In this document: in pieces, positions 1 to 64,000 of the stretch
Numbering within the stretch: position 1 is the stretch's first letter
Layout of the letters: each line of letters starts with the position of its first letter
NCBI GenBank assembly: GCA_963705275.1
Contig: OY970063.1
Coordinates: 1,329,039-1,393,038 of the forward strand
DNA length: 64,000 nt
Direction of reading: 5' to 3'
Origin: an uncultured delta proteobacterium
GTDB taxonomy: Bacteria; Desulfobacterota; Syntrophia; Syntrophales; UBA2185
Program-made: the position numbers and the translations under genes
Notes under the pieces: generated by a model
What the model was told of the DNA's origin: nothing
Database searches by the model: none
What the model saw: the letters and a program-made list of their open reading frames with translations, nothing else

Positions 1-1
1 A

Positions 2-184
2 GGTTCAGATATTACCATGGAGGGGATGGCGAGAAGCAATATCGCCGTTGCGCTCTTCATGAAGAATCTTGCAGGAGCCAACTTTGTCAAGACTGTAGAT
101 CTGTTATCAACCAGAGAAAAAGAGGTCGCAGGCATGAAATTGCAACAATTCGTCATATCTTGTGTGAAGAAAAAGGTTCCATGA
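2..184 (+). CDS. pilN: Type IV pilus assembly protein PilN, C-terminal fragment (5' end outside window)
   Basis: The frame is open from the window edge (GSDITMEGMARSNIAVALFMKNLAGANFVKTVDLLSTREKEVAGMKLQQFVISCVKKKVP*). TGA at 182-184 lies 4 nt before the pilO ATG. The call rests mainly on the conserved pilN-O-P-Q order. Confidence 0.55.
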   Translation, partial: GSDITMEGMARSNIAVALFMKNLAGANFVKTVDLLSTREKEVAGMKLQQFVISCVKKKVP

Positions 185-188
185 TAAG

Positions 189-893
189 ATGGCTATCACT
201 TTAGATGACATAAAGAAATGGTCCCCAAAGCGCAAGGCAATGGCACTTGGCATTATTTACTTGCTTTTGGCTGGTGCATACTATTCTCTTTTTATGCAAT
301 CATCAATGGACCAGAAAGGGTCTCTGGAAACGAAGCTTTCCGAGCTCCAGGAGCAAGTCCAGGAGCGAGGACTCCTGGCAGCCCAAAAGGGCAAATATGA
401 GAAAGAAGTTAATGCCCTGAGGGAAGCCTTCAAGATTGCTCTGACGAAGTTGCCTGACCAGCGTGAGATACCGGGACTCTTATATGCTGTTGCCGAGGCC
501 GGGAAGGATTCCGGCATAGATTTTATCCTGTTCGAACCGAAACAAGCGGAAAGGAAACCTCGGGAAGCAGGAGATCTTGGAGCAAGGCCGTCGGCTGCAA
601 AAACTGCAGCACAAAAGCCAGGTGACAAGAAACGTGCCGAAGCGCCGAACCCTCAGGAAGAGCAGTTTTACGAGGATATACCAGTAAGAGTAACGGTCAC
701 TGGAAGCTTTCACAGCACGGTGGTTTTTTTTGAGAAGGTCGCACGGCTTCCCAGGATCGTCAACATTGAAGATATAACCATGCAGGAAGGGAAGGACGTA
801 AAACGGGGACGTCTTATTGCCACGAGTTGCGTAATAAAGACTTACATGTTCCTCGAAAAAATGGATGAGAAGAAAGTTGATGAAAAGAAATAG
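189..893 (+). CDS. pilO: Type IV pilus assembly protein PilO
   Basis: 234 aa. It has an N-terminal TM helix (LGIIYLLLAGAYYSLF), a coiled-coil segment and a C-terminal core (IPVRVTVTGSFHSTVVFFEKVARLPRIVNIEDI). It sits between pilN and pilP. Confidence 0.75.
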   Translation: MAITLDDIKKWSPKRKAMALGIIYLLLAGAYYSLFMQSSMDQKGSLETKLSELQEQVQERGLLAAQKGKYEKEVNALREAFKIALTKLPDQREIPGLLYAVAEAGKDSGIDFILFEPKQAERKPREAGDLGARPSAAKTAAQKPGDKKRAEAPNPQEEQFYEDIPVRVTVTGSFHSTVVFFEKVARLPRIVNIEDITMQEGKDVKRGRLIATSCVIKTYMFLEKMDEKKVDEKK

Positions 894-1416
894 ACTCCCG
901 TTTTATATAATGCGAATTTTTTTGGTTTCAATTGCCGTTCTGTGGCTTTCAGCATCTATGGCTATAGCCGCAATTCCGCAATCACCTGAAACAAAAGCGC
1001 AGGGTGCCGCCGCGGCTGAAACGAAGACTCCCGATGTTAAAACGGCCGGAGCATACAAATATAATCCCATTGGAAAGCCCGACCCCTTTAAGCCTTTCAT
1101 TGAAAAGGACCTGAGCCCGAAAAAAAAGGCTGAATCAAGAACCCTGCCCATATCGCCTCTCCAAAGGGAGGCCATTCATTATTTCAGGCTCGTCGGCATC
1201 TCCGTTGATGATCATCGCAGAATAGCTATCGTCCAGGATGTGAAAGGCAGAGCCTACCCGATTTTTCTGGGAACTTACATCGGCCAAAACGGCGGCCGGG
1301 TAGTGGAGATACGTCCAGACCGCATCATTGTTGAAGAAAAAATCAAAGCAGAGAACAAGAAGATGAAGGCAAATAGACTGACAATCAAACTTCGCAAGGA
1401 CGAAGGCGAGGAGTAA
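865..1416 (+). CDS. pilP: Type IV pilus assembly lipoprotein-like protein PilP
   Basis: 183 aa with a signal peptide (IFLVSIAVLWLSASMAIA), a PDPFKPF motif and a C-terminal beta domain (FRLVGISVDDHRRIAIVQDVKGRAY...VEIRPDRIIVEE). The true start may be ATG 880 or 910. It lies directly upstream of pilQ. Confidence 0.7.
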   Translation: MRRKLMKRNRLPFYIMRIFLVSIAVLWLSASMAIAAIPQSPETKAQGAAAAETKTPDVKTAGAYKYNPIGKPDPFKPFIEKDLSPKKKAESRTLPISPLQREAIHYFRLVGISVDDHRRIAIVQDVKGRAYPIFLGTYIGQNGGRVVEIRPDRIIVEEKIKAENKKMKANRLTIKLRKDEGEE

Positions 1417-1418
1417 CC

Positions 1419-3164
1419 ATGAAAAAGAACATACCTTGGATTGTAATTTTGATTGTTTCTGCAATATTCCTTGGCAATACGGAATATGCCGGGAGCGTTC
1501 CGCCGGAAGAGAAAGCACCTCAGGCGGCTCCTGCAGCCAAGGCACAGGGCGCAGATTTCGGCTACCTGGAGAATATAATATTGGACAGAATAAACGGCAA
1601 AGAGCGCCTCACCATTGTTTTATCCAAACAATCAAGTGTCGCTGTTGAAGCCATAGGCGGCAATGACCTGTTGGTAAAGATGACAAAGGTGTTTGTACCT
1701 GAGGAGCTCAAACGCACCCTGGGTGAAGGAAAGCTTTCCAATATAGTAAGTGTCGTGCCTTCCCAAAAGACAGTTGATGGCGAGCAATGGGCACTAATCA
1801 CTATAGCTTTAAGAGAACGCGTCCCTTACAAGGTGAATCAGGAGGGGCAAAATGTCCTGATTGACTTCGATGTAAGAGGCTTAGCTGTTAAGTCGCCTGC
1901 AGCCGTGCAGAAAGCTGCGGAAGTTACTAAAGAAGATATGGCCCAAAGGCAGGTTAAGCCTCCCTATGGCGGTCCGACGATATCGCTCGATTTTCAGGAT
2001 GCAAGTATTAAGACTGTCCTCAGATTGCTTTCTGAAGTCGGAGGGGTCACAATTGTATCCGGAGATGACGTCAAAGGGAATATGACCGTGTACATGAAGA
2101 AGGTCCCCTGGACTCAGGCTCTTGATACCATTTTAGACGTCCAGGGTCTTGTCAAGAAACAGATGGGTGATGTTATCAGTGTCATGACCGTCGAGAAAAT
2201 GAAGAAAGACGAGGCTGACCGGAGGGCGGGCGAGGAAGATCGTCTCAAAGCGGAGGTTATTGCGAAGAAAGCGGAACAGGATCGCATGGAAGAGAAAGGA
2301 AAACTGCGACAGATTTCTATAGAAGCAAAAATTGTGGAGGCCCAGGATGATTTCATCAAAAACATCGGAGTGCAGTGGGGCGGCTCATATTATGGTAATT
2401 TGGGAAGCTATCCCTATGCCTTGACGGCAGGCACAAATCCCGGCACAAACGTTATTGGGAATCGTCTTCAAACGTGGGGATATCCAGATGGCATTCCAAT
2501 TCGGAATGCGGATGGAACTTTACTTCAGTCAGCTGCCGTTAATATGCCAGGCACGACATTTGGACCGACATTCGGTCTCATCATGGGGGGAGCCAATCTC
2601 GTTCTCGAAGCCCAGCTTCAGGCCCTCGAGACGAACAATACAGGTAAGATCATTTCATCGCCAAAAATTACCACCATGGATAATGTTAAAGCTACGATAA
2701 AACAGGGACAGGAAATTCCCTACATTACAATAGACAAAGACGGAAACAGGAGTATTACCTTTAAGGAGGCCGTCCTGAAACTGGACGTCAAACCTAAGAT
2801 TACGCCCGATGGCACCATTTCCATGGAGATTAAAGCGACAAATGACGCTGCAGACTATGCCACGGCTGCACTGCTCGGCGGAAACCCGCCCATTAACAAG
2901 AGCGAGGTTGAGTCTAAGATCGTCGTACGGGACGGAGATACGGTAGTCATCGGGGGGATCCTTAAGACATCGGATCAAAGAAACGAGTCCGGCGTTCCCT
3001 GGTTTATGAAGATACCTGTCTTGGGCTGGTTATTCAAAACTGAAGGCGTAACAAAGAACCGAAGACAGCTCATGGTATTTATCACCCCGAGGATAATAGC
3101 AAAAGAAGATGTAGTCATCGACAAAGTCGAAATGCCGAAGAGGCCCGAAAAACCTAAGAGCTAG
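1419..3164 (+). CDS. pilQ: Type IV pilus secretin PilQ
   Basis: 581 aa with GAGGAG as RBS and a signal peptide. It has a secretin N-domain (ISLDFQDASIKTVLRLLSEVGGVTIV), a K/E-rich linker and a C-terminal secretin signature (GVPWFMKIPVLGWLFK...RQLMVFITPRII). Confidence 0.9.
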   Translation: MKKNIPWIVILIVSAIFLGNTEYAGSVPPEEKAPQAAPAAKAQGADFGYLENIILDRINGKERLTIVLSKQSSVAVEAIGGNDLLVKMTKVFVPEELKRTLGEGKLSNIVSVVPSQKTVDGEQWALITIALRERVPYKVNQEGQNVLIDFDVRGLAVKSPAAVQKAAEVTKEDMAQRQVKPPYGGPTISLDFQDASIKTVLRLLSEVGGVTIVSGDDVKGNMTVYMKKVPWTQALDTILDVQGLVKKQMGDVISVMTVEKMKKDEADRRAGEEDRLKAEVIAKKAEQDRMEEKGKLRQISIEAKIVEAQDDFIKNIGVQWGGSYYGNLGSYPYALTAGTNPGTNVIGNRLQTWGYPDGIPIRNADGTLLQSAAVNMPGTTFGPTFGLIMGGANLVLEAQLQALETNNTGKIISSPKITTMDNVKATIKQGQEIPYITIDKDGNRSITFKEAVLKLDVKPKITPDGTISMEIKATNDAADYATAALLGGNPPINKSEVESKIVVRDGDTVVIGGILKTSDQRNESGVPWFMKIPVLGWLFKTEGVTKNRRQLMVFITPRIIAKEDVVIDKVEMPKRPEKPKS

Positions 3165-3238
3165 GATATTCTCACTTCTTTGTAATAAAACGCGTCGCGA
3201 TCTTCTTCTTCCCACACCACTCTCTTCACAACTAAGAG

Positions 3239-4024
3239 ATGCGAAAGAGCATGAACCGGTTAAATATAATAATACGCAGTGTTCTTATGACATGCGCTCT
3301 TGCCATCTCGGCATGTGGAACAAGCCCATGGAATCAGGAACAGGCAGATTCCCACATCAATGTCGGGGCTGCCTTTCTGGGATCGGGACGATCTAATGAT
3401 GCCTTAAAGGAATTTTTGGAGGCGGAGAAGCTCTCGCCCCAAGATCCCAAGGTCCATTATTATATGGGTATTTCGTACCTCGACAAAGGGCTCAATGACA
3501 ACGCCATCGCTGAATTTAAGAAGGCCCTGTCCCTGAAGCCCGACTATTCGGAGGCTCACAATTTTCTGGGCGTGATCTATCGCGATAAAAAACAATGGGA
3601 CATGGCCATTGATGAATTTAGAAATGCCCTTGCCAATGTGCTTTACGAAACCCCTGACAAGGCAGTGTTCAATATGGGAACGGCCTATGACGGGAAGGGG
3701 GATTATGACAAGGCCCTGAAGATGTACGAAGAGGCGAAGAACAAGCAGCCGCATACAATCCCCGCCCCTGTGATAGACCTTTACATCGGCAGAACCTATT
3801 ATGCCCAGGGAAATTTGGAAAAGGCGGTTAGTTATTTTAAGGCATCCCTCAAGACTGCCCCTTCTTTATTGGAATCCCACTACTGGTTAGGGCAGTGCTA
3901 CATCAAACTGCGTGAACCGGCAAAGGCAAGAGCAGAGTTTAAGACCATCATCGATATAACACCGGATTCGGGATTGGGGATAGAAGCCAAGAAGAGCCTC
4001 GATTCCATGACGTCTTCCCGCTAG
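3239..4024 (+). CDS. TPR lipoprotein, PilF/PilW/Tgl-type pilus secretin assembly factor
   Basis: 261 aa with a lipobox-like ALAISAC followed by about six TPR units (AxxxFxxALxxxPxxxxA periodicity). Size and position directly after pilQ match PilF (Pseudomonas) and PilW (Neisseria). Confidence 0.6.
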   Translation: MRKSMNRLNIIIRSVLMTCALAISACGTSPWNQEQADSHINVGAAFLGSGRSNDALKEFLEAEKLSPQDPKVHYYMGISYLDKGLNDNAIAEFKKALSLKPDYSEAHNFLGVIYRDKKQWDMAIDEFRNALANVLYETPDKAVFNMGTAYDGKGDYDKALKMYEEAKNKQPHTIPAPVIDLYIGRTYYAQGNLEKAVSYFKASLKTAPSLLESHYWLGQCYIKLREPAKARAEFKTIIDITPDSGLGIEAKKSLDSMTSSR

Positions 4025-4156
4025 TCTGACAAGGCCCGACACAGATTAACTTCGTTGATTTTCCCATCAATCCAAGGACACTCCAAAGTTTTCGCGCTAT
4101 CCCTTTGACCGTCCCGTACTCGATGCCGAGCACTTCTTAAAAAATATCCCCCTCAC

Positions 4157-4209
4157 AAAAAAATCCCCCTGCCCTTATCGCGCAATTTGCGCCCGTAAGG
4201 GAGGGGGAC
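4157..4209 (-). terminator. Rho-independent terminator of the pilY1 operon
   Basis: Long GC hairpin tccccctgcccttatcgcgcaa-t-ttgcgcccgtaagggaggggga. On the minus strand it is followed by TTTTTTT (A-run 4157-4163 on +). It lies 80 nt past the pilY1 stop. Confidence 0.6.
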
Positions 4210-4289
4210 TGACATTGATGCTTATAATCTTGTCGCGAAGCGCGGGGTAAAGCTCTTCGCGATTACATGACCCGCATTTTTTGAGGCTC

Positions 4290-7200
4290 TTACTGTATTC
4301 TCCGGTCCCTCCAGTTTAAGATGTTGACCCTGTTGGAGAGCCCCGGAGGATTGAAGTTCACCCGCTGCGTGTTACTCCCCCCAGCTCCACCAGTGCTTGT
4401 TGTAACATAGAGATCAGCGACATTCGACCCTGACCCGGGGGGCTTTACTGAAATAACGGGGGCAGAGGCTATTCCGACCCCTATTGACATACTTCTTGAC
4501 CCACCTGAAAATGCGCCGGAACCGAACGGAAAGTTAATCGCATAAAGGTATGCATTCCCGCTCTGTGCGCAGGGGCTACTGCTTATAGGCGAGTAAGACG
4601 TGAAATACACCACGCCGCCAAATAGGGCGGAATCCGCCAATACCTTCTCCCCCGTCCCAGACAAGCTGATGTAAAACCCCTTGTTGAGGGAAGTAGTTTG
4701 ATCATACGTCGAACCAGCTGATGAGATATCATCCATATTGCTGATAAACCAGGTTGTGGTGCGGTTATTGTCTTTCAATGCAAACAATCTCCCCCGCCCG
4801 GCTGTGCTGGCGGGATCCGCTTTATTCCCCGTACCCCACAAGACCCAGAGATTCCCCGCCCCGTCCCTGGCAACAGAAGGGATCGTATAGATAGGGCGCC
4901 AGGCCGGATCTACTGTGGAACTGTCGAACAAGAGGCCCCCGCTCCAGTCGGAAGCGGAACACCCTCCGGGCAAAGCAGACATAATCGCCGTGCAGAACTT
5001 GAGCCGCCAGACGTTTCCACCCATATCTCCAACATAGACAGTATCGATGAAGCCATCATTATCTGTATCCACAATGGCAGGAGCAGCCGGTATGCCGTAT
5101 ATCATTTTCGCTGTGTTATCGGCATATGTATAACTCCAGAGTATTTGCCCATTACTCAAGTCTATGACAAAAAAGCCCTTCCCCCTGCAGTCACATCCTG
5201 CGCCACAACCGCCTCCGCCGGAGCAGTCCGATCCACTGTAGCCGGCGCCGACAAACCCCACCCATTTCTCCTCGTTGTTGATCATTACCCTGCCTGTCAT
5301 CACTTTGCTCCAACTTTCATCAGACAGATAGGGGGCATGTGCTGGGTTTATCGCGTTGGTACCGCCAAGGTGCCACATAAAAGTCGGGCTGAGGGAATTA
5401 TTGAGGCCTAAGGCATAATAGCCGCAATAATACGGATAACTGGTGCTGTAGAGGGAACTAAATCCGGAATCACAGTATTGAGATGAACTCCATGTCATGG
5501 GGGTGCCGCCCCTCCCTTCTCCGAAGATCAGTATCGTCTTCCAGTCCGATGCATTCTTACTTGTTCCGTCTTGACCTGACGGTCCCAGCCACACGTCAGC
5601 TACCGTCACGGCCCCGTCAACAAAATACTGGTGGCTAAGTGCTGTGGGATTAGTTTGATGGGAAATGTATTTCAGCTTTGGCAGATGGCTCGGCGGGATG
5701 AAGCTCCACGCCTCTGAAAGATTGCTGGTTTTAAAGGCGTGTAGCTGACCGTCGTTAGCCCCGACAACGATTACTCGGCTCCCGATAGCAGAAGTGCGGA
5801 TATGGTTTGTCCGGTGTGTTGCAAAGGCGTTGTTTTGATCACGCATGTCGTCGAAGAAGACCGACGGCGTTCCTACAGTGATCGGTGTTGACCGGAATAC
5901 ATCGCCCAGCTTATAGACACCCGCAGTCGTGCTGTCCGGGTTATAGGAGGAATCTCCCCGGATGTATCCCACGATGTTATCTCGTTCTGAATCTGTGGTC
6001 ACATCAAAATATCCTCTTGTAATACTTGTCGTGAAGCTGGTCATCGAACCGGCAATACATGTCTTGATTGTCCGACTGGATTCACTTGCCGCTTGGAGAA
6101 TGGCCCCGGCATCCCCCAGATTTGAACCTATTGATCCATCAGTGTTGATCTGGTACTTTTCCAGGTGACCATGCCAGAATGGATCACCCGCCACGGGCTC
6201 GAAGGAGGCTTCGTAGAGAAAATTCTCGTCAGTGGTTCTGGATGACTGAACGGAGGCCTGCGTGAAGGAGTAGGTCGCCGCTCGGATGGTGTTAAATGCC
6301 GTTTTCAGGGCGCTCGCCAACGCATCCGCGTCAGCAGCAAGAAAGGCGTAACCGGAAAGCGAGGTGTTCCCCGGGTCTAGAGATGGCGCATAAAACTGCG
6401 TATAAGTTGTACCTTCGCACGTTCCCGACAACATAGTATTCTTGAACGTGGTTGTAACAGGCTCAGCGGGAGCACAACTCGAAACGCCGGGAGGATAGCA
6501 CGCAGTCGGGTTACTGTCCACATCGCAGCACGGTGCCGTTACGGGGGGTGTCGCTGTTAGATCGCAGCCTGTGACTATATTGTAGCCTGTCGTGCTGCCC
6601 GTGTTCACTACGTTAGGATTATCCGTTCCTCCGTAATATGCCATCCAGTTAAGGGTATTCTGGAGATAGGTGGGCATAGCTGATCCGAATCCGATGACAA
6701 AGACCTTATATCCTGCATCGGCTAACGCCTTCGTTTGGGCCACGACATTTCTTCTCCCTTTAAATCTCCTCGAATAATTGGCTGAGTCTCCGGAATTTTT
6801 ACATTCCATCCCATCGCCTCCGCATGCATACGTGTCCGATCCGTCTGAAATGACAATAAGGAACTTCTTGCGGCAGTCCTTCGCGGCGTCTCCCGCTTTA
6901 TTAGCATCGAGATACAGTTTAGCCTCGTTCAGCCCCGATGCCAGTGGTGTTCCCCCATTGGCGCTGTAACCGACAATACATTCGCTGCCGGAACCTGAAC
7001 AGGTGCCGCTCCCGCAGCTGCTAACTGTCGAGTTGCACTGAGTGGAACTGCCACAGTATATCCTGCTGTACTGTGACCCGATAGGACACATGACTTTTAC
7101 GTTTCCGCTGCTCCAATTCCCGGCCGTATCGTCACCGTCCTTGAACCTCATGAACCCTATCCTGACGTTGAGGCTCGATGCGTCTGCGCTATTAATCTTA

Positions 7201-7523
7201 CCGTCATTGTTATCATCGAGGATACCAAAAGCGGCCCTCTTGGCTATCTCGACCTTTCGGCAATCAGTCGTATGACCCGAACCGGAGGAGCTATAGAAAG
7301 TTCCCGAACATGATGAATTTCCGTACCTATTGCTGGTACCCGCCGGGTTATCGTCCATGCTGCCTGACAGATCGAGAAGTATCATGGCATCGGGTGCCAT
7401 GGTTGTGCTAAACAGTTCTTCCTCGCCTGGCGGTGGCGCCTGGGCTGATGAAACCCCTGTGAAAAATAAGTTGCATAGAGCAGTAATGCATATAAGAAAT
7501 ATATAAATCTTTCTGGATTCCAT
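4290..7523 (-). CDS. pilY1: PilY1-like pilus tip adhesin/biogenesis protein with N-terminal vWA domain
   Basis: 1077 aa with a signal peptide. vWA MIDAS elements are present (LLDLSGSMDD; GGTPLASGL; LIVISDGSD). The C-terminal PilY1-type propeller carries a DxDxDGxxD Ca-loop (DTDNDGFIDTVYVGDMGGNVWRL). It is the last gene of the minor-pilin operon. Confidence 0.75.
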   Translation of the reverse strand: MESRKIYIFLICITALCNLFFTGVSSAQAPPPGEEELFSTTMAPDAMILLDLSGSMDDNPAGTSNRYGNSSCSGTFYSSSGSGHTTDCRKVEIAKRAAFGILDDNNDGKINSADASSLNVRIGFMRFKDGDDTAGNWSSGNVKVMCPIGSQYSRIYCGSSTQCNSTVSSCGSGTCSGSGSECIVGYSANGGTPLASGLNEAKLYLDANKAGDAAKDCRKKFLIVISDGSDTYACGGDGMECKNSGDSANYSRRFKGRRNVVAQTKALADAGYKVFVIGFGSAMPTYLQNTLNWMAYYGGTDNPNVVNTGSTTGYNIVTGCDLTATPPVTAPCCDVDSNPTACYPPGVSSCAPAEPVTTTFKNTMLSGTCEGTTYTQFYAPSLDPGNTSLSGYAFLAADADALASALKTAFNTIRAATYSFTQASVQSSRTTDENFLYEASFEPVAGDPFWHGHLEKYQINTDGSIGSNLGDAGAILQAASESSRTIKTCIAGSMTSFTTSITRGYFDVTTDSERDNIVGYIRGDSSYNPDSTTAGVYKLGDVFRSTPITVGTPSVFFDDMRDQNNAFATHRTNHIRTSAIGSRVIVVGANDGQLHAFKTSNLSEAWSFIPPSHLPKLKYISHQTNPTALSHQYFVDGAVTVADVWLGPSGQDGTSKNASDWKTILIFGEGRGGTPMTWSSSQYCDSGFSSLYSTSYPYYCGYYALGLNNSLSPTFMWHLGGTNAINPAHAPYLSDESWSKVMTGRVMINNEEKWVGFVGAGYSGSDCSGGGGCGAGCDCRGKGFFVIDLSNGQILWSYTYADNTAKMIYGIPAAPAIVDTDNDGFIDTVYVGDMGGNVWRLKFCTAIMSALPGGCSASDWSGGLLFDSSTVDPAWRPIYTIPSVARDGAGNLWVLWGTGNKADPASTAGRGRLFALKDNNRTTTWFISNMDDISSAGSTYDQTTSLNKGFYISLSGTGEKVLADSALFGGVVYFTSYSPISSSPCAQSGNAYLYAINFPFGSGAFSGGSRSMSIGVGIASAPVISVKPPGSGSNVADLYVTTSTGGAGGSNTQRVNFNPPGLSNRVNILNWRDRRIQ

Positions 7524-7532
7524 AAGACCTCC

Positions 7533-8015
7533 TTACCTCGACATGGTTGACATTTCCACGGGACCATAGCCGACCCCCACGCCGATAGTCACCTGTGTAT
7601 TATATTCTGCATTTTGTCCGACCACATCCATATTGTATCTGCTCTGCCCCCAGCTCTGCCCACCACCGATGGAGTAGCCTGTCAGCGGCAGCATTATGGG
7701 GCCAACAGTAGGGCGTGTGGAAGGATAATTAATCCTATAACTCGACACACCATCGGCCCTGTTGGTAGTCTGAGGGACAAGGATGGGGTTCTGGGGATCG
7801 AATGTCTGTGACAGGCTGTTGATGCCTGTATCGGCGGCAGCAAGAGCCCTCTTTTCTCCGACAATTTTCATGCTCACCCTGATGTCCTGCGTCGATAGGG
7901 AAATAACCAGCATTCCCAGGGCGAGAAGGATCAGGCAGGCCATGATTGCCGCGATGAGGGCGAATCCAGCCTCGGAATTCTTCTTGGAGAGCGCTCTTAG
8001 TATATTCTTATCCAT
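7533..8015 (-). CDS. pilX: Minor pilin PilX-like
   Basis: 160 aa with a PilX_N-type N-terminus (GFALIAAIMACLILLALGMLVISL, no Glu5). It sits between pilW and pilY1. Confidence 0.6.
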   Translation of the reverse strand: MDKNILRALSKKNSEAGFALIAAIMACLILLALGMLVISLSTQDIRVSMKIVGEKRALAAADTGINSLSQTFDPQNPILVPQTTNRADGVSSYRINYPSTRPTVGPIMLPLTGYSIGGGQSWGQSRYNMDVVGQNAEYNTQVTIGVGVGYGPVEMSTMSR

Positions 8016-8028
8016 GTTTGCTCCAGGA

Positions 8029-8796
8029 TCAATTGTTTCTCAGGGTCTCACGGGTCTTATAGATCATCCTCCGCGTGAGTTTAGTGCTCGTATCGATTTG
8101 TTCCGTTTCAATTGCCAGAGTAATCTCTACCATTCTTATATCTGTGGAACATCCCGGCATACACACCCTTCCTGCGCCTGCTGCAAAAAGGAGCTCGACC
8201 CCCTGCCCGTCAAAGTAACGGAAGACCGGAACGTTGACATCGGCATCAGCATTGATAATTCTTACCGTGCGGGGACGGCCGCTCCCTATGATATCCCCAA
8301 GAAAGGGTTGGGCTCCGCCGCAGTTTGTCTCTCTTGTAATATACCTGTCATTGCCTGTCTGCACAAAGTTATACCTGATGATCTCGTTGCTTTCTGCAGC
8401 GGTGCCGATGAGAAGGCCGTTGCCATCAGGATTGCCGTTCGCGTCCAAACCGCCAGAGACGTCCATTTCCACGGTGATCGAATTTCGCTGGGCCTCCTGT
8501 ATTCCCCTGAATGTTTGATTTGCGGACTGTGTCGTGCAAAAGTTGGCCCCTCCGGGATTCCCGTCACCCCGCCAGATGGTCGTCGAAAACGATGGATTAT
8601 AAGAGGCCATCTTAATCTCCAGGGCCATAATCTCAAGGGCGCCTCTTACATCCTGCTGAGCCGTAACCTTTCTCTCTATGCCCCCGGATGACCTCGATGC
8701 CGACTCGATGGCCATGCCGATAGCAAAGATCATAATGAGCGAGACAGCAATGGCTATCACGATCTCGACAAGTGTAAATCCTCTCACGTCATTCAT
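8029..8796 (-). CDS. pilW: Minor pilin PilW-like (prepilin-type N-terminal cleavage/methylation domain)
   Basis: 255 aa. The N-terminus MNDVRG/FTLVEIVIAIAVSLIM has the G|FTLVE prepilin motif. Size and gene order match pilW. Confidence 0.65.
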   Translation of the reverse strand: MNDVRGFTLVEIVIAIAVSLIMIFAIGMAIESASRSSGGIERKVTAQQDVRGALEIMALEIKMASYNPSFSTTIWRGDGNPGGANFCTTQSANQTFRGIQEAQRNSITVEMDVSGGLDANGNPDGNGLLIGTAAESNEIIRYNFVQTGNDRYITRETNCGGAQPFLGDIIGSGRPRTVRIINADADVNVPVFRYFDGQGVELLFAAGAGRVCMPGCSTDIRMVEITLAIETEQIDTSTKLTRRMIYKTRETLRNN

Positions 8797-8809
8797 ACAG
8801 TTTTACCCA

Positions 8810-9295
8810 TTAGAAACCCGCTGGCACAGCATTTGAATTATCTACGCACCCTGCCGGAAATCTGAAACCATCCTGCCGCGCAACATCGGCGCTCTCCACA
8901 ATATTTCTGTAATTGTGCGATACCTGATCCGGCCACGTAACCGTAATTCTAACAGTCCATTCATTTGTGGTACCGCCAACAGCGGTGATGTTTGTGTTCA
9001 CCGTATAGGTGGCGTCCCCACGAACCTCTGCCCCCAGGCCGCTTACGATGATGTTTTGCACCGGCCTGTTACCCAGTGGAACTACATTGCAGGGGTTCGC
9101 GATCCACGCCTCCCGGAGTTCAAGCTCTCTATGCAGTATGCCGGCGCCCCTGCCCATGTAGTCTGACTTTCCTATGGTTCTCCATGCCGTCGGCTGCATC
9201 GACAAGATGGCCATGACGCCGACTGCGACTAGAAATATAGCGATAACCACCTCGATCAGGCCGATACCCCGGTTAGATGATATTAAACGTGACAT
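8810..9295 (-). CDS. pilV: Minor pilin PilV-like
   Basis: 161 aa. The N-terminus ...NRG/IGLIEVVIAIFLVAVGVMAI has the Gly cleavage site and Glu5. Position matches pilV. Confidence 0.65.
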   Translation of the reverse strand: MSRLISSNRGIGLIEVVIAIFLVAVGVMAILSMQPTAWRTIGKSDYMGRGAGILHRELELREAWIANPCNVVPLGNRPVQNIIVSGLGAEVRGDATYTVNTNITAVGGTTNEWTVRITVTWPDQVSHNYRNIVESADVARQDGFRFPAGCVDNSNAVPAGF

Positions 9296-9779
9296 ACGTT
9301 CTTCCTGTCAAATTGACTGTAATGGTAGCCTGAGAGTTCCTGCTGTTCTGCAGAACAACTCCGTCGAGAACTGCATTGCCCAAGGGTGATACGGTGCCTC
9401 TGGGACTAAAGATAACCGTCTGCAACGCGCCCGGGCCGAATGCGGCACTGACGATTCTAATACCTGACCCGAACGATGAGGGCCTCTTGGTCGTCAGGTC
9501 GGTGACAACTGCGTTAACAACTGACTGAATAGTATAGCTGCCGGGCAATGTAGTATCAAAAGCGATTTGATATGTAATATTCTCGGAAACAGCCCTTTCC
9601 TTGAAGATGGTAAAGTCAGATGCGATATCTCTCGCGGCAGTCCTGAGATTTCTGTTTAGTGTATAATTGTGCAGCTGCAATCCACCGATCGCTGAAATGA
9701 CTGCCAGCAGGAAGATGACGATCATCATCTCCACAAGTGTGAATCCTTTGCGACATTTCATACTATTTCTTCCCGTCAA
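9273..9779 (-). CDS. Minor pilin FimT/FimU (GspH-like)
   Basis: 168 aa with N-terminus KG/FTLVEMMIVIFLLAVISAIG. It is the first pilin gene of the operon, as fimT/fimU is in Pseudomonas. Confidence 0.6.
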   Translation of the reverse strand: MTGRNSMKCRKGFTLVEMMIVIFLLAVISAIGGLQLHNYTLNRNLRTAARDIASDFTIFKERAVSENITYQIAFDTTLPGSYTIQSVVNAVVTDLTTKRPSSFGSGIRIVSAAFGPGALQTVIFSPRGTVSPLGNAVLDGVVLQNSRNSQATITVNLTGRTYVTFNII

Positions 9780-10650
9780 TGAGGTCTAACAGTTCCGCCT
9801 CGGGTAAAGCTCCTACTTTGAGCCTGCCATCCGGTAGTATCATTGAGGGCGTTCCTCCTATGCCGAGTGAATTGGCAAGCTTTACAGAATTTTCTATCTC
9901 GGCGGTAGCGCACTCCGTCTTCGGTATCTCCTTCTTTTCGAAGTTCTCTTCCAGCATTTTCAGGGATTTATTGCAGACGATGCTTTTTGCCTTCCAGTAG
10001 GCGTCCTTATGAAACTCTAAGGGCAAAAACTTGATATAGAAGGCTATGTCCTTCCTTTTGGCTACGATTTGTTTCATCGTCTGGTGGAGCTGTCCGCAGA
10101 AGGGGCAATCAGGATCTGTAAATACAACTATTTTTTTCGCAGCACTCTTCTCCCCCAGAACAATGGCATCAGTCAGCGGGATCTTCGCTATGTCAATCCT
10201 CTTCTTGTCCTGGATCCTGTGAATAGCCTCCATGGTCTTGTTGGTCATGGTAGACACTTCCACCAAAGAACCAAGAATGAGGTAGTTCTTATTGACGTCA
10301 AGATAAAATATCTTCGTCTGCCCCACGATATCGATAACTACTTCACAAACGCTATTTATAGGACTTTCTGCGATGCCTATTACATTCGCGTCGGGCACGT
10401 TGAGCTTCTTTAATATCTCCTTCATCTCTCCCCCGCCCAAGGAGACGCAATCTTTCCTTGCCTGGCCCGCTTCTGCTCCCCACGCGATGTTATATCCCGC
10501 AGTAACAGAGGTAAAAAGCAATGCACATGAGAGACATAAAAAAGCAGGAAATAAGCTTTTTCTTTTCAATGCGCAACCTTTCTTGCTGTTTTTTTGACGC
10601 TTTCTTGTCTCATATTTTCTGAGGGAAATCAAGAAATCCATTCCCGGCAA
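9763..10650 (-). CDS. DsbC/DsbG-like periplasmic thiol:disulfide isomerase
   Basis: It has a thioredoxin-fold CxxC (FTDPDCPFCGQLH) and a DsbC-type N-terminal dimerisation domain (SPINSVCEVVIDIVGQTKIFYLDVNKNYLILGSL). The likely real start is TTG at 10569, with AGAAAGG 7 nt upstream, giving MKRKSLFPAFLCLSCALLFTSVTA as signal peptide. Confidence 0.75.
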   Translation of the reverse strand: MPGMDFLISLRKYETRKRQKNSKKGCALKRKSLFPAFLCLSCALLFTSVTAGYNIAWGAEAGQARKDCVSLGGGEMKEILKKLNVPDANVIGIAESPINSVCEVVIDIVGQTKIFYLDVNKNYLILGSLVEVSTMTNKTMEAIHRIQDKKRIDIAKIPLTDAIVLGEKSAAKKIVVFTDPDCPFCGQLHQTMKQIVAKRKDIAFYIKFLPLEFHKDAYWKAKSIVCNKSLKMLEENFEKKEIPKTECATAEIENSVKLANSLGIGGTPSMILPDGRLKVGALPEAELLDLIDGKK

Positions 10651-10754
10651 ACGCTGAATGGGCGAGGTATAATAATGTGGCAGGGCTCAGACGGTGCAGA
10701 GTGGCACCTCAAAAGAAGGGCCGCAGGCTACTCCAAAACAGAAGGTCATTTCAA

Positions 10755-10845
10755 TCGTCCGGCAACCCTGCCGCCATATCCTCTTTAAAAGAGGATTTAG
10801 GCCAGTGGCTTTACGTCCCGTCCTTTCGGACAGTTTGCCTTTTTC
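10755..10845 (-). promoter_or_regulatory. c-di-GMP-I (GEMM-I) riboswitch aptamer
   Basis: The minus-strand RNA is GGCAAACUGUCCGAAAGGACGGGACGUAAAGCCACUGGCCUAAAUCCUCUUUUAAAGAGGAUAUGGCGGCAGGGUUGCCGG. It matches the conserved GEMM-I blocks as I recall them from Vc2 (GGCAAAC / GNRA-capped hairpin / GGGACGcAAAGCC / GGCCUAAA / GCGGxxGGGUUxCCG). A GAAA tetraloop and a CCUAAA..UAUGG receptor are both present. Confidence 0.8.
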
Positions 10846-11291
10846 AGGACTCTTTCATGATTTCAAAGATTCTATAATCTCTTCAAGCAATTCTTATATG
10901 CTCGATTTCTTTATACCACATCTGCAATAAAAAAAAAGGGAAATTTTTAATCTTTTTCCATATGCAAATTTAGAAGAATGTATATAGCGATGCAATCACT
11001 ATGCCATTTATGTTCTCATACATGGATATGCTGTAACGCCTGTGATTATCATAAATTAGATTCGCCTCATAAAATGAAGGGGGAAAACTTTTTCTTAAAT
11101 ATTGATAAAAATCGGTGATTTTGACCAATTATAGTTGTGAAACTCATCTGAAGATTAGCCTATAATTACTGATTTTTCCCCATTACAACAGCTTGGATTT
11201 CCTGCTTGACACACTATGGGTGCTGTGTTACAGCTCACACCTGTCCGGGCTACTGCAGTAAAATTCGCTAATATTCAAGATACATGACCAT

Positions 11292-11990
11292 ATGGACGAT
11301 ATTACCAACAAAGAAAGAGAGGAATTTCTTTCCATAGCGGAAGCCTATATAAACAAGAATTTGTATGAAGAGGCATCGCATATAGCCGAATCATGGCTTA
11401 AGCGTTATCCTATCGATGCTGATGCGAGTATTATCCGTTGCCACGCATTGCTTAGGATGGGGAATCTCGAAAAAGTCGGTGAACTCCTCGATGACCTGGA
11501 AGCCAAGGTCCTTGAATTATCCCGCATCTATCATCGTGTGGGCGACCTTTGCCTCGATGCAGGACTCACAAAGGAGGCAATGAAGTTTTATAGGAAATTT
11601 ATATCTCTGAATCCTGCCGTATTGAGTGCAAAAGAAGTGTATAAGAAAGTCAATGCTCTCGCAGCCACCATGGACGACGCATCCGCCGAAATCGATGCGG
11701 ATGCGTACAATAATGCTGACCGCGTTGCGCCCGATTTCTATACCACAACTCTCGCTGAGCTTTACATCAGACAGGGTCACCTTGATATGGCTCTCGATGT
11801 GCTGGGCGAGATTCTCAAAAGAGAACCGGAAAATAGGATGGCGGCGGATAGGTTAAATGATGTCATGGCAATGAAACATGACGGCATCAGAGAAAAGACG
11901 TCTTTACTTATGGAACAAAATGAGGTCGTAATTAGGGAGCTTACAAAATGGCTTGAGAATATCTACAGGTCAAGAAGCCATGCATCGTGA
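11292..11990 (+). CDS. TPR-like repeat protein, function unknown
   Basis: 232 aa, all-helical, with TPR-like periodicity (YEEASHIAESWLKRYPIDADA..., AMKFYRKFISLNP, ALDVLGEILKREPEN). I recognise no catalytic motif. Confidence 0.4.
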   Translation: MDDITNKEREEFLSIAEAYINKNLYEEASHIAESWLKRYPIDADASIIRCHALLRMGNLEKVGELLDDLEAKVLELSRIYHRVGDLCLDAGLTKEAMKFYRKFISLNPAVLSAKEVYKKVNALAATMDDASAEIDADAYNNADRVAPDFYTTTLAELYIRQGHLDMALDVLGEILKREPENRMAADRLNDVMAMKHDGIREKTSLLMEQNEVVIRELTKWLENIYRSRSHAS

Positions 11991-13068
11991 CTCTCCGGCA
12001 CCTCCTGAGAGGATGGCAAGAGTAAGGGCTATGCTTCATGAAGTTGGTGCAGACGCCCTGCTTTTTTTTGATATGAAAAATGTGCGCTATCTTACCGGTT
12101 TCACAGGCAGCGACGGAGCGCTCGTAATAGGAAATAATCAAGAGATTCTCCTTGTTGACGGCCGTTATACTAACCAGGCAAGGAAGGAAGTTCGCGGGCC
12201 CCGTGTCTTCGAATACAAAGAAAAGATAGATGGAATCGCGGCGATCCTTTCAGACGGTAGTTTCGTATCCGTAGTGTTTGAATCGCAGGCGATGAATGTC
12301 AACACCTATTTGAATCTGACAGAAAAACTACGCGGGTTGAAGTTAAACCCGATGACTGACCAAGTCGGTGCCCTCAGAGCCGTCAAAGACGAAGAAGAAA
12401 TAGCATTAATTAAAAAAGCTGCGGAGATATCATGTGAGGCCCTTGCCGCTGTCCGCGATCTAATCAAGCCGGGTGTGACAGAGAAGGATATTGCTATTGA
12501 GTTGGATTTTCTGCTAAGGAGACGTGGTGCAGAGCAAGTTTCCTTCCCTACAATAGTGGCGTCGGGAACGAACTCAGCGCAACCCCACGCGCAGCCGGGA
12601 TCGCGGGTGATTGAATATGGCGATATGGTTATTATAGATTGCGGCGCTGTTTATGGTGGTTATCATTCTGATGAAACCTGCACATTTGTCGTCGGCTATA
12701 ACGATAAGAAACAGGAAGAGGCATACTCCCTGGTAAAGACCGCCCACGATCGCGCATTGAAGGCTGTAAAAGCCGGCATCCCTTGTGCAGAGATCGATCG
12801 TATTGCCAGAGAGTGCATCGAGACTGGCAAGCTGGGCAAGTATTTCACGCATGGCACAGGTCACGGTGTCGGACTTGATGTTCACGAAGCGCCGCGGATA
12901 GCAAGCAATTCGGAAATGGTCCTCGGGGCGGGAATGGTATTGACCATAGAACCTGGTGTCTATATCCCTGGCCTCTGGGGCGTCCGCATTGAAGATATGA
13001 TATTGGTTAAAGAGGAAGGGTGTGAGGTCTTGACAAAAGTATCGAAGGACTTCACGGTGCTCCACTGA
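11953..13068 (+). CDS. pepP: Xaa-Pro aminopeptidase/dipeptidase (M24B family)
   Basis: The M24 metal ligands are present: IIDCGAVYGGYHSDET (D,D), HGTGHGVGLDVHE (H), LTIEPG (E) and VRIEDM (E). The true start is probably ATG 11980 or 12013 (MARVRAMLHEVGADALLFF). Confidence 0.8.
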   Translation: MRISTGQEAMHRDSPAPPERMARVRAMLHEVGADALLFFDMKNVRYLTGFTGSDGALVIGNNQEILLVDGRYTNQARKEVRGPRVFEYKEKIDGIAAILSDGSFVSVVFESQAMNVNTYLNLTEKLRGLKLNPMTDQVGALRAVKDEEEIALIKKAAEISCEALAAVRDLIKPGVTEKDIAIELDFLLRRRGAEQVSFPTIVASGTNSAQPHAQPGSRVIEYGDMVIIDCGAVYGGYHSDETCTFVVGYNDKKQEEAYSLVKTAHDRALKAVKAGIPCAEIDRIARECIETGKLGKYFTHGTGHGVGLDVHEAPRIASNSEMVLGAGMVLTIEPGVYIPGLWGVRIEDMILVKEEGCEVLTKVSKDFTVLH

Positions 13069-13099
13069 TTCTAAAAAAGGAATACGGGAAATTCATGTA

Positions 13100-13513
13100 T
13101 TGGGATGTCGTGATATGAAGGTATTTCCAGATGATCTTCTTTACAATAGGGAACACGCGTGGGTTAGGGTTGAGGGTGAATTGGCTACTATCGGTATCAC
13201 GGATTACGCCCAGGAGAAATTAGGGGAAATTCTGGCTATAGAGCTGCCGGAGGTTGATTCTTACGTGGAGAGGGATGAGCCATTCGGCACTATAGAATCT
13301 GCGAAAGGAGTCTTCGAGCTTATTTCACCCGTAAGCGGTGAGGTGGTAAATGTCAACGAAGATATACTGGACGACATCGGCATTGTAAACAGTGACCCTC
13401 ATGACACAGGATGGATGATTACGCTGGAAATGTCGGATTCGGAGGAGCTCGATGATCTTCTGGACTCGAGGGAATACCATGACTTTGTACTTAAAGAAGC
13501 TGAGAGTGACTAA
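13100..13513 (+). CDS. gcvH: Glycine cleavage system H protein (lipoyl carrier)
   Basis: It has a YxxEHxW-type N-terminus (YNREHAWVRVEG) and a lipoyl-lysine motif (TIESAKGVFELISPVSGEV). The likely start is ATG 13115. Confidence 0.85.
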   Translation: MGCRDMKVFPDDLLYNREHAWVRVEGELATIGITDYAQEKLGEILAIELPEVDSYVERDEPFGTIESAKGVFELISPVSGEVVNVNEDILDDIGIVNSDPHDTGWMITLEMSDSEELDDLLDSREYHDFVLKEAESD

Positions 13514-13522
13514 CCCTGTTTC

Positions 13523-14368
13523 ATGATATGGAGATTCATTTCATTCAAGAGGTTTAATGCCTTTGAAAACATGGCCATTGACGAGGCCATATTTAGAGAA
13601 AATCAACGGACCGATACACCGCCTACCCTCAGATTTTACAGTTGGTCCCCTCCATCAGTGTCTCTAGGATATTTTCAGGCAACTGGTAAAGAGGTCAATG
13701 TCGAAGCGTGCAGACGCTTTTCCGTAGATATAGTCCGGCGCCCGACGGGTGGGAAGGCTGTCCTTCATGAAGATGATCTGACCTATGCGGTAATAGCCAA
13801 TGAGCGCACTCCCCTCTTCCCGCCGGATATTTTAGGGACCTACAAGGTCATCAGTAGCTGTATCGCCTTGGGGCTATCGGAACTTGGCATAGAAGCCGAG
13901 ATGGAAGGTGATGGGAGGTTGTATCGGGACGATTCCCTGAAAGCTGCCTGTTTCTCGACGCCGTCCCGATATGAGCTTCTGGTAAAAAAAAAGAAGATAT
14001 GCGGCAGCGCTCAACTGCGGTCGAAGGGCGTCTTCCTTCAGCATGGCTCAATCTTGATGGATTTTGACCCGCTCAAGACATGCGCGCTCTTGCTGCCGCA
14101 GCATGGCGACGAGACGTGGCACGCCAAAAATTTGCGCGGGTCCGTGACGTCAATCCATGAGCAAATTGGCGTGTCCGTATCCGTGGAAGATATCTGCCAT
14201 GTCATAAAGAAGGGTTTTGAGAAGAAACTGGATATAGCGTTCGTGGAAGGATGTCTGACCCCTGCAGAGGAGTCCTTGAAGTCACGACTGATGAATGATA
14301 AATATATAAGTGATAAATGGAATTTGGAAGGCAAGGCTGCATCAGATGGATCTAAAGACTTTGATTAA
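13523..14368 (+). CDS. Lipoate-protein ligase A / octanoyltransferase LipM family protein (BPL/LPL catalytic domain)
   Basis: 281 aa with RRPTGGKAVLHEDDLTY and the catalytic-lysine motif KKKICGSAQLRSKGVFLQHGSI. It lies immediately downstream of gcvH. Confidence 0.75.
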   Translation: MIWRFISFKRFNAFENMAIDEAIFRENQRTDTPPTLRFYSWSPPSVSLGYFQATGKEVNVEACRRFSVDIVRRPTGGKAVLHEDDLTYAVIANERTPLFPPDILGTYKVISSCIALGLSELGIEAEMEGDGRLYRDDSLKAACFSTPSRYELLVKKKKICGSAQLRSKGVFLQHGSILMDFDPLKTCALLLPQHGDETWHAKNLRGSVTSIHEQIGVSVSVEDICHVIKKGFEKKLDIAFVEGCLTPAEESLKSRLMNDKYISDKWNLEGKAASDGSKDFD

Positions 14369-15410
14369 AAAGGAAGTGCGCGAGCAGGAAGGTTACCGGG
14401 CCGACATAACGCCCTATCGAACCAGAATGGATGCGAATGAAAGTCCCTTTTTGCTCCCCTCCCTCCTGAAAAGGGAACTGTTCAAAAAGATGAAAAATGT
14501 TTCCCTGAATAGATACCCGGAGGCGGGTGCGCCGCTGATCAGAAAACGCTTTGCTAAACACTATGGGGTCGCTGATGATATGGTAATGATCGGTAACGGG
14601 TCTGACGAACTTATTCAGATCCTCTGCACCGCCCTGGCAAATTCATCATCAGTCGTCATGGTTCCGACGCCGACCTTTGTCATGTACAGAATTATTGCAT
14701 CAAATACCGGTCATGCAGTAGCGGAAGTGCCCCTAAATGCCTCCTTTGATTTAGACTTGGATGCAATGCTCAGCCGGATTGCCACGAATGCGACGGTCCT
14801 GACTTTCTTGAGTTACCCGAATAGTCCTACGTCAAACTGCTTCAGCGAAAAGAGCGTCGCAGCTATTGTTGAGGCTTCAACAGGAATTGTGGTCGTTGAT
14901 GAGGCATACGGGAGCTTCGCTGGAAAAACCTGTTTGCCTTTGTTGAAAAAATACGACAACCTCGTTATCTTAAAGACCCTCTCTAAAGTGGGACTTGCCG
15001 CCATGAGGGTAGGCTTCTTAATCGGCTCACCGTCTCTCGTCCATGAACTCGATAAGGTGAGGCTGCCATACAATATCAATGGCCTTTCCCAAGTTGCTGC
15101 CGGGTTCTATTTGGACCACATTGACACCTTTTTAGGCCAAACAAGTGAGATAATTGCGAGTCGGGAAGAACTCCTGCGCTCTCTTGGAAAGATTGCCGGT
15201 GTCCATCCCTTTCCTTCAGATGCAAATTTTATTTTTTTTAGTTGCGATTTCGATACGGATAACATATACTCCGTCTTAGCCCAGGAGGGAATTCTTATTA
15301 AGAATCTTAACTCTCCTGGCGTCTTGAAGAATTGTATGAGAGTAACGGTGGGTAGCCGCGAAGAAAATGAAGAATTCTTAAAGGTGTTAAAGAATATCCT
15401 TCAAAAGTAA
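14310..15410 (+). CDS. hisC: Histidinol-phosphate aminotransferase
   Basis: Class-II aminotransferase pattern: YPEAGAPLIRKRFAKHYGV, NGSDELI, NPNSPT-like YPNSPTS and the PLP-lysine motif TLSKVGLAAMRVGF. The likely start is ATG 14346 (MDLKTLIKKE). Confidence 0.8.
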   Translation: MINGIWKARLHQMDLKTLIKKEVREQEGYRADITPYRTRMDANESPFLLPSLLKRELFKKMKNVSLNRYPEAGAPLIRKRFAKHYGVADDMVMIGNGSDELIQILCTALANSSSVVMVPTPTFVMYRIIASNTGHAVAEVPLNASFDLDLDAMLSRIATNATVLTFLSYPNSPTSNCFSEKSVAAIVEASTGIVVVDEAYGSFAGKTCLPLLKKYDNLVILKTLSKVGLAAMRVGFLIGSPSLVHELDKVRLPYNINGLSQVAAGFYLDHIDTFLGQTSEIIASREELLRSLGKIAGVHPFPSDANFIFFSCDFDTDNIYSVLAQEGILIKNLNSPGVLKNCMRVTVGSREENEEFLKVLKNILQK

Positions 15411-15446
15411 GGAGTGTGGTCTAACATAAGGTAACAGAGGGTAGTT

Positions 15447-15491
15447 TACGGCAGAGGCGTAAATCGTCTAGTGCCGTACTGCCCTTTTTTT
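15447..15491 (+). terminator. Putative rho-independent terminator after hisC
   Basis: Hairpin tacggca(15447-15453)/tgccgta(15472-15478), followed after 6 nt by TTTTTTT (15485-15491). Confidence 0.45.
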
Positions 15492-15559
15492 GTCCCCTTT
15501 TGGCCCCACGTTTGGGGAATTTATATTTCGCCATTAATGAAGAGAAAGGAAGGGTTGTT

Positions 15560-15751
15560 TTGGAAGTAAAAGTATACGACAATGACATCGAAAAGGCATT
15601 GAAGATCCTCAAGAACAAGCTCTCAAAAAGCGGATTGTTCAAGGAACTAAAGCTGCGGAGAGCCTATGAGAAGCCTTCCGTTAAAAGGAAACGCAAAGCT
15701 ATCGAAGCTCGCAGGCGTTACGCCAAGGTTCAACGCCGCAGAAGTTACTGA
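15560..15751 (+). CDS. rpsU: 30S ribosomal protein S21
   Basis: The sequence (M)EVKVYDNDIEKALKILKNKLSKSGLFKELKLRRAYEKPSVKRKRKAIEARRRYAKVQRRR is a typical S21. I place the start at TTG 15560, preceded by GAGAAAGGAAGG, giving 63 aa. The ORF track starts upstream at 15500. Confidence 0.85.
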   Translation: MEVKVYDNDIEKALKILKNKLSKSGLFKELKLRRAYEKPSVKRKRKAIEARRRYAKVQRRRSY

Positions 15752-15821
15752 GAATTTTGTTCAACAGTAACAACCGTGATCACCTAGGCTGGGTTCCCCT
15801 GCCGGATGCTCTAGCCCCGGA

Positions 15822-16484
15822 GTGAACATAATGGATGAAAAACAATATTTGGTCGATGCCCTGTCGATAGAGGAATCATGGCGGATATTCCGTATCATGG
15901 CTGAATTTGTGGAAGCCATTGAGACTCTGTCCCAGGTGAAAAACGGCGTCACCATTTTCGGGTCCGCGAGGGTGGGGCCTGACGATCCATACTACAAGAA
16001 GGCGGAGTATCTTGCCAGAAGGCTTGCCGAAAACGGTTTCAGTGTAATTACTGGAGGCGGTCCCGGCATCATGGAGGCGGCCAATAAGGGAGCGGCAACA
16101 GCAGGCGGCCAGTCGATAGGTATGAATATTCGTCTTCCCTATGAACAGAAACCAAATCCGTACGCCAATACCATTATCGAGTACAAATATTTTTTCATCC
16201 GTAAAGTAATGTTTGTAAAATATGCTGTGGCCTATGTTATCCTTCCGGGAGGCTTCGGAACAATGGATGAGTTCTTCGAGGCGCTGACACTTATTCAGAC
16301 GAAAAGGATAAAGGGCTTCCCCGTCATATTGATGGGCAGCGAATACTGGCAGGGACTGATGGGCTGGATGAAGAGTACCATGCTCGTAAATGACAAGATT
16401 GAGCCGTGTGATCTCGAAATCATCCACATCATTGATGACCCCGATGAAGTAGTGAAACATATAAAGAAATTTGTCATTCTCTAA
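15822..16484 (+). CDS. LOG family protein (TIGR00730; cytokinin riboside 5'-monophosphate phosphoribohydrolase-like)
   Basis: Motifs VTIFGSAR, ITGGGPGIMEAANKGA and the LOG signature PGGFGTMDEFFEALTLIQT. Confidence 0.85.
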   Translation: MNIMDEKQYLVDALSIEESWRIFRIMAEFVEAIETLSQVKNGVTIFGSARVGPDDPYYKKAEYLARRLAENGFSVITGGGPGIMEAANKGAATAGGQSIGMNIRLPYEQKPNPYANTIIEYKYFFIRKVMFVKYAVAYVILPGGFGTMDEFFEALTLIQTKRIKGFPVILMGSEYWQGLMGWMKSTMLVNDKIEPCDLEIIHIIDDPDEVVKHIKKFVIL

Positions 16485-16621
16485 GAACTCTGTAAGATCT
16501 CTTCTGATACCTGATATCAAGTTTTCGATGAAAATGGTGCCGGATTGTCGTGTCGAGCGAAGCAAGGCATCTCGGAATAAAGCGTTTTATGATTCTTTGC
16601 TCGCACGCGGAATGACAGACG

Positions 16622-18040
16622 ATGAAACCAGCCGTCATAATTAGAAGAAAAGAGAAGACACTACAGTCAGCAGACATAATGGATTTTGAAAAGATACTAA
16701 TGGAACTCAAGAAGGGGAAGTCGAGCCCTTCTCCCTGTTATCTCCTCCATGGTGAAGAAGAATATCTTATCAAAGATGCCCTCAATAAGATCATAGCTGC
16801 TATCGTCCCTGCAAGCGACAGAGGCATGAATCTATTCTTCATGGATGGAGAAAATGAAGATATAGATGTCCTTTGCGAAACCATCCTGACACCTCCCCTC
16901 ATTCCAGGAAGAAAAGTTGTCGTTCTGACAAACACCCGCCTCTTTCAAACAAGAACGGTTCTGCCGGAAATAGTACAAAAAATTCGGCAACATTCTGAAA
17001 GTGACCCCGACACAGCCGTCAGATACTTTTTGCAATTATTGAAGATCACAGGCTGGACCATAGATGATCTCAGAGACGGTGGTTGGAAAAGAATAACCAG
17101 CGACAACTGGCGAAAAACCATTGAAGGCGACATTGGACAAGATCGGGAATCCTGGCTTCCCGAAATGATCGAGACCTGCATAAGCCGTGGAATGGATGTG
17201 GGCGAGCAGAGGGGGGTCGTGGAACATCTTGAAGATACTTTGAGAAAAGGCATCCCGGAAGGCATCCACCTGATCATAACCGCAGAGACGGTGGACAAGA
17301 GAAAAAGGCTTTTCAAGACAATATCAGAAACCGGAATTGTTCTCAATTTTTCTCGGCTAAAGGGTGAGGCGAGACAGAAAAATGCCTTAATGGAGACGGC
17401 AAGAGATCTCTTAGCTCAAAGCGGGAAAAGACTGACGCCGGGTGCATGGATTGCTATCGGCGGAAAAACCGGCTTTAACCTTGCCGATTCCATGAAAGCC
17501 TTGGAAACGTTAATCGCCTATACAGGCGACAAGATATCGATCGAAGAGTCGGACGTCGAAGAGGTTATAGGAAAAACAAGAGAAGCTATGGTCTTTGATT
17601 TAACAGGCGCTATAGTTGCAGGGAAGATGGATGTGGCTTTGTCAAATCTGAAAGATCTTCTTGATCAGGGTATAAACCACGTTTTGATCCTGTCGATGAT
17701 AGCGAGGGAAATCAGATTTCTCCTTCATGCCAAGGTATTTATCAAATCGGGTATGCTTGAATCTTTTGAGCAGAATATGGACTACGAAAAGTTTCAGAGA
17801 TCCATTTATCCGGTCATTTTAGAATGGCAGAGCGATAAAGGGGGAAAGGGCGGTCTGGACAGTCAGCATCCGTATGTCATTTACAATGCCGTAAAGAACT
17901 CCTATCGATTCTCATACGTGCACCTAGTGGAATTCTTGGAAGACCTCGTCGATATAGACATTGCCTTCAAGACCACGACGAAAGAACCGAAGTTCGTGCT
18001 GGAGAGATTTATTCTCAGCGTTTGTACAGCCGGGAATTGA
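16622..18040 (+). CDS. holA: DNA polymerase III delta subunit (HolA), unusually long
   Basis: The N-terminus CYLLHGEEEYLIKDALNKI and the C-terminal helical domain are typical of HolA. The likely start is ATG 16679. It is over 100 aa longer than the HolA length I recall (about 340 aa). Confidence 0.6.
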   Translation: MKPAVIIRRKEKTLQSADIMDFEKILMELKKGKSSPSPCYLLHGEEEYLIKDALNKIIAAIVPASDRGMNLFFMDGENEDIDVLCETILTPPLIPGRKVVVLTNTRLFQTRTVLPEIVQKIRQHSESDPDTAVRYFLQLLKITGWTIDDLRDGGWKRITSDNWRKTIEGDIGQDRESWLPEMIETCISRGMDVGEQRGVVEHLEDTLRKGIPEGIHLIITAETVDKRKRLFKTISETGIVLNFSRLKGEARQKNALMETARDLLAQSGKRLTPGAWIAIGGKTGFNLADSMKALETLIAYTGDKISIEESDVEEVIGKTREAMVFDLTGAIVAGKMDVALSNLKDLLDQGINHVLILSMIAREIRFLLHAKVFIKSGMLESFEQNMDYEKFQRSIYPVILEWQSDKGGKGGLDSQHPYVIYNAVKNSYRFSYVHLVEFLEDLVDIDIAFKTTTKEPKFVLERFILSVCTAGN

Positions 18041-18108
18041 GGGAGAAATCCTGACCGGCTGGAGTTCTTATTTTAGATCCGTAAAAAATTCAATCCCGCC
18101 AAAAGCCC

Positions 18109-18645
18109 CTATAACTTCTTGATCTTTATCATGGCTGATTTTTCCCTCCGGGAAAGTCTCCTTGATGGTCCTTTCTTTTTTACTCCTCTCTTTATTGCAT
18201 CATCTTCTTCTTTATCTGATCTTACTTCCGTCTGCCGGGCATGGTCCGTCATAGGGGTTTTTGCCCTCCTCATCAGTTCGTCAAAATCCAGTGATGATAT
18301 AGCTGTTTCCCCACGGCGACTGACAAAATCGGCGATGTCCCTGTCCGAAGTTACAACAACAATTTCTTCCCCCCTTTCTTGAACCATCCTTTTGATGACT
18401 TCGTCCGCTTTTTCGCCCTTCCGGGAATAGATGATGTCAATGCCTGAGAGTCGATCCCTCTCTTCCTCGACAGGCCCGCCCTGCCAGCCGTCGAAGACAA
18501 TGGTCATCTTGTATCCTCTCTGTTCTTTATAAGGAGATATGCTGCGTATCAGAGCCTTTCGGCCTTCCTCCAGGCTGAATCTCTCATACCGTCTCAAGGC
18601 ATCTGATTGTCTTATCAGATTATACCCGTCAATGATGATATGCAT
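18109..18645 (-). CDS. NYN-domain ribonuclease-like protein (YacP/Rae1 family)
   Basis: 178 aa with MHIIIDGYNLIR... and VVVTSDRDIADFV (PIN/NYN acidic residues), plus a basic K/R-rich C-terminal tail. Confidence 0.7.
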   Translation of the reverse strand: MHIIIDGYNLIRQSDALRRYERFSLEEGRKALIRSISPYKEQRGYKMTIVFDGWQGGPVEEERDRLSGIDIIYSRKGEKADEVIKRMVQERGEEIVVVTSDRDIADFVSRRGETAISSLDFDELMRRAKTPMTDHARQTEVRSDKEEDDAIKRGVKKKGPSRRLSRREKSAMIKIKKL

Positions 18646-18750
18646 GATGGCAAATGCCCGCTTAATTTCATCGCTTATTGACCTAAGAGAGGAAGGGTGA
18701 CTCTTCTGCCGCTCCTCAGGTTAGGCATCTGATGCCAAATTATTTATTAT

Positions 18751-18770
18751 CCGGACGCTCCGGTTTTTTT
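18751..18770 (+). terminator. Orphan terminator-like hairpin plus T7 run
   Basis: ccgga-cgc-tccgg is followed by ttttttt, and a second hairpin ggcat-ctg-atgcc (18724-18736) precedes it. No + strand gene lies upstream, so it may mark a small RNA 3' end or an insulator. Confidence 0.35.
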
Positions 18771-19117
18771 CTTGACCTCGACACCGCAATTCTGCTATTT
18801 TCCGCTTGTCTTTATAATAGAAAGTTCTTTGCAGGTCAATTCCTACCTTAATACTTCTGCAAGCGAGTGGCAACAGGACACGTTGCCACATAACGAAAAA
18901 AATTAAGATATCCATGAACCTTCGGTATTCGCACAAAATTTTCTACGCCCATGATTCCACAATGATGCAAGAAATGGGTGGCAACAGCTGGCCTTGCATA
19001 AAGTTTAAGATTCAAAGCATGTCCGTCGACTTCCTCATTGTTGCTAGAACTCCCAACCAGTGTGGCTAAGATTAATAGAATTCGACTAAGAAAATTATAT
19101 GATTAGGAGGACGAAAA

Positions 19118-20260
19118 ATGGATTTTGAATTAGACGATGAATTGAAGATGTTGAAGGAAATGTCATACAAATTTGCCCAGGCTGAGTTTACCGGTATATC
19201 CCATGAATGTGACGAGGGAGAAAAATACACCCCGGACATTCGCAGAAAGGCCGCTGAAAATGGTCTCATCGGGGCATGGATTCCCGAAGAATATGGCGGT
19301 GCAGGGGCGGGTTTTTTGGGCAATGCCATCATCACAGAAGAGCTGTCCAAAGTGGACATGGGAGTGGGCTTGAATGTCGTTGCCGCCACATTCGGCTGCG
19401 AATCCATACTACACTTCGGGTCGGAAGAGCAGAAAAAGACATACCTCCCGCCGGTATGCAGAGGGGAGTGGGTCAGTGCCGGGGCATTTACGGAGCCCAA
19501 TGCCGGCACAGATGTGGCGGGATACAAAACTAAGGCTGCTAAAGACGGAAACGACTATGTCATCAGCGGCAATAAAATGTTCATAACCAATGGCACTGTC
19601 TGCGACTTCATGGTAGCCCAGTGCATTACCAACCCGGAGGAAAAAAAGCACAACAGCTTCAGCCTTATCATAGTTAGAGCCGATACGCCGGGGATAACGA
19701 GAAACAAGATTCATGGGAAAATGGGTATCCGCTCCAGTGATACGGCAGAAATCGCTTTTGAGGATGTGCGGGTTCCTCGGACTAACCTGGTTGGCAAGGA
19801 AGGCAACGGCTTCCGGCAGTTGATGCATTTTTTTGATACAACAAGGGTATTGGTCGCCGCCCAGGCCCTCGGCCTTTCCGAAGCCTGTCTGGAGACAAGC
19901 ATCAAGTACGTCAAGGAAAGAACAGCATTTGGAGCCCCATTGGGTTCGTTCCAGCTGACCCAGATGAAACTGACGGAAATGGCAATCAAAATAGAGGCTC
20001 TCCGGGGTCTTATTTATAAATCGGCATGGCTTCTTGATGAGGGCAGGCCGGACTATACGCTGGCTGCGATGGCGAAGTACTGCGGAGGTCAGACGGCGGT
20101 CTTCTGCGCGAATTACGCCGTGGAACTGCACGGTGGATACGGTTACGTTGACGAGTACAACGTCCAGAAATGGTACCGTGACGCCAAAATTCTCGAACTT
20201 TACGAAGGAACTAAAGAAGCTGAAATCATGACCATCGGCAGAACTCTGCAGGCACGGTAG
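19118..20260 (+). CDS. Acyl-CoA dehydrogenase (short/medium-chain type)
   Basis: 380 aa with AGGAGG as RBS. The ACAD fold is indicated by AFTEPNAGTDVAG, FITNG, GKMGIRSSDTAEIAFEDVRVP and the C-terminal catalytic-Glu motif ILELYEGTKEAEIMTIGR. Confidence 0.85.
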   Translation: MDFELDDELKMLKEMSYKFAQAEFTGISHECDEGEKYTPDIRRKAAENGLIGAWIPEEYGGAGAGFLGNAIITEELSKVDMGVGLNVVAATFGCESILHFGSEEQKKTYLPPVCRGEWVSAGAFTEPNAGTDVAGYKTKAAKDGNDYVISGNKMFITNGTVCDFMVAQCITNPEEKKHNSFSLIIVRADTPGITRNKIHGKMGIRSSDTAEIAFEDVRVPRTNLVGKEGNGFRQLMHFFDTTRVLVAAQALGLSEACLETSIKYVKERTAFGAPLGSFQLTQMKLTEMAIKIEALRGLIYKSAWLLDEGRPDYTLAAMAKYCGGQTAVFCANYAVELHGGYGYVDEYNVQKWYRDAKILELYEGTKEAEIMTIGRTLQAR

Positions 20261-20265
20261 TCATA

Positions 20266-20318
20266 CAAAAAAAATGCTCCCGTCCCCGTCTTAACAAGAA
20301 TGGGGATGGGGGCATTTC
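20266..20318. terminator. Bidirectional terminator hairpin between acd and rpe
   Basis: A 14-bp stem pairs atgctcccgtcccc (20274-20287) with ggggatgggggcat (20302-20315). It is flanked by A8 upstream (a U-run for the minus-strand rpe transcript) and TTT downstream. Confidence 0.5.
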
Positions 20319-20334
20319 CAATTCTAAGTGGAGA

Positions 20335-20994
20335 TCAACCGCCTATGAGGGCTTTCATGGCCCTGACGGTATGAGCATAGTCGTCGCTCCCGAAGATGGC
20401 TGCGCCCGATACTATGACGTCTGCGCCGGCTTCAGCTACCAGTCGAATATTATCGAGAGTTACGCCACCATCAACTTCGATGGCGACATCTGGCGCAACG
20501 GCATTCACCATCTCCCTTGCTTGCGCTATCTTCGGCAGGACATGCTCTATGAATTTCTGTCCCCCGAATCCGGGATCAACTGACATGACAAGGAGAAGAT
20601 CAATATCTTTCAGAATCGGCTCAACTTGTAAGAGTGGCGTGGCAGGATTAAGAGACACGCCCGCCTTGATGCCCCTTTCCTTTATCTGGGCAATGGTCCT
20701 GTGGAGATGCCAGGCTGTCTCGGCATGAATTGTTATGACATCACTCCCTGCTTCGGCAAAGGAGTCTATATAACTTTCCGGATTTGAAATCATGAGATGC
20801 ACGTCGAAAGGAAGTCTTGTGATCTTTCGGAGCCATTTTACCGGACCTGGCCCGATAGTGATATTAGGAACGAAATGACCGTCCATTACATCTATGTGTA
20901 TCCAGTCGGCGCCGGCTCTTTCCACAGCCATGATTTCTTCACCGAGCCGGCTGAAGTCAGCGGAGAGGATGGAAGGGGCAATCTTCTTCATCAA
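20335..20994 (-). CDS. rpe: Ribulose-phosphate 3-epimerase
   Basis: Motifs IAPSILSADFSRLGEEI, HIDVMDGHFVPN, VMSVDPGFGGQKF and EVDGG. Confidence 0.9.
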   Translation of the reverse strand: MMKKIAPSILSADFSRLGEEIMAVERAGADWIHIDVMDGHFVPNITIGPGPVKWLRKITRLPFDVHLMISNPESYIDSFAEAGSDVITIHAETAWHLHRTIAQIKERGIKAGVSLNPATPLLQVEPILKDIDLLLVMSVDPGFGGQKFIEHVLPKIAQAREMVNAVAPDVAIEVDGGVTLDNIRLVAEAGADVIVSGAAIFGSDDYAHTVRAMKALIGG

Positions 20995-21183
20995 ATGCCT
21001 TCTTTTTCGCTCTTCTGAAACTTATGAAAAAATGTGTCTTGCGTCATTTTTTTGAAAGAATTGTACTGACGAAATGTCAATACACCATCGATGCATACCT
21101 GTCAATAATTACTGAAAGGGAGAAAAGGCCCTTGACAAAATAATTCTAAGAGCCCATGCTTCCGGCAAAATCCAATCACATAA

Positions 21184-22488
21184 TTGCAATCAATGTACTT
21201 TCTTTATAACATTCTATTATTTATGGCTGCCTTGTTTGCTCTCCCCTACTATGCGATCAAGATGACACTGACGGGAAAATACAGGCAAAGCATGGGATCG
21301 AAGTTCGGGATTATCAGGCCCTCAATCTTCGCAGAGATGAAGGGCAGCCCCAGGATATGGATACATGCTGTATCCGTCGGCGAGGTTACTGCTGCCGAGC
21401 CGATCGTTGCTTCCTTGAGAACGCACTTCCCTGAGGCCTGCATTGTACTATCCACCAGCACTGAAACGGGCCAGGACATAGCGAGAAGGATTGTCACCGG
21501 AGCTACGTCCTTTATATACTACCCTCTTGATATCCCGTTTGTCGTAAGAAAGGTTATCACGAAAGTGAGGCCTGATATCTTTATCCTTACAGAGACGGAA
21601 CTGTGGCCCAATTTTATCAGGGAGTGTAAAGAACAGGGAGCGAAGGTAATTATGGTCAACGGTCGCATCTCTCAACACTCCTATCAAAGGTATGCCATGA
21701 CAAGGTTCTTCTGGAAAGGCATTGTAAATTTGATAGACGAAATGGGTGTGATTTCGGAAATTGATGGCGAGCGTATGAAAGCGATTGGTATGGCGCCATC
21801 CAAGGTTCATGTCATGGGTAACGCAAAGTACGACAGCTTCGCTGCGAAGGCATCCCCTCCTGTCCGGGAAGAGATGGAAAGAAGGATGAACCTCACAAAA
21901 ATGGACAGGGTCTTCGTGGCGGGAAGCACCCATGACAGCGAGGAGAAAATAGTCCTCTATGTTTACAAACGCCTCCTTGAGAGTTACCATGATTTAAAAT
22001 TGATTATCGTCCCTCGACATCCGGAAAGAGGTCATGCAGTTTTGTCCTTGGTCAAGGAGGCAGGCTTTCACGATTGCCTGACGATGACTGAGATCAACGG
22101 TGGCAGACGTCGAATCGGCGAGCGGATTATCGTTATCGATGTCATAGGTGAACTCTTCAAAGTATACTCTCTCGCTTCTGTGGTCTTCTGCGGTGGTTCC
22201 CTTGTCCCGAAGGGCGGGCAAAACATCCTCGAACCTGCAGCATGGGGCAAGGTCATTTTTTATGGACCCTCCATGGATGACTTCAAGGACGAAAAGGAAC
22301 TTTTGGAAAAGAGCGGGGCGGGGATAACGGTGAAAGGCGGCGAAGAATTACTTAACGGCATCCTCAAGCTCATGTCTGATCCTGATGCGCTTGCGAGGAA
22401 GGGAGAGGAGGGGCGAAAAATTGTGGTTGCCAATATGGGGGCTGCAGATAGATATGCCGAGATGGTCAGGTCACATATTGAAAGATAA
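21184..22488 (+). CDS. waaA: 3-deoxy-D-manno-octulosonic acid (Kdo) transferase
   Basis: 434 aa with an N-terminal membrane helix, WIHAVSVGE, ETELWPN and the C-terminal GGSLVPKGGQNILEPAAWGKV. Confidence 0.85.
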   Translation: MQSMYFLYNILLFMAALFALPYYAIKMTLTGKYRQSMGSKFGIIRPSIFAEMKGSPRIWIHAVSVGEVTAAEPIVASLRTHFPEACIVLSTSTETGQDIARRIVTGATSFIYYPLDIPFVVRKVITKVRPDIFILTETELWPNFIRECKEQGAKVIMVNGRISQHSYQRYAMTRFFWKGIVNLIDEMGVISEIDGERMKAIGMAPSKVHVMGNAKYDSFAAKASPPVREEMERRMNLTKMDRVFVAGSTHDSEEKIVLYVYKRLLESYHDLKLIIVPRHPERGHAVLSLVKEAGFHDCLTMTEINGGRRRIGERIIVIDVIGELFKVYSLASVVFCGGSLVPKGGQNILEPAAWGKVIFYGPSMDDFKDEKELLEKSGAGITVKGGEELLNGILKLMSDPDALARKGEEGRKIVVANMGAADRYAEMVRSHIER

Positions 22489-22571
22489 ATTGTCTATCCA
22501 TGCATTCATCATGTGATACTGATAAATCGTCAAGCTTGCAAAACAGATCCCGCCCTTTGATCAAGACAGTA

Positions 22572-23471
22572 TCAGCCCTCGGCCCGCTTCAGGTATTCGT
22601 TCCATCTCGTGTCAACCCACCGCTGGAGCTGCCTCAGTTGCTCGATGCTCATTTTTCGGAAGCGCCCCTGTCTCTCGACATAATTGATTACAGGCAGCTT
22701 GTTTCCTTTTTCCGCCAGTGTCTTGCTTCTTCCGGTAAAGCGAAATTTGCCATCTTCAACCTCGAAGAGGACGACGATCCCCGTCTCTACCGCAAGCCTC
22801 CCGACGCGTACCGTGTCCTTAGGTGCGTAACCCCACCCCGGAGGGCAAGGAACGGCGATCTGCATATACCGCGCTCCTTTAATGCGCTTAGCCTTGACAA
22901 ATTTATCGTACAGGTCGATCGGATATGCCGATGAAGTGGTAGCGAGATAAGGCAGGTCGTGGGCTTCCATAATTCGCAGCATATCCTTTTTGGGCTGCTG
23001 CTTGGTTAAGACCGGTGTGGTAGAGGTCAATGCGCCTATGGGTGTGGCACTGGAGCGCTGTGTACCGGTATTCATGTACCCCTCGTTGTCATAACAGACA
23101 TATATGAAGTCCGTGCCCCTTTCGGCTGCACCGCTCAGAGCCTGGATTCCCATGTCGAAAGTACCGCCGTCTCCGGCAATGGCTACGACTGTAATGTCCG
23201 TACGATTGAGGGCATTCAGGCCAGCGACAAGACCCGACGCAGAGGCCGCCGTACTGGCGAATGTACAATTGAGGGCAGGAATAGTCACGGATGTCGTCGG
23301 ATACAGGCCATGGAGAACGGTCAGGCAACAGGCCGGAAATGTCATAATCGTATTTTCACGCAATGCTTTCAGAACATAGCGGTACGCCAGGGACAGGCCG
23401 CAACCCTGACAGGCCCTCTGACCAGGGAGCATATACTCTTCAATATTAACCTTAAACAGGTTCTCTGGCAT
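22572..23471 (-). CDS. 2-oxoacid:ferredoxin oxidoreductase, beta (TPP-binding) subunit
   Basis: Motifs CQGCG and GDGGTFDMGIQALSGAAERG (TPP motif). It is part of a gamma-delta-alpha-beta operon. Substrate (pyruvate, 2-oxoisovalerate or 2-oxoglutarate) cannot be resolved. Confidence 0.85.
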   Translation of the reverse strand: MPENLFKVNIEEYMLPGQRACQGCGLSLAYRYVLKALRENTIMTFPACCLTVLHGLYPTTSVTIPALNCTFASTAASASGLVAGLNALNRTDITVVAIAGDGGTFDMGIQALSGAAERGTDFIYVCYDNEGYMNTGTQRSSATPIGALTSTTPVLTKQQPKKDMLRIMEAHDLPYLATTSSAYPIDLYDKFVKAKRIKGARYMQIAVPCPPGWGYAPKDTVRVGRLAVETGIVVLFEVEDGKFRFTGRSKTLAEKGNKLPVINYVERQGRFRKMSIEQLRQLQRWVDTRWNEYLKRAEG

Positions 23472-23475
23472 ATTC

Positions 23476-24684
23476 TCACTCCGTAAAACAGTTTAGCCAT
23501 TTCGGCACAGGTTCCGTATCCCCTGCGGCGATTGCGTCCCGTGACGATCCTACTGCCTCGGCGAGTTCCCTCGCTTTGACATCACGGCCCCCGAGGCCGC
23601 AGATGTAGTTGTGGATGGGCAACCGGATATCCGTCCCGTAAAAGGCAGCCTTTATTTCGGAACACAAAGCTCCTTCATATCCGTAGCTGATCCCCTTTTC
23701 GAATACGCAGATAGCCTTTGCCTTACTGAAAGCCGCGCGGACGTCTTCTTTCGGGAAGGGCCTAAAGACCCTTATTCCGACAACTCCGGCTTTCATACCC
23801 GCCGCCCTCAGCATATCCGCTGCCGCGGTGGCTTCGCTGGCTACAGAACCCATCCCTGCAAGTATCATCTCGGCGTCATCTGTCTTATATTGCCATAGCA
23901 TGCCGCCGTGATCTCTCCCAAAAGCCCCGGCAAATTGGCGACTCGTAGAAATAATAACATCACGAGATTCATTGAGGGCCTTCTGAAGTTTATAGCGCAT
24001 TTCCATATATCCATCACACAGCACACCCTCTGAATTAGCCCTTCGCCAAGGAAAGAGAACAGGATTGATATTCATGGGAGCTTCCGGCGACAGGATTGTA
24101 TGGGGCTTATAAGGGGGCAGGAAATCGGAGACTGCCTCAGCGTCGGGGATCTCTACGGGCATCATTGTATGAGACATGACGAAACCATCGTAGCAGATCA
24201 TGACAGGCACATAGACGGACTCGGCAATCCGGTACGCCTGAATGATGGAGTCAATGATCTCCTGGTTGTCGCGGCAGTAGATCTGTATCCAGCCTGTATC
24301 ACGCTGTGCTATGGAATCCTGCTGGTCATTGAAAATCGTCCACGGCGCTCCCACTCCCCTGTTGATGCAGCACATCACAATAGGCAGTCTCGCGCCGGCT
24401 GCCCAATGTATCTGCTCATGCATATAAAGCAGTCCCTGGGAACTGGTAGAAGTGAAGACGCGCGCCCCCACGGTGGATGCCGATATGCAAACCGCAAGCG
24501 CGGAATGCTCGGATTCAACGCGGATATATTCTGCCTTAAGTTCACCGCCCTCAATCAACTGGGAAAGCATCTCCGTTACAGAGGTCTGCGGCGTAATGGG
24601 ATAGGCCGCCACGACCTGAACATGGCTGAGCTTTGCCCCGAGAGCCGCAGCCTGGTTGCCCGTCATGATTTGTACTTCAGCCAT
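23476..24684 (-). CDS. 2-oxoacid:ferredoxin oxidoreductase, alpha subunit
   Basis: 402 aa with GNQAAALGA...VAAYPITPQT and ESEHSA motifs. It is adjacent to the beta subunit. Confidence 0.85.
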   Translation of the reverse strand: MAEVQIMTGNQAAALGAKLSHVQVVAAYPITPQTSVTEMLSQLIEGGELKAEYIRVESEHSALAVCISASTVGARVFTSTSSQGLLYMHEQIHWAAGARLPIVMCCINRGVGAPWTIFNDQQDSIAQRDTGWIQIYCRDNQEIIDSIIQAYRIAESVYVPVMICYDGFVMSHTMMPVEIPDAEAVSDFLPPYKPHTILSPEAPMNINPVLFPWRRANSEGVLCDGYMEMRYKLQKALNESRDVIISTSRQFAGAFGRDHGGMLWQYKTDDAEMILAGMGSVASEATAAADMLRAAGMKAGVVGIRVFRPFPKEDVRAAFSKAKAICVFEKGISYGYEGALCSEIKAAFYGTDIRLPIHNYICGLGGRDVKARELAEAVGSSRDAIAAGDTEPVPKWLNCFTE

Positions 24685-24970
24685 TTTTCTCCCCCTCGCT
24701 CACCATAGTAATCGCTTTTCCGGGACACTCTTCAGCGCAAATGCCGCAACCCTTGCAGTATTCCAGGTCGATTTCCAGGGGGATCGTCGCTTTGATTACT
24801 CCTTCCGGACAGTAGAGCCAGCAGAGAAAACAGGCAGCCTTTTTCTTAATGGAGGGGATGCACTTTGAATGATCACAAACTGGCCTCATATCCCGCCAGT
24901 CGCCCGTTTTCCCCGCTTCTCCAATGGCAGGTGTGGCCATGGCGGAAATATTCCTGTCTTTCTTCTTCAC
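24677..24970 (-). CDS. 2-oxoacid:ferredoxin oxidoreductase, delta subunit (2x[4Fe-4S] ferredoxin)
   Basis: 97 aa with CKGCGICAEECP plus a second Cys cluster (CFLCWLYCP). Confidence 0.8.
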   Translation of the reverse strand: MKKKDRNISAMATPAIGEAGKTGDWRDMRPVCDHSKCIPSIKKKAACFLCWLYCPEGVIKATIPLEIDLEYCKGCGICAEECPGKAITMVSEGEKNG

Positions 24971-25548
24971 AGTTTTTGTCCTCTATTGGCGGCTATTATT
25001 AAAGTCTGTTCAAATGCATCACGTAAGGCGGCAAAATTGGCAGAAGAAACGGCGCCGGATAATTTACCCTTCAGTCCTCTTTCCATCGCCTCAAGAGACA
25101 CAAGGTTTGATGCCCTGGCAAATGCCCCCAGCATCGTGGTGTTGATAATGGGTTTCCCCTCTCTGATGAGATGGTGTTTAAGTGCAATATTTCCCGCATC
25201 AACCGTGGCTACGCTGATCTTCGTATCAAAATTTAGCTCATCTGGTTTCAAGGGGGTATTGACGATGATAAGCCCCCCATCTTTGAGCGTCGCCAGAATA
25301 TTTACTGCAGAAAGGAGAGATGGATCAAGAACAATAGATATATCCGCACGCTCAATCTGCGACACCATCCGGATTGGTTCTGACGAGATCCTGGTTGATG
25401 CTGTCAACGGGGCGCCTCTTCTTTCCGGGCCGAAGGTCGGTGCGGAGGTAACCCCTTTGAATCCTTGAATATACGCTGCCTCTGCCAGAATCTGTGCAGC
25501 TATCACAACACCCTGGCCGCCTCTTCCGTGCCATATTACTTCATGCAT
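24967..25548 (-). CDS. 2-oxoacid:ferredoxin oxidoreductase, gamma subunit
   Basis: 193 aa with the typical gamma N-terminus HGRGGQGVVIAAQILAEAA. It is the first gene of the operon. Confidence 0.8.
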   Translation of the reverse strand: MHEVIWHGRGGQGVVIAAQILAEAAYIQGFKGVTSAPTFGPERRGAPLTASTRISSEPIRMVSQIERADISIVLDPSLLSAVNILATLKDGGLIIVNTPLKPDELNFDTKISVATVDAGNIALKHHLIREGKPIINTTMLGAFARASNLVSLEAMERGLKGKLSGAVSSANFAALRDAFEQTLIIAANRGQKL

Positions 25549-25570
25549 ACCGCCTGTCCTTGCAAATCTA

Positions 25571-25612
25571 ATTAAAATAAAAAGGCCATGGATTTTTTGC
25601 CCATGGCCTTTT
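25571..25612 (-). terminator. Rho-independent terminator ending the hflX/TPR-membrane-protein operon
   Basis: A perfect 12-bp stem pairs aaaaggccatgg (25580-25591) with ccatggcctttt (25601-25612). On the minus strand it is followed by TTTTATTTT. Confidence 0.7.
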
Positions 25613-25829
25613 AGGATGATATCTACGTACTCTTATCCTGTCCTAAAAACGACGGGCGACGCGGATAGCCGCGTCAACAGAAGAGGGAGGAGGAGCAAGC
25701 GAATAACACACAAGACAAAGGTCTCTCTTCTTATTGATACATAGGTCATTTTCAGGAAATCCCATCCAAATTTTCTGAATGTATAGAATAAACGATAGCA
25801 TATGTCAATAGACAAATCATACCAGATAC

Positions 25830-27554
25830 TCACCTGAATTTCTTCTGCACAGCCTGAGCGTTTTTGAGATTTTCCTGCGCCATTGCGTAATCCGGGTTGA
25901 GACGCAATGCCTCCCGATAACTGGCGATGGCCTCGTCAAGCCTTCCTTGATAAAGCAAGGCGCTTCCCAGATTGTTATGAGCCTTTGCATACCCCGGACT
26001 GATGCGGATGCTTTCGCGAAACTGATTAATGGCGTCATCGAGTTTCCCTTCGGATGCCAGCACTGTCCCCAAATTATAGTGTGCATCAGCTGGGTTGTTG
26101 ATGCTGATAGCCTTCTGAAAGCGGGCAATGGCTTCGTCTCTTTTACCTTGTAGGGCCAAGGCGTAACCCAGGTTGTTTTGCGCCCAGGCATTTTCCGACG
26201 TAACCTTTATGGCACGTTCATAAAGTACGATGTTGTTGCGCCAATAACCTGTCTGGGCATACGTCATAATTACGCAAGCGAGAAGAATCCCCAGGGCGGC
26301 AGAAGCAAGGGCAATTCTTCTATAACGCCAGCGATTGAGAAGTTCCGGAACTCCCCAGGCAATCATGATGAAAACGCCGATGAGGGGCACATAGGTATAG
26401 CGATCGGCCATGGACTGTAATCCCACCTGCACCAATCCAATGACCGGTACAAGCGTTCCCAGATACCAAAGCCAGCCGACTATAAGGTAGGGGAAACGCA
26501 GGGCTGTTCGAATAGTCAGGTAGGTTGCAATCATTAGTGCCAACATCGCCGATACCGCCTGCCATGAGAGCAGTGCCTCGCCCCCATAGGGATAAAAGAT
26601 GGAGAGTTTCGCGGGCCATAGCATCTTCCCGATATAGCTGACATAAGAAGTCAGTGCATTGGCAATGCGACCGCCCAAGGGATAGAGCTCCATGGGTTTC
26701 ACTACTCGATGCTGGGCATAGAAGGTTATAAAACAGAAGAGTGTGGCGACAACAAAGAATGGCGCCTTTTCTTTCAGCAACGGTCGTATCCCTAGCCACA
26801 GGGCACGGGATTTTACACTACCTTTATTCTGTGCTGTATCTTTTCCGGGTTGCTGCGATTTCTGTTTTTTTTTCGCGCGCCTCGCCGGTTGTGATGTTGC
26901 GGCAGCGATGCGGGCGCCTGACTTCGCCAAGTTGAGCCGCTTGAGGGGCCAGTAATCCAGAAGGAGAAGGACAAAGGGCAAGGTGACCAGCATCGGCTTT
27001 GACATGAGACCCAGCAGGAAGAATGCGAGTACAAAGAGATACCTCTTATATCCGGGACGTTCCACATAGTAGACATACGCCCCCATGGTGAGCATCCAGA
27101 AAAAGGTGGAGAGGACGTCCTTCCGTTCAGCCACCCAGGCGACAGACTCCACATGAAGCGGATGCAGCGCAAAAAGCCCTGCCACAAAGGCGCTCTGCCA
27201 GAGACCCCTCGTCATGCGATGTAAAATGAGAAAGAGTAAGAGAGAATTGGCGACATGAAAGAAGAGGTTGACCAGATGATGCCGTCCCGGTTTCAGTCCG
27301 AACAACTGACAGTCCGACATGTGTGAGAGCCACGTCAGCGGGTGCCAATTATGGGCATGTGGTTCGGAAATGGCCCAGATTACGCCTTTAAGAGTAATCC
27401 CGGCCTGCACATAACGGTTTTCTGTTACATAATCGTTATCATCAAAGGATATGAACTCGTGGTTTCTGACTTGCCAGAAGACCGCAGTGGTTGTTATTGA
27501 CAGGGCAATACAGATTACCAGTACTAAATATTTTCCATTTATCTTACTTGTCAT
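25830..27554 (-). CDS. Polytopic membrane + C-terminal TPR protein, TMTC/PMT-like GT-C glycosyltransferase architecture (paralog A)
   Basis: 574 aa. The first-loop acidic motif is FISFDDNDYVTEN, followed by about 10 predicted TM helices and then about 5 TPR units (AxxNLGxALxxQGxxDEAIxxxxxAxxxxP). Its ATG overlaps the stop of paralog B (ATGA). Confidence 0.65.
   Translation of the reverse strand: MTSKINGKYLVLVICIALSITTTAVFWQVRNHEFISFDDNDYVTENRYVQAGITLKGVIWAISEPHAHNWHPLTWLSHMSDCQLFGLKPGRHHLVNLFFHVANSLLLFLILHRMTRGLWQSAFVAGLFALHPLHVESVAWVAERKDVLSTFFWMLTMGAYVYYVERPGYKRYLFVLAFFLLGLMSKPMLVTLPFVLLLLDYWPLKRLNLAKSGARIAAATSQPARRAKKKQKSQQPGKDTAQNKGSVKSRALWLGIRPLLKEKAPFFVVATLFCFITFYAQHRVVKPMELYPLGGRIANALTSYVSYIGKMLWPAKLSIFYPYGGEALLSWQAVSAMLALMIATYLTIRTALRFPYLIVGWLWYLGTLVPVIGLVQVGLQSMADRYTYVPLIGVFIMIAWGVPELLNRWRYRRIALASAALGILLACVIMTYAQTGYWRNNIVLYERAIKVTSENAWAQNNLGYALALQGKRDEAIARFQKAISINNPADAHYNLGTVLASEGKLDDAINQFRESIRISPGYAKAHNNLGSALLYQGRLDEAIASYREALRLNPDYAMAQENLKNAQAVQKKFR
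26980..27207. repeat. 228-bp near-identical tract shared by paralogs A and D (copy in A)
   Basis: It matches 33617-33844 (offset +6637) with only 2 mismatches by eye. The flanking paralogous sequence is much more diverged. Confidence 0.85.
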
Positions 27555-29467
27555 TTGTTATGCATCGCAAGGGCATTTTTCAGATTATCCTCAGCCAGTT
27601 TGAAGTTGGGGTTAATTCTCAAAGCCGCACGGAAACATTCAATCGCCTCTTTAAACCTTTCTTGATGAAGCAAGGCATTCCCAAGATTGTTATGAGCCTC
27701 TGCAAAGTCAGGCTTGAGTCTGATGGCCTCACGAAAGTCGATAATTGCTTCCTCTTCTTTACCCTGGAGAGCGAGGACGTAACCTATGTAATTATGATAG
27801 GTGGCAGAATCAGGCTTGAGTCTGATAGCCTCCTTGAGGCGGGCGATTGCTTCTGCCAGTTTACCCTGACGAACCAAGGCGATGCCCGAGTTATAATTCG
27901 CATCCGAGTAGTACGGATTGATCCTTAAGGCCTCCTGATAGTCGGCAACTGCTCCCCCGTAGTCCCCCAGATTGAGCTTCGCGTTCCCCCGGTTGTAATA
28001 GGCCGCATAAAAGCTGGGATTCAGCTCAATTGCCCTGTTGTAATACGTCAATGCCTCGGATGCATCTCCCGCATCCGCCAGTGCCTTCCCATAATTACAG
28101 AACGGCCTTGCTTTATTCGGAGATTTCTTTATACAGTCACCCCAGAGGGTATAATCACTTCTCCAGACCTTGTTGCGCTCATAGGTCAATACTGTACTTG
28201 TAAAAACCATTAGGACCAGGACTGCCCAACCTACCTGCCTGTATCTGTCCCATAAGAAATAATAGGCTATACCCATCAAGACGAGGAAGAACCCAAAACT
28301 GGGCAGGTACGTCCGGTGTTCAAATATAACATTCTGGGAAATCGGGATAATGCTTGATTCCACGGACAGGGTTAAGAAAAACCAGAATATGCCAAATGCA
28401 ATCAGCCGATACCTGCGAAAAAGGATTATCCCGAGAACAAGAATCCCTGCCAGAGATAGCAGGCCAAAGATCGTATGCCATTCAAAAAGACTGTGGGAGA
28501 CCGGATAATCATAATCCATATTCTGATTTATAGGCACTATGAATAGCCTGATATATGTGAGTATGACACTAAACTGGGTGAGGAGATATTCCCATGTCGT
28601 TATGGGATAATCATAACCCTGGTCAGGAAGAGGGGGTATGGTATTAAAGATCCTGAAGGAGAAATTAAGGAAAAAGAGGACAACAAAAATCCCGAGGATA
28701 ATGATGGGAATCTGAATGCCTCTGTCTTTTATATCGATCTTCCATGCATCGGTCTTTATAAAGCTGAACTCATACAAAATAAGGGCGGCGGGCAGTGTAA
28801 AGACGATTTCCTTGGTCAGCATCCCCAGTACTGCGCACAGTATGGAACCTGCGTAGAAAAATAAGACCCGCTTATCCTTATTACCCTCCCCAAGTCTCCC
28901 CTTTACATACAAAGCCAGCGATAACAGATAAAACAGCGTGGCCAATGACGCCAATCGTTGCACTATATACGTCACCGACTGGGTCGCCAGGGGATGGGAT
29001 ACAAACAACAAGGCGGTAAATAGGGCCATTACCTCTTTATGCCTGCTTATCGGCTGAGCTCTCATTACAGGTGTCGACATCGTCAGCAGCACCAGCCACC
29101 ATACCAATACCGCATTGACAACATGTATCGCCAGATTGACGAGGTGGTATCCCCAAACATCAAGTCTATGAAAATGATAATCTAAGGCGAATGATAGATA
29201 CCCTATGGGACGGCTGGGGTAAAATCCCCACCAGGCTTTCACATCGGAAAGATTTCTTATGGCGATGTTATCCTCAATAGTCGGGACATCGTCAAAATGA
29301 AAGGAGTAATTAAAGGAGTTGGAATATGCTATTATGCCCACCAGGCATATAAGTATTATGGAAACTAGGCTCCACGGGATTTGTCGGGTTTTCCTTTCTT
29401 CTTTTCCCCCACCCGTGATGTCTTTTTGCTTCTTCTTAGAAACTTTCAGTGCCTGTCTCTTCCCCAC
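27551..29467 (-). CDS. Polytopic membrane + TPR protein, TMTC/PMT-like (paralog B)
   Basis: 638 aa with a GTG start and GGGAGG as RBS. It has FHFDDVPTIEDN, a multi-TM core and 5-6 TPR units. The N-terminal 470 aa are near-identical to paralog C. Confidence 0.65.
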   Translation of the reverse strand: MGKRQALKVSKKKQKDITGGGKEERKTRQIPWSLVSIILICLVGIIAYSNSFNYSFHFDDVPTIEDNIAIRNLSDVKAWWGFYPSRPIGYLSFALDYHFHRLDVWGYHLVNLAIHVVNAVLVWWLVLLTMSTPVMRAQPISRHKEVMALFTALLFVSHPLATQSVTYIVQRLASLATLFYLLSLALYVKGRLGEGNKDKRVLFFYAGSILCAVLGMLTKEIVFTLPAALILYEFSFIKTDAWKIDIKDRGIQIPIIILGIFVVLFFLNFSFRIFNTIPPLPDQGYDYPITTWEYLLTQFSVILTYIRLFIVPINQNMDYDYPVSHSLFEWHTIFGLLSLAGILVLGIILFRRYRLIAFGIFWFFLTLSVESSIIPISQNVIFEHRTYLPSFGFFLVLMGIAYYFLWDRYRQVGWAVLVLMVFTSTVLTYERNKVWRSDYTLWGDCIKKSPNKARPFCNYGKALADAGDASEALTYYNRAIELNPSFYAAYYNRGNAKLNLGDYGGAVADYQEALRINPYYSDANYNSGIALVRQGKLAEAIARLKEAIRLKPDSATYHNYIGYVLALQGKEEEAIIDFREAIRLKPDFAEAHNNLGNALLHQERFKEAIECFRAALRINPNFKLAEDNLKNALAMHNK

Positions 29468-29480
29468 ACTGCCTCCCGGT
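27803..29480. repeat. 1.68-kb direct repeat, copy 1 (5' two-thirds of paralog B plus its RBS)
   Basis: It aligns to 30135-31812 at a constant offset of +2332. Bases 28151-28762 are identical base-for-base to 30483-31094 (612 bp, compared line by line). The flanks carry scattered substitutions. Confidence 0.9.
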
Positions 29481-29549
29481 TACTATATCAAACTTCCCAT
29501 CGCCGCACATGAACTGAAATGGTTGTGTCAATTTGAAGCACGACACGTC

Positions 29550-31799
29550 CTAAAATTTAGGAGAGGGGCCTTGTCGGTTCTTTCTCTCCTGAACAAGGGC
29601 CTTGTTGAGGTTCTTCTGCGCCATTACGTAGTCTGGCTTGAGACGGACAGCCTGACGGAAATTGTCAATCGCTTCATCAATTTTACCGCGGAGAAGCAAA
29701 ATATTTCCCAAATTGTTATAGGCCTTGGCATAGTCCGGCCTGATGCGGATACATTCACGAAAATGGGAAATAGCCTCATCAAGTTTTCCCTGCGTGGCCA
29801 GGACGGTACCCAAGCTGTAATGGACAGCCGCATTGGCGGGGTTGATTTTGAGAGCCTTGAAGAAAATGAGTATGGCCTCGTCAAGCCTACCCTGCTTCGT
29901 TAAGGCAAGGCCCATGTTGTTATAGGAGTCGGTTAGCTTGGGATCAATACGCACTGCCTCGGCATAATGGCCGATGGCGTCATCAAGCCGGCCCTCCTCC
30001 TCCAGGGCATTGCCCAGGTTGTTTTCAGCATCTGCAGAATCAGGCTTGAGTCTGATGGCCTCACGGAACTGAATAATAGCCTCCCCCGTCTCACCCCGGC
30101 GAGCAAGTAGATTACCCAAATTGTAATGATAATCTGCAGAATCAGGCTTAAGTCTGATGGCCTCCTTGAGGCGGGCGATTGCTTCTGCCAGTTTGCCCTG
30201 ACGAGCCAAGGCGATACCCGAGTTATAATTCGCATCCGAGTAGTACGGATTGATCCTTAAGGCCTCCTGATAGTCGGCAACTGCTCCCCCGTAGTCCCCC
30301 AGATTGAGCTTCGCGTTCCCCCGGTTGTAATAAGCCGTATAAAAGCTGGGATTCAGCTCAATTGCCCTGTTGTAATACGTCAATGCCTCGGATACATTCC
30401 CCATATCGAGCAACGCACTCCCATAGTTACTCAACAGCCTTGCTTTATTCGGAGATTTCTTTATACAGTCACCCCACAGAGTATAATCACTTCTCCAGAC
30501 CTTGTTGCGCTCATAGGTCAATACTGTACTTGTAAAAACCATTAGGACCAGGACTGCCCAACCTACCTGCCTGTATCTGTCCCATAAGAAATAATAGGCT
30601 ATACCCATCAAGACGAGGAAGAACCCAAAACTGGGCAGGTACGTCCGGTGTTCAAATATAACATTCTGGGAAATCGGGATAATGCTTGATTCCACGGACA
30701 GGGTTAAGAAAAACCAGAATATGCCAAATGCAATCAGCCGATACCTGCGAAAAAGGATTATCCCGAGAACAAGAATCCCTGCCAGAGATAGCAGGCCAAA
30801 GATCGTATGCCATTCAAAAAGACTGTGGGAGACCGGATAATCATAATCCATATTCTGATTTATAGGCACTATGAATAGCCTGATATATGTGAGTATGACA
30901 CTAAACTGGGTGAGGAGATATTCCCATGTCGTTATGGGATAATCATAACCCTGGTCAGGAAGAGGGGGTATGGTATTAAAGATCCTGAAGGAGAAATTAA
31001 GGAAAAAGAGGACAACAAAAATCCCGAGGATAATGATGGGAATCTGAATGCCTCTGTCTTTTATATCGATCTTCCATGCATCGGTCTTTATAAAACTGAA
31101 TTCATAGAGGACAAGGGCAAATGGCAGTGTAAAAACGATCTCCTTGGTCAGCATCCCCAGTATCGCACACAGTATGGAACCTGCGTAGAAAAATAAGACC
31201 CGCTTATCTTTATTACCCTCCCCAAGTCTCCCCTTTACATACAGCGCCAGCGACAACAGATAAAACAGCGTGGCCAATGAAGCCAACCGCTGCACTATAT
31301 ATGTCACCGACTGGGTCGCCAGGGGATGCGATACGAAAAGCAAAGCAGCAAAAAGGGCCATTGACATTTTGTGCCGGCTCATAGGCTGACTTCTCATTAC
31401 AGGTGTCGACATCGTCAGCAGCACCAGCCACCATACCAATACGGCATTGATAACATGTATCGCCAGATTAACGAGGTGGTATCCCCAAACATCAAGTCTA
31501 TGAAAATGATAATCTAAGGCGAATGATAGATACCCTATGGGACGGCTGGGGACAAACCCCCACCATGCCTTAACATTGGAAAGATTCCTTATTGTGATAT
31601 TCTCTTCAATGTTCAGATGATCATCAAAATGAAAGGAGCAATTAAAGGAGTTGGAATAAGCGATCATACCCACAAGGCATATAAGTATTATAGATATAAA
31701 GCCCCATGGGACGTGTCGGGATTTTTCTTCTTTCTTTTCCCCACCCGCCATGTCTTTCTGCTTCTTCTTAGAAATTTTCAGTGCCTGTCTCTTCCCCAC
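29550..31799 (-). CDS. Polytopic membrane + TPR protein, TMTC/PMT-like (paralog C)
   Basis: 749 aa with the same start context as B and FHFDDHLNIEEN. The TPR array is longer, at about 8-9 units. Confidence 0.65.
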   Translation of the reverse strand: MGKRQALKISKKKQKDMAGGEKKEEKSRHVPWGFISIILICLVGMIAYSNSFNCSFHFDDHLNIEENITIRNLSNVKAWWGFVPSRPIGYLSFALDYHFHRLDVWGYHLVNLAIHVINAVLVWWLVLLTMSTPVMRSQPMSRHKMSMALFAALLFVSHPLATQSVTYIVQRLASLATLFYLLSLALYVKGRLGEGNKDKRVLFFYAGSILCAILGMLTKEIVFTLPFALVLYEFSFIKTDAWKIDIKDRGIQIPIIILGIFVVLFFLNFSFRIFNTIPPLPDQGYDYPITTWEYLLTQFSVILTYIRLFIVPINQNMDYDYPVSHSLFEWHTIFGLLSLAGILVLGIILFRRYRLIAFGIFWFFLTLSVESSIIPISQNVIFEHRTYLPSFGFFLVLMGIAYYFLWDRYRQVGWAVLVLMVFTSTVLTYERNKVWRSDYTLWGDCIKKSPNKARLLSNYGSALLDMGNVSEALTYYNRAIELNPSFYTAYYNRGNAKLNLGDYGGAVADYQEALRINPYYSDANYNSGIALARQGKLAEAIARLKEAIRLKPDSADYHYNLGNLLARRGETGEAIIQFREAIRLKPDSADAENNLGNALEEEGRLDDAIGHYAEAVRIDPKLTDSYNNMGLALTKQGRLDEAILIFFKALKINPANAAVHYSLGTVLATQGKLDEAISHFRECIRIRPDYAKAYNNLGNILLLRGKIDEAIDNFRQAVRLKPDYVMAQKNLNKALVQERKNRQGPSPKF

Positions 31800-31812
31800 A
31801 CTGCCTCCCGGT
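30135..31812. repeat. 1.68-kb direct repeat, copy 2 (5' two-thirds of paralog C plus its RBS)
   Basis: See copy 1. Identity stops 13 nt upstream of the GTG start (after cccggt) and within the first shared TPR units. Confidence 0.9.
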
Positions 31813-31950
31813 GGATATTTTCAACGGTAGCGAGCATAAACAAATAATATACTTGAGCGCGTCAAATTTTACATCCAATGCGCCGCCTCGCAATGAAGAC
31901 AGCGGGCGCAAATTACAATATATCTTGTCCAGGCATAGTCTGGACCACGC

Positions 31951-34188
31951 CTATCGTGTCTTTCCCCGTTGGGCAAGAGCAACTTGAAGATTGTTATGCG
32001 CCTCTTTATAGTCCGGCCGTATCTGTAACGCTTGACGAAAATGGGAAATAGCTTCATCCAGCTTGCCTTTGCGGGCGAGTATAATACCCATATTGTTATG
32101 GGCTTCCGCATATCTTGGTTTAATCTGCAGCGCCCTGGAATAATCAACTAACGCTTCATCAAGATTTCCCTTCTTAGCCAAGGTCTTTCCCATGGCGAAA
32201 TAATTTTCCGGGTTAGAGGGCATAAGGCGAATGGCCTCCCTAAGATGTGTAACAGCCTCATCAAGATTTCCTTTTTGCATTAATGCTAACCCTAAATTTG
32301 TATGTGCTTCGGCATAGTCAGGTTTTATCTCCAAGGCTTTGACAAAACAATCCATTGCGTTATCAAGGTTGCCACGCATAGCCCTTATGACACCCATGTT
32401 AAGGATTGTTTCGGGATCGAAAGGATCAATGCGGTTTGCCTGATGGAAATAGGACATTGCTTCGTCAATATTGCCTTTCTGCATCGAAGCTAACCCTAAA
32501 TTGTACTGAGCGTTGTCACGCTCCGGCTTGATGCGGATGGATTCTCGAAAGTGATAAATGGCTTCATCCAGTTTCCCCTGTGAGGCCAAGACAGTCCCCA
32601 GGTTGTAGTGGGCTGCCGCATGATTGGAGTTGATTCTAAGAGCCTTGAGGAAATTTGTTATGGCTTCATCGGCTCTTCCCTGCTTAGTCAAGGCAAGACC
32701 CATATTGTTATAGGAGTCTGGCAGATTAGGATCAATCCGCACTGCCTCGGCATAATGGGCCATGGCCTCATCAAGCCTGCCTTCAGCCTCCAAAACAGTT
32801 CCCATATTGTTTAACATTATAGGATTATTGGATGTCTTCTCCAAGGCATGCTTAAACAGGGTATTGCTGTTTTGCCAGTAACCCACCTGCTTCCATGTTA
32901 CGAATGAAAAGAGGCAAAGTATGATGGCAGTAACCGTTGCAAAAGCGGCATTCCGATGTCTCCAATTTTTTAAAAGCTCAGGTACACCCCAGGCAGCCAT
33001 GATAGAAATACCGATAAGGGGTACATAGGTATAACGGTCCGCCATCGCCTGCACCCCCACCTGGACAAGACCGATGACGGGAACCAGTGTCCCCAGATAC
33101 CAGAGCCACCCCGTCATGAGATACGGGTAACGCTTTACGTTCCGGATAATCAAAAAGGTTGTCAGGCCAAGAAAGAGACCCGCCCCAATGACCCGCCAGA
33201 CCGGAGTCGTGCCGGGGTATGGATAAAGAACGGCAAGATCAGCAGGCCAGACCATCTTCCCAATATAACCACAGTAAGAAACAAGTGCATTTGCGACGCG
33301 AGATGACAAGGGGAAGCTTTGCGGAGAACCCACGGCCCCGCCCTTCAGCTGGGCCATGTATGTAACTACACTCGATGCCAGAGAAAAGACAAAGAAGGGA
33401 ACCTTTTCCAGGATAATCTGGCCGATGGCAGGCTGTTGCCGGGTCCTATTGTCAGTCTTATTTGCATGCTCTTCTTTTATTGCGGTCCTTCCGCGTTCCT
33501 TCTTCTTGCCGTGTGGTTTCACGAGCCTTTCAGATTTCACACTATCAACTGCTAATGGTCTTTCCATCTGTAAACGACGGAGGGGCCAGTAATCAAGAAG
33601 GAGCAGGACAAAAGGTAAGGTGACCAGCATCGGCTTTGACATGAGACCTAGCAGGAAGAATGCGAGTACAAAGAGATACCTCTTATATCCGGGATGTTCC
33701 ACATAGTAGACATACGCCCCCATGGTGAGCATCCAGAAAAAGGTGGAGAGGACGTCCTTCCGTTCAGCCACCCAGGCGACAGACTCCACATGAAGCGGAT
33801 GCAGCGCAAAAAGCCCTGCCACAAAGGCGCTCTGCCAGAGACCCTTAGTCATTCGGTGAAGAATGAAAAAGAGCAATAAGGTGTTTGCTACGTGGAATAG
33901 GAGATTTACTAAATGATGCAAACCTGGCTTCAATCCGAACAACTGACAGTCCAGCATGTGGGAAAGCCAGGTCAGGGGATGCCAGTTGCTCACATAGAAG
34001 GTTGTAAAAGCCCAGGCAGCGTTCCCAGACGTCAGACCGGTCTGTACATGACGGTTTTCCGTTATGTATCTGTTGTCATCAAAATTGACAAAATCGTGAC
34101 TGTTCACCTGCCAGTAAATGGAAATGATAGTTATCGCCAAGAAGAGGCATATCAAGAATGTGCGGTGGCTGTAATCTGACTCATTCAT
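31951..34188 (-). CDS. Polytopic membrane + TPR protein, TMTC/PMT-like (paralog D)
   Basis: 745 aa with FVNFDDNRYITEN. The membrane core resembles paralog A, followed by about 9 TPR units. Its ATG overlaps the hflX stop (TAATG). Confidence 0.65.
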   Translation of the reverse strand: MNESDYSHRTFLICLFLAITIISIYWQVNSHDFVNFDDNRYITENRHVQTGLTSGNAAWAFTTFYVSNWHPLTWLSHMLDCQLFGLKPGLHHLVNLLFHVANTLLLFFILHRMTKGLWQSAFVAGLFALHPLHVESVAWVAERKDVLSTFFWMLTMGAYVYYVEHPGYKRYLFVLAFFLLGLMSKPMLVTLPFVLLLLDYWPLRRLQMERPLAVDSVKSERLVKPHGKKKERGRTAIKEEHANKTDNRTRQQPAIGQIILEKVPFFVFSLASSVVTYMAQLKGGAVGSPQSFPLSSRVANALVSYCGYIGKMVWPADLAVLYPYPGTTPVWRVIGAGLFLGLTTFLIIRNVKRYPYLMTGWLWYLGTLVPVIGLVQVGVQAMADRYTYVPLIGISIMAAWGVPELLKNWRHRNAAFATVTAIILCLFSFVTWKQVGYWQNSNTLFKHALEKTSNNPIMLNNMGTVLEAEGRLDEAMAHYAEAVRIDPNLPDSYNNMGLALTKQGRADEAITNFLKALRINSNHAAAHYNLGTVLASQGKLDEAIYHFRESIRIKPERDNAQYNLGLASMQKGNIDEAMSYFHQANRIDPFDPETILNMGVIRAMRGNLDNAMDCFVKALEIKPDYAEAHTNLGLALMQKGNLDEAVTHLREAIRLMPSNPENYFAMGKTLAKKGNLDEALVDYSRALQIKPRYAEAHNNMGIILARKGKLDEAISHFRQALQIRPDYKEAHNNLQVALAQRGKTR
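33617..33844. repeat. 228-bp near-identical tract shared by paralogs A and D (copy in D)
   Basis: See 26980-27207. Confidence 0.85.
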
Positions 34189-35915
34189 TACAGGGGCATC
34201 GACCTTGATTCGACAGGATTCATCCTCAGGCGGGTCTGATTGACCACTGCTTCTATCCTCTCAACAAGAGGTGAAAGGGTTTCGGGTTTAAGAGCCGATA
34301 TGGCTATAGAGCTAAATCGTCGACAGAGGTTTTGCAGAATTCCCTTGTCGAGGAAACGGTCCTCCTTGTTGAAAACACGGATGGTCGGCTTTCCGACGAT
34401 TGCAAGTTCCTCCAGAATTTTCTCAACTGCCGCTATATGACTTTCAAAATTCGGGTTGCTTATGTCAATTACATGCAGAAGAACATCGGCGTCATGCAGT
34501 TCATCAAGGGTCGCTCGGAAGGCAGCGAAGAGATCCCGGGGAAGGTCCCGGATAAAACCCACCGTATCGGTAATAATGGCCTCAGTATCACGTGGAAAGC
34601 GGAGTCTCGAACTTTTCGGGTCGAGGGTCGCAAACAGACGGTCCTCCGTGAAGACCCTGCTTTCTGTGAGTGTATTCAAGAGCGTCGATTTCCCGGCATT
34701 TGTGTAGCCTACGATAGAGATTATGGGAAGACCCATTTTCCCCCGTTTGATGCGGCGCTGCTTTCTTGCCCTCTCGATCTGTTGCATCTCACGTTCGAGG
34801 CGGTGGATTCGATCCCTCACACGGCGCCGGTTTATCTCAAGCTTTGTTTCACCCGGCCCCGTCCCCCCAATGCCTCCCGTGAGCCTCGACATGGCAGTAT
34901 TTTTTGTCACCAGCCTGGGGAGGAGATATTTCAACTGGGCAAGTTCTACCTGGAGCTTGCCTTCTCTGCTGTGGGCGCGTCTGGCGAAGATATCGAGAAT
35001 AATCTGGGTGCGGTCCACGACCTTCATCTCTGTAAAATCCGTGATGGATCTTAGCTGTGCCGGTTGCAATTCATGGTCAAAGATGAGGAGATTAGCCCCT
35101 ATCTGCATTGCCCTGATGACGAGCTCCGACATCCTTCCCCGGCCAAGGATGAATCGGGGATCTATCTGCTCTCTGTACTGAATAATGCTGTCGAAGACCT
35201 CAACCCCGCAGGACCGGGCAAGCTCCTTCAGTTCGTCCAAGGAGTTTCGACTGTCGGCAAGCGGGGCCGTTTCTACACGTATCAGTATGGCACGGTCCGT
35301 AGAATCTACCTTCCTCGTCTTCTGTTTTCTTGCGAATTCGCCCTCCAGGGCCTGGATAAAGGCCAGGAAATTGATATTCATCTCCGAAGGACGGTCCTTC
35401 TCCATGATAAGCCAGTACCTGCCATCGGGGTTTTCCGGGATCAGGTGGGCCGTGTGGGCGTAACCGGGAAGCCCATCTTCCCCGGTCTCAACCGCTGAGA
35501 TGAGATCGAGGCGGAGCAGGGCCAGGTCGGTGAGGTCATCAGTGGTTAGCCCCTCACCATTCAAATGGGTGTGGATTAGGCGGAGGCCCTTGAAGCGAGT
35601 GGAAGAAGATCGGAAGCCATCGAGGCCGGGGATCATGATATCTTTGGGAGAGCCGGCGATCACATAGGCGATCTCGCCTCTGCGGCTGATCAGGATGCCT
35701 ATCTGACGGTTGATTTCCCGCGAAAGAGATGTGAGTTGTCTCGCAAGTTCGTGGGTAATGATACGCTCCGGAGGTATCTTCCTCCGATAGAGCTGACCGA
35801 TTCTTCTTATCTGTTCTGCCCCGAGACCGGTCAGGTTGCCATAGACCTTATTGATTGCCCGCCCCCTTGCTTTCGGCCTGACGCGCGGCCATCCTTCTGG
35901 CCAGACGTTCCTCAA
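34188..35915 (-). CDS. hflX: GTPase HflX
   Basis: HflX N-domain plus a G-domain with GYTNAGKSTLLNTL (G1), DTVGF (G3) and NKED (G4). The TTG start at 35915 overlaps the upstream zinc-ribbon gene by 68 nt, so the real start is uncertain. Confidence 0.85.
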   Translation of the reverse strand: MRNVWPEGWPRVRPKARGRAINKVYGNLTGLGAEQIRRIGQLYRRKIPPERIITHELARQLTSLSREINRQIGILISRRGEIAYVIAGSPKDIMIPGLDGFRSSSTRFKGLRLIHTHLNGEGLTTDDLTDLALLRLDLISAVETGEDGLPGYAHTAHLIPENPDGRYWLIMEKDRPSEMNINFLAFIQALEGEFARKQKTRKVDSTDRAILIRVETAPLADSRNSLDELKELARSCGVEVFDSIIQYREQIDPRFILGRGRMSELVIRAMQIGANLLIFDHELQPAQLRSITDFTEMKVVDRTQIILDIFARRAHSREGKLQVELAQLKYLLPRLVTKNTAMSRLTGGIGGTGPGETKLEINRRRVRDRIHRLEREMQQIERARKQRRIKRGKMGLPIISIVGYTNAGKSTLLNTLTESRVFTEDRLFATLDPKSSRLRFPRDTEAIITDTVGFIRDLPRDLFAAFRATLDELHDADVLLHVIDISNPNFESHIAAVEKILEELAIVGKPTIRVFNKEDRFLDKGILQNLCRRFSSIAISALKPETLSPLVERIEAVVNQTRLRMNPVESRSMPL

Positions 35916-36072
35916 ATCTCTCCCTGCTGTGGAAGCTGGCGCGCCCTATCAACTTCTTGGTATTCGGTGACCCGCATTCGGGACATGTCACACCCGCCTG
36001 ATCTTCACCGACCTTCATGAAGCATTCAAAGATATGCTCGCAGGCAGCGCATTCAAATTCATAGATAGGCAT
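35848..36072 (-). CDS. FmdB-family zinc-ribbon protein (CxxC...CxxC)
   Basis: 74 aa. MPIYEFECAACEHIFECFMKVGEDQAGVTCPECGS is the typical FmdB/CxxC_CxxC_SSSS N-terminus. Confidence 0.8.
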   Translation of the reverse strand: MPIYEFECAACEHIFECFMKVGEDQAGVTCPECGSPNTKKLIGRASFHSRERFEERLARRMAARQAESKGAGNQ

Positions 36073-36144
36073 ATGGAATTCCTACTTGCTCATTTGTCAG
36101 AAAATTAACACACTCACAGGTTACGGGTCAAGGAAATTTGAGAC

Positions 36145-36180
36145 ACAAAAAACCCCGGAGGGGTATCCCCCCGGGGTTTT
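36145..36180 (-). terminator. Rho-independent terminator after the porin gene
   Basis: The minus-strand RNA reads AAAACCCCGGGGGGAUACCCCUCCGGGGUUUUUUGUGU, a GC stem followed by a U6 run, 25 nt past the porin stop. Confidence 0.75.
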
Positions 36181-36204
36181 AAGATGCAACTAATAACGAC
36201 AGAA

Positions 36205-37635
36205 TTAGAAGGTGAGGGTCAGTTTATGAGTTACGAGATAGTCGTTATCGATTGAGGCTCCTGCATTGGTGCCCTTCCAGTAGTCACCCGCCCACAGATA
36301 GGCAAAGCCGATCATGTAGGAGAGGTTGTCATAGATCTTGTAGGTTGCCGTAACATCAAGCTCGCTACCGTAGTTCTTGGACTGCCAACCACTTGATGTG
36401 GCATCCTTGTCCGCCTGGGCAATTGTATAGCTCGCCTTTACATCCAGTTTCGGTACTGGCTTTATGCCGAAGAAGAGCTGGGCCAACTGCACGTTGCTCA
36501 TTTGGCTATTGGTCCCTGCATACCCATAGGCTCCACTCACGCCGTTAGCCGAGCTACCTAAGCCACCATTCCACCTGCCCAAGTCATAGTTGAAAAGCAT
36601 CAAGCAGGGGTTGAAGTCGGTGCCCCCTGGAGGACCCTGTTCATCCTTATCCAACGTGCCTTTGTCGTCACCCGCCACATAGACAAGCGTAAGACCTGCG
36701 TACATAGGCGCGAAATCATAGGTACCCGAGACATAGGCAGCGAGTCCATCACGTGTTATGTCCGTGTTCGCTGCATTGGAACCTTCATACTTTCTCGCCT
36801 TGCCTGTCCAGTAAGCAACTTCCGCTTCGACATAGACAGGACCGAGCTGGGCCTTCACGTAAGGGTCAAATACCCAGAACTGGCCCTTGTAGCCCGTTTC
36901 AGCATTAGCAGCAACTGCCGGACCGGAGGCATTGCTGAGGAGATAGTAATATACGAGTAAACCCGTATTCCCCTTCGCCCAGTTATAAACAAAGGCGCCG
37001 ACATACTTTTCCGCAGTTGCATCTACCTGATAGCTTGCGACCCCCACGTTACCTGCAGGGCCAGAAGCGCTATAGTACTGGGTGCCTTCGATCTTGTCCA
37101 AGAGGGCAATAAGCGTCCACGGACCGATAACGTAATCGTATCTAATCCTTGGGCCATAGGTAGAATCGCCGCTATCTGCAAATGAGGTGCCGAACACTGA
37201 CTGCTGCTGGTAGCCGACCCTCAAGAGGCCGCCCCACAGATTAGCAGACACATATATGTGCTCGAACTTGATGTTTTCCGCTTCCAGGTTGTTCCCGGAG
37301 CTGTCACCTGAGGTGGGACCGGTAACGGAATAAACTCCCGTTGTGCTATTCAGGGAAACCCCAATAGGCGCCCTCTGTGCACCCCAGATCTTTTCCATGG
37401 CATCGAACCTGGTCGTCAGCTTCAGGCCTTCCTGTACCTGGAAATCCGTCTGAACCCTGAGCCTCTGCCAGATATTGGCCACGGATGCGCCGCCATCTTT
37501 CAACAGCGTGCGGTTGTTGTCATAGTAACCCTGGGCGACATAGGTGCCGCTGAACTTCACGTCCGCCGCACATACGGGCATAGCAAAGGCCATGATCAGG
37601 GCAACTGATAGTAAAACTATCCAAAGCTTCTTCAT
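36205..37635 (-). CDS. Outer-membrane beta-barrel porin (family unassigned)
   Basis: 476 aa with signal peptide MKKLWIVLLSVALIMAFAMPVCA/AD. It shows alternating amphipathic beta-strand composition rich in G/Y/N/D and ends in the OMP signature ...HKLTLTF with terminal Phe. Confidence 0.65.
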   Translation of the reverse strand: MKKLWIVLLSVALIMAFAMPVCAADVKFSGTYVAQGYYDNNRTLLKDGGASVANIWQRLRVQTDFQVQEGLKLTTRFDAMEKIWGAQRAPIGVSLNSTTGVYSVTGPTSGDSSGNNLEAENIKFEHIYVSANLWGGLLRVGYQQQSVFGTSFADSGDSTYGPRIRYDYVIGPWTLIALLDKIEGTQYYSASGPAGNVGVASYQVDATAEKYVGAFVYNWAKGNTGLLVYYYLLSNASGPAVAANAETGYKGQFWVFDPYVKAQLGPVYVEAEVAYWTGKARKYEGSNAANTDITRDGLAAYVSGTYDFAPMYAGLTLVYVAGDDKGTLDKDEQGPPGGTDFNPCLMLFNYDLGRWNGGLGSSANGVSGAYGYAGTNSQMSNVQLAQLFFGIKPVPKLDVKASYTIAQADKDATSSGWQSKNYGSELDVTATYKIYDNLSYMIGFAYLWAGDYWKGTNAGASIDNDYLVTHKLTLTF

Positions 37636-38232
37636 TGTTTCCTCCTGTTTGATTTTTCAAAAATTGATCTTTCCGGGCATGTTCCTGAAAGATCATTCTC
37701 ATTAGAACCACTTTGAAAACTTTGGCCTTAAGAATTGCCTCTCGGCCGCTTAGATCCCTTCTCCACCTCCTTTCATTGAGATTTACGGTGAAAACAAGTA
37801 ACACCGTCAATATTCGTTGTCAAGCACTTTTGCCGCTATTTTGCAATTAAGGGGCTTGTACAAGCACCTGCATTTTTATATCTAGCCAGCAATAAGCGTA
37901 CCACAGTGGCAAGTCAGGAAGAAGAGAGATGAAATGGCAGCCATAACATAGTGTAAATAAAGGAGTAAGTGCCAGATCATTGCTGCCGTCAAAGAAATGC
38001 GTCAAGATGCCTGTAAGAGCGGCGAAAGTAAACAATCAATCTCAATGTACGCGGCAATAATACCGAGGTCACCATTCCAAGCCGTGGGTAATTTGATAAT
38101 CTCATTTTTTATCAAATACTTACAATGTTTATCCCTTCAGTTGAAGTGACACATGGGAAATGTTTCGAAATTGCAAGACATGCCTCAAATATGTGGCAAA
38201 AAATACACACCCGGATGGGACTACGGGATTTT

Positions 38233-39213
38233 TTACAACAGGGCTTGATGATCTTTTACCATATCTATATCCATCTTGATGTTGCGCCCCTGCGTTGTCA
38301 GATAATTGCCGATCATCAGGCCATTTGCACCGGCAAGCATAACCCAGGATTGGTAATCCCTGAGAGTCACTTCTCTCCCGCCGCAGATAAGAATATTCTT
38401 GTCGGGATTAATAAATCTGAATATGGCGATGCACTTCAGCGCCTCCAGGGGCTTGAGCAGGGGTCTATCTTCCATCTTGGTACCGGCAATGGGATTAAGA
38501 AAATTTATCGGTATCCCGTCAACATCGAGTTCCTTCAGAGTAAAGGCCAGTTCCACGCGCTGCTCCCAGGTCTCACCAAGTCCCAGGATACCTCCCGAAC
38601 AGACCTTCATCCCTGCGGCCTTGGCAAGCTTGACAGTCTCAATATCCTCGTCATAGTTATGCGTGGTGCAAACTTCGTCAAAAAAACTCCGGGCCGTTTC
38701 CAGATTGTGATGATAAACGGCAATCCCTCCTTCTGCGAGCCTGCGCGCCATAGACTCGGTGAGCATCCCCAGAGAGGCGCAGACCGTGAGGGCCGTTTGT
38801 TTGCAAATGGCGGTGGCACTATGGCAGATGACATCCAGCTCCTCATCTTTCAGCATATATCCGCTTGTGACCATGGAATACCTGGTAGCTCCTCTCCTCT
38901 CCAATTCAATCGCGCTTTTCACAATCTCTTCTTCAGCCAATAGGGGATAGGTCTTGATCTCCGTTCTATGGTGAGCAGATTGGGCGCAGAAGGCGCAATC
39001 TTCGGAGCAGAAACCCGATTTGGCATTGATGATGGAACACAGAATGGTTTCTTCTTGCCTCCGCATTTTTTTGATTTTATGGGCGCAGAATAATAAGTCC
39101 ATCGTATCCTTTTCCTGAAGTTGTGCAAGTTCACAGGCATCTTCGTAGGAAAAGACATACCCGCCTTCCTTTATAATCTTCTCAGTTAGATCGATGAGTT
39201 GCTTGCTGAACAT
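38233..39213 (-). CDS. bioB: Biotin synthase (radical SAM)
   Basis: It has the CSEDCAFCAQS radical-SAM CxxxCxxC motif, GATRYSMVTSG and a C-terminal YLTTQGR-type motif (NYLTTQGRN). Confidence 0.9.
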   Translation of the reverse strand: MFSKQLIDLTEKIIKEGGYVFSYEDACELAQLQEKDTMDLLFCAHKIKKMRRQEETILCSIINAKSGFCSEDCAFCAQSAHHRTEIKTYPLLAEEEIVKSAIELERRGATRYSMVTSGYMLKDEELDVICHSATAICKQTALTVCASLGMLTESMARRLAEGGIAVYHHNLETARSFFDEVCTTHNYDEDIETVKLAKAAGMKVCSGGILGLGETWEQRVELAFTLKELDVDGIPINFLNPIAGTKMEDRPLLKPLEALKCIAIFRFINPDKNILICGGREVTLRDYQSWVMLAGANGLMIGNYLTTQGRNIKMDIDMVKDHQALL

Positions 39214-39309
39214 GTCCTTCTCCTTTCCTGCAATTTGTCTATTTAGCGGGAATTAACCCAGTACTTGGCTGTATGAGAGAGCAATTGTCCATATCAGAGG
39301 GCAAGACAT

Positions 39310-39341
39310 AAGTCAACCATATTTATATTTAGGGTTGACAA
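39310..39341. promoter_or_regulatory. Probable BirA operator (bioO) in the bioB/birA divergent region
   Basis: Inverted repeat aGTCAACC-N14(atatttatatttag)-GGTTGACa with 7-bp perfect arms and an AT-rich spacer. It resembles E. coli bioO (TGTAAACC...GGTTTACA) as I recall it. It lies 29 nt upstream of birA and about 100 nt upstream of bioB. Confidence 0.65.
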
Positions 39342-39369
39342 TTACTCGGGAGGATGTTATGAGCCGCGC

Positions 39370-40356
39370 ATGCTAACGAAGCGGCAATTACTCATCTACT
39401 TAAAGGAGGGTAAGGGGACTTGGGTCTCCGGCGAACTCCTCGCCCATAAAATGGCGGTTTCCCGGTCGGCTGTTTGGAAACATATAGGCAGTTTAAGAAA
39501 CGATGGCTATGTGATCGAATCGTCGCGAAAAAAGGGATACCTCCTCCGGGAGACGTCAGATTTGCTTCTCGCAGATGAGATCCGGGAAGGGCTGAACACA
39601 AGTGTCTTCGGTAAGGGAGAAATTATTTATTTCAGGGAAACGGATTCCACCAATGTAAGGGCTAAATTTCTGGCTGGCGACGGCGCTCCTGAGGGAACGG
39701 TGGTTGTCGCAGAGAAGCAGACACAGGGAAGAGGGCGAAAAGGAAGAACGTGGTTTTCGCCTGAAAGCGAGGGAATCTATACCTCCATTATCTTGAGGCC
39801 GCCTATTGCGCCAAATGAAGCGCCCAAACTCACCCTAATGGCGTCTGTGGCTGTAGCTGAAGCGTTGCTTTCCCTAACGTCCTTGAAGGTCAACATCAAA
39901 TGGCCCAACGATATACTGATTAACGGCAAAAAGGTCGCCGGCATTCTCACGGAAATAAGCACGGATATGGATAGAATCGATTATGTGGTCATCGGCGTCG
40001 GTGTAAATGTGAATACGTCGCGCAAAGGTCTCCACCTCGATATCAGACAGACGGCAACATCTGTTTTCATGGAAACGGGCAAGGTATTCCCAAGAATTGC
40101 TCTCCTTCGTGCGTTCCTGGAGTGGCTGGAAATATATTACGAAGCATTCACGGCAAAAGGGTTTGATCCAATATTGAATCGATGGAAGCATTTTGCTGAC
40201 ATAATCGGGCGGCGGATCAGTGTTGATCTCATGGACAGCATACGCGTGGGTACGGTTCTGGATGTAGACAAAGATGGGTTTCTGATCCTCCAGAATCACA
40301 AGGGAACGATTGAGAGGATAATTTCCGGGGACGTAACTCTATTGAGTCGTGAGTAG
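39370..40356 (+). CDS. birA: Bifunctional biotin-[acetyl-CoA-carboxylase] ligase / biotin operon repressor
   Basis: It has an N-terminal winged HTH (LAHKMAVSRSAVWKHIGSLRNDGYVIES), the biotin-binding loop QGRGRKGRTWFSPE and KWPNDILINGKKVAGIL. Confidence 0.9.
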   Translation: MLTKRQLLIYLKEGKGTWVSGELLAHKMAVSRSAVWKHIGSLRNDGYVIESSRKKGYLLRETSDLLLADEIREGLNTSVFGKGEIIYFRETDSTNVRAKFLAGDGAPEGTVVVAEKQTQGRGRKGRTWFSPESEGIYTSIILRPPIAPNEAPKLTLMASVAVAEALLSLTSLKVNIKWPNDILINGKKVAGILTEISTDMDRIDYVVIGVGVNVNTSRKGLHLDIRQTATSVFMETGKVFPRIALLRAFLEWLEIYYEAFTAKGFDPILNRWKHFADIIGRRISVDLMDSIRVGTVLDVDKDGFLILQNHKGTIERIISGDVTLLSRE

Positions 40357-40459
40357 AGAGTGGTGCAGATTCCACGTCCTTTAAAACCCATCTCGCCTTT
40401 CGATCCCCGCTCTCATTTCGACAAAGGGACTGTAACACGGTGGGCGTGTTGTGGCATAA

Positions 40460-41851
40460 TTGAACGAGCGAGGTTTATATAGTATGACAAGCAAGGGTAG
40501 GAAAAAACTGGAAATTGATGACAAAAGATACGTTTGGCATCCCTTTACTCAGATGCGGGGTTATGAAAAGGAAACGCCGCTCATCATTGAGGAAGGGAAT
40601 GGATGTCTGTTAAGAGATATGGAGGGTAACAGCTATATTGATGGTGTTTCTTCGCTCTGGACGAACGTTCATGGTCATAGGAAAAAGAAGCTTGACGACG
40701 CCATGAAAGGGCAGCTTGGCAAGATTGCCCATTCGACCCTGCTTGGACTTTCCAACATACCTGCAATCAGACTGGCAAAGAAATTAATCTCAATTGCACC
40801 GTCGGGATTGACGAAGGTATTTTATTCCGATAATGGCTCCACGGCCAACGAAATAGCCCTTAAGATGGCCTTCCAGTACCACCAGCAATGCCCCTCGGGA
40901 AACCGCAACAAGAAGAAATTTATTCGCCTGTCTAATGCCTATCATGGAGATACCATAGGCTCCGTGAGTGTGGGAGGAATTGATCTCTTCCATTCCATGT
41001 ATAAAGACCTGCTCTTTCCGTCTTTCAAGGCGGAAGCGCCCTACTGCTACCGCTGCACCTTCGGAAAGACCCATCCCGCCTGCGGGCTCGAGTGTCTGAC
41101 GCACGTTGAGGGCATCATGAAGGCTCACAGCCGAGAGATTGCCGCCCTTGTGATAGAGCCCTTGGTTCAGGGAGCCGGCGGTATACTGGTGCAGCCGCCG
41201 GGATACCTGAAAAGGGTGAGAGAGTTATGCACGCGTCACAAAATCTTCATGATAGCAGACGAAGTGGCAGTGGGATTCGGCAAGACAGGAAAGATGTTTG
41301 CCTGTGAACACGAAGGGGTTGTGCCGGACATTATGGCCCTGGCAAAGGGAATAGCAGGGGGGTACCTGCCGCTTGCGGCAACCCTGGTGACGGAGGAGAT
41401 CTATGAAGGATTTCTTGGGGAATTCGAGGAATTCAAAACATTTTTTCATGGACACACCTTTACGGGAAACCCCCTGGCATGCGCAGTAGCCATCGCCAGT
41501 CTTGAGGTCTTCAAAGAGGAGCGCACCCTTGACCGGCTCCAGAAAAAAATAGCGCACCTCGCAAAGAGGCTGAAACCGTTAGCCTCCCTGGTGCACGTCG
41601 GAGAGGTGCGCCAGTGCGGCATCATGGTGGGCATAGAACTCGTTTGCGATCAAAAGACAAAGCAGCTCTTTCCCCCGGAGAAGAGAACAGGGCATAGGGT
41701 CATTATGGAGGCGAGAAAGAGGGGCGTGATTATCCGCCCTTTAGGGGATGTCATTGTACTGATGCCGCCTTTGAGCATTTCTAAAAAGGAAATAGATCTC
41801 CTCTGTCAGACTGTTTACGATTCAATTCGAATGGTCACGGAAGAAAAGTGA
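40460..41851 (+). CDS. bioA: Adenosylmethionine-8-amino-7-oxononanoate aminotransferase
   Basis: Class-III aminotransferase with YVWHPFTQM, SDNGSTANEIALKMA, ADEVAVGFGKTGKMFACEH (PLP Lys) and HGHTFTGNPLACA. The likely start is ATG 40484. Confidence 0.9.
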   Translation: MNERGLYSMTSKGRKKLEIDDKRYVWHPFTQMRGYEKETPLIIEEGNGCLLRDMEGNSYIDGVSSLWTNVHGHRKKKLDDAMKGQLGKIAHSTLLGLSNIPAIRLAKKLISIAPSGLTKVFYSDNGSTANEIALKMAFQYHQQCPSGNRNKKKFIRLSNAYHGDTIGSVSVGGIDLFHSMYKDLLFPSFKAEAPYCYRCTFGKTHPACGLECLTHVEGIMKAHSREIAALVIEPLVQGAGGILVQPPGYLKRVRELCTRHKIFMIADEVAVGFGKTGKMFACEHEGVVPDIMALAKGIAGGYLPLAATLVTEEIYEGFLGEFEEFKTFFHGHTFTGNPLACAVAIASLEVFKEERTLDRLQKKIAHLAKRLKPLASLVHVGEVRQCGIMVGIELVCDQKTKQLFPPEKRTGHRVIMEARKRGVIIRPLGDVIVLMPPLSISKKEIDLLCQTVYDSIRMVTEEK

Positions 41852-41860
41852 GCCCTCGAA

Positions 41861-42187
41861 ATGGCCGGTGATAAAGAAGCATCCAAGAAAAGCCTGGAGA
41901 AGGGGTCCTGGGAGGGCGTCTTCTATTTTCATCCGGATGACGGTATTTACCAGGATCATTTCCCCGGCTACCCGGTTGTCCCCGGAAGCCTGATAGTGCA
42001 CGCATTTTTGAAAGCTGCAGCGGATGCCGGCTTTTCGCCCGATTATCTTGCAATAGAGAACTTCAGGTTCAGAGAATTTCTCTCACCCGGCCATTACGTA
42101 TTTCGCATTGAATTTGATGAGAAGCAGCTGAACTGCCTCATTTATAGTGGGGAGAGGAAGCTAGTTAGGGGAGTCTTGAAAAGATGA
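41861..42187 (+). CDS. Short FabZ-like hotdog protein (His retained, helix Glu replaced by His)
   Basis: 108 aa. YQDHFPGYPVVPGSLIVHAFLKA aligns by eye to E. coli FabZ [22 protein letters not shown]. The N-terminal LPHRFPFLLVD strand is absent. Confidence 0.6.
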   Translation: MAGDKEASKKSLEKGSWEGVFYFHPDDGIYQDHFPGYPVVPGSLIVHAFLKAAADAGFSPDYLAIENFRFREFLSPGHYVFRIEFDEKQLNCLIYSGERKLVRGVLKR

Positions 42188-42969
42188 TACTCCATTTTTC
42201 GGGAAATCGTGCCCTCGTTCTGGGAGGCACCTGCGAGCTTGCTCTGGCTCTCGCTCACTCCATGATAGAGTCCGGCCTTTTTCCGCTGCTTACTTACAGA
42301 GACGATAAGGGTCTGAACCGAATCACAGAGGCTCTGCGGCCCTTCAACGGGAGATACGAGACTTGCTACCTGAATCTCGGCGATCGCGATTCGCTCGATT
42401 CCATCTTCACTCAAACAGGTGATGACCTCGACTTCCTGGTAGATTTTGCCCAGGGAAATTATGAGAGCCTTATCGCCGGAGCAGACGAAGAGAGCGTTTA
42501 CAGCTATTTCCTGGAGAACATCTCTTTTCGAGCCGAGATTCTGAAAAGGGTTGGAAGGGTAATGCTGAAGAAAAGAAAGGGGCGCCTCGTATATGTTTCT
42601 TCTGCAGCCGCGGCAAGACCCAATCCCGGCCAGGGATTTTATGCAGCCGCCAAGCTGGCTTCGGAGGCCCTCTATCGCAATATGGGACTGGAGCTGGGAG
42701 AACGCGGTGTGACCACGGTGAGTCTGCGTCCCGGCTATATCGAGGCGGGGCGGGGCAGAATCTATCTGCAAAAGCAGGATCGGAAAATTATTGAGATGAC
42801 ACCCATAAAGAGGGCGATAACAGGCGAAGAGATTGCCCACACCATACTCTTTCTTCTTTCCGACAGCGCCGCGGGCATCAACGCAACAGAGATTTCCATA
42901 GACGGCGGCCTCACTTCCGGAAAAGAAAGGCTGCCGAATTTCGCTAGCGAAATGGAAGAAAGGTCTTGA
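42184..42969 (+). CDS. Short-chain dehydrogenase/reductase, FabG-like (putative 3-oxoacyl-ACP reductase)
   Basis: 261 aa with a degenerate Rossmann motif (ALVLGGTCELALALA) and a catalytic Ser...YxxxK (VSSAAA...FYAAAKLASEAL). Its ATG overlaps the upstream stop (ATGA). Confidence 0.7.
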   Translation: MILHFSGNRALVLGGTCELALALAHSMIESGLFPLLTYRDDKGLNRITEALRPFNGRYETCYLNLGDRDSLDSIFTQTGDDLDFLVDFAQGNYESLIAGADEESVYSYFLENISFRAEILKRVGRVMLKKRKGRLVYVSSAAAARPNPGQGFYAAAKLASEALYRNMGLELGERGVTTVSLRPGYIEAGRGRIYLQKQDRKIIEMTPIKRAITGEEIAHTILFLLSDSAAGINATEISIDGGLTSGKERLPNFASEMEERS

Positions 42970-42995
42970 GTTGCACATCCGAAAGTAGAGGGCAC

Positions 42996-43367
42996 ATGGA
43001 CGTCTTAGCTGAATTAAAGAAAATACTAGAGGGGCTCCTGGACCTAGAAGACAGGGAAATTACGCCGGAGACCCTTCTCATCCAGGATTTGGGCGCTGAG
43101 TCAATTGACCTTCTGGAACTCGCCGTAACTATAAACAGCAGGTTTAAGATCGCAGTGAAGGATGATGAGATATTCCTGACACGGTTCAGGCTTTATTCTA
43201 GAGAAGCAAAGCAGCAGGGGAAAGACGCCATCCACTATCTTGCAGGAAGATATCCCTTTCTTGACGAGGACAGGATAGCGGAAATAATGGCGCACATCAA
43301 AGAAGGTCCTCAATTGAAAATTAGAGACCTTATCAGTTATGTAACTTACCGGTCAAAGGGGGTTTAA
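42996..43367 (+). CDS. Acyl carrier protein with about 40-aa insertion
   Basis: The phosphopantetheine-attachment motif DLGAESIDLLELAVTINSRF compares with E. coli [20 protein letters not shown]. I prefer ATG 42996 (AGAGGG RBS) over the track's TTG 42966. Extra sequence sits between helices III and IV. Confidence 0.7.
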   Translation: MDVLAELKKILEGLLDLEDREITPETLLIQDLGAESIDLLELAVTINSRFKIAVKDDEIFLTRFRLYSREAKQQGKDAIHYLAGRYPFLDEDRIAEIMAHIKEGPQLKIRDLISYVTYRSKGV

Positions 43368-43371
43368 CACG

Positions 43372-44010
43372 TTGGATATGACGCCCTTGGATAAGCTGAT
43401 CAATGGGAGAAGAAGCATCAGAAAGTACAAACCTGAATTTCCTCCCGAAGAATGGCTAAGAAACATGATACTTTCAGCCATGAGTGCGCCTTCTCCGACA
43501 AACAGCCAGCCCGTGCGGTTTATCCGCATCCTTTCTCCTGAGTTGAAGGACTGTCTGCTTGAGGCCATGCACGAAGGTGAAGAGTGTTTATTGGAGACTG
43601 TTAAGAATTCGACCAGTCAAAAAAGATTGAGAAACTGGGTAAATGCTTACCGCCGGTTCTCAGAGTTCATGTTCGATGCCCCGGTGCTTTTTGCTGTCGG
43701 GACTACCATGACATTTCTCAATCTTGCGGAAAAGCTGTTCCGCGCGGGCGCAATGGAACAAGGACATAAGAAACACAGGGACATTGACATCGCCGTAGGT
43801 CTGGCGCTTAAGGGATATCTCCTGAAGGGTGAGGAACTTGGCCTCGGTTCTTGTATTCTCACGGCCCCACTGATCTTTATCCAGGAACCCGAAGGTATCC
43901 TCGGTTTGAAAGGGATAGAGGTCAAATGCTTTGTTACAACAGGATATCCCGATGAAGAACCGGCTTATATCAAGAGAAAAGATATCACAGAGATTTACAG
44001 GGAAATCTGA
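43372..44010 (+). CDS. Nitroreductase-family (FMN) oxidoreductase
   Basis: 212 aa with the nitroreductase-fold signatures RRSIRKYKPE, APSPTNSQPVRFI and the C-terminal LGLGSCIL. Confidence 0.7.
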   Translation: MDMTPLDKLINGRRSIRKYKPEFPPEEWLRNMILSAMSAPSPTNSQPVRFIRILSPELKDCLLEAMHEGEECLLETVKNSTSQKRLRNWVNAYRRFSEFMFDAPVLFAVGTTMTFLNLAEKLFRAGAMEQGHKKHRDIDIAVGLALKGYLLKGEELGLGSCILTAPLIFIQEPEGILGLKGIEVKCFVTTGYPDEEPAYIKRKDITEIYREI

Positions 44011-45225
44011 ATGAAACGAAGGGTCGTTATTACCTCTATGGGTATTCTTTCATCTCTGGGCCATGAGTACGGGGAGATTATAAAGAATTTCAAAGAGAGA
44101 AACGTAAATTTTGAAAGGCCTGACTTTGACGGCGAAGTCGTTATCTCGCCCATCAGAAAATTCAACATCCGGGACTATACGGGTCCCTTCAAGGATGGCC
44201 GTTATCTAAACCGCGGCTCTCAGTTTGCCGTTGCCTCCGCCATCACAGCGATAAAGGATTCAGGCTGCAAAAAGAGCAATCTGGCGGAAGCAGGACTCTT
44301 TGTCGGCGCCGGTCCGAATCTCAATATCGGCGGCGAATTCCCGGATATAAAAGGAGGAGAAATCGACCGGGATGACCTTCAGGCCTTGTGGATCCTGAGA
44401 TTTCTGCCCAACACCGCCGCATCCGTTATCGCAAAGCTTTCAGATATACACGGCGAGAACCTCACGGTATGCACTGCCTGTGCAGCCTCCTTGCAGGCAA
44501 TCGGAGAGGCATTTCGCAAGATAAAGAACGGCTATCTTGATCGCGCCCTTGCCGGTGGCGGTGATTCTCGCCTTAGTCCGGGGGGGATTCTGGCCTACAA
44601 GAAGGCAAGCGCCCTCTATAAGGGTGATAGCAAACCCGATGCCGCAAGCAGGCCCTTTGATTGCAGCCGGTGCGGCTTTGTCCCCGGGGAAGGAGGGGCA
44701 TTTTTTCTACTGGAGGAATTGGAAGAGGCGCAAGAACGTGGGGCGCGGATATACGGCGAGATCTGTGGTTATGGAAGCTCCATGGACGCGTCCAGCATGA
44801 CGGCCCCGGAAGGTACAGGGAAATGGGGGAGGATGGCCGTGCTTTCCGCTTTACAGGAGGCGGAGCTATCTCCCTCAGAGATTGACGTGATTTCCACACA
44901 CGGAACAGGAACCCTCCTCAACGATGAAGGAGAGGCCAACCTCATAAATGAAATCTACAGTGGCTGCAATCCCCAGGTCATTGCACTCAAATCCTGGATA
45001 GGCCACGCGGCCTCCGCCTGCGGGGCTCTGGAGCTTGCCCTCTCACTAATCTTGATGCAGGAGAATTATATCCCCGAGATCAGAAACCTGGAGGACCCGT
45101 GCTGCAGCAAAATCAATTTTGTTCGAAACGGGGGAACTTTTTCATTTGGCACGTGCCTCATTGAAAATTTCGGGTTCGGGGGACAAAATGGCGCCATCAT
45201 CGTGAAACGGCATGAAGAGGTTTGA
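44011..45225 (+). CDS. Beta-ketoacyl-ACP synthase, FabF/FabB type (Cys-His-His)
   Basis: 404 aa with the active-site Cys in LTVCTACAASLQAIGEA and the two His in ISTHGTGT and WIGHAASACGALE. The C-terminus has NFGFGGQNGAIIV. The start abuts the upstream stop. Confidence 0.85.
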   Translation: MKRRVVITSMGILSSLGHEYGEIIKNFKERNVNFERPDFDGEVVISPIRKFNIRDYTGPFKDGRYLNRGSQFAVASAITAIKDSGCKKSNLAEAGLFVGAGPNLNIGGEFPDIKGGEIDRDDLQALWILRFLPNTAASVIAKLSDIHGENLTVCTACAASLQAIGEAFRKIKNGYLDRALAGGGDSRLSPGGILAYKKASALYKGDSKPDAASRPFDCSRCGFVPGEGGAFFLLEELEEAQERGARIYGEICGYGSSMDASSMTAPEGTGKWGRMAVLSALQEAELSPSEIDVISTHGTGTLLNDEGEANLINEIYSGCNPQVIALKSWIGHAASACGALELALSLILMQENYIPEIRNLEDPCCSKINFVRNGGTFSFGTCLIENFGFGGQNGAIIVKRHEEV

Positions 45226-45246
45226 GTATCCCATTGTTTCCGTGTC

Positions 45247-45732
45247 ATGATAGAAAGTTATTTTATGGAAACACATACTATGAACGCAAATATTGTCATC
45301 AATACAGGACTCGCAGGCTTCATAATGCTTGACAGGATACTGGAAGTAAGCGCTTCCAGTATCGTTGGAACAAGACACTTTACCGGTGTGCCCGCCTATT
45401 TGCCTCTGGAGTCCCTTGCCCAGCTTGGCGCATTCCATATCCGTTATATAAGCGGGTTTTCCAGGCACGTCTTTCTTATAAAAATCGTGAGCTGCTCTAT
45501 CCCTCTAAAGATCGCCATGAAGGGAGAATATGTACTATCCGGAAATCTGCTCGGCCGGACGGACTCATCCTTTCGCTCATTTGTGAAAGCGGAAAGGGAC
45601 AAAGAAACAACCGCGGTGGCGGAGCTTCTATACGCCGCAGTTGATTACGATCATAATTTTAAAAAGGGAATATTGCATGACCACTACTCGAAGGTATTTT
45701 CATGTTTGCAGAGAGATTTAAAAACCGGCTGA
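45247..45732 (+). CDS. FabZ/FabA-like hotdog protein (second copy)
   Basis: 161 aa. FIMLDRILEV (compare FabZ FLLVDRVLDF), RHFTG (compare GHFPG) and LPLESLAQLGAF (compare LILEAMAQATG). The start is uncertain, with Met candidates at positions 1, 7 and 12. Confidence 0.55.
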   Translation: MIESYFMETHTMNANIVINTGLAGFIMLDRILEVSASSIVGTRHFTGVPAYLPLESLAQLGAFHIRYISGFSRHVFLIKIVSCSIPLKIAMKGEYVLSGNLLGRTDSSFRSFVKAERDKETTAVAELLYAAVDYDHNFKKGILHDHYSKVFSCLQRDLKTG

Positions 45733-46847
45733 TGCTTCAGCGACAGACGGGGCTATACCGCGAACCGCCAGAAGTGAAAGAGAGAGACGGAAAATACCTC
45801 AATATAGAGGGACGGAGCGTGTTGAATTTCGCCTCCAATGACTACCTGGGGCTTGGCGTGTCCGAGGAACTGCGACGGAGTGCCGCGCGAAATTTTGAGA
45901 GGTATGGAACGTCATCTTCTTCATCGCGCCTGGTGTCAGGAAATTACTCTATAATAAACAAGGCGGAGAAAGAATATGCGTCATATTTCGGTTATGGAGA
46001 TGCCATATTTTTCCCGAGCGGTTACCAGGCCAACTTGGGCATTCTTTCCACCATTCTTGAAAGGGGAGATACGGTAATTTTTGACAAGCATATCCATGCA
46101 AGCTCTGTAAAGGGAATGACGATGAGCGGAGCGAATTTCCTCGGGTACAACCATAACTCCATGCCCCACCTTGCAAAGAGACTGAAAATGTGCGGTCACC
46201 GGCAGGTTGCCGTTCTGACGGAGTCCCTCTTTAGTATGGACGGGGATCTTCTGTATCTGAATGGCCTGGGAGAATTGAAGGACCGTTGCCGTTTCCTGGC
46301 AATCGTCGACGAAGCCCACGCCTTCGGCGCCATAGGTCAAGGAGGGCGCGGTATTGCGGGTTCTGTTGCGGATATTGCCGTTGGAACCTTTGGGAAGGCC
46401 TTCGGTTTTTTCGGCGCCTTCGTTCTTCTTCCTGAGGGATTCAAGGAATACCTCTTTAACTTTTCTTCCCCACTCATTTATACCACGACCCTCCCCGAGG
46501 CTCATGCGGCCACGGCAATAGATATTCTGGAAATTATCGGGCGAAGTGAAGACAGGAGGAGACATCTCAGAGATGCAAGTCAGCTTCTCAAAGAAGGCTT
46601 ACGTCTTGAGGGATTTCGGGTGACCGGTGATGCCCACATACTGGCAATTGAAATCGGTGATGAGACCAAGGCTGTGAATACAGCCCGGAAGCTCCTCGAA
46701 AAAAATATATTTGTCCTTCCAGCCCGCTATCCTACAGTTCCTCTGCATCGGTCCATACTGAGAATAGGTGTAACGGCACTTCATGAAGAGGAGGATATTA
46801 AGACATTCATTGAGCGTATAAGGGCAGCTGGTGAAGAGCTTAAATAA
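45702..46847 (+). CDS. bioF: 8-amino-7-oxononanoate synthase
   Basis: Alpha-oxoamine synthase pattern: NFASNDYLGL, DEAHAFG and the PLP lysine in GTFGKAFG. Confidence 0.85.
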   Translation: MFAERFKNRLMLQRQTGLYREPPEVKERDGKYLNIEGRSVLNFASNDYLGLGVSEELRRSAARNFERYGTSSSSSRLVSGNYSIINKAEKEYASYFGYGDAIFFPSGYQANLGILSTILERGDTVIFDKHIHASSVKGMTMSGANFLGYNHNSMPHLAKRLKMCGHRQVAVLTESLFSMDGDLLYLNGLGELKDRCRFLAIVDEAHAFGAIGQGGRGIAGSVADIAVGTFGKAFGFFGAFVLLPEGFKEYLFNFSSPLIYTTTLPEAHAATAIDILEIIGRSEDRRRHLRDASQLLKEGLRLEGFRVTGDAHILAIEIGDETKAVNTARKLLEKNIFVLPARYPTVPLHRSILRIGVTALHEEEDIKTFIERIRAAGEELK

Positions 46848-47538
46848 GAAGATTGGAAATCTGTTTGTTGTGGGAACCGATACAGGGGTGGGAAAGACTG
46901 TGCTCGCTCTTCTGATGATGCAATTCTTTTTCGCAAGGGGATACAGCCCTTTTTATCTCAAGCCTGTACAGACGGGATGCAGGGATGCAAATGATGCCGA
47001 CAGTGATGCAAGATTCATTTATCGGCATGTCGGACCTTTGAAGGGTAAAGAACCTGCTGAATCAGTAATCTACTGCTTCAATAATCCAAAGGCCCCCCTG
47101 TATGCCGCACGCGATGAGGGACAGTCAATAGATCTATCTAAGATAGAGAGGGTCGTATCCGAGAAGGCCAAGGCCCGCTCCCCCGTAATTCTCGAAGGTG
47201 CGGGTGGCGTGCTTGTCCCTGTAGCGGGAAAGAAACTTATAGTTGACATTATCCGCTTAGTAAATGGAACTCCCGTCATTGCCGCAAGGGCGGGATTAGG
47301 GACAATTAACCATACCCTCCTTACGATCGAAGCCTTGGAGGAAAGGGATCTCAAGCCTCTCGGGGTTGTCTTCATTGATGCCGGAGAAATCGAAACGCCG
47401 CTTGAAATGATCAAGGAAAACAAGTCTGCCATTGAAAGGACTTCGGGCATAAAGGTAGCCGGCGTTGTCGGCAGGATTCATGATTTTTCACGACCACCGC
47501 TTGATTGCTACAAACCATTGGCGAAAATGTTTGGTTGA
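46831..47538 (+). CDS. bioD: Dethiobiotin synthetase
   Basis: 235 aa with the P-loop FVVGTDTGVGKTV, the EGAGG motif (ILEGAGGVLVP) and GTINHTLLT. Its GTG start overlaps the bioF 3' end. Confidence 0.85.
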   Translation: MKSLNKKIGNLFVVGTDTGVGKTVLALLMMQFFFARGYSPFYLKPVQTGCRDANDADSDARFIYRHVGPLKGKEPAESVIYCFNNPKAPLYAARDEGQSIDLSKIERVVSEKAKARSPVILEGAGGVLVPVAGKKLIVDIIRLVNGTPVIAARAGLGTINHTLLTIEALEERDLKPLGVVFIDAGEIETPLEMIKENKSAIERTSGIKVAGVVGRIHDFSRPPLDCYKPLAKMFG

Positions 47539-48023
47539 TTGCGATTCTTCCTGGATAGATGCTGAACATTCTTCAACTGACAAAATATTTCTTGACATCA
47601 CTCGATTAATGATGTAGCCGACATCTCGCAGGTGTGACTAGTAGTCACATAATGACTGCTATTCATCGTGAGAAATGGTTCCATTTCATCTTCTAATCAT
47701 CATTCTTCAAGCGCGGAAACATTTCTTGTCCAGGAATCCAGTTCATGATAGAAACGGTCGCAATTTTCTCGCATTATTAATATTTAAATAATCTTAATAT
47801 TATTTATGAATCTTTTAATATTGATATTTATCAATTAAATGGTGTAAGGTTCGAAACTAAGGTTAAATCCTGACCACCATCATTTCCGCCTAGAGTAAGG
47901 TCTAGCAATACAAAGAAAAAGGCGGATTCCGTTTATACATAAGAATGTTCAGAACATCGTATCGAGAAATTTGAATTTTAATGCCAACATGAAAGATATA
48001 GAAAAGGGAGGTTATTCATAGAC

Positions 48024-50000
48024 ATGGGAGATACAGAAAAGCTTGAATTGAAGGAAGTTTATCCCGTTCCTGATTGGGCGCGCAAGCAAGCGTACATTAA
48101 GAGCAGGGCAGAGTACGAGAAACTATGGAAGCGTTCCATCAAAGAGCCTGACGCTTTCTGGGCGGAGATCGCGACTGAGTATGTGGATTGGTTCAAGAAA
48201 TGGGACAAGGTGGAAGACTATAATTTTGATGTGCAGAAGGGGCCCATTTACGTGAAGTACTTTGAGGGCGGCAAGCTGAACGTCTCGTACAACTGTTTGG
48301 ACAGGCACCTTAAGACTCGTGGGAACAAGATCGCCATCCAGTGGGAAGGCAATGAGCCCACGGAGGACAAGTCCTACACCTACAAGGAGCTGTATACGGA
48401 AGTCTGTAAGTTTGCCAACGTCCTGAAGTCGTTGGGAGTGAAGAAAGGTGACCGGGTATGCTTCTTTCTTCCCATGATCCCCGAGCTTTCCATCGGGATG
48501 CTGGCGTGCTCCAGGATTGGCGCTATCCACAACATAGTATTCGGCGGCTTCAGCGCCGAGTCCTTACGCGACAGAATTCAGGATAGCGAAGCTAAGATAC
48601 TGGTGACCTGCGACGGGACCATGCGGGGTGCCAAGGCAGTTCCGCAGAAGGGCGGTGCGGACGAGGCGCTGAAGACATGTCCCTCCGTCGAGAAATCTAT
48701 CGTGGTTAAAAGGGTAGGCGACAAGATCGCGTGTGAAATGAAGGCAGGCAGAGATATCTGGTGGCATGAAGTGATGGCAAAGGCAAGTGATAAGTGCGAA
48801 CCGGAGTGGATGGATGCAGAAGATCCCCTCTTTATCCTGTACACGTCAGGTTCGACGGGAAAGCCGAAGGGCGTCATGCACACGACAGGCGGGTATCTGG
48901 TGTACGTGGCCTATACACATAAGATGATTTTCGACTACCATGAGAATGACATTTTCTGGTGCACTGCCGACATCGGCTGGGTAACCGGGCATAGTTACAT
49001 TGTGTACGGCCCTCTTTGTAACGGCGCCACGTCGGTGATGTTTGAGGGAGTACCAAATTATCCTGATGTGAGCCGCTTCTGGAAGGTCTGCGAAAAGTAT
49101 AAGGTGACGATTTTTTACACTGCTCCGACGGCCATCCGTGCCATTGCGAAGGAGGGGACAGATTGGGTAAAGAAGGCCAATATATCATCGCTGCGCCTCT
49201 TAGGCACGGTTGGCGAGCCGATTAACCCCGAGGCATGGCACTGGTATCACCACAATATCGGACGTGATGAAGTGCCTATTGTAGATACATGGTGGCAGAC
49301 CGAGACGGGAGGCATTCTCATTACGCCTCTGCCCGGCGCCATTGATCTCAAACCAGGCAAGGCTACAGTCCCCTTTATGGGGGTATATCCAGCCATTATT
49401 GATGAGACCGGCGCGGAGATCACTGCAACGGTTGCCAGCGGGCCCCTCTGTATCAAGAAGCCCTGGCCTGGGATCATGAGGAGGGTCTATGGGGACCCCA
49501 TGAGGTTCCAGGAGACCTACTTTGTGCAGCGCCCCGGATTCTATTACACCGGTGATGGAGCCACCAGGGACGAAGACGGCTATTATCAGCTTATGGGCCG
49601 GATCGACGACGTTATCAATGTCTCCGGGCACAGACTGGGGACGGCGGAAATTGAAAGCGCCCTCGTTGCCCATGAAAAGGTGGCCGAGGCCGCCGTTGTC
49701 GGCTATCCACATGACATCAAGGGACAGTCCATTTACGCATATGTAACTCTCAAGACGGGTGTGCAGAAATCTGACGACTTGAGGAAGGAACTTGTCGCAC
49801 ACGTCAGGAAGCTCATCGGGCCGACTGCCACACCGGAGAAAATCCAGTGGGCCGATGGTTTGCCGAAGACGAGAAGCGGCAAGATCATGAGGAGAATACT
49901 TAGGAAGGTGGCTGCGAATGAGATCAGTGATCTGGGAGATACCACTACCCTGGCAGACCCTTCTGTCGTTGACGATATAGTGAAAAACAGGGTGCTATAG
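48024..50000 (+). CDS. acs: Acetyl-CoA synthetase (AMP-forming)
   Basis: 658 aa with the Acs-specific N-terminus ([16 protein letters not shown]), the AMP-binding motif [34 protein letters not shown] and the C-terminal [14 protein letters not shown]. Confidence 0.92.
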
Positions 50001-50016
50001 AAGAAAGGAGGACGAC

Positions 50017-50787
50017 GTGAATATCGTAGCATGTGTAAAGCAGGTTCCGGACACAGAGACCCTTATCAAGGTCAAGCCTGATGGATCGGGCATCGACGAA
50101 ACTGGCATCAAATGGGTGATGAATCCGTATGACGAGTTTGGCGTGGAAGAAGCCCTGAAACTGAAGGAAAAGTTCGGTGGAGATGTTACCATCGTTTCTG
50201 TCGGTCCAGCGAGGGCATTGGAGACTATCAGAACAGCACTTGCCATGGGAGCTGATAAGGGAATACATATAAACGATTCGGCCTTTGAAGGTGCTGATGC
50301 CTATAGCATAGCCTCTGCTTTGGCCGCGGCAATCAAAGGTATTCCACACGACATTATCTTTTGCGGACAGCGGGCCATTGATGACGATGCCGGTCAGGTA
50401 GGTTCCGTCCTTGCAGAATTATTGGGTATCCCCCAGGTAACCTTTGTTACGAAGCTCGACGTGGAAGGTACCTCCATAAAGGTAATAAGACCTATTGAAG
50501 GGGCTCAACTTCTCATTGAAAGTTCGCTGCCATGTGTCGTCACCGCGCAGAAAGGACTGAACGAGCCACGCTATGCATCGCTTCCGGGAATAATGAAGGC
50601 AAAGAAGAAACCTGTCGATGTTAAGGATGCTGCAGGGTTGGGAATAACTGTCGCCCCAAAGGCAAAGGTCGCTAAGACCGTACCCCCTCCTGCCAGGCCT
50701 CCCGGAAAGATTATCTGCGGTGAGGAACCGGCGGAAAAGGCCAGAGAACTGGCGAAACTGCTCAGGGAAGAGGCGAAGGTTATCTGA
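50017..50787 (+). CDS. etfB: Electron transfer flavoprotein, beta subunit
   Basis: 256 aa with a GTG start after AAGGAGG. (M)NIVACVKQVPDTE is the classic EtfB N-terminus, and IIFCGQRAIDDDAGQVG is also present. Confidence 0.9.
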   Translation: MNIVACVKQVPDTETLIKVKPDGSGIDETGIKWVMNPYDEFGVEEALKLKEKFGGDVTIVSVGPARALETIRTALAMGADKGIHINDSAFEGADAYSIASALAAAIKGIPHDIIFCGQRAIDDDAGQVGSVLAELLGIPQVTFVTKLDVEGTSIKVIRPIEGAQLLIESSLPCVVTAQKGLNEPRYASLPGIMKAKKKPVDVKDAAGLGITVAPKAKVAKTVPPPARPPGKIICGEEPAEKARELAKLLREEAKVI

Positions 50788-50841
50788 GAAAGCTTGGTGC
50801 TGAGCTTTCTTAATGATCTCTAATATATGGAGGAAAGTGAA

Positions 50842-51819
50842 ATGGCGAAAGGTGTATGGATCGTGGCGGAGCAGAGATATGGAGCTTACCGCAAGATAAG
50901 TTTTGAACTTGTCAGTGCAGCCAGAAAACTTGCCGATCAGCTCGGGGAAGAAGTGGGCGCCGTCCTGCTTGGTTCCGGGATTGAAGCGATTGCCGGTGAA
51001 TTAGGAAAATATGGTGCAGATAAAGTCTATGTGGCGGATAACGCCCTTTTTGAACCCTACACGACAGACGCACACGCGGCGGCTGTTGCAAAGCTGGTTA
51101 AGGAACAGAATCCTTCTATTCTACTTCTTGGCGCTTCCGCCCAGGGCAAGGATCTATCTTCTCGCCTCGTGGGCAAGCTGGCAACTGGAATGGCAACGGA
51201 CTGCGTTGACTTAAAGATAGCCGATGGCAAATTGATTTCTATAAGACCCATGTACGCCGGGAAATGCAACGGTGAAGTCGTTGTATCCGCATTTCCCCAG
51301 ATGGCGTCGCTCCGGCCGAACGTATTTCCCGCAGTCGAAAATCCTAAAACGGCGGAAGTCGTCAAATTTGACCCGGGTCTGGACGCAAGTCAACTGAAGA
51401 CAAAGGTGCTTGAGATACAGAAGGATACATCCGGCAAGGTCGATCTCACAGAAGCAAACATAATCGTATCCGGAGGACGCGGGATGAAAGGGCCGGAAAA
51501 TTATGTGATAATCGAAGAACTGGCGGACGTTTTGGGAGCCACAGTAGGGGCATCGAGGGCAGCAGTGGATGCCGGGTGGAGACCGCAGAAAGACCAGGTC
51601 GGGCAGACCGGAAAGGTCGTCTCCCCTAATCTTTACATTGCCTGCGGCATTTCCGGGGCGATTCAGCATCTTGCCGGTATGGGCTCTTCCAAGTACATCG
51701 TCGCAATCAATAAGGATCCGGATGCTCCCATTTTCGCAAGGGCTGATTATGGAATTGTGGACGACCTTTTCAAGGTTGTCCCGGAACTGACTAAGGAAGT
51801 CAAAAAACTTCTGGCGTAA
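50842..51819 (+). CDS. etfA: Electron transfer flavoprotein, alpha subunit
   Basis: Start placed at ATG 50842 (GGAGGA 7 nt upstream). The FAD-binding C-terminal domain has IVSGGRGM, ASRAAVDAGW, QVGQTGKVVSPNLYIACGISGAIQH and IVAINKDPDAPIF. Confidence 0.9.
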   Translation: MAKGVWIVAEQRYGAYRKISFELVSAARKLADQLGEEVGAVLLGSGIEAIAGELGKYGADKVYVADNALFEPYTTDAHAAAVAKLVKEQNPSILLLGASAQGKDLSSRLVGKLATGMATDCVDLKIADGKLISIRPMYAGKCNGEVVVSAFPQMASLRPNVFPAVENPKTAEVVKFDPGLDASQLKTKVLEIQKDTSGKVDLTEANIIVSGGRGMKGPENYVIIEELADVLGATVGASRAAVDAGWRPQKDQVGQTGKVVSPNLYIACGISGAIQHLAGMGSSKYIVAINKDPDAPIFARADYGIVDDLFKVVPELTKEVKKLLA

Positions 51820-51875
51820 TGAAACAAACCTGGGGGTGCTGAATCCACCCCCATTTTTTTGTAGCGAGGAGACTT

Positions 51876-54005
51876 ATGGAACTGTCAAAGTTTTCAGTCG
51901 GCAACGAAGGAAGAGAGGTTTTCTGGAATGCTGAGAATTTTGAGGGACTCCTTTTTGCCTTTACTGCTATCGCCATGGCCATTTTTGCCTACGGTATTTA
52001 CAGAAGGTGGCAGATGTGGACCGCCCTCGGCAAACCGGAAATCAGAAAAGACCAGATGACGGAGCGAGTTAAACTTCTTCTGAAAAACGGCCTGTTTCAG
52101 ATTAAGACCTTCAGGGACGCCTATCCGGGAATTATGCATGGATTAATATTTTTCGGATTCATCGGACTGATATTCGGCGCTGCCTTTGATGCGACAGAAT
52201 TTCATGTGGGTGAACCGTATGGTTTCCCCTTCCTGATAGGAAAATTCTATCTTATATTTTCTTTCCTGATGGAGGTATTGGGTTTATTCGTTCTCGCCGG
52301 GGTATTTATGGCACTGAACAGACGATACGTCACCAAGCCCGATCGTCTCGGTTATAAAGACAAGCCGGATAACACGCCTGATGATGCAATCGTACTTCTT
52401 CTTCTGGGCGGCATCATTCTTACGGGATTTGTGATCGAGGCATTGAGGCTCCACGTCACCAATCCGCCATGGGAAGTCTGGTCGTTCGCCGGCTATACCT
52501 TGGCAAAGGCTTTCACCGGCGTTGACGACAATACCGCGAGAATCCTTCACAAGGTGATGTGGTGGACTCATACCTTTATGGCTTTAGGCTTTATCGCCTA
52601 CATCCCCTATTCACGGCTGGTGCATATGATTACCACCCCTGCCAATCACTTCATGGCGTCTCTGAAACCAGTGGGCAACATTGAACCGATACGCGATTTT
52701 GAAACAGCGGAATCCTTCGGCGCAGGGCAACTCGAGGATTTCACCTGGAAGCAGATATTCGATTCCGACGCCTGCACCCGCTGCGGACGATGCCAGGATG
52801 GTTGCCCGGCTTATCTGTCGGGAAAAGCCCTTTCGCCAAAGAAGGTGGTGCAGGATCTAAAAACCTACTGGCTTGAGCGGGCCCCACTGGTAGTGGCGAC
52901 GAAAAAGGCCGCCGGCAAAGCTGGGGAAGGCACGGCACCGGAAATACCGGCGCCGCAAAAGGCGATGGTGGGAGAGGTTATCGATCTTCATGAATTGTGG
53001 GCCTGCACAAACTGCATGTATTGTATGGAGCACTGTTCATCGTCCATTGAACATGTTCCCAAAATCGTCAACATGAGGCAGTACAAGGTTCTGACGGAAG
53101 CAGATTTTGCCCCCGAACTCCAGTTAACCTACAGAAATATGGAAAACAACTCGAATCCTTGGGGCATCGGTTCCCATCTCAGGTCCGACTGGGCAAAGGA
53201 TTTGGGCGTCAAGACCATGGCTGAAGATCCAAATGTGGAGTATCTATTCTATGTCGGGTGCTCCGGATCCTTCGATGACAGGGGAAAGAAGGTATCTGTG
53301 GCCTTTGCGAAGATCCTCCAGACAGCGGGGGTCAGTTTCAGTATTCTCGGCACTGAAGAGGGATGCTGCGGCGATTCAGCCATGAGGGGAGGGAATGAAT
53401 ATCTCTCTCAGACTTTGATGCAAACGAATATTGAGATCATGAATGGCTATGGCGTCAAGAAAATCATCTGCACGTGTCCTCACGGGTATAATACGCTGAA
53501 GAAGGATTATCCCCACTTCGGCGGCAACTATGAAGTATATCATCATACTGAGATCATCGCTAATCTGATTGCAGCAGAAAAGATCACCATGAAAAAACCC
53601 ATGGACGGTCTGTTCACTTATCACGACTCATGCTTCCTAGGCAGATACAATAACATCTATGATCAGCCAAGAAAGATTCTCGCCGCCATCCCCGGCATGA
53701 AGTTTACAGAAATGGATCGTAAACTTGACAAGAGCTTCTGTTGCGGCGCGGGCGGGGCGAGAATGTGGATGGAAGAGCATGACGGTGAGAGGATCAATAA
53801 TATGAGAACCGACCAGGCTATTGACGTGAATGCAACTAATATTGCCGTCGCATGCCCGTTCTGCCTGACCATGCTAACCGATGGTATCAAGACAAGAGAA
53901 AAGGAAGAAAAAATGACTTCCCTGGACATTGCCGAAGTCGTCTGGCGGGCAATGGGCCTGGAAGAGGAGAAACCGCCGGCAGATGTGTGTGCACCGACCG
54001 AATAG
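51876..54005 (+). CDS. Membrane-bound Fe-S oxidoreductase (N-terminal multi-TM domain + 2x[4Fe-4S] + two CCG/HdrD-like domains), putative ETF:menaquinone oxidoreductase
   Basis: 709 aa. About 6 TM helices with conserved His occupy residues 1-250. It also has CTRCGRCQDGCP, CTNCMYCMEHC and CCG motifs (EGCCGDS; SFCCGAGG). It lies directly downstream of etfBA. Confidence 0.75.
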   Translation: MELSKFSVGNEGREVFWNAENFEGLLFAFTAIAMAIFAYGIYRRWQMWTALGKPEIRKDQMTERVKLLLKNGLFQIKTFRDAYPGIMHGLIFFGFIGLIFGAAFDATEFHVGEPYGFPFLIGKFYLIFSFLMEVLGLFVLAGVFMALNRRYVTKPDRLGYKDKPDNTPDDAIVLLLLGGIILTGFVIEALRLHVTNPPWEVWSFAGYTLAKAFTGVDDNTARILHKVMWWTHTFMALGFIAYIPYSRLVHMITTPANHFMASLKPVGNIEPIRDFETAESFGAGQLEDFTWKQIFDSDACTRCGRCQDGCPAYLSGKALSPKKVVQDLKTYWLERAPLVVATKKAAGKAGEGTAPEIPAPQKAMVGEVIDLHELWACTNCMYCMEHCSSSIEHVPKIVNMRQYKVLTEADFAPELQLTYRNMENNSNPWGIGSHLRSDWAKDLGVKTMAEDPNVEYLFYVGCSGSFDDRGKKVSVAFAKILQTAGVSFSILGTEEGCCGDSAMRGGNEYLSQTLMQTNIEIMNGYGVKKIICTCPHGYNTLKKDYPHFGGNYEVYHHTEIIANLIAAEKITMKKPMDGLFTYHDSCFLGRYNNIYDQPRKILAAIPGMKFTEMDRKLDKSFCCGAGGARMWMEEHDGERINNMRTDQAIDVNATNIAVACPFCLTMLTDGIKTREKEEKMTSLDIAEVVWRAMGLEEEKPPADVCAPTE

Positions 54006-54036
54006 TTTATTTGAAGAGAGACTATAGCTCTTTTGG

Positions 54037-54071
54037 AAAGCCCCATTGCGTAAAGAATGGGGCTTTTTTAT
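54037..54071 (+). terminator. Rho-independent terminator after the Fe-S oxidoreductase gene
   Basis: Stem agccccatt (54039-54047) pairs with aatggggct (54056-54064) and is followed by TTTTTT. Confidence 0.75.
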
Positions 54072-54087
54072 TACCATGTCATTGGAG

Positions 54088-54116
54088 TTGTATTTAAACA
54101 GCATTTGATGTAGAAT
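54088..54116 (+). promoter_or_regulatory. Candidate sigma-70 promoter for the acyl-CoA ligase gene
   Basis: TTGTAT (54088-54093), 17 nt, then TAGAAT (54111-54116) with TG at the extended -10 position. This is pattern match only. Confidence 0.3.
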
Positions 54117-54263
54117 CGGTGTCGCTCGCAATGCAATACTTGGGATCTTTGCAGTAAACGCCGGAGAATGTTTGATCCTTAAGGAATAGTACCGTTGAGC
54201 ATTCGCTCGCTTCCGAATTCATTCATGACTTAACAAGTAAACACTAAGCAAGAAAAGGGGGGC

Positions 54264-55967
54264 ATGCATATGGCTGAAAAGATCAGGTACCAGGACAAAC
54301 CATGGCTGAAGTTCTATGAAAAGGGAGTACCGGAAACAATCAGTTACCAAGAGATATGTATGCCGGACATCTTAGACAGGACGGCGAAAGAGTTCGCCGA
54401 CAAGACAGCTATCGTCTTTCAAGGATACAAACTCACATACCGTCAACTTAAAGAGCTGGTAGACAGATTTGCAACATGCCTTGCCGATTTCGGTATAAAA
54501 CAAGGCGATGCGGTAGCGATTCTTCTGCCGAATCTAATACCATGTGTCGTGGCATATTTTTCCATATTGAAGATCGGTGCTGTTGCGGTAATGAATAACC
54601 CGCTCTATACGGACCGCGAGCTCGAGCATCAATTCAATGACTCCGGCGCTAAAGCCCTGATTACACTTGACCTGCTGGCGAACCGGATGATCGAGCTCCG
54701 GCCCAAAACAAAGGTAAAGCAGATCGTATACACTTCTATAGGTGATTATCTGCCATTTCCCAAAAGCCTTCTTTTCCCGCTCGTCGCGAAAAAGAAAAAA
54801 CTTGCCGCAGATGTCAAACAGGCGCCGGACGTGTTTAAATGGAAAGAATGCATCGCCAAGTACCGCCAAAATCCGCCAGCCGTCAGGCTGGGTTTTGAAG
54901 ATGTGGCCATGTACCAGTACACGGGCGGAACGACAGGGGTATCCAAGGGTGTAATGCTCACCCATGCCAACCTGAGCAAACAGGTTCAGCAGTTGGAGGC
55001 CTGGTTTCCTCAATTTGAGAAGGGAACGCAGATTATGCTAGGAGCGCTGCCTTACTTCCACGTCTTCGGGTTATCTGCGGCAATGAATTTTGCTGTCTCC
55101 GTCGGCTGGGCTCAGGTGTTGGTCCCCCGGCCCCAGCCTGAGCCGCTGCTCGAGGCAATCAGAGAATTCAGGCCCACCTTCGTAGCGCTTGTACCGACCA
55201 TGTATATAGGAATGCTCAATCACCCTGCCCTGAAAAAAACAGACATGAGCTGCATAAAGGGGGCATTTTCCGGAAGCGCTCCCCTGCCCGTCGAAGTGAT
55301 CCATAATTTCGAGAAAATGACAGGGGCTGTAATTGTTGAGGGGTTCGGCTTGACGGAAACTACGCCGGTGACCCACATCAACCCTTTCGGCGGTGTACGC
55401 AAGGTCGGCAGCATTGGTGTGCCCATCTCAGATACCGAATGCCGTATTGTCAGCCTTGATGATGGCGTCACAGACATGCCGGTGGGAGAACCGGGAGAGC
55501 TGATCATAAAGGGGCCGCAGGTAATGAAAGGCTACAAAGGCATGCCCGACGAGACGGCAAATACACTTCGGAATGGCTGGTGTTATACAGGAGACATCGC
55601 CACAATTGATCAGGATGGGTACTTTTATATCGTGGATCGAAAGAAAGATATGATTATATCAGGCGGATTTAATGTCTATCCAAGAGACATTGATGAGGTA
55701 TTCTACGAACACCCCAAGGTACAGGAGGCATGCTCTATCGGAATTCCCGATCCCAAGAGAGGGGAAAATGTCAAGGTGTTCGTAGTCCTCAGGGAAGGCC
55801 AGACAGCCACCCAGGAAGAATTCATAGAATACTGCAAGACGAAGCTTGCAACTTACAAATGTCCCACAGAGATTGAGGTTCGCAAAGAGTTGCCCAAGAC
55901 GAATGTGGGGAAGATCCTTCGCAAGCAGCTGAGAGTAGAGGAACTGGAAAAACGAAAAAGTAAATAA
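54264..55967 (+). CDS. fadD: Long-chain-fatty-acid--CoA ligase (FadD-like)
   Basis: 567 aa with the AMP-binding motifs YTGGTTGVSKGV, GFGLTETTPV, YTGDIATIDQDGYFYIVDRKKDMII and PKTNVGKILRKQL. ATG 54270 has better RBS spacing than 54264. Confidence 0.8.
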   Translation: MHMAEKIRYQDKPWLKFYEKGVPETISYQEICMPDILDRTAKEFADKTAIVFQGYKLTYRQLKELVDRFATCLADFGIKQGDAVAILLPNLIPCVVAYFSILKIGAVAVMNNPLYTDRELEHQFNDSGAKALITLDLLANRMIELRPKTKVKQIVYTSIGDYLPFPKSLLFPLVAKKKKLAADVKQAPDVFKWKECIAKYRQNPPAVRLGFEDVAMYQYTGGTTGVSKGVMLTHANLSKQVQQLEAWFPQFEKGTQIMLGALPYFHVFGLSAAMNFAVSVGWAQVLVPRPQPEPLLEAIREFRPTFVALVPTMYIGMLNHPALKKTDMSCIKGAFSGSAPLPVEVIHNFEKMTGAVIVEGFGLTETTPVTHINPFGGVRKVGSIGVPISDTECRIVSLDDGVTDMPVGEPGELIIKGPQVMKGYKGMPDETANTLRNGWCYTGDIATIDQDGYFYIVDRKKDMIISGGFNVYPRDIDEVFYEHPKVQEACSIGIPDPKRGENVKVFVVLREGQTATQEEFIEYCKTKLATYKCPTEIEVRKELPKTNVGKILRKQLRVEELEKRKSK

Positions 55968-55982
55968 TACCGTTGAGAACGG

Positions 55983-56019
55983 GCGAAAGGGGTCCTTGGT
56001 AACTCGGAACCCCTTTCGC
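55983..56019. terminator. Bidirectional terminator hairpin between fadD and apgM
   Basis: An 11-bp stem pairs gcgaaaggggt (55983-55993) with acccctttcgc (56009-56019). A T-rich tract follows on the + strand. Confidence 0.5.
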
Positions 56020-56031
56020 TGTTGTATTATT

Positions 56032-57240
56032 CTATGCGCCGAATTTCTCCAGTCTCCCCGCATGGGCCAGCGCAAGCCCCATTAGATGGACCATCGGCAT
56101 TCTCCCCAACCCGCCCGAGATGCAGTTCCTCTCACCAAATTGATTGACCCGATCCGGCCGAGCGGTTGCTGAATACAGGAGTACCGGCAAAGGATGCCAA
56201 CTGTGGGAGGCAAGAGCCGCCGGTGTAGAGTGGTCACCGGTGATAACCAAGACATCAGGCTTGAGATCCGTGACCATGGGGACCAGGGAGTCCACCTCTT
56301 CGATTACCTTCACCTTGGCATCGAAATTGCCATCTTCGCCCCGCGAATCAGTTGCCTTCACGTGAACAAAGAAGAAGTCATACTTTCCGTAGTTTTCCCG
56401 GAGGGCCATGATTTCCCCTTTGATGGAATCGGGCTGAGGGCCAATGATCATGCCGAGAAGCCGCGCTATACCACGGTACATAGGATAGGTGGCAATAGCC
56501 AAGGCATTGAGACCAAACCGTTCGCTTAAGTACGGAAACCTTCTATACGTGGAATAGCCGCGGAGGAGGAGCATATTCGCTTTCTCTTCGTCAGAAAGCG
56601 CTTCCCTTGCCTTACCTACAAGATTCCGAAGAATATCAGATGTCTCTTCCGCTTCCGGGACGAGCGCTTTCGGCGTCAGGGCCGGGAGCCCCGTCTTCTG
56701 CGGGTCCGTCTCCTGAATCTCTTCCCGGAGACGATCCCTTCTCAGGGCCAAAAGGGCACGGTGTTCTCGGACCGGTTCAAAGATGACCTCAACATCCGAT
56801 ATTTTCCGGATTTTGTCCTGCAGTTTCTTGCAGATTCTCTTATTGGTCTCGTTGTCGATCCGGCCGGCCCGTCGATCGATGATAACACCATCCTTGTCGA
56901 TCGTGGCAAAGTTGATCCTTATGAGGAGATCCCGCTCGGTCATGGGAAAGTCGATTCCGGCTGCCTCCAATATCCCCCGTCCGATATTGTTCTTGATCGG
57001 ATCGTAACCAAAGAGGGCGAAGTGGGCCGGCCCGCTGCCTGGCGTGATCCCATATCCAACAGGATCCAAAAGCCCGCATACGGATTTCTCTGCGAGGGCA
57101 TCCATATTGGGTGTCCTCGCCGCCTCCAACTCCGTTTGATCCCCATGTCCCATAGGCAGGCCACCGAGCCCGTCCATGATGAGAAAAATAATCTTCGTGC
57201 TATTTTTTACAACAAGGCTGTCAATGAATTCCGGATCCAT
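56032..57240 (-). CDS. apgM: Cofactor-independent phosphoglycerate mutase, archaeal type (ApgM family)
   Basis: 402 aa of the alkaline-phosphatase superfamily, with IIFLIMDGLGG at the N-terminus and VLVITGDHSTP near the C-terminus. Size and motifs fit ApgM rather than GpmI. Confidence 0.7.
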   Translation of the reverse strand: MDPEFIDSLVVKNSTKIIFLIMDGLGGLPMGHGDQTELEAARTPNMDALAEKSVCGLLDPVGYGITPGSGPAHFALFGYDPIKNNIGRGILEAAGIDFPMTERDLLIRINFATIDKDGVIIDRRAGRIDNETNKRICKKLQDKIRKISDVEVIFEPVREHRALLALRRDRLREEIQETDPQKTGLPALTPKALVPEAEETSDILRNLVGKAREALSDEEKANMLLLRGYSTYRRFPYLSERFGLNALAIATYPMYRGIARLLGMIIGPQPDSIKGEIMALRENYGKYDFFFVHVKATDSRGEDGNFDAKVKVIEEVDSLVPMVTDLKPDVLVITGDHSTPAALASHSWHPLPVLLYSATARPDRVNQFGERNCISGGLGRMPMVHLMGLALAHAGRLEKFGA

Positions 57241-57247
57241 AAGCGCT

Positions 57248-58540
57248 CTATGCCCTTTCGAGGACTATCGCCATGCCCTGCCCGCCTCCTATACAAAGTG
57301 TAGCCAGGCCAAGATTAAGATTTTTCTTCTTCATCTGCATGGCAAGGGTATAAGTGATCCTCGCACCCGTACAACCAATGGGATGGCCGATGGAAATACC
57401 GCTGCCGTTGATATTGCACTTGTCCATATCAATCTTCAGCTCTCTGATGCAGGCCAAGGCCTGGACCGCAAAGGCTTCATTTAGTTCAATCAGATCGATG
57501 TCTTTCATGGTCAATCCGAGTTTCTTGAAAACCTTCCGCGTCGCCGGGATTGGACCAAGTCCCATGTAAGCCGGGTCAACACCACCCGCGGCAAATCCTT
57601 TGATCTTCGCCAGCGGTTTCAGGCCCAGCTCCTTCGCTTTATCCGCGCCCATTACAACTACAGCAGCCGCACCATCGTTAACGCCTGATGAGTTCCCGGC
57701 TGTGACAGTTCCTCCGTCCCTCTTGAAAGCGGGCGCCAGTTTGGCCATCTTCTCCATTGATGTATCCATAGGGCGTTCATCCACCTTAAATATAGTGGGA
57801 TCGCCTTTTTTCTGAGGGATTACAACAGGGACAATCTCCTCGGCATATGTACCGTTGGCTATAGCAACTCTTGCCCTTTGATGACTAATCAAGGCAATTT
57901 CATCCTGCTCCCGCCTAGTAATCCCATATTTTGCCGCGATATTTTCCGCCGTAAATCCCATGTGATAACTGTTGAATATCTCATAAAGACCGTCATACAC
58001 CATTACATCCGTAATCTTGCCGAACGGCATACTCATGCGGTATCCCCAACGGGCATCCGGAAGGACGAACGGTGCATTGCTCATATTTTCCATGCCGCCC
58101 GCAACGATTGCATCCGCGTCACCCGAACTGATAATTTGTGAAGCGAGGGTTATCGCCTTCATGCCGGAAGCACACACCTTATTTATGGTAAACGCATTGG
58201 TCTCTTCCGGTAGGCCTGCATATATGCTCGCCTGCCTTGCCGGATTCTGTCCGAGGGCCGCCTGGAGCACATTTCCCATAATGCATTCGTCGAAATAGAC
58301 AGGTTTCAATGCACGGTCATAATCGTAATACTTCTTGTTGATATCCGTCATGTCAAATTCGCCGAAGACATCAGGACGGGCGGATTTAACAGAATCACTG
58401 ATGACAGGTCGCAATCCGGCTCTCTTGACGGCCTCTTTGATAACCAGCGAACCCAGGTCAACAGTCCTTACTCCATTGAGGGCGCATCCAAAACTACCAA
58501 CAGCAGTTCTCGCACCACTCACTATAACAACTTCTCTCAT
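57248..58540 (-). CDS. Acetyl-CoA C-acetyltransferase (thiolase) with N-terminal-domain insertion
   Basis: 430 aa with the active-site Cys in [22 protein letters not shown] and the C-terminal CIGGGQGMA. An extra segment of about 35 aa ([34 protein letters not shown]) is present relative to the roughly 392-aa thiolases I recall. Confidence 0.85.
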
Positions 58541-58615
58541 ACCTAGTAACCTCCTTGCGTTAAAGTATCTTGAATTTTATTTTCTTCAAAAAGTCAGATT
58601 ATTTCTTGCTGATCC

Positions 58616-60094
58616 CTATGAAACACTTGGCATGTCAATGGATTCAACAAATTCTATTGCTCGCGGCACCTTGTAAGATGACAGATAATTTCTGCAATGC
58701 CGCGTAAGTTCCTTTTCGCTTACCGGTATATCCGACCTCTTTACAATAAGGGCCTTGACAATTTCTCCTCTCATGAAATCAGACTTCGCCACTACCATTG
58801 ATGCCTGGACAGCAGGATGAAGTTCCAGAACCATCTCGACCTCGCGGGGATAGACATTGAATCCACTGGTTATAATCATACGTTTCTTTCGTCCCGTAAG
58901 AAAAATGTAGCCATCCTCATCGATTTTGGCAAGATCACTCGTATAGAGCCATCCGTCCCTGATGACTTGCGCCGTCGCCTCCTCATTCTTATAGTAACCT
59001 TTCATCACATTGACACCCCTGATGACAAGTTCTCCGATTTCACCGCGAGGGATCTCGTTCCCCTGATCGTCAACGGCCTTCGCTTCGACACCGGGGATGA
59101 CGGTTCCTATCGATCCCGGCTTGTGTGCCTTATCCCGCATGCCTACGGAACATACGGGAGAGGCCTCTGTAAGCCCGTAGCCTTCCCTCAATATGCACTT
59201 AAACTTATCTTCAAACATGGGGATGAAATCAGGGGGCATCGTCGATCCCCCGGTGATGCAGAAGTCTAAAGAGCTGATATCATATTTGTCGGTATCGGGA
59301 TACATAACCATACCTAGAAAAAGCCTGGGGACGGCTGCGATATAGGTCACCTTATCTTTTTCTATGGAGCCGAAAATGGCTTCCATCGTGAAACGATCCA
59401 TCAATACGATGCCTGCGCCTATCCGGATGGCTCCTAGCATATTAACGACGGCCCCGAACGCATGGAAGAGGGGAATGATGGCGAGGCTGCGATCCTTCTC
59501 GGTCGTATGATATAGATCTGTAACAAGGTTGGACTGCGTCCAAAGATTCCTGTGGGTCAGGACCGCGCCAAGGGGCCTGCCAGTGAGGCCGGCGGTATAG
59601 ATCATCACGGCCGGATCCTCATCAGCAATATCGGGCATTTTGAGGGTAAACGGCCCTTTCTCGATTGTCTCTCTGAATTGAGAAGCGGTGTCAAGGCCAC
59701 TGGTAGTAATGATATGATTGCAGAGCGGGATATCTTCTCTGATTTCTTCGTACCTTTTCGCCAGTGGCGTTTCGGTGATCAGGCATTTCGCATCACTGTT
59801 TCCTATGAGATGGCGAAGCTCATAGGACGTTGACAAAATATTTACTGTAACGGCGACAGCGCCCAGTTTCTGGACAGCGAAATAAGATATCACGAACTCC
59901 GGACAGTTGGGGAGCATGATGGCGACCTTATCCCCTTTTTGTATACCCAGGCCTCTCAATTCATTTCCCAGGGAGTTCACTGCGCTGTGGAGGGCCTCAT
60001 AGGTCAAGGATTTTCCGTCATAGAGAATAGCAGCATTATTTGGATAACGATGGGAGCTTTCCTCAAGCATTCTTCCCAGATTCATAGCAAGCAT
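58616..60094 (-). CDS. AMP-dependent acyl-CoA synthetase/ligase (substrate unknown)
   Basis: 492 aa with an AMP-binding motif variant (YTAGLTGRPLGA), EGYGLTEASPV, YTSDLAKIDEDGYIFLTGRKKRMII and SSYKVPRAIEF. Confidence 0.8.
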   Translation of the reverse strand: MLAMNLGRMLEESSHRYPNNAAILYDGKSLTYEALHSAVNSLGNELRGLGIQKGDKVAIMLPNCPEFVISYFAVQKLGAVAVTVNILSTSYELRHLIGNSDAKCLITETPLAKRYEEIREDIPLCNHIITTSGLDTASQFRETIEKGPFTLKMPDIADEDPAVMIYTAGLTGRPLGAVLTHRNLWTQSNLVTDLYHTTEKDRSLAIIPLFHAFGAVVNMLGAIRIGAGIVLMDRFTMEAIFGSIEKDKVTYIAAVPRLFLGMVMYPDTDKYDISSLDFCITGGSTMPPDFIPMFEDKFKCILREGYGLTEASPVCSVGMRDKAHKPGSIGTVIPGVEAKAVDDQGNEIPRGEIGELVIRGVNVMKGYYKNEEATAQVIRDGWLYTSDLAKIDEDGYIFLTGRKKRMIITSGFNVYPREVEMVLELHPAVQASMVVAKSDFMRGEIVKALIVKRSDIPVSEKELTRHCRNYLSSYKVPRAIEFVESIDMPSVS

Positions 60095-60238
60095 TACCTC
60101 GGGCCATTTTTCGCCTTCTTAGCATATATCGGTACTTTTATTCAAGCAGAACTATAGTTATGGAGACTCATTTCCCCTTGATGGGAAGACCCTTTTAACT
60201 TATAATCGGACCTCAAGGTTGTTTATTTTCTGAATGAC

Positions 60239-60778
60239 TTGGAGGAGATCATGAAGAATCTTATAATGGGTGTTCTTCTGGTGCTGTTATGGAGCACATT
60301 TGCAGTCGCTGCGGACTTGAAGGTGGGGGAAAAGGCTCTCGATTTCAGACTGAGGGACTCACTGGGTAAGGAATACACTTTAAATTCGCCTGAATTAAAA
60401 GGCAGGGTTTTGTACTTCAATTATTCAGACCCTAGCTCAAAAGACATGAATAAACACGTTGATGATGCCCTCAAAAACGATCCCGGGTTGGACCGGAAGA
60501 AGAGCTATATCGGATTAGGCATTGCCAATATGAAGGCTAGCCTACTGCCTGATTTTGCAATTGCACGGGTAGTAAAAAGCAAGCAGCAGGAGACTGGCGC
60601 CACTATTCTTCTCGATGACAACTACATCATCCTGAACAGTTGGGGACTGAAAAACAAGGTATCGAACGTTGTTGTCCTGGATAAGGAGAGAATCTGCCGA
60701 TATATCTATAAAGGAAAACTCCCCGCAGATGAGGTTGAAAAGCTGATTAACAAGATTAAAGAATATCAGATAAAATAA
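60239..60778 (+). CDS. YtfJ-family periplasmic protein (thioredoxin-like fold, no CxxC)
   Basis: It has a signal peptide (MKNLIMGVLLVLLWSTFAVA/AD, likely start ATG 60251). The C-terminus SNVVVLDKERICRYIYKGKLPADEVEKLINKIKEY resembles E. coli YtfJ (SAVVVLDKDGRVQWAKDGALTPEEVQQVMDLL) as I recall it. Confidence 0.5.
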   Translation: MEEIMKNLIMGVLLVLLWSTFAVAADLKVGEKALDFRLRDSLGKEYTLNSPELKGRVLYFNYSDPSSKDMNKHVDDALKNDPGLDRKKSYIGLGIANMKASLLPDFAIARVVKSKQQETGATILLDDNYIILNSWGLKNKVSNVVVLDKERICRYIYKGKLPADEVEKLINKIKEYQIK

Positions 60779-60826
60779 AAATGCTGTCTTATCGGTATTC
60801 GTTGCTGCATGAAGGATTATTGAACG

Positions 60827-61681
60827 ATGGCTGTGATTATTGATGGCAAGAAGATTGCCCAGGAAATAATCGATGAGGTGAAGGCGCAAGCTCAGCACCT
60901 GAAGGAAAAGGCAGGCGTAACTCCCGGACTCGCTGTCCTCCTTGTCGGCAATGACCCGGCCTCCAGTATCTATATCAGACACAAGGAGAACGCGTGCAAG
61001 AGAGCGGCATTCTTCTCGCGTGAATTTAAACTTTCACAGGACACAAGTGAGAAGGATATCCTTGCTATCATCGGCAAGCTTAACCATGATGAGAAAATCC
61101 ACGGCATCTTAGTACAGCTGCCACTTCCAAGTCACATTAACCCGACAACGATAATCGAGGCGATTGATCCCAGGAAAGACGTCGACGGATTCCATCCTTA
61201 CAATCTAGGCAGGCTCTTTACCGGAAATCCGTACCATATGGCCTGCACACCCAAGGGCATACTCGAACTTCTGGATCGCAGCTCAATCTCCATAGAAGGA
61301 AGGAGGGCCGTCATCGTTGGGAGAAGCAATATCGTGGGAAAGCCAGTTACCCTCATGCTCCTCAACAGACATGCTACTGTTACTGTTTGCCACACTAAGA
61401 CGCAGCAATTGCCGCTTCTGACAAGGCAAGCCGAGATTCTTATTGCGGCTGCAGGAAGGCCGGAAATGATAAGGGCCGATATGGTCAGTAATGGCGCTGT
61501 GATAATCGACGTGGGTATAAACAGAATGGATGACGGTCGGCTGGTGGGAGATGTGGCATTTTCCGAGGTGTCTGAAAAAGCATCCTTCATCACGCCTGTA
61601 CCCGGCGGTGTGGGACCCATGACGATTGCCATGCTGCTCGTCAATACCCTCAATGCAGCCTCCGGCAAGATGCCGAAGTAA
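60827..61681 (+). CDS. folD: Bifunctional methylenetetrahydrofolate dehydrogenase/methenyl-THF cyclohydrolase
   Basis: Motifs IIDGKKIAQEI, PGLAVLLVGNDPASSIYIRHK, HGILVQLPLP, VIVGRSNIVGKPV and PVPGGVGPMTIAML. Confidence 0.92.
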   Translation: MAVIIDGKKIAQEIIDEVKAQAQHLKEKAGVTPGLAVLLVGNDPASSIYIRHKENACKRAAFFSREFKLSQDTSEKDILAIIGKLNHDEKIHGILVQLPLPSHINPTTIIEAIDPRKDVDGFHPYNLGRLFTGNPYHMACTPKGILELLDRSSISIEGRRAVIVGRSNIVGKPVTLMLLNRHATVTVCHTKTQQLPLLTRQAEILIAAAGRPEMIRADMVSNGAVIIDVGINRMDDGRLVGDVAFSEVSEKASFITPVPGGVGPMTIAMLLVNTLNAASGKMPK

Positions 61682-61685
61682 AAAT

Positions 61686-61718
61686 AAAACCCCCTCACAT
61701 TTTCAGGGAGGGGGTTTT
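61686..61718. terminator. Bidirectional terminator between folD and mdh
   Basis: An 11-bp stem pairs aaaaccccctc (61686-61696) with gagggggtttt (61708-61718). A/T runs lie on both flanks. Confidence 0.7.
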
Positions 61719-61738
61719 AACTGCACGTAAGCCTGTAC

Positions 61739-62695
<957 letters not shown>

Positions 62696-62752
62696 CTATT
62701 TTTCAAATATAATAAAACGAATTTATTAGCATCGCTGCCCGATGAAATACTG

Positions 62753-63586
62753 TCATTTCCCTACAGTGTGGGCGGGTACCTCAATTGGCGGCTTGTAAGA
62801 TGCCTTATCCGGTTTCTTGTGAAGGTGCGCACACTTATGTTTTGCCAGACCAAAATAGCTAAGAACCAGATTTTTTTTCATTAATTGTATGGCCCGCGCA
62901 GGGTCAACGCCCTTGGGGCATACCTTCGAACATTCCCCGGCATAGTGGCAGCTGAAGATGCCATGGCTGGCAGCAACGAGATTCTTGCGGGCATCTCCTG
63001 CATCATCCCGCGAATCGGTATTGTAACGGTATACCTGGGTGAGTGGCGCAGGCCCCGGATACTCCTTGTCGGTCGCCATTGTGGGACATCCTGCCATGCA
63101 GCAACCACACTTTATACAGTAGGTGAATTGCAGGAATTCCTCCAGCTGATGGTGCGTCTGGAAGTATTCCATGGTAGGATTTTCCATCTCTTCCGCATCA
63201 CTTCTCTGGATATACGGTTGTATGCCCTTGAAAACGCCGAACATGGGAACAAGATCAGGCACCAGGTCCCTGATAAGGTTGAAGTTGGGCAACGGCGCAA
63301 GCGTCAAGGCCGTCGTCGTCACATCAAGAATCTGTGTGTTACAGGCCAGTCCGGGTACCCCGTTGATCATCATCGCGCAAGACCCGCATACGCCCATGCG
63401 GCAGGAAAAGCGGAAGCCGAGGCTAGAGTCCTGCGTCTGTTTGAGTATGTGCAAACCATCAAGGACTGTCATCCCTCTTTCGACTTGCAGTGTATACTGC
63501 TGCTGTCGGGGAGCTGCATCTTTTTCAGGGTCAAAGCGACGGATATATACGGCCAGACTATATTTTTTATCAGTTTCTTTTTCCAT
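62753..63586 (-). CDS. sdhB: Succinate dehydrogenase/fumarate reductase iron-sulfur subunit
   Basis: It has a [2Fe-2S] motif (CRMGVCGSCAMMINGVPGLAC), a [4Fe-4S] motif (CIKCGCCMAGCP) and a third cluster (CHYAGECSKVCP). I place the start at ATG 63586 (GGAAGGA RBS). The ORF track extends to 63649. Confidence 0.85.
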   Translation of the reverse strand: MEKETDKKYSLAVYIRRFDPEKDAAPRQQQYTLQVERGMTVLDGLHILKQTQDSSLGFRFSCRMGVCGSCAMMINGVPGLACNTQILDVTTTALTLAPLPNFNLIRDLVPDLVPMFGVFKGIQPYIQRSDAEEMENPTMEYFQTHHQLEEFLQFTYCIKCGCCMAGCPTMATDKEYPGPAPLTQVYRYNTDSRDDAGDARKNLVAASHGIFSCHYAGECSKVCPKGVDPARAIQLMKKNLVLSYFGLAKHKCAHLHKKPDKASYKPPIEVPAHTVGK

Positions 63587-63599
63587 TTTCTCATCCTTC

Positions 63600-63971
63600 C
63601 TATAAAGCGGTTTCCAAAGCTTTTGCCGCAACGGCTGCATATGTGCCAATACCGAAAAGAATCAGTCCGACTATCCACAATACAACAGTGAGCCCATCCT
63701 GAAAGGATTTCTTGGGCCCAAGTTCAGACACGATCACCCTTAATCCATAAAACCCATGGTATAATACTGCACCCAGCAAGATGATATAGGTAAAGGCAAG
63801 GAACTGATTCTGACTTCGGAAGGCTACGTTGCCCCAGTCTGTGACGGCACCACCTTCAGGATTGAAGACTCCAAACATGGGCAGATGCATTATCACCATA
63901 TGCAATCCTGCAATGATAAGAATGACGATTCCTGCAATTAAAAACCAAGTCCAGTAAGCGGTTTCCTTCAT
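63600..63971 (-). CDS. Small three-helix membrane protein, putative SDH/FRD membrane anchor (b-type cytochrome-like)
   Basis: About 123 aa from ATG 63971 (GGGAGG 5 nt upstream). It has three hydrophobic helices with His residues (AGLHMVIMHL; VLYHGFYG) and lies directly upstream of sdhB. The assignment is by context only. Confidence 0.45.
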   Translation of the reverse strand: MKETAYWTWFLIAGIVILIIAGLHMVIMHLPMFGVFNPEGGAVTDWGNVAFRSQNQFLAFTYIILLGAVLYHGFYGLRVIVSELGPKKSFQDGLTVVLWIVGLILFGIGTYAAVAAKALETAL

Positions 63972-64000
63972 GACTACCTCCCTAATGACTTCCAAAGAAT

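Follow-up and report, generated by a model that had tools for sequence, protein, structure and literature searches.

A TMTC-like membrane-TPR gene array downstream of hflX in a Syntrophales bacterium

The stretch of DNA analysed here, a window of 64 kb, carries four minus-strand genes (D, C, B and A, in the order of transcription) for polytopic membrane proteins ending in TPR arrays, and the first of them begins where hflX stops. The locus raises the questions of which family the four proteins belong to, on which side of the membrane and on what acceptor they may act, and why they are found behind hflX.

Gene order, transcription unit and linkage to hflX

The original prediction of a minus-strand string with the order FmdB-hflX-D-C-B-A was found to be correct in its open reading frames, strand and coordinates when these were read from the sequence. 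The string and its boundaries comprise the following features.

36180-36149, minus strand: intrinsic terminator of the gene upstream of FmdB and 5' boundary of the putative transcription unit; 14-bp stem with 9 GC pairs
36072-35848, minus strand: gene for an FmdB-family CxxC zinc-ribbon protein, 74 aa, first in the string (TIGR02605 and PF09723)
35915-34188, minus strand: hflX, 575 aa from a TTG start at 35915 (TIGR03156)
34188-31951, minus strand: paralog D, 745 aa; A/D-type TMTC-like GT-C membrane domain (residues approx. 1-440) and 8 TPR units
31800-31950, minus strand: D-C intergenic gap, 151 nt; fold z -1.17
31799-29550, minus strand: paralog C, 749 aa, GTG start; B/C-type TMTC-like membrane domain and 8 TPR units
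29468-29549, minus strand: C-B intergenic gap, 82 nt; fold z +0.62
29467-27551, minus strand: paralog B, 638 aa, GTG start; B/C-type TMTC-like membrane domain and 5 TPR units
27554-25830, minus strand: paralog A, 574 aa; A/D-type TMTC-like membrane domain, 3 TPR units and a capping helix
25612-25580, minus strand: intrinsic terminator closing the string after A; 13-bp stem followed by a T run

The FmdB product matches both TIGR02605 (E 1.1e-15, 57.5 bits, cut-off 31.3) and PF09723 (E 6.8e-15, 55.3 bits, cut-off 34.4), and the hflX product matches the TIGR03156 equivalog model (E 6.7e-132, 439.7 bits, cut-off 216.75), with the GTP-bdg_N, GTP-bdg_M and MMR_HSR1 domains in residues 224-517 preceded by an N-terminal extension of approximately 200 aa without a family match. 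The hflX start lies 68 nt within the 3' end of FmdB, in a different frame; a search for an alternative canonical in-frame start gave none, and the same 575-aa call with the identical FmdB overlap is found in another locus (L001).

Both overlaps that had been predicted are present: at the hflX/D junction (CTGTAATGAATGAG) one base is common to the TAA stop and the ATG start, and at the B/A junction (AACAAATGACAAGT) the B stop and the A start overlap in ATGA. The implied picture of one continuously coupled string has to be corrected, as D and C, and C and B, are separated by the gaps of 151 and 82 nt, without overlap. Neither gap contains a terminator, a single weak promoter-like match being present in the D-C gap (31893-31866), and none was found elsewhere between FmdB and A, including between hflX and the array. 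The expected strong terminator 3' of A was borne out (-21.9 kcal/mol, z = -4.48, with none of 200 shuffled sequences folding equally well), and an equally strong one lies upstream of FmdB (-29.3 kcal/mol, z = -5.06), so that the string is bracketed at both ends. A single transcription unit is favoured by the flanking terminators, the lack of internal ones, the overlapping junctions and the conserved ribosome-binding sites of B and C, the GTG start of each being preceded by GGGAGG. From these features of the sequence, the array is probably co-transcribed with FmdB-hflX, and translation of D, its first gene, is probably coupled to that of hflX.

The distribution of hflX-linked copies bears on the meaning of this arrangement. 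In all 13 loci with an hflX product of 84% identity or more, a TMTC-like gene comes next, the linked arrays consisting of 1 to 4 genes in varying composition. At 64-83% identity of the hflX product, POR directly follows hflX in 22 of 50 loci and a same-strand TMTC-like gene is found in only three; across phyla, only 2/80 loci of the family are near hflX. The best reading of this pattern is that the array would be a recent insertion, specific to this lineage, that separated hflX from the POR operon. The co-translation with HflX had been left unexplained; with the insertion confined to the closest relatives, that puzzle is largely resolved.

A functional link has also been considered, in which the array would belong to an HflX stress regulon, envelope glycosylation being induced along with ribosome rescue, and the translational coupling setting the stoichiometry of the products. 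The overlap between the hflX stop and the first array start, seen here, in L001 (1 nt) and in a further locus (L003, 4 nt), the terminator-free interval and an adjacency maintained in 13/13 loci despite the changing composition of the array would all fit it. However, besides the frequencies in more distant relatives and across phyla given above, the first gene after hflX may be of either subfamily, and in two loci (L004 and L132) unrelated island genes lie between hflX and the array. The pattern is that of an insertion hot spot, and co-transcription is possible without a shared function, so that this explanation is considered improbable.

Relationship of the membrane domains to the TMTC proteins

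The relationship of A-D to the TMTC proteins was established by profile comparison (hhalign), using as queries profiles of the membrane domain alone built from about 50 homologues per type. Against the published alignment of the animal TMTC1-4 membrane domains, the A/D type gave a probability of 99.3% (E 1.5e-20, 378 columns) and the B/C type 99.8% (E 9.2e-28, 370 columns), with all 11 helices included in both matches, while shuffled and reversed TMTC profiles gave at most 0.7%. The two types also match each other (98.9%). Conversely, a TMTC HMM run on the open reading frames of the window matched only A, B, C and D (79-93 bits). These comparisons are decisive for homology, as judged from sequence, of the A-D membrane domains with those of animal TMTC1-4 over their full length.

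The Pfam profiles originally proposed for this purpose gave a different outcome. With PMT_2 (PF13231), A (23.4-23.5 bits) and D (23.9 bits) remained under the gathering threshold of 26.1 and B and C gave no match, and with DUF1736 (PF08409) none of the four proteins matched even at E<=10, human TMTC3 scoring E 1.1e-31 as the positive control in the same run and library. The A-D membrane domains are thus left unplaced by Pfam and NCBIfam, and it is the profile comparison that upholds the predicted TMTC-like architecture and GT-C/PMT relationship. The region corresponding to the DUF1736 loop is still aligned to the TMTCs by hhalign, and 10/10 A/D-type homologues tested touch PMT_2, some of them above threshold (best E 4.5e-7). 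An HMM search of PDB sequences found no solved relative of A-D, Foldseek comparison of a full-length model with the PDB returned TPR proteins only, and with single sequences of ArnT, Pmt1, PglB and STT3 as targets hhalign lacks sensitivity, also when the TMTCs themselves are the query.

The acidic F-x-FDD motifs of the first loop (FISFDDNDY, FHFDDVPT, FHFDDHLN and FVNFDDNRY) occur as quoted originally. Their aspartates, D38/D39 in 52 A/D-type sequences and D59/D60 in 53 B/C-type sequences, are invariant and align with the first of the seven TMTC motifs (M1 DD, M2 SHKSYRP, M3 RxD, M4 KE(T/Q)xxT, M5 DW, M6 PxxP and M7 ERxxY; PMC7801869). The A/D type retains HP.H.E...R.D, K186/T191 and DRxxY: M2 is present as H..W-H-P, M3 is complete (R144-K-D146), M4 keeps the K and T with the E replaced by P187, M5 is without the D, M6 keeps the second P, and M7 reads DRxxY. 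The B/C type retains SRP, K219-E220-T224, D320-Y321 and E383..R385..Y387: M2 is reduced to SRP and M3 to its R, the D of RxD being missing, M4 is complete, M5 is DY, M6 again keeps the second P, and M7 reads E-H-R-x-Y. The A/D type therefore has neither residue modelled as a metal ligand in the TMTCs (the E replaced by P187 and the missing D of DW), an assignment that derives from a homology model termed preliminary by its authors (PMC7801869).

Four tandem genes are indeed present, as predicted, but they are not equivalent paralogs: they form two pairs, A and D being 57% and B and C 87% identical, with 26-28% identity between the types. Identical tracts are found within each pair.

28149-28762, minus strand: 614-nt tract in B, identical to 30481-31094 in C
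30481-31094, minus strand: 614-nt partner tract in C, identical to 28149-28762 in B
27059-27207, minus strand: 149-nt tract in A, identical to 33696-33844 in D
33696-33844, minus strand: 149-nt partner tract in D, identical to 27059-27207 in A

The A/D tract lies within a near-identical patch of approximately 240 nt, the rest of the two genes being approximately 50% identical at the DNA level. Apparent recent gene-conversion tracts tie the members of each pair together, the B/C tract being explained by either gene conversion or a very recent duplication. The A/D and B/C types are best read as two old subfamilies; they differ at residues modelled as metal-binding in TMTC, and the array may have evolved by tandem duplication, gene conversion and shifts in TPR number.

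Predicted topology, sugar donor and acceptor

Homology and AlphaFold models agree on a membrane core of 11 helices, rather than about 10, and the TPR units number 3 (plus the capping helix), 5, 8 and 8 in A, B, C and D, respectively, instead of the 5-9 first estimated (Pfam TPR_1/TPR_2, E 1e-24 to 1e-70). The models are of moderate confidence, with pLDDT values of 70-75, lowest in the functionally important loops. With the 11 AlphaFold helices, the density of K+R separates the two sets of loops, at 0.28-0.30 on the assigned cytoplasmic side and 0.06-0.09 on the periplasmic one. In the resulting topology the conserved motifs are all located in periplasmic loops, and the region that follows TM11 is periplasmic. 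The topology check that accompanied the original prediction thus places the TPR arrays in the periplasm, a prediction based on the 11 helices and the positive-inside rule.

By taking these data together, the reading that we favour, with some reserve, is that A-D are periplasmic, polyprenyl-phosphate-sugar-dependent GT-C enzymes homologous to the TMTCs, the link with hflX being a lineage-specific insertion. The proteins would reside in the inner membrane with the N-terminus of the 11-helix domain in the cytoplasm, and the conserved loops, among them the catalytic DD loop, would face the periplasm. The donor, a polyprenyl-phosphate-sugar, would be synthesised on the cytoplasmic side of the membrane by a Dpm1/PpgS-like GT2 whose gene would lie in another part of the genome; no gene for a donor-synthase GT2 or a flippase is found within the window. 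The indications for a lipid-linked donor and a periplasmic TPR array are indirect, namely motif conservation, the positive-inside rule and the Dpm1-like GT2 genes of sister loci: a GT2 gene adjoins the A/D-type gene in L004, L132 and L144 and likewise in about 14/80 loci from other phyla, the best NCBIfam matches of these GT2 genes being PpgS, Dol-P-hexose transferase, AglJ and ArnC. The periplasmic array of 3, 5, 8 or 8 TPR units may select or hold the acceptor, for which the analogy with the TMTCs makes an exported protein the likeliest candidate, and it is plausible that the arrays would differ in substrate recognition.

A protein is the probable acceptor, and the closest characterised relatives by profile, the TMTCs, act on proteins. 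A non-protein acceptor (lipid A/LPS core, exopolysaccharide or peptidoglycan), modified in an ArnT- or GtrABC-like manner with the TPR array docking an assembly machine, seems unlikely. In its favour, PMT_2, the only Pfam family touching A and D, includes ArnT-type enzymes, and GT2 plus GT-C modules of this layout are a common route of extracytoplasmic glycan modification (PMC11127046). The TPR arrays also score well against PilF, BcsC, PgaA and LapB-type periplasmic TPR models, but these matches are generic and all far under the family cut-offs; similarly, kdtA lies 3.3 kb downstream, but this adjacency is ancestral synteny, found without the array too.

By taking into account P187, the missing D of DW and the frequency of mixed AD-BC arrays among the closest relatives, it could also be proposed that some copies, or even all, have lost catalysis and act as scaffolds, A/D in particular serving only as the partner of an active B/C subunit, as in Pmt1-Pmt2 heterodimers. 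However, the A/D type retains the invariant DD, HP.H.E, R.D, K186 and DRxxY, and its membrane domain is 43-58% identical across phyla, a conservation typical of an active site; A/D-only arrays occur in many genomes, and the metal ligands come from the preliminary model cited above. This possibility is therefore regarded as very unlikely. Scarcely less speculative is a capture by the HflX operon of the Syntrophales lineage of a periplasmic protein O-glycosyltransferase battery with heteromeric A/D-B/C pairs and TPR-chosen clients. If true, glycosylation of envelope proteins would be induced along with the stress response and matched to it in stoichiometry, and A/D and B/C subunits would pair like Pmt1-Pmt2 on different client proteins.

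The TMTC-like family comprises more than 50,000 clusters at 50% identity in many phyla, often in tandem arrays, and is already annotated routinely, for example as 'protein O-mannosyl-transferase' by JGI. In agreement with the view that its bacterial members are uncharacterised, no experimental paper on any of them was present in the literature library searched. With the hflX link recent and lineage-specific, the locus counts as a rather ordinary representative of this very large family.

Comparison with known systems

The proposed scheme resembles that of the bacterial three-component systems of periplasmic glycosylation (GtrA/GtrB/GtrX, ArnC/ArnEF/ArnT and PgfS/PgfM), in which the polyprenyl-P-sugar is the product of a GT2, crosses the membrane by way of a flippase and serves as donor to a GT-C enzyme acting outside the cytoplasm. 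In L004, L132, L144 and other sister loci a PpgS/AglJ/ArnC-like GT2 adjoins the A/D-type gene; the window differs by its lack of the first two components, and the GT-C partners of those systems are without TPR arrays. With PMT/POMT (GT39) and ArnT (GT83), A-D share the GT-C class, the acidic D-D/E pair of the first loop, a link to the PMT_2 clan limited to the A/D type as described, and, presumably, polyprenyl-phosphate monosaccharide donors. They have no MIR domain, unlike PMT, and carry a TPR array, unlike the known PMT and ArnT enzymes. The O-mannosyltransferase TMEM260 (GT117), for which distant bacterial homologues have been reported (PMC10214176), also has an 11-TM GT-C domain followed by a TPR-like region; compared by description, its DUF2723/PMT_2 signatures are not found in A-D, which align specifically, and over their full length, with the TMTCs.

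From animal TMTC1-4 (CAZy GT105), A-D differ by the lack of a DUF1736 match, by SRP (B/C) or H..WHP (A/D) in place of SHKSYRP, by DY (B/C) in place of DW, which is lost in A/D, by the P that replaces the E of KE..T in A/D, and by a TPR number of 3 to 8. Since A-D are bacterial, their donor would be an undecaprenyl-type phosphate sugar rather than Dol-P-Man. What they have in common with the TMTCs is the N-terminal 11-TM GT-C domain followed by a C-terminal TPR array, the DD motif in the first loop outside the cytoplasm, a loop similar to HP.HTE..R.D, the K(E)..T motif, the P of TM9, the [DE]R..Y loop and, as predicted for A-D, the location of the TPR array on the non-cytoplasmic side.

Gene order, junctions and the hflX linkage

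The minus-strand order FmdB-hflX-D-C-B-A was found as predicted, A to D being four genes 3' of hflX that each encode a TMTC-like membrane domain and a C-terminal TPR array. The features of the string and its flanks are as follows.

Features of the gene string and its flanks
36180-36149 (−), intrinsic terminator, 5' boundary before FmdB, z about −4.5 to −5.1
36072-35848 (−), FmdB, TIGR02605 57.5 bits, above curated cut-off
35915-34188 (−), hflX, TIGR03156 440 bits, above curated cut-off
34188-31951 (−), D, 745 aa
31799-29550 (−), C, 749 aa, GTG start
29467-27551 (−), B, 638 aa, GTG start
27554-25830 (−), A, 574 aa
25612-25580 (−), intrinsic terminator after A, z about −4.5 to −5.1
20335-25548, downstream flank, housekeeping: 2-oxoacid:ferredoxin oxidoreductase (POR) gamma/delta/alpha/beta, kdtA, rpe
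38233-41851, upstream flank, housekeeping: bioB, birA, class-III aminotransferase (bioA-like)

For both bracketing terminators, the second of which is the strong terminator expected to close the string, 0 shuffles folded as well. The two stop/start overlaps of the original prediction are also present, the hflX/D junction reading ...CTGTAATGAATGAG and the B/A junction ...AACAAATGACAAGT. No terminator-like structure was detected in the 151-nt D-C gap (z −1.2) or the 82-nt C-B gap (z +0.6), and an identical GGGAGG precedes the GTG start in both B and C. A promoter scan returned 20 matches against 18.4 expected, with no excess over chance, and speaks neither for nor against an internal promoter; its best candidate is at 31893-31866, in the D-C gap. 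Antisense ORFs such as 34332-35054 (+) and 29319-29903 (+) match no family and were rejected as spurious, and the small ORFs between A and the terminator have no conserved counterpart among the small genes of L001 and L003, two Syntrophales MAG loci that share the flanking-gene order of the window.

The sole canonical start of hflX is a TTG at 35915, placed 68 nt inside the FmdB 3' end in another frame (35848-35915, −), and the same 575-aa call with the same FmdB overlap was obtained in L001. The first approximately 200 residues of HflX match no Pfam family, yet their conservation in the nearest relatives is about 90%. The gene at 36205-37635 (−), conserved directly 5' of FmdB-hflX, encodes a 476-aa protein with a weak Alginate_exp match (E 4.4e-4) that is probably an outer-membrane beta-barrel; it is found clade-wide at this position with or without a TMTC-like array. 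Elsewhere in the window, a c-di-GMP-I riboswitch aptamer (10758-10849, −; RF01051, 80.8 bits, E 2.5e-14) precedes the ORF at 9763-10650 (−) on its 5' side.

The linkage to hflX was followed in an hflX-protein-centred scan of 80 metagenome loci, annotated locally, in which the ancestral order of the clade is the outer-membrane-barrel-like gene, FmdB, hflX and POR gamma, delta, alpha and beta. In loci with an hflX product of 84% or greater identity to that of the window, and with room downstream, a same-strand TMTC-like gene comes next in 13 of 13. At 64-83% identity, this is so in only 3 of 50, POR lying directly 3' in 22, no recognised gene being found within 3 kb in 23, and an opposite-strand array being present in 2. 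By taking into account that only 2 of 80 family loci in other phyla lie within 8 kb of hflX, the array is best described as a variable island that entered the hflX-POR gap in a narrow lineage. Complete arrays 3' of hflX read AD-BC-AD, AD-AD, BC-AD, AD-AD-BC-AD or AD (AD and BC denoting genes of the A/D and B/C types); the AD-BC-BC-AD order of the window is unique among the sampled loci, which fits a very recent B/C duplication. In another locus, L117, a four-gene array is convergent with hflX.

The closest relatives keep the overlap between the hflX stop and the array start (1 nt in L001, 4 nt in L003). As no terminator was found within the string either, hflX and the array are likely to be co-transcribed and translationally coupled in the window lineage. 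The proposed coupling with hflX is best explained by the history of a lineage-specific insertion. There is no sign that ribosome rescue and glycosylation are functionally tied, and no link between hflX and TPR glycosyltransferases was found in the literature searched.

Two subfamilies and sequence exchange

A to D had been taken as four tandem paralogs with 5-9 TPR units. They form two pairs, A and D being 57% and B and C 87% identical, with 26-28% identity between the types. By AlphaFold helices and Pfam TPR_2 segments, A has 3 TPR units, B has 5, and C and D have 8 each, all four arrays bearing a capping helix as well. The TPR ends are the most divergent parts: the last 38 residues of B and C are 26% identical, C having about three more TPR units than B.

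A perfect-identity tract of 614 nt is shared by B and C (28149-28762 = 30481-31094), with flanks of 81-95% identical DNA, and one of 149 nt by A and D (27059-27207 = 33696-33844), which elsewhere share about 50% identity, with 0.3-0.5 at third codon positions. Perfect tracts within otherwise diverged copies indicate that these tandem paralogs exchange sequence, and are the signature of recent gene conversion. The A/D tract spans the conserved HPLHVESVAWVAERKD loop.

Family spread and the putative sugar donor

Each membrane domain was used as a query in word-indexed searches, which gave 6,360 and at least 8,000 proteins, mostly from Syntrophales or Smithella MAGs and named 'TPR repeat protein', 'PilF' or 'TadD', or 'protein O-mannosyl-transferase' in JGI annotation. 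An exhaustive phmmer search of 1.84 billion cluster representatives (50% identity) with the B membrane domain gave 53,339 matches at E<=1e-3, 27,888 at E<=1e-10 and 7,831 at E<=1e-30. A/D-type loci alone number at least 596, at 43-58% identity to A, in a scan of one genome per species, and are distributed among Thermodesulfobacteriota, Planctomycetota, Verrucomicrobiota, Acidobacteriota, Ignavibacteria, Gemmatimonadota, Armatimonadota and other phyla. As a rule, these loci contain tandem arrays of 2-7 paralogs; loci L043 (1389-17135), L022, L038 and L070, from Planctomycetota, Geobacter and Sedimentisphaerales, have 5-7 A/D-type genes in tandem, six copies being present in L038 of Geobacter. 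The family is already known, since annotation pipelines recognise its members and the literature mentions prokaryotic homologues. The view that bacterial members are uncharacterised agrees with the literature searched, in which no experimental function and no characterised bacterial TMTC-like or TPR-GT-C protein were found.

Other genomes carry GT2 genes, encoding Dpm1-like putative donor synthases, close to the TMTC-like genes. In three sister loci the hflX-POR island (L004, 7279-12944; L132, 4451-9405; L144, 1471-2587) reads, respectively, hflX, a 154-aa gene, a PMT-like gene, a 129-aa gene, GT2, an A/D-type gene, a second GT2 and POR; hflX, the 154-aa gene, the PMT-like gene, GT2, an A/D-type gene and POR; and hflX, GT2 and an A/D-type gene. 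The additional island genes include one for a 357-aa protein with a weak PMT match, and the 129-aa product is a membrane protein. The genes flanking the single A/D-type gene may form with it a complete three-component glycosylation module; none of the sister-locus GT2, PMT-like, 129-aa and 154-aa genes has a homologue in the window. In other phyla, a GT2 gene likewise adjoins or lies near a TMTC-like gene in about 14 of 80 loci. The best NCBIfam models for the approximately 250-aa GT2 proteins are PpgS (polyprenyl-phospho-GalNAc synthase), Dol-P-hexose transferase, AglJ, PgfS and ArnC, all far below the family cut-offs and thus indicating a resemblance of class only. The products of the PpgS/ArnC-like class of GT2 enzymes are polyprenyl-monophosphate sugars, which PMT, TMTC and ArnT-type GT-C enzymes use as donors. 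Guilt by association therefore favours a polyprenyl-phosphate-sugar as the class of donor, not its identity.

Bacterial TMTC homologues are thus an enormous family, present as multi-gene arrays in many anaerobe-rich phyla. Should they prove to be periplasmic O-glycosyltransferases of proteins, protein glycosylation in Thermodesulfobacteriota, Planctomycetota, Verrucomicrobiota and Acidobacteriota would far exceed the current view, and prokaryotic models of the disease-linked human TMTCs would be at hand. The present locus is a clean example, with two adjoining subfamilies, gene conversion, variable TPR length and a datable insertion by hflX; it adds little past that, and does not by itself make the targets of tens of thousands of bacterial TMTC-like proteins more tractable.

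Relation to the animal TMTCs

In full-length Pfam and NCBIfam searches the TPR models swamp A to D, and the membrane domains were run alone. The refuting condition set with the original prediction, a failure of profile searches to place the membrane domain, then nearly came true for Pfam: PMT_2 (PF13231) reached only 23-24 bits on A and D (cut-off, 26.1) and did not match B and C, and DUF1736 (PF08409) matched none of the four window proteins, the N-terminal segment of human TMTC3 scoring 1.1e-31 on PF08409 as positive control in the same run. For the B/C-type membrane domain, Pfam-A offers no matching model even at E<=1. Among PDB sequences, phmmer and hmmsearch with D and with the A/D and B/C profiles gave no match, and Foldseek with the A model against the PDB gave TPR and OGT matches only.

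The TMTC architecture and GT-C relation were borne out by profile-profile comparison. Membrane-only profiles of about 50 homologues per type were compared by hhalign with a published alignment of 24 animal TMTC1-4 membrane domains (Additional file 1, PMC7801869). The A/D type matched the TMTCs at 99.3% (E 1.5e-20, 378 columns) and the B/C type at 99.8% (E 9.2e-28, 370 columns), both from TM1 to TM11, and the two types matched each other at 98.9% (E 3.7e-17; 98.6% with smaller alignments). For both bacterial types the hhalign score is higher with the TMTCs than with the other type (for B/C, 207 versus 131). A plain HMM of the TMTC alignment matched exactly four window ORFs, A to D, at 79-93 bits. 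Composition is not the source of the match, since five column-shuffled TMTC profiles and a reversed one stayed at or below 0.7% probability, and single ArnT, STT3, PglB and Pmt1 sequences, which serve as a composition control only, below 1% even for the TMTC profile. The original observation stands with refinements. Its interpretation is supported for homology and architecture, chemistry and substrate being inferred: A to D belong to the wider TMTC-like superfamily and would work like TMTCs.

Seven TMTC motifs surround the modelled Dol-P-Man and metal (Eisenhaber et al., PMC7801869). They were mapped on the two types from the hhalign alignments and conservation lists.

TMTC motifs in the two subfamilies
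M1 DD: B/C, D59-D60, invariant; A/D, D38-D39, invariant
M2 SHKSYRP: B/C, S-R86-P87; A/D, H66..W70-H71-P72
M3 RxD: B/C, R171 only; A/D, R144-K-D146
M4 KE..T: B/C, K219-E220..T224; A/D, K186..T191, P187 replacing E
M5 DW: B/C, D320-Y321; A/D, D lost
M6 PxxP: B/C, P375; A/D, P370
M7 ERxxY: B/C, E383-H-R385-x-Y387; A/D, D384-R385..Y388

Both subfamilies retain the catalytic DD and most ligand-binding positions. Plain hydropathy gave an inconsistent 8-11 helices and was replaced by TMTC homology and AlphaFold models (pLDDT 70 and 75, pTM 0.64 and 0.71), from which 11 helices were taken. K+R density is 0.28-0.30 in the loops assigned to the cytoplasm and 0.06-0.09 in those assigned to the periplasm; all conserved motifs fall on predicted periplasmic loops, and the chain exits TM11 on the predicted periplasmic side, which would place the TPR array in the periplasm.

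Compared with known systems, A to D lie below the Pfam threshold for PMT_2 and so are not members of that family, and they lack the DUF1736 match that marks true animal TMTCs. Of the TMTC features, the two residues modelled as metal ligands are intact in the B/C type and absent in the A/D type, and the predicted topology of A to D agrees with the experimentally supported one of the TMTCs, with a cytosolic N-terminus and a TPR array on the non-cytoplasmic side, lumenal in the TMTCs.

Follow-up and report, generated by a model that had tools for sequence, protein, structure and literature searches.

The biotin gene cluster described here raises the question of which enzyme reduces the enoyl-ACP intermediates when pimelate is assembled by a fatty-acid-synthase-like module whose enoyl reductase is not evident. 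Extended bio clusters of the Desulfovibrio type were reportedly noticed in 2004, and the origin of the pimelate is said to have been open since then; to our knowledge, these organisms possess none of the BioC/BioH, BioI, BioW or BioZ routes. The cluster studied here lies in a stretch of 64,000 nucleotides (the window) from an uncultured member of the Syntrophales, and it contains a gene for a nitroreductase-fold protein (NTR) between the genes of a dedicated ACP and a FabF-like KAS. In the original prediction, which was made from this sequence, it was proposed that this protein may act as a non-canonical FMN-dependent enoyl-ACP reductase.

This proposal came with the remark that no nitroreductase-fold enoyl-ACP reductase was described, which has to be amended, as the idea itself was already published in 2021/2023 for in-cluster nitroreductases. 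Trotter et al. (bioRxiv 2021; Front Microbiol 2023) reported nitroreductase-like genes in the bio clusters of Syntrophobacter and Desulfobacter, the products of which share more than 40% pairwise identity (PMC10102598). The remark stands in so far as in the literature searched no demonstration of trans-2-enoyl-ACP reduction by NTR or its orthologues was found. The clusters of that study resemble the present one in their FabZ-like, SDR, ACP and FabF-like genes, in the flanking bio genes, and in the nitroreductase-like gene inside, for which the same role as candidate enoyl-ACP reductase is proposed; they differ in the host lineage, which is here an uncultured Syntrophales. NTR is 44-45% identical to the copy of an uncultured Syntrophobacter sp. 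(L072), which is a MAG rather than a named reference genome, and 46-55% identical to copies in Desulfobacteraceae MAGs. It thus adds a member to a described, uncharacterised family.

Desulfovibrio bio clusters contain no nitroreductase, and Desulfovibrio vulgaris Hildenborough depends for its biotin synthesis on a distant nitroreductase, DVU1220, whose gene is the only one outside the cluster that is specifically needed without biotin (PMC10102598). Trotter et al. suggested that DVU1220 may supply the missing enoyl-ACP reductase and listed as an equal alternative a promiscuous FAS enzyme, DVU2064, the essential FAS enoyl reductase of this organism; the SDR DVU2561 is required as well as DVU1220 (PMC10102598). 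DVU1220 provides the sole experimental evidence that the pathway needs a nitroreductase. It is, like NTR, a nitroreductase-family protein, and it is genetically tied to the same pathway, but its gene lies apart from the bio cluster and it is predicted to bind FMN and a [4Fe-4S] cluster (PMC10102598), whereas no Fe-S motif is present in the NTR sequence. As both proteins are distantly related, the phenotype of DVU1220 transfers to NTR only by analogy.

The extended bio operon

The genes on the plus strand follow the order birA-bioA-hotdog1-SDR-ACP-NTR-KAS-hotdog2-bioF-bioD, with bioB being divergently oriented (Table 1). The condensing enzyme, ketoreductase and dehydratase-like proteins that had been recognized around NTR were recovered in the form of Pfam and NCBIfam matches to KAS, the FabG-like SDR and a hotdog protein. 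KAS scores 270 bits against TIGR03150, which is below the 494-bit cutoff, and the motifs of its Cys-His-His triad are found in most orthologues. The ACP is extended at its C terminus by about 55 aa, and its orthologues have lengths of 109-143 aa. In HD1, the catalytic His is present and kept in 62/63 orthologues, and the Glu position is never occupied by Glu; HD2, for which no Pfam or NCBIfam match was obtained, keeps the Glu in 63/63 orthologues, and the His motif is deleted in all 63. The birA-like gene has a conserved position beside the cluster in related loci, and its orthologue in locus L159 comprises HTH_11, BPL_LplA_LipB and BPL_C domains.

Table 1. Features of the extended bio operon, with positions numbered from the first nucleotide of the window.
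Feature	Position	Strand	Remarks
bioB (biotin synthase), divergent	38233..39213	-	TIGR00433, 398 bits vs cutoff 225
BirA-operator-like palindrome GTCAACC-N14-GGTTGAC	39312..39339	.	bioB/birA divergent intergenic region
birA-like, first gene of plus-strand unit	39370..40356	+	context; HTH and ligase by inspection of translation
bioA (adenosylmethionine-8-amino-7-oxononanoate transaminase)	40460..41851	+	TIGR00508, 552 bits vs cutoff 405
HD1, short FabA/FabZ-like hotdog	41861..42187	+	PF07977, E=6.7e-8
SDR, FabG-like 3-oxoacyl-ACP reductase candidate	42184..42969	+	best NCBIfam matches are FabG models, all below cutoff
Dedicated ACP, 133 aa	42966..43367	+	PF00550, E=2.8e-8; serine in GAESID motif
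Nitroreductase-fold protein gene (NTR)	43372..44010	+	TTG start, 212 aa; stop TGA 44008-44010
FabF-like KAS	44011..45225	+	PF00109 and PF02801; Cys-His-His motifs
HD2, divergent hotdog-like, 161 aa	45247..45732	+	FabZ Glu motif PLESLAQ, without His motif
bioF (8-amino-7-oxononanoate synthase), pimeloyl-ACP consumer	45702..46847	+	best match TIGR00858, 329 bits, below cutoff 426
bioD (dethiobiotin synthase)	46831..47538	+	TIGR00347, 131 bits vs cutoff 83

The absence of an enoyl reductase from the module, which was the starting point of the original prediction, was retained with one nuance. Neither a FabK- nor a FabV-type protein was found in the bio cluster with Pfam and NCBIfam models, and canonical FAS or enoyl-reductase genes were not found among the window ORFs of at least 180 aa, up to about 29 kb. 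The nuance concerns the SDR, as its best Pfam match is adh_short_C2, a family that contains FabI and carries the Pfam title 'Enoyl-(ACP) reductase', yet its motif YAAAK displays the Yx3K spacing, which is found in 62/64 orthologues. The Yx3K spacing belongs to ketoreductases and Yx6K to FabI and FabL.

The palindrome in the bioB/birA intergenic region has half-sites that we take to resemble those of E. coli bioO. The window holds a single copy of the pattern GTNAACC-N13-15-GGTTNAC. Among 156 related loci, 73 contain it, with a total of 76 sites as compared to 0.4 sites that were expected from shuffles. At the 45 of these sites that were inspected, the palindrome adjoins the gene that opens the bio operon. 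NTR sits in an operon that is putatively under BirA control. A scan of the bio operon for promoters and terminators gave results at chance level.

Sequence and predicted structure of the nitroreductase

The assignment of the 212 aa reading frame to the nitroreductase family was confirmed together with its coordinates, as the protein matches Pfam PF00881 (Nitroreductase) over residues 10-192 with E=9.8e-22 and 78.3 bits, compared to a gathering score of 23.5. Both motifs quoted earlier, RRSIRKYKPE and PSPTNSQPVRFI, are present in the translation. The true start could lie two codons further downstream, as an in-frame ATG at position 43378 would give a protein of 210 aa, and the closest homologues in the database have this length. 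The tight packing of the gene was likewise verified: a 4 nt spacer follows the end of the ACP-like ORF, and the ATG of KAS comes directly after the NTR stop. As the NTR stop and the KAS start abut, a translational coupling of the two genes is plausible. With 754 homologues at E<=1e-3 and a conserved synteny, NTR is a real, conserved gene and no chance ORF.

Six residues do not vary among 83 family members (R13, S15, R17, P40, S41, P47), and three more (R14, N44, Q46) are conserved to at least 90%. Conserved residues that are specific to the family include R49, R95, K152, C161, C186 and E195. The N-terminal RxSxR motif for binding of the FMN phosphate and the conserved APSxxNxQP segment are both intact in NTR, and the residues of these motifs are known for a role in FMN binding in the nitroreductase superfamily, which is characterised by bound FMN and a domain-swapped homodimer. 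An AlphaFold2 model, which was calculated for the ligand-free monomer from an 89-sequence alignment, reached a pLDDT of 93.9 and a pTM of 0.89, and the top 50 Foldseek matches of this model in the PDB all possess the nitroreductase fold, with TM values of up to 0.82. NTR is thus predicted to adopt the alpha+beta nitroreductase fold. No match to an SDR, NMO/FabK or FabV model was obtained in Pfam and NCBIfam, in which only nitroreductase-family models were hit.

Conservation and loss of the ACP-NTR-KAS triad

Counts that are anchored on NTR refer to species-level loci, with adjacency taken as the nearest recognised cluster gene, and KAS-anchored counts derive from a metagenome scan; the matches listed in the KAS homologue search were taken up by close relatives of at least 63% identity and did not extend to Desulfovibrio-type clusters. 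In the NTR-anchored set, ACP is located directly upstream of NTR in 66/66 loci and KAS directly downstream in 64/65, with median spacers of about 4-10 nt and 0 nt, respectively. The same gene arrangement was found in 76 genome loci and in 66 of 69 metagenome loci. The position of NTR is constant from 25% to 96% identity in Desulfobacterota orders and a Spirochaetales MAG, and the complete triad is kept in relatives that are only 25-37% identical, including this MAG. The triad is also kept at sites that lack other module genes (L042, L157), and five clusters have no SDR and still keep NTR (L027, L042, L069, L159, L163). In KAS-anchored metagenome loci, NTR is retained as often as the SDR (35/38 each). 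Within 6.5 kb, NTR is linked to KAS in 35/35 cases, to ACP in 34/35 and to bioB in 28/35, and many loci contain the triad without a bioB in reach. In a rough NJ tree, all bio-cluster NTRs examined form one clade, including those of 25-35% identity, and this clade is separate from FbiB-like, P0413-type and 3GFA-type groups.

A strict co-occurrence with the KAS and ACP genes had been proposed as a check, and an absence of the gene from otherwise identical clusters as evidence against its proposed role. The co-occurrence within the triad is near-absolute, but three of the 69 KAS-anchored loci (L134, L137, L144) contain every other module gene intact and no NTR, and the same gene is absent from the Desulfovibrio clusters, which are otherwise intact. 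Clusters without NTR amount to about 4-8%. At least two losses of NTR have occurred in clusters that otherwise show no visible decay, and one of these losses is an evident secondary deletion. Because of these clusters, NTR is not indispensable in cis, which weakens this part of the original prediction. The function is not refuted thereby, since D. vulgaris needs a nitroreductase that is encoded elsewhere and since one loss is secondary.

Related proteins and chemical precedents

The best NCBIfam matches of NTR are FbiB models, with the match to TIGR03553 (FbiB C-terminal, dehydro-F420-0 reductase) scoring 39.2 bits and thus below the cutoff of 249.55. An hhalign comparison of the NTR family with the F420-linked FbiB-C-like clade gave a probability of 99.9% at 30% identity, and Foldseek aligned FbiB-C to the NTR model with a TM of about 0.75. 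FbiB-C reduces the C=C bond of an enolpyruvyl carboxylate with FMNH2, which was supplied in the assays by a separate flavin reductase (PMC6450877). This protein (PDB 4XOM/4XOO/4XOQ) shares the fold and the superfamily branch with NTR, and its hydride transfer from FMNH2 to a carboxylate-conjugated C=C bond belongs to the reaction class of enoyl reductions. However, FbiB-C belongs to a separate clade, and its substrate is a deazaflavin-linked enolpyruvyl group and not an acyl-ACP. The F420 biosynthesis genes CofC/D/E are neither fused to NTR nor neighbouring it, the neighbours being ACP and KAS. P0415, from a clade neighbouring the bio-NTRs, adjoins CofD and has CofE and CofC genes in its vicinity.

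A second precedent is CLA-ER from Lactobacillus plantarum, a flavin-dependent enone reductase with a fatty acid substrate (Hou et al. 2015, cited in PMC8174450). CLA-ER (PDB 4QLX/4QLY) is among the PDB matches of NTR, with a weak match of E=2.3e-5 that covers only residues 6-67. The likeness consists in the flavin-dependent C=C reduction of an α,β-unsaturated carbonyl; the substrate is a free oxo-fatty acid and not an ACP thioester, and CLA-ER is not known to be linked to biotin. The best sequence-profile matches (E ~1e-19, full-length) and also the best structural matches (TM 0.74-0.82 in Foldseek) are 3GFA (CD3205) and the 'BluB-like' 3EO8, two Clostridioides difficile flavoproteins of uncharacterised function that are 24-25% identical to NTR, fall into a separate clade and are not known to be linked to ACP or biotin genes. 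The closest characterised relatives of NTR include iodotyrosine deiodinase and BluB, the chemistry of which is quite different.

The established enoyl-ACP reductases, which are FabI/InhA and FabL (SDR, Yx6K), FabK (an FMN-containing TIM barrel) and FabV, catalyze the reaction that is proposed for NTR and have no homology to it. FabK demonstrates that an FMN-dependent enoyl-ACP reduction is feasible. A related nitroreductase, which is 32% identical to NTR, is encoded between the KR and ACP genes of another type II FAS/PKS-like cluster (P0413-type), in which no canonical enoyl reductase and no biotin genes were seen. This cluster includes radical-SAM genes. The bio cluster and the P0413-type cluster both encode long ACPs, but a C-terminal extension common to the two was rejected, as only the PP-binding core aligns.

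Proposed function and alternatives

The most parsimonious reading, and our best hypothesis, is that NTR is the missing enoyl-ACP reductase, and this reading has been strengthened by the comparative evidence. We consider it somewhat probable, at about 55%, that NTR is a putatively FMN-binding, homodimeric enzyme that is dedicated to enoyl-ACP reduction in a pimeloyl-ACP synthase module which is self-contained and independent of BioC/BioH. This is suggested by the fact that NTR is the only other redox protein in a cluster that has its own candidates for the KAS, the ketoreductase, the dehydratase and the ACP but no enzyme of the FabI/L/K/V type, by the synteny of the triad that persists even at low identity, by a retention equal to that of the SDR together with a linkage that is tighter to KAS and ACP than to bioB, and by the conserved BirA-operator-like palindrome that heads the operon. 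It is further suggested by the D. vulgaris genetics that implicate DVU1220 (PMC10102598), by the same-fold chemical precedents FbiB-C and CLA-ER, and by the related nitroreductase in the FAS/PKS-like cluster without canonical enoyl reductase. The original prediction has thus gained from synteny, the putative BirA operon and the kinship to FbiB-C, and it has lost its novelty and the expectation of a strict requirement in cis.

The data show that NTR has the nitroreductase fold and an intact motif for the FMN phosphate, that its place between ACP and KAS is conserved and that it belongs to the operon; from there we infer its substrate, reaction and electron donor. The ACP of the cluster would carry the dicarboxylate intermediates, and the FabF-like KAS would extend a malonyl-derived primer by two malonyl units (C3 -> C5 -> C7). 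In each round, the SDR would reduce the 3-oxo group and the HD1/HD2 hotdog pair would dehydrate the 3-hydroxy group, after which NTR would transfer a hydride from N5 of the reduced FMN to C3 of the trans-2-enoyl-ACP. Glutaconyl-ACP would thereby be converted to glutaryl-ACP, and 2,3-dehydropimeloyl-ACP finally to pimeloyl-ACP for use by BioF. The physiological reductant may be other than NAD(P)H, because FbiB-C uses external FMNH2 and DVU1220 is predicted to contain [4Fe-4S]; an NAD(P)H-dependent assay of NTR may give a false negative result, since FbiB-C was assayed with supplied FMNH2. Counting against this function, the case for it consists of association plus analogy throughout, and the enoyl reductases of the host FAS, which these organisms possess, could carry out the step.

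It is rather unlikely that a housekeeping enoyl reductase of the FabI/FabK/FabV type reduces the dicarboxylate enoyl-ACPs and that NTR has a different redox job in the ACP/KAS module, such as the regeneration of a reduced cofactor, the preparation or proofreading of the primer, or a step peculiar to intermediates with a free ω-carboxyl group. Against this, the simplest malonyl-to-pimeloyl chemistry requires no other redox step, and the other three FAS activities have dedicated candidates in the cluster, presumably since charged ω-carboxyl substrates are a poor fit for housekeeping enzymes, for which reason E. coli masks the ω-carboxylate via BioC/BioH. The clusters without NTR are nevertheless in line with a host reductase, as is the persistence of clusters without SDR, which implies that host enzymes can substitute for module steps. 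The D. vulgaris data can be read in both directions, as DVU2064 was listed as an equal alternative, while the organism needs its nitroreductase despite this essential FAS reductase (PMC10102598). Quite unlikely is a role of NTR as RutE-like carbonyl reductase that acts on 3-oxoacyl-ACP or an aldehyde and leaves the enoyl step to the SDR or the host. RutE, a malonic semialdehyde reductase, is among the weak NCBIfam matches (E=1.1e-7), but this match is confined to residues 4-70, a generic FMN-binding segment at the N terminus. The five SDR-less clusters and the FabI-containing Pfam family of the SDR would fit such a role; against it stand the near-universal Yx3K motif and the FabG models as best NCBIfam matches, the joint retention of NTR and SDR in most clusters, and the requirement for both DVU2561 and DVU1220 in D. 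vulgaris (PMC10102598). The specific combination of a FabL-like SDR with NTR as ketoreductase was rated unlikely on account of the same motif and matches.

NTR could also serve a late step of biotin synthesis instead of pimelate assembly, for example by helping to deliver electrons to BioB, a radical-SAM enzyme, but we regard this as very unlikely. BioB requires a low-potential electron donor, and nitroreductase-fold enzymes are typically two-electron hydride-transfer catalysts, so that the need for a donor speaks for such a role and the typical chemistry of the fold against it. The putatively biotin-regulated operon and the FMN and [4Fe-4S] prediction for DVU1220 agree with an electron-supplying function, but NTR itself is devoid of an Fe-S motif, and a relative of it accompanies KS/KR/ACP genes in a cluster without biotin genes. 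The candidate was rated unlikely because the linkage to bioB is weaker than that to ACP and KAS, with triads occurring without bioB. That NTR is a passenger, in the sense of a generic nitroreductase or flavin reductase that was inherited without a specific role in biotin synthesis, is hardly credible. Generic nitroreductases are abundant and promiscuous, and the repeated losses without decay of the cluster would be expected of a passenger, but the constant position across wide sequence divergence, the single clade of the cluster-borne members examined, a retention equal to that of the ketoreductase and the abutting stop and start codons argue against it.

Implications

What is new here, in comparison to the earlier proposal, is the synteny of the triad, its retention, the palindrome, the clade with its kinship to FbiB-C, and the second FAS-like cluster. 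The conserved ACP-NTR-KAS triad is thereby singled out as the unit of interest, and a reductant other than NAD(P)H may be needed in its study. The gene set of ACP, KAS, SDR, HD1/HD2 and NTR is small enough for reconstitution, and it could serve the engineering of pimelate or biotin production. A broader view, which we hold only tentatively and at slightly less than even odds, is that NTR founds a structurally new class of nitroreductase-fold enoyl-ACP reductases beside FabI/L, FabK and FabV, specialised for ω-carboxy-enoyl-ACPs in a pimelate pathway of anaerobes that does without BioC/BioH. Its electrons would probably come from FMNH2 or a donor of the ferredoxin type rather than directly from NAD(P)H, and related nitroreductases would act as enoyl reductases in trans in other type II FAS/PKS-like clusters, for example the P0413-type. 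If NTR is the reductase, it would represent a new structural class of enoyl reductase that is presumably not hit by FabI-directed inhibitors, and pimelate would be assembled by a mini-FAS that is fully self-contained and operates on free dicarboxylates.

The nitroreductase gene in the biotin operon

The gene for the nitroreductase-fold protein (NTR) is embedded in a bio operon (see the table), and its position and packing agree with the original prediction: 4 nt separate its start from the stop codon of the upstream ACP-like ORF, and its TGA stop abuts the ATG of a FabF-like condensing enzyme (KAS). An in-frame ATG two codons downstream of the TTG is an alternative start that gives a protein of 210 aa, the length of the closest homologues. 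In a Pfam scan NTR matches PF00881 (Nitroreductase, E=9.8e-22); among the NCBIfam models, FbiB is matched best, followed by RutE and BluB, all far under their cutoffs.

Features of the window and their positions (window coordinates)
Feature	Position	Strand	Description
bioB	upstream of birA	-	divergent from the + strand bio genes
bio operon		+	birA, bioA, HD1, SDR, ACP, NTR, KAS, HD2, bioF, bioD
Palindrome	39312-39339		GTCAACC-N14-GGTTGAC, ~30 nt upstream of birA
HD1	41861-42187	+	108-aa FabA/FabZ-like hotdog protein
ACP	42966-43367	+	dedicated, unusually long (133 aa)
NTR	43372-44010	+	TTG start, 212 aa
HD2	45247-45732	+	161-aa ORF, no family match
Pilus genes	189-7523		type IV pilus genes PilO, secretin, PilY1-like, at window start
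Lipoate ligase	13523-14368		LplA/B-type lipoate-protein ligase
Acyl-CoA dehydrogenase	19118-20260
Region 3' of bio operon	48024-54005		by translation: 658-aa acetyl-CoA synthetase-like ORF; two ORFs resembling ETF beta and alpha subunits; 709-aa membrane-associated Cys-rich Fe-S-type oxidoreductase-like ORF

It had also been proposed that the cluster encodes no recognizable enoyl reductase, and this is borne out: the bio cluster encodes neither a FabK- nor a FabV-type protein, and the FabG-like SDR carries the motif YAAAK, which is unlike the spacing of FabI and FabL. In SDR enzymes, Yx3K marks ketoreductases and Yx6K marks FabI and FabL.

The two hotdog proteins HD1 and HD2 were compared with the sequence and catalytic residues of E. 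coli FabZ. HD1 retains the His of the HFPG motif in 62 of 63 orthologues and the Glu in none, with mostly His at that position, while HD2 possesses the Glu (PLESLAQ) in all 63 and has no His motif at all. As each thus carries a complementary half of the FabZ catalytic pair, the residue pattern suggests that HD1 and HD2 form an obligate heterodimeric dehydratase with a single composite active site. The dedicated ACP ranges from 109 to 143 aa among orthologues, has a C-terminal extension of ~55 aa, and presents its serine within GAESID, where DSL is the usual context.

The palindrome in front of birA resembles the BirA operator. The pattern GTNAACC-N13-15-GGTTNAC is present in 73 of 156 related loci, with a total of 76 sites versus 0.4 in shuffles; in the 45 of these sites that were listed, the neighbouring gene is the first of the bio operon. 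Since the palindrome heads the operon and the genes are tightly packed, NTR belongs to a putative biotin-responsive transcription unit. Elsewhere in the window, genes resembling those for ETF, acetyl-CoA synthetase and an Fe-S-type oxidoreductase, with that for acyl-CoA dehydrogenase, make up a set typical of syntrophs that degrade fatty acids or aromatics.

Conservation of the ACP-NTR-KAS order

At E<=1e-3 the database contains 754 NTR homologues, the best of which come from Syntrophales MAGs with up to 96% identity, which makes an uncultured Syntrophales bacterium the probable source of the window. A synteny scan with one genome per species yielded 76 loci (40-90% identity) from Syntrophales, Desulfobacterales, Desulfarculales, Syntrophobacter, SAR324 and others. 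The order HD1-SDR-ACP-NTR-KAS-HD2-bioF-bioD is found in every locus with enough flank, with the exceptions described below. The original prediction asked whether NTR strictly co-occurs with the KAS and ACP genes, and in this direction it nearly does: the nearest recognised cluster gene is ACP on the 5' side in 66/66 testable loci and KAS on the 3' side in 64/65, with typical spacers of ~4-10 nt and 0 nt, respectively. Among the genes within 6.5 kb, KAS (35/35), ACP (34/35) and HD2 (34/35) are the most tightly linked to NTR, and bioB (28/35) and birA (25/35) the least.

In L042, the bio cluster at the site is reduced to bioB-bioA-ACP-NTR-KAS, and HD1, HD2, SDR, bioF and bioD are missing there. 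In the Deltaproteobacteria MAG locus L056 (3557-9994), an ORF of 2145 aa is inserted between ACP and NTR, its translation resembling a Ser/Thr protein kinase at the N terminus and then an ATPase-like region. The L073 cluster (1533-7279) stops directly after NTR and is followed, judged by translation, by a glyoxalase-like gene and apparent type I-C cas genes, a break that is either a rearrangement or a misassembly. A contig binned as Methanosarcinaceae (L031, JBQVLY010000058.1) carries a bacterial-type HD1-SDR-ACP-NTR-KAS set with proteins 48-64% identical to those of the window; it probably reflects contamination of the bin, not occurrence in an archaeon.

The reverse test used KAS-anchored metagenome contigs (best 80 loci, 58-97% KAS identity, 69 testable). 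Here co-occurrence is not strict, with NTR directly upstream of KAS in 66/69. Absence of the gene from otherwise identical clusters had been named as evidence against the prediction; such clusters form a minority of three in 69 (L134, L137 and L144) and are not decisive. After the ACP stop, L134 retains the vestige "SLEDLINKRRSD*", a match to the N-terminal motif of the NTR family. The gaps flanking KAS (5345-5992 and 7215-7984) contain a repeat of ~220 + 90 bp, with copies 96-97% identical, apparently a mobile or repetitive element of small size that took NTR's place. The vestige and the repeat copies on either side of KAS mark this loss as an evident secondary deletion. Among KAS loci with at least 3.2 kb upstream, HD1 and ACP are retained in 37/38 and SDR and NTR in 35/38 each, so that NTR is as core a component as the ketoreductase; the ACP count reflects the distance filter, as L144, the single miss, does have an ACP gene overlapping the KAS start. 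Downstream, HD2 is retained in 54/56 and bioF in 55/56 loci. Five clusters (L027, L042, L069, L159 and L163) keep ACP-NTR-KAS without an SDR gene. Evidently the make-up of the cluster is somewhat fluid, and host enzymes can replace individual steps. The SDR-less L159 has a 262-aa gene between ACP and NTR (7216-8004), which matches PF00905 (transpeptidase/beta-lactamase-type) and does not encode an SDR.

Family limits and structural relatives

Of 1.84 billion representatives covered by an exhaustive HMMER search, 39 reach E<=1e-30 and 1054 reach E<=1e-3, so that by sequence the NTR family is a small subfamily without a sharp boundary. The motifs RFSxxMFxAP and GLGSCIxTAP are still recognisable, in variant form, in proteins of just 28-39% identity. 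Where context was retrievable, distant members, 25-37% identical to NTR, are likewise flanked by ACP and KAS and followed shortly by bioF, including one from a Spirochaetales MAG. In that MAG (L157, 1-1501) a FabD-like acyltransferase, an ApeI-like hotdog protein and an SDR are encoded ~7 kb upstream of ACP-NTR-KAS-bioF, and the module is divided into two parts. All bio-cluster members examined form one clade in a rough NJ tree.

In the next tier out, the nitroreductase P0415 adjoins CofD, with CofE and CofC genes nearby, an F420 biosynthesis neighbourhood; its clade scores ~145 bits against the FbiB C-terminal model and aligns to the bio NTR family with 99.9% probability and 30% identity. Another relative, P0413 (32% identical to NTR), sits in a recurrent non-biotin cluster. 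This type II FAS/PKS-like cluster, seen in L165 (1-6126) and three other contigs, has the order 160-aa ORF, FabA/ApeI-like hotdog, KS (N-terminal domain only), full KS, KR, nitroreductase, 133-134-aa ACP, KR, 150-aa ORF, four radical-SAM genes and, last, a gene for a hexapeptide transferase. The cluster shows no canonical enoyl reductase, and its long ACP does not share the C-terminal extension of the bio-cluster ACP.

An AlphaFold2 model of NTR from an 89-sequence alignment reached pLDDT 93.9 and pTM 0.89. In Foldseek against the PDB, the uncharacterised C. difficile proteins 3GFA and 3EO8 ranked on top, followed by iodotyrosine deiodinase and the FbiB C-terminal domain (FbiB-C; TM ~0.75), with BluB lower, a ranking consistent with the sequence-profile search. 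As the RxSxR and APSxxNxQP elements are invariant in the family, they indicate an intact FMN site.

Proposed role and alternatives

The bio operon is an "extended" biotin cluster of the kind first noticed in Desulfovibrio. Growth of D. vulgaris without biotin specifically requires the genes of the cluster and a single gene outside it, which encodes the nitroreductase DVU1220 (Trotter et al. Front Microbiol 2023, PMC10102598; bioRxiv January 2021). Comparable clusters of Syntrophobacter fumaroxidans and Desulfobacter vibrioformis hold a nitroreductase-like gene, the products being >40% identical to each other and distant from DVU1220 (PMC10102598). The role of enoyl reductase was suggested there in 2021/2023, so that the idea was already in print as a hypothesis, and NTR is a further member of a described but uncharacterised family. 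The original prediction knew of no described nitroreductase-fold enoyl-ACP reductase, and none was found in the searchable literature, nor was any later biochemical follow-up of the published hypothesis.

Forming pimeloyl-ACP from malonyl units requires two complete rounds of elongation, each with its own enoyl reduction. By sequence, the cluster has a dedicated candidate for each activity other than enoyl reduction. FbiB-C reduces dehydro-F420-0 with FMNH2, for which it depended on a separate flavin reductase (PMC6450877), and CLA-ER (PDB 4QLY) reduces an enone in a fatty acid (as cited in PMC8174450). Both share the fold of NTR, and in each the C=C bond that accepts the hydride of reduced FMN is conjugated to a carboxylate or carbonyl. 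Because the other activities have candidates, the fold has this precedent and the FMN site appears intact, we favor NTR as a dedicated FMN-dependent reductase that would act on glutaconyl-ACP and 2,3-dehydropimeloyl-ACP, with a probability of roughly 0.55. On synteny and fold precedent, the original prediction is partly supported, as the best-supported hypothesis for NTR.

That the host FAS reductase performs the enoyl reduction and NTR has another role in the module would fit the clusters without NTR and is offered as an alternative by Trotter et al. themselves, but D. vulgaris requires DVU1220 despite an essential FAS reductase (PMC10102598), and we consider it unlikely. SDR-less clusters and the weak RutE match could point to a carbonyl reductase; this is quite improbable, given the ketoreductase-type motif of the SDR and the requirement of D. 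vulgaris for both SDR and a nitroreductase (PMC10102598). A supply of electrons to BioB is more doubtful still, as the linkage of NTR to bioB is weaker and a related nitroreductase occurs in a FAS-like cluster without biotin genes. The deep conservation of its position makes a mere passenger gene very hard to believe.

For the favored enoyl reductase, the choice of electron donor matters. Neither BluB nor iodotyrosine deiodinase is known to use NAD(P)H directly. Together with the FMNH2 used by FbiB-C and the FMN and [4Fe-4S] cluster predicted for DVU1220 (PMC10102598), this means that an assay with NAD(P)H only could mislead by a false negative. If the activity is shown, a new structural class of enoyl-ACP reductase would be established with NTR, and this biotin pathway, open since 2004, would be complete.
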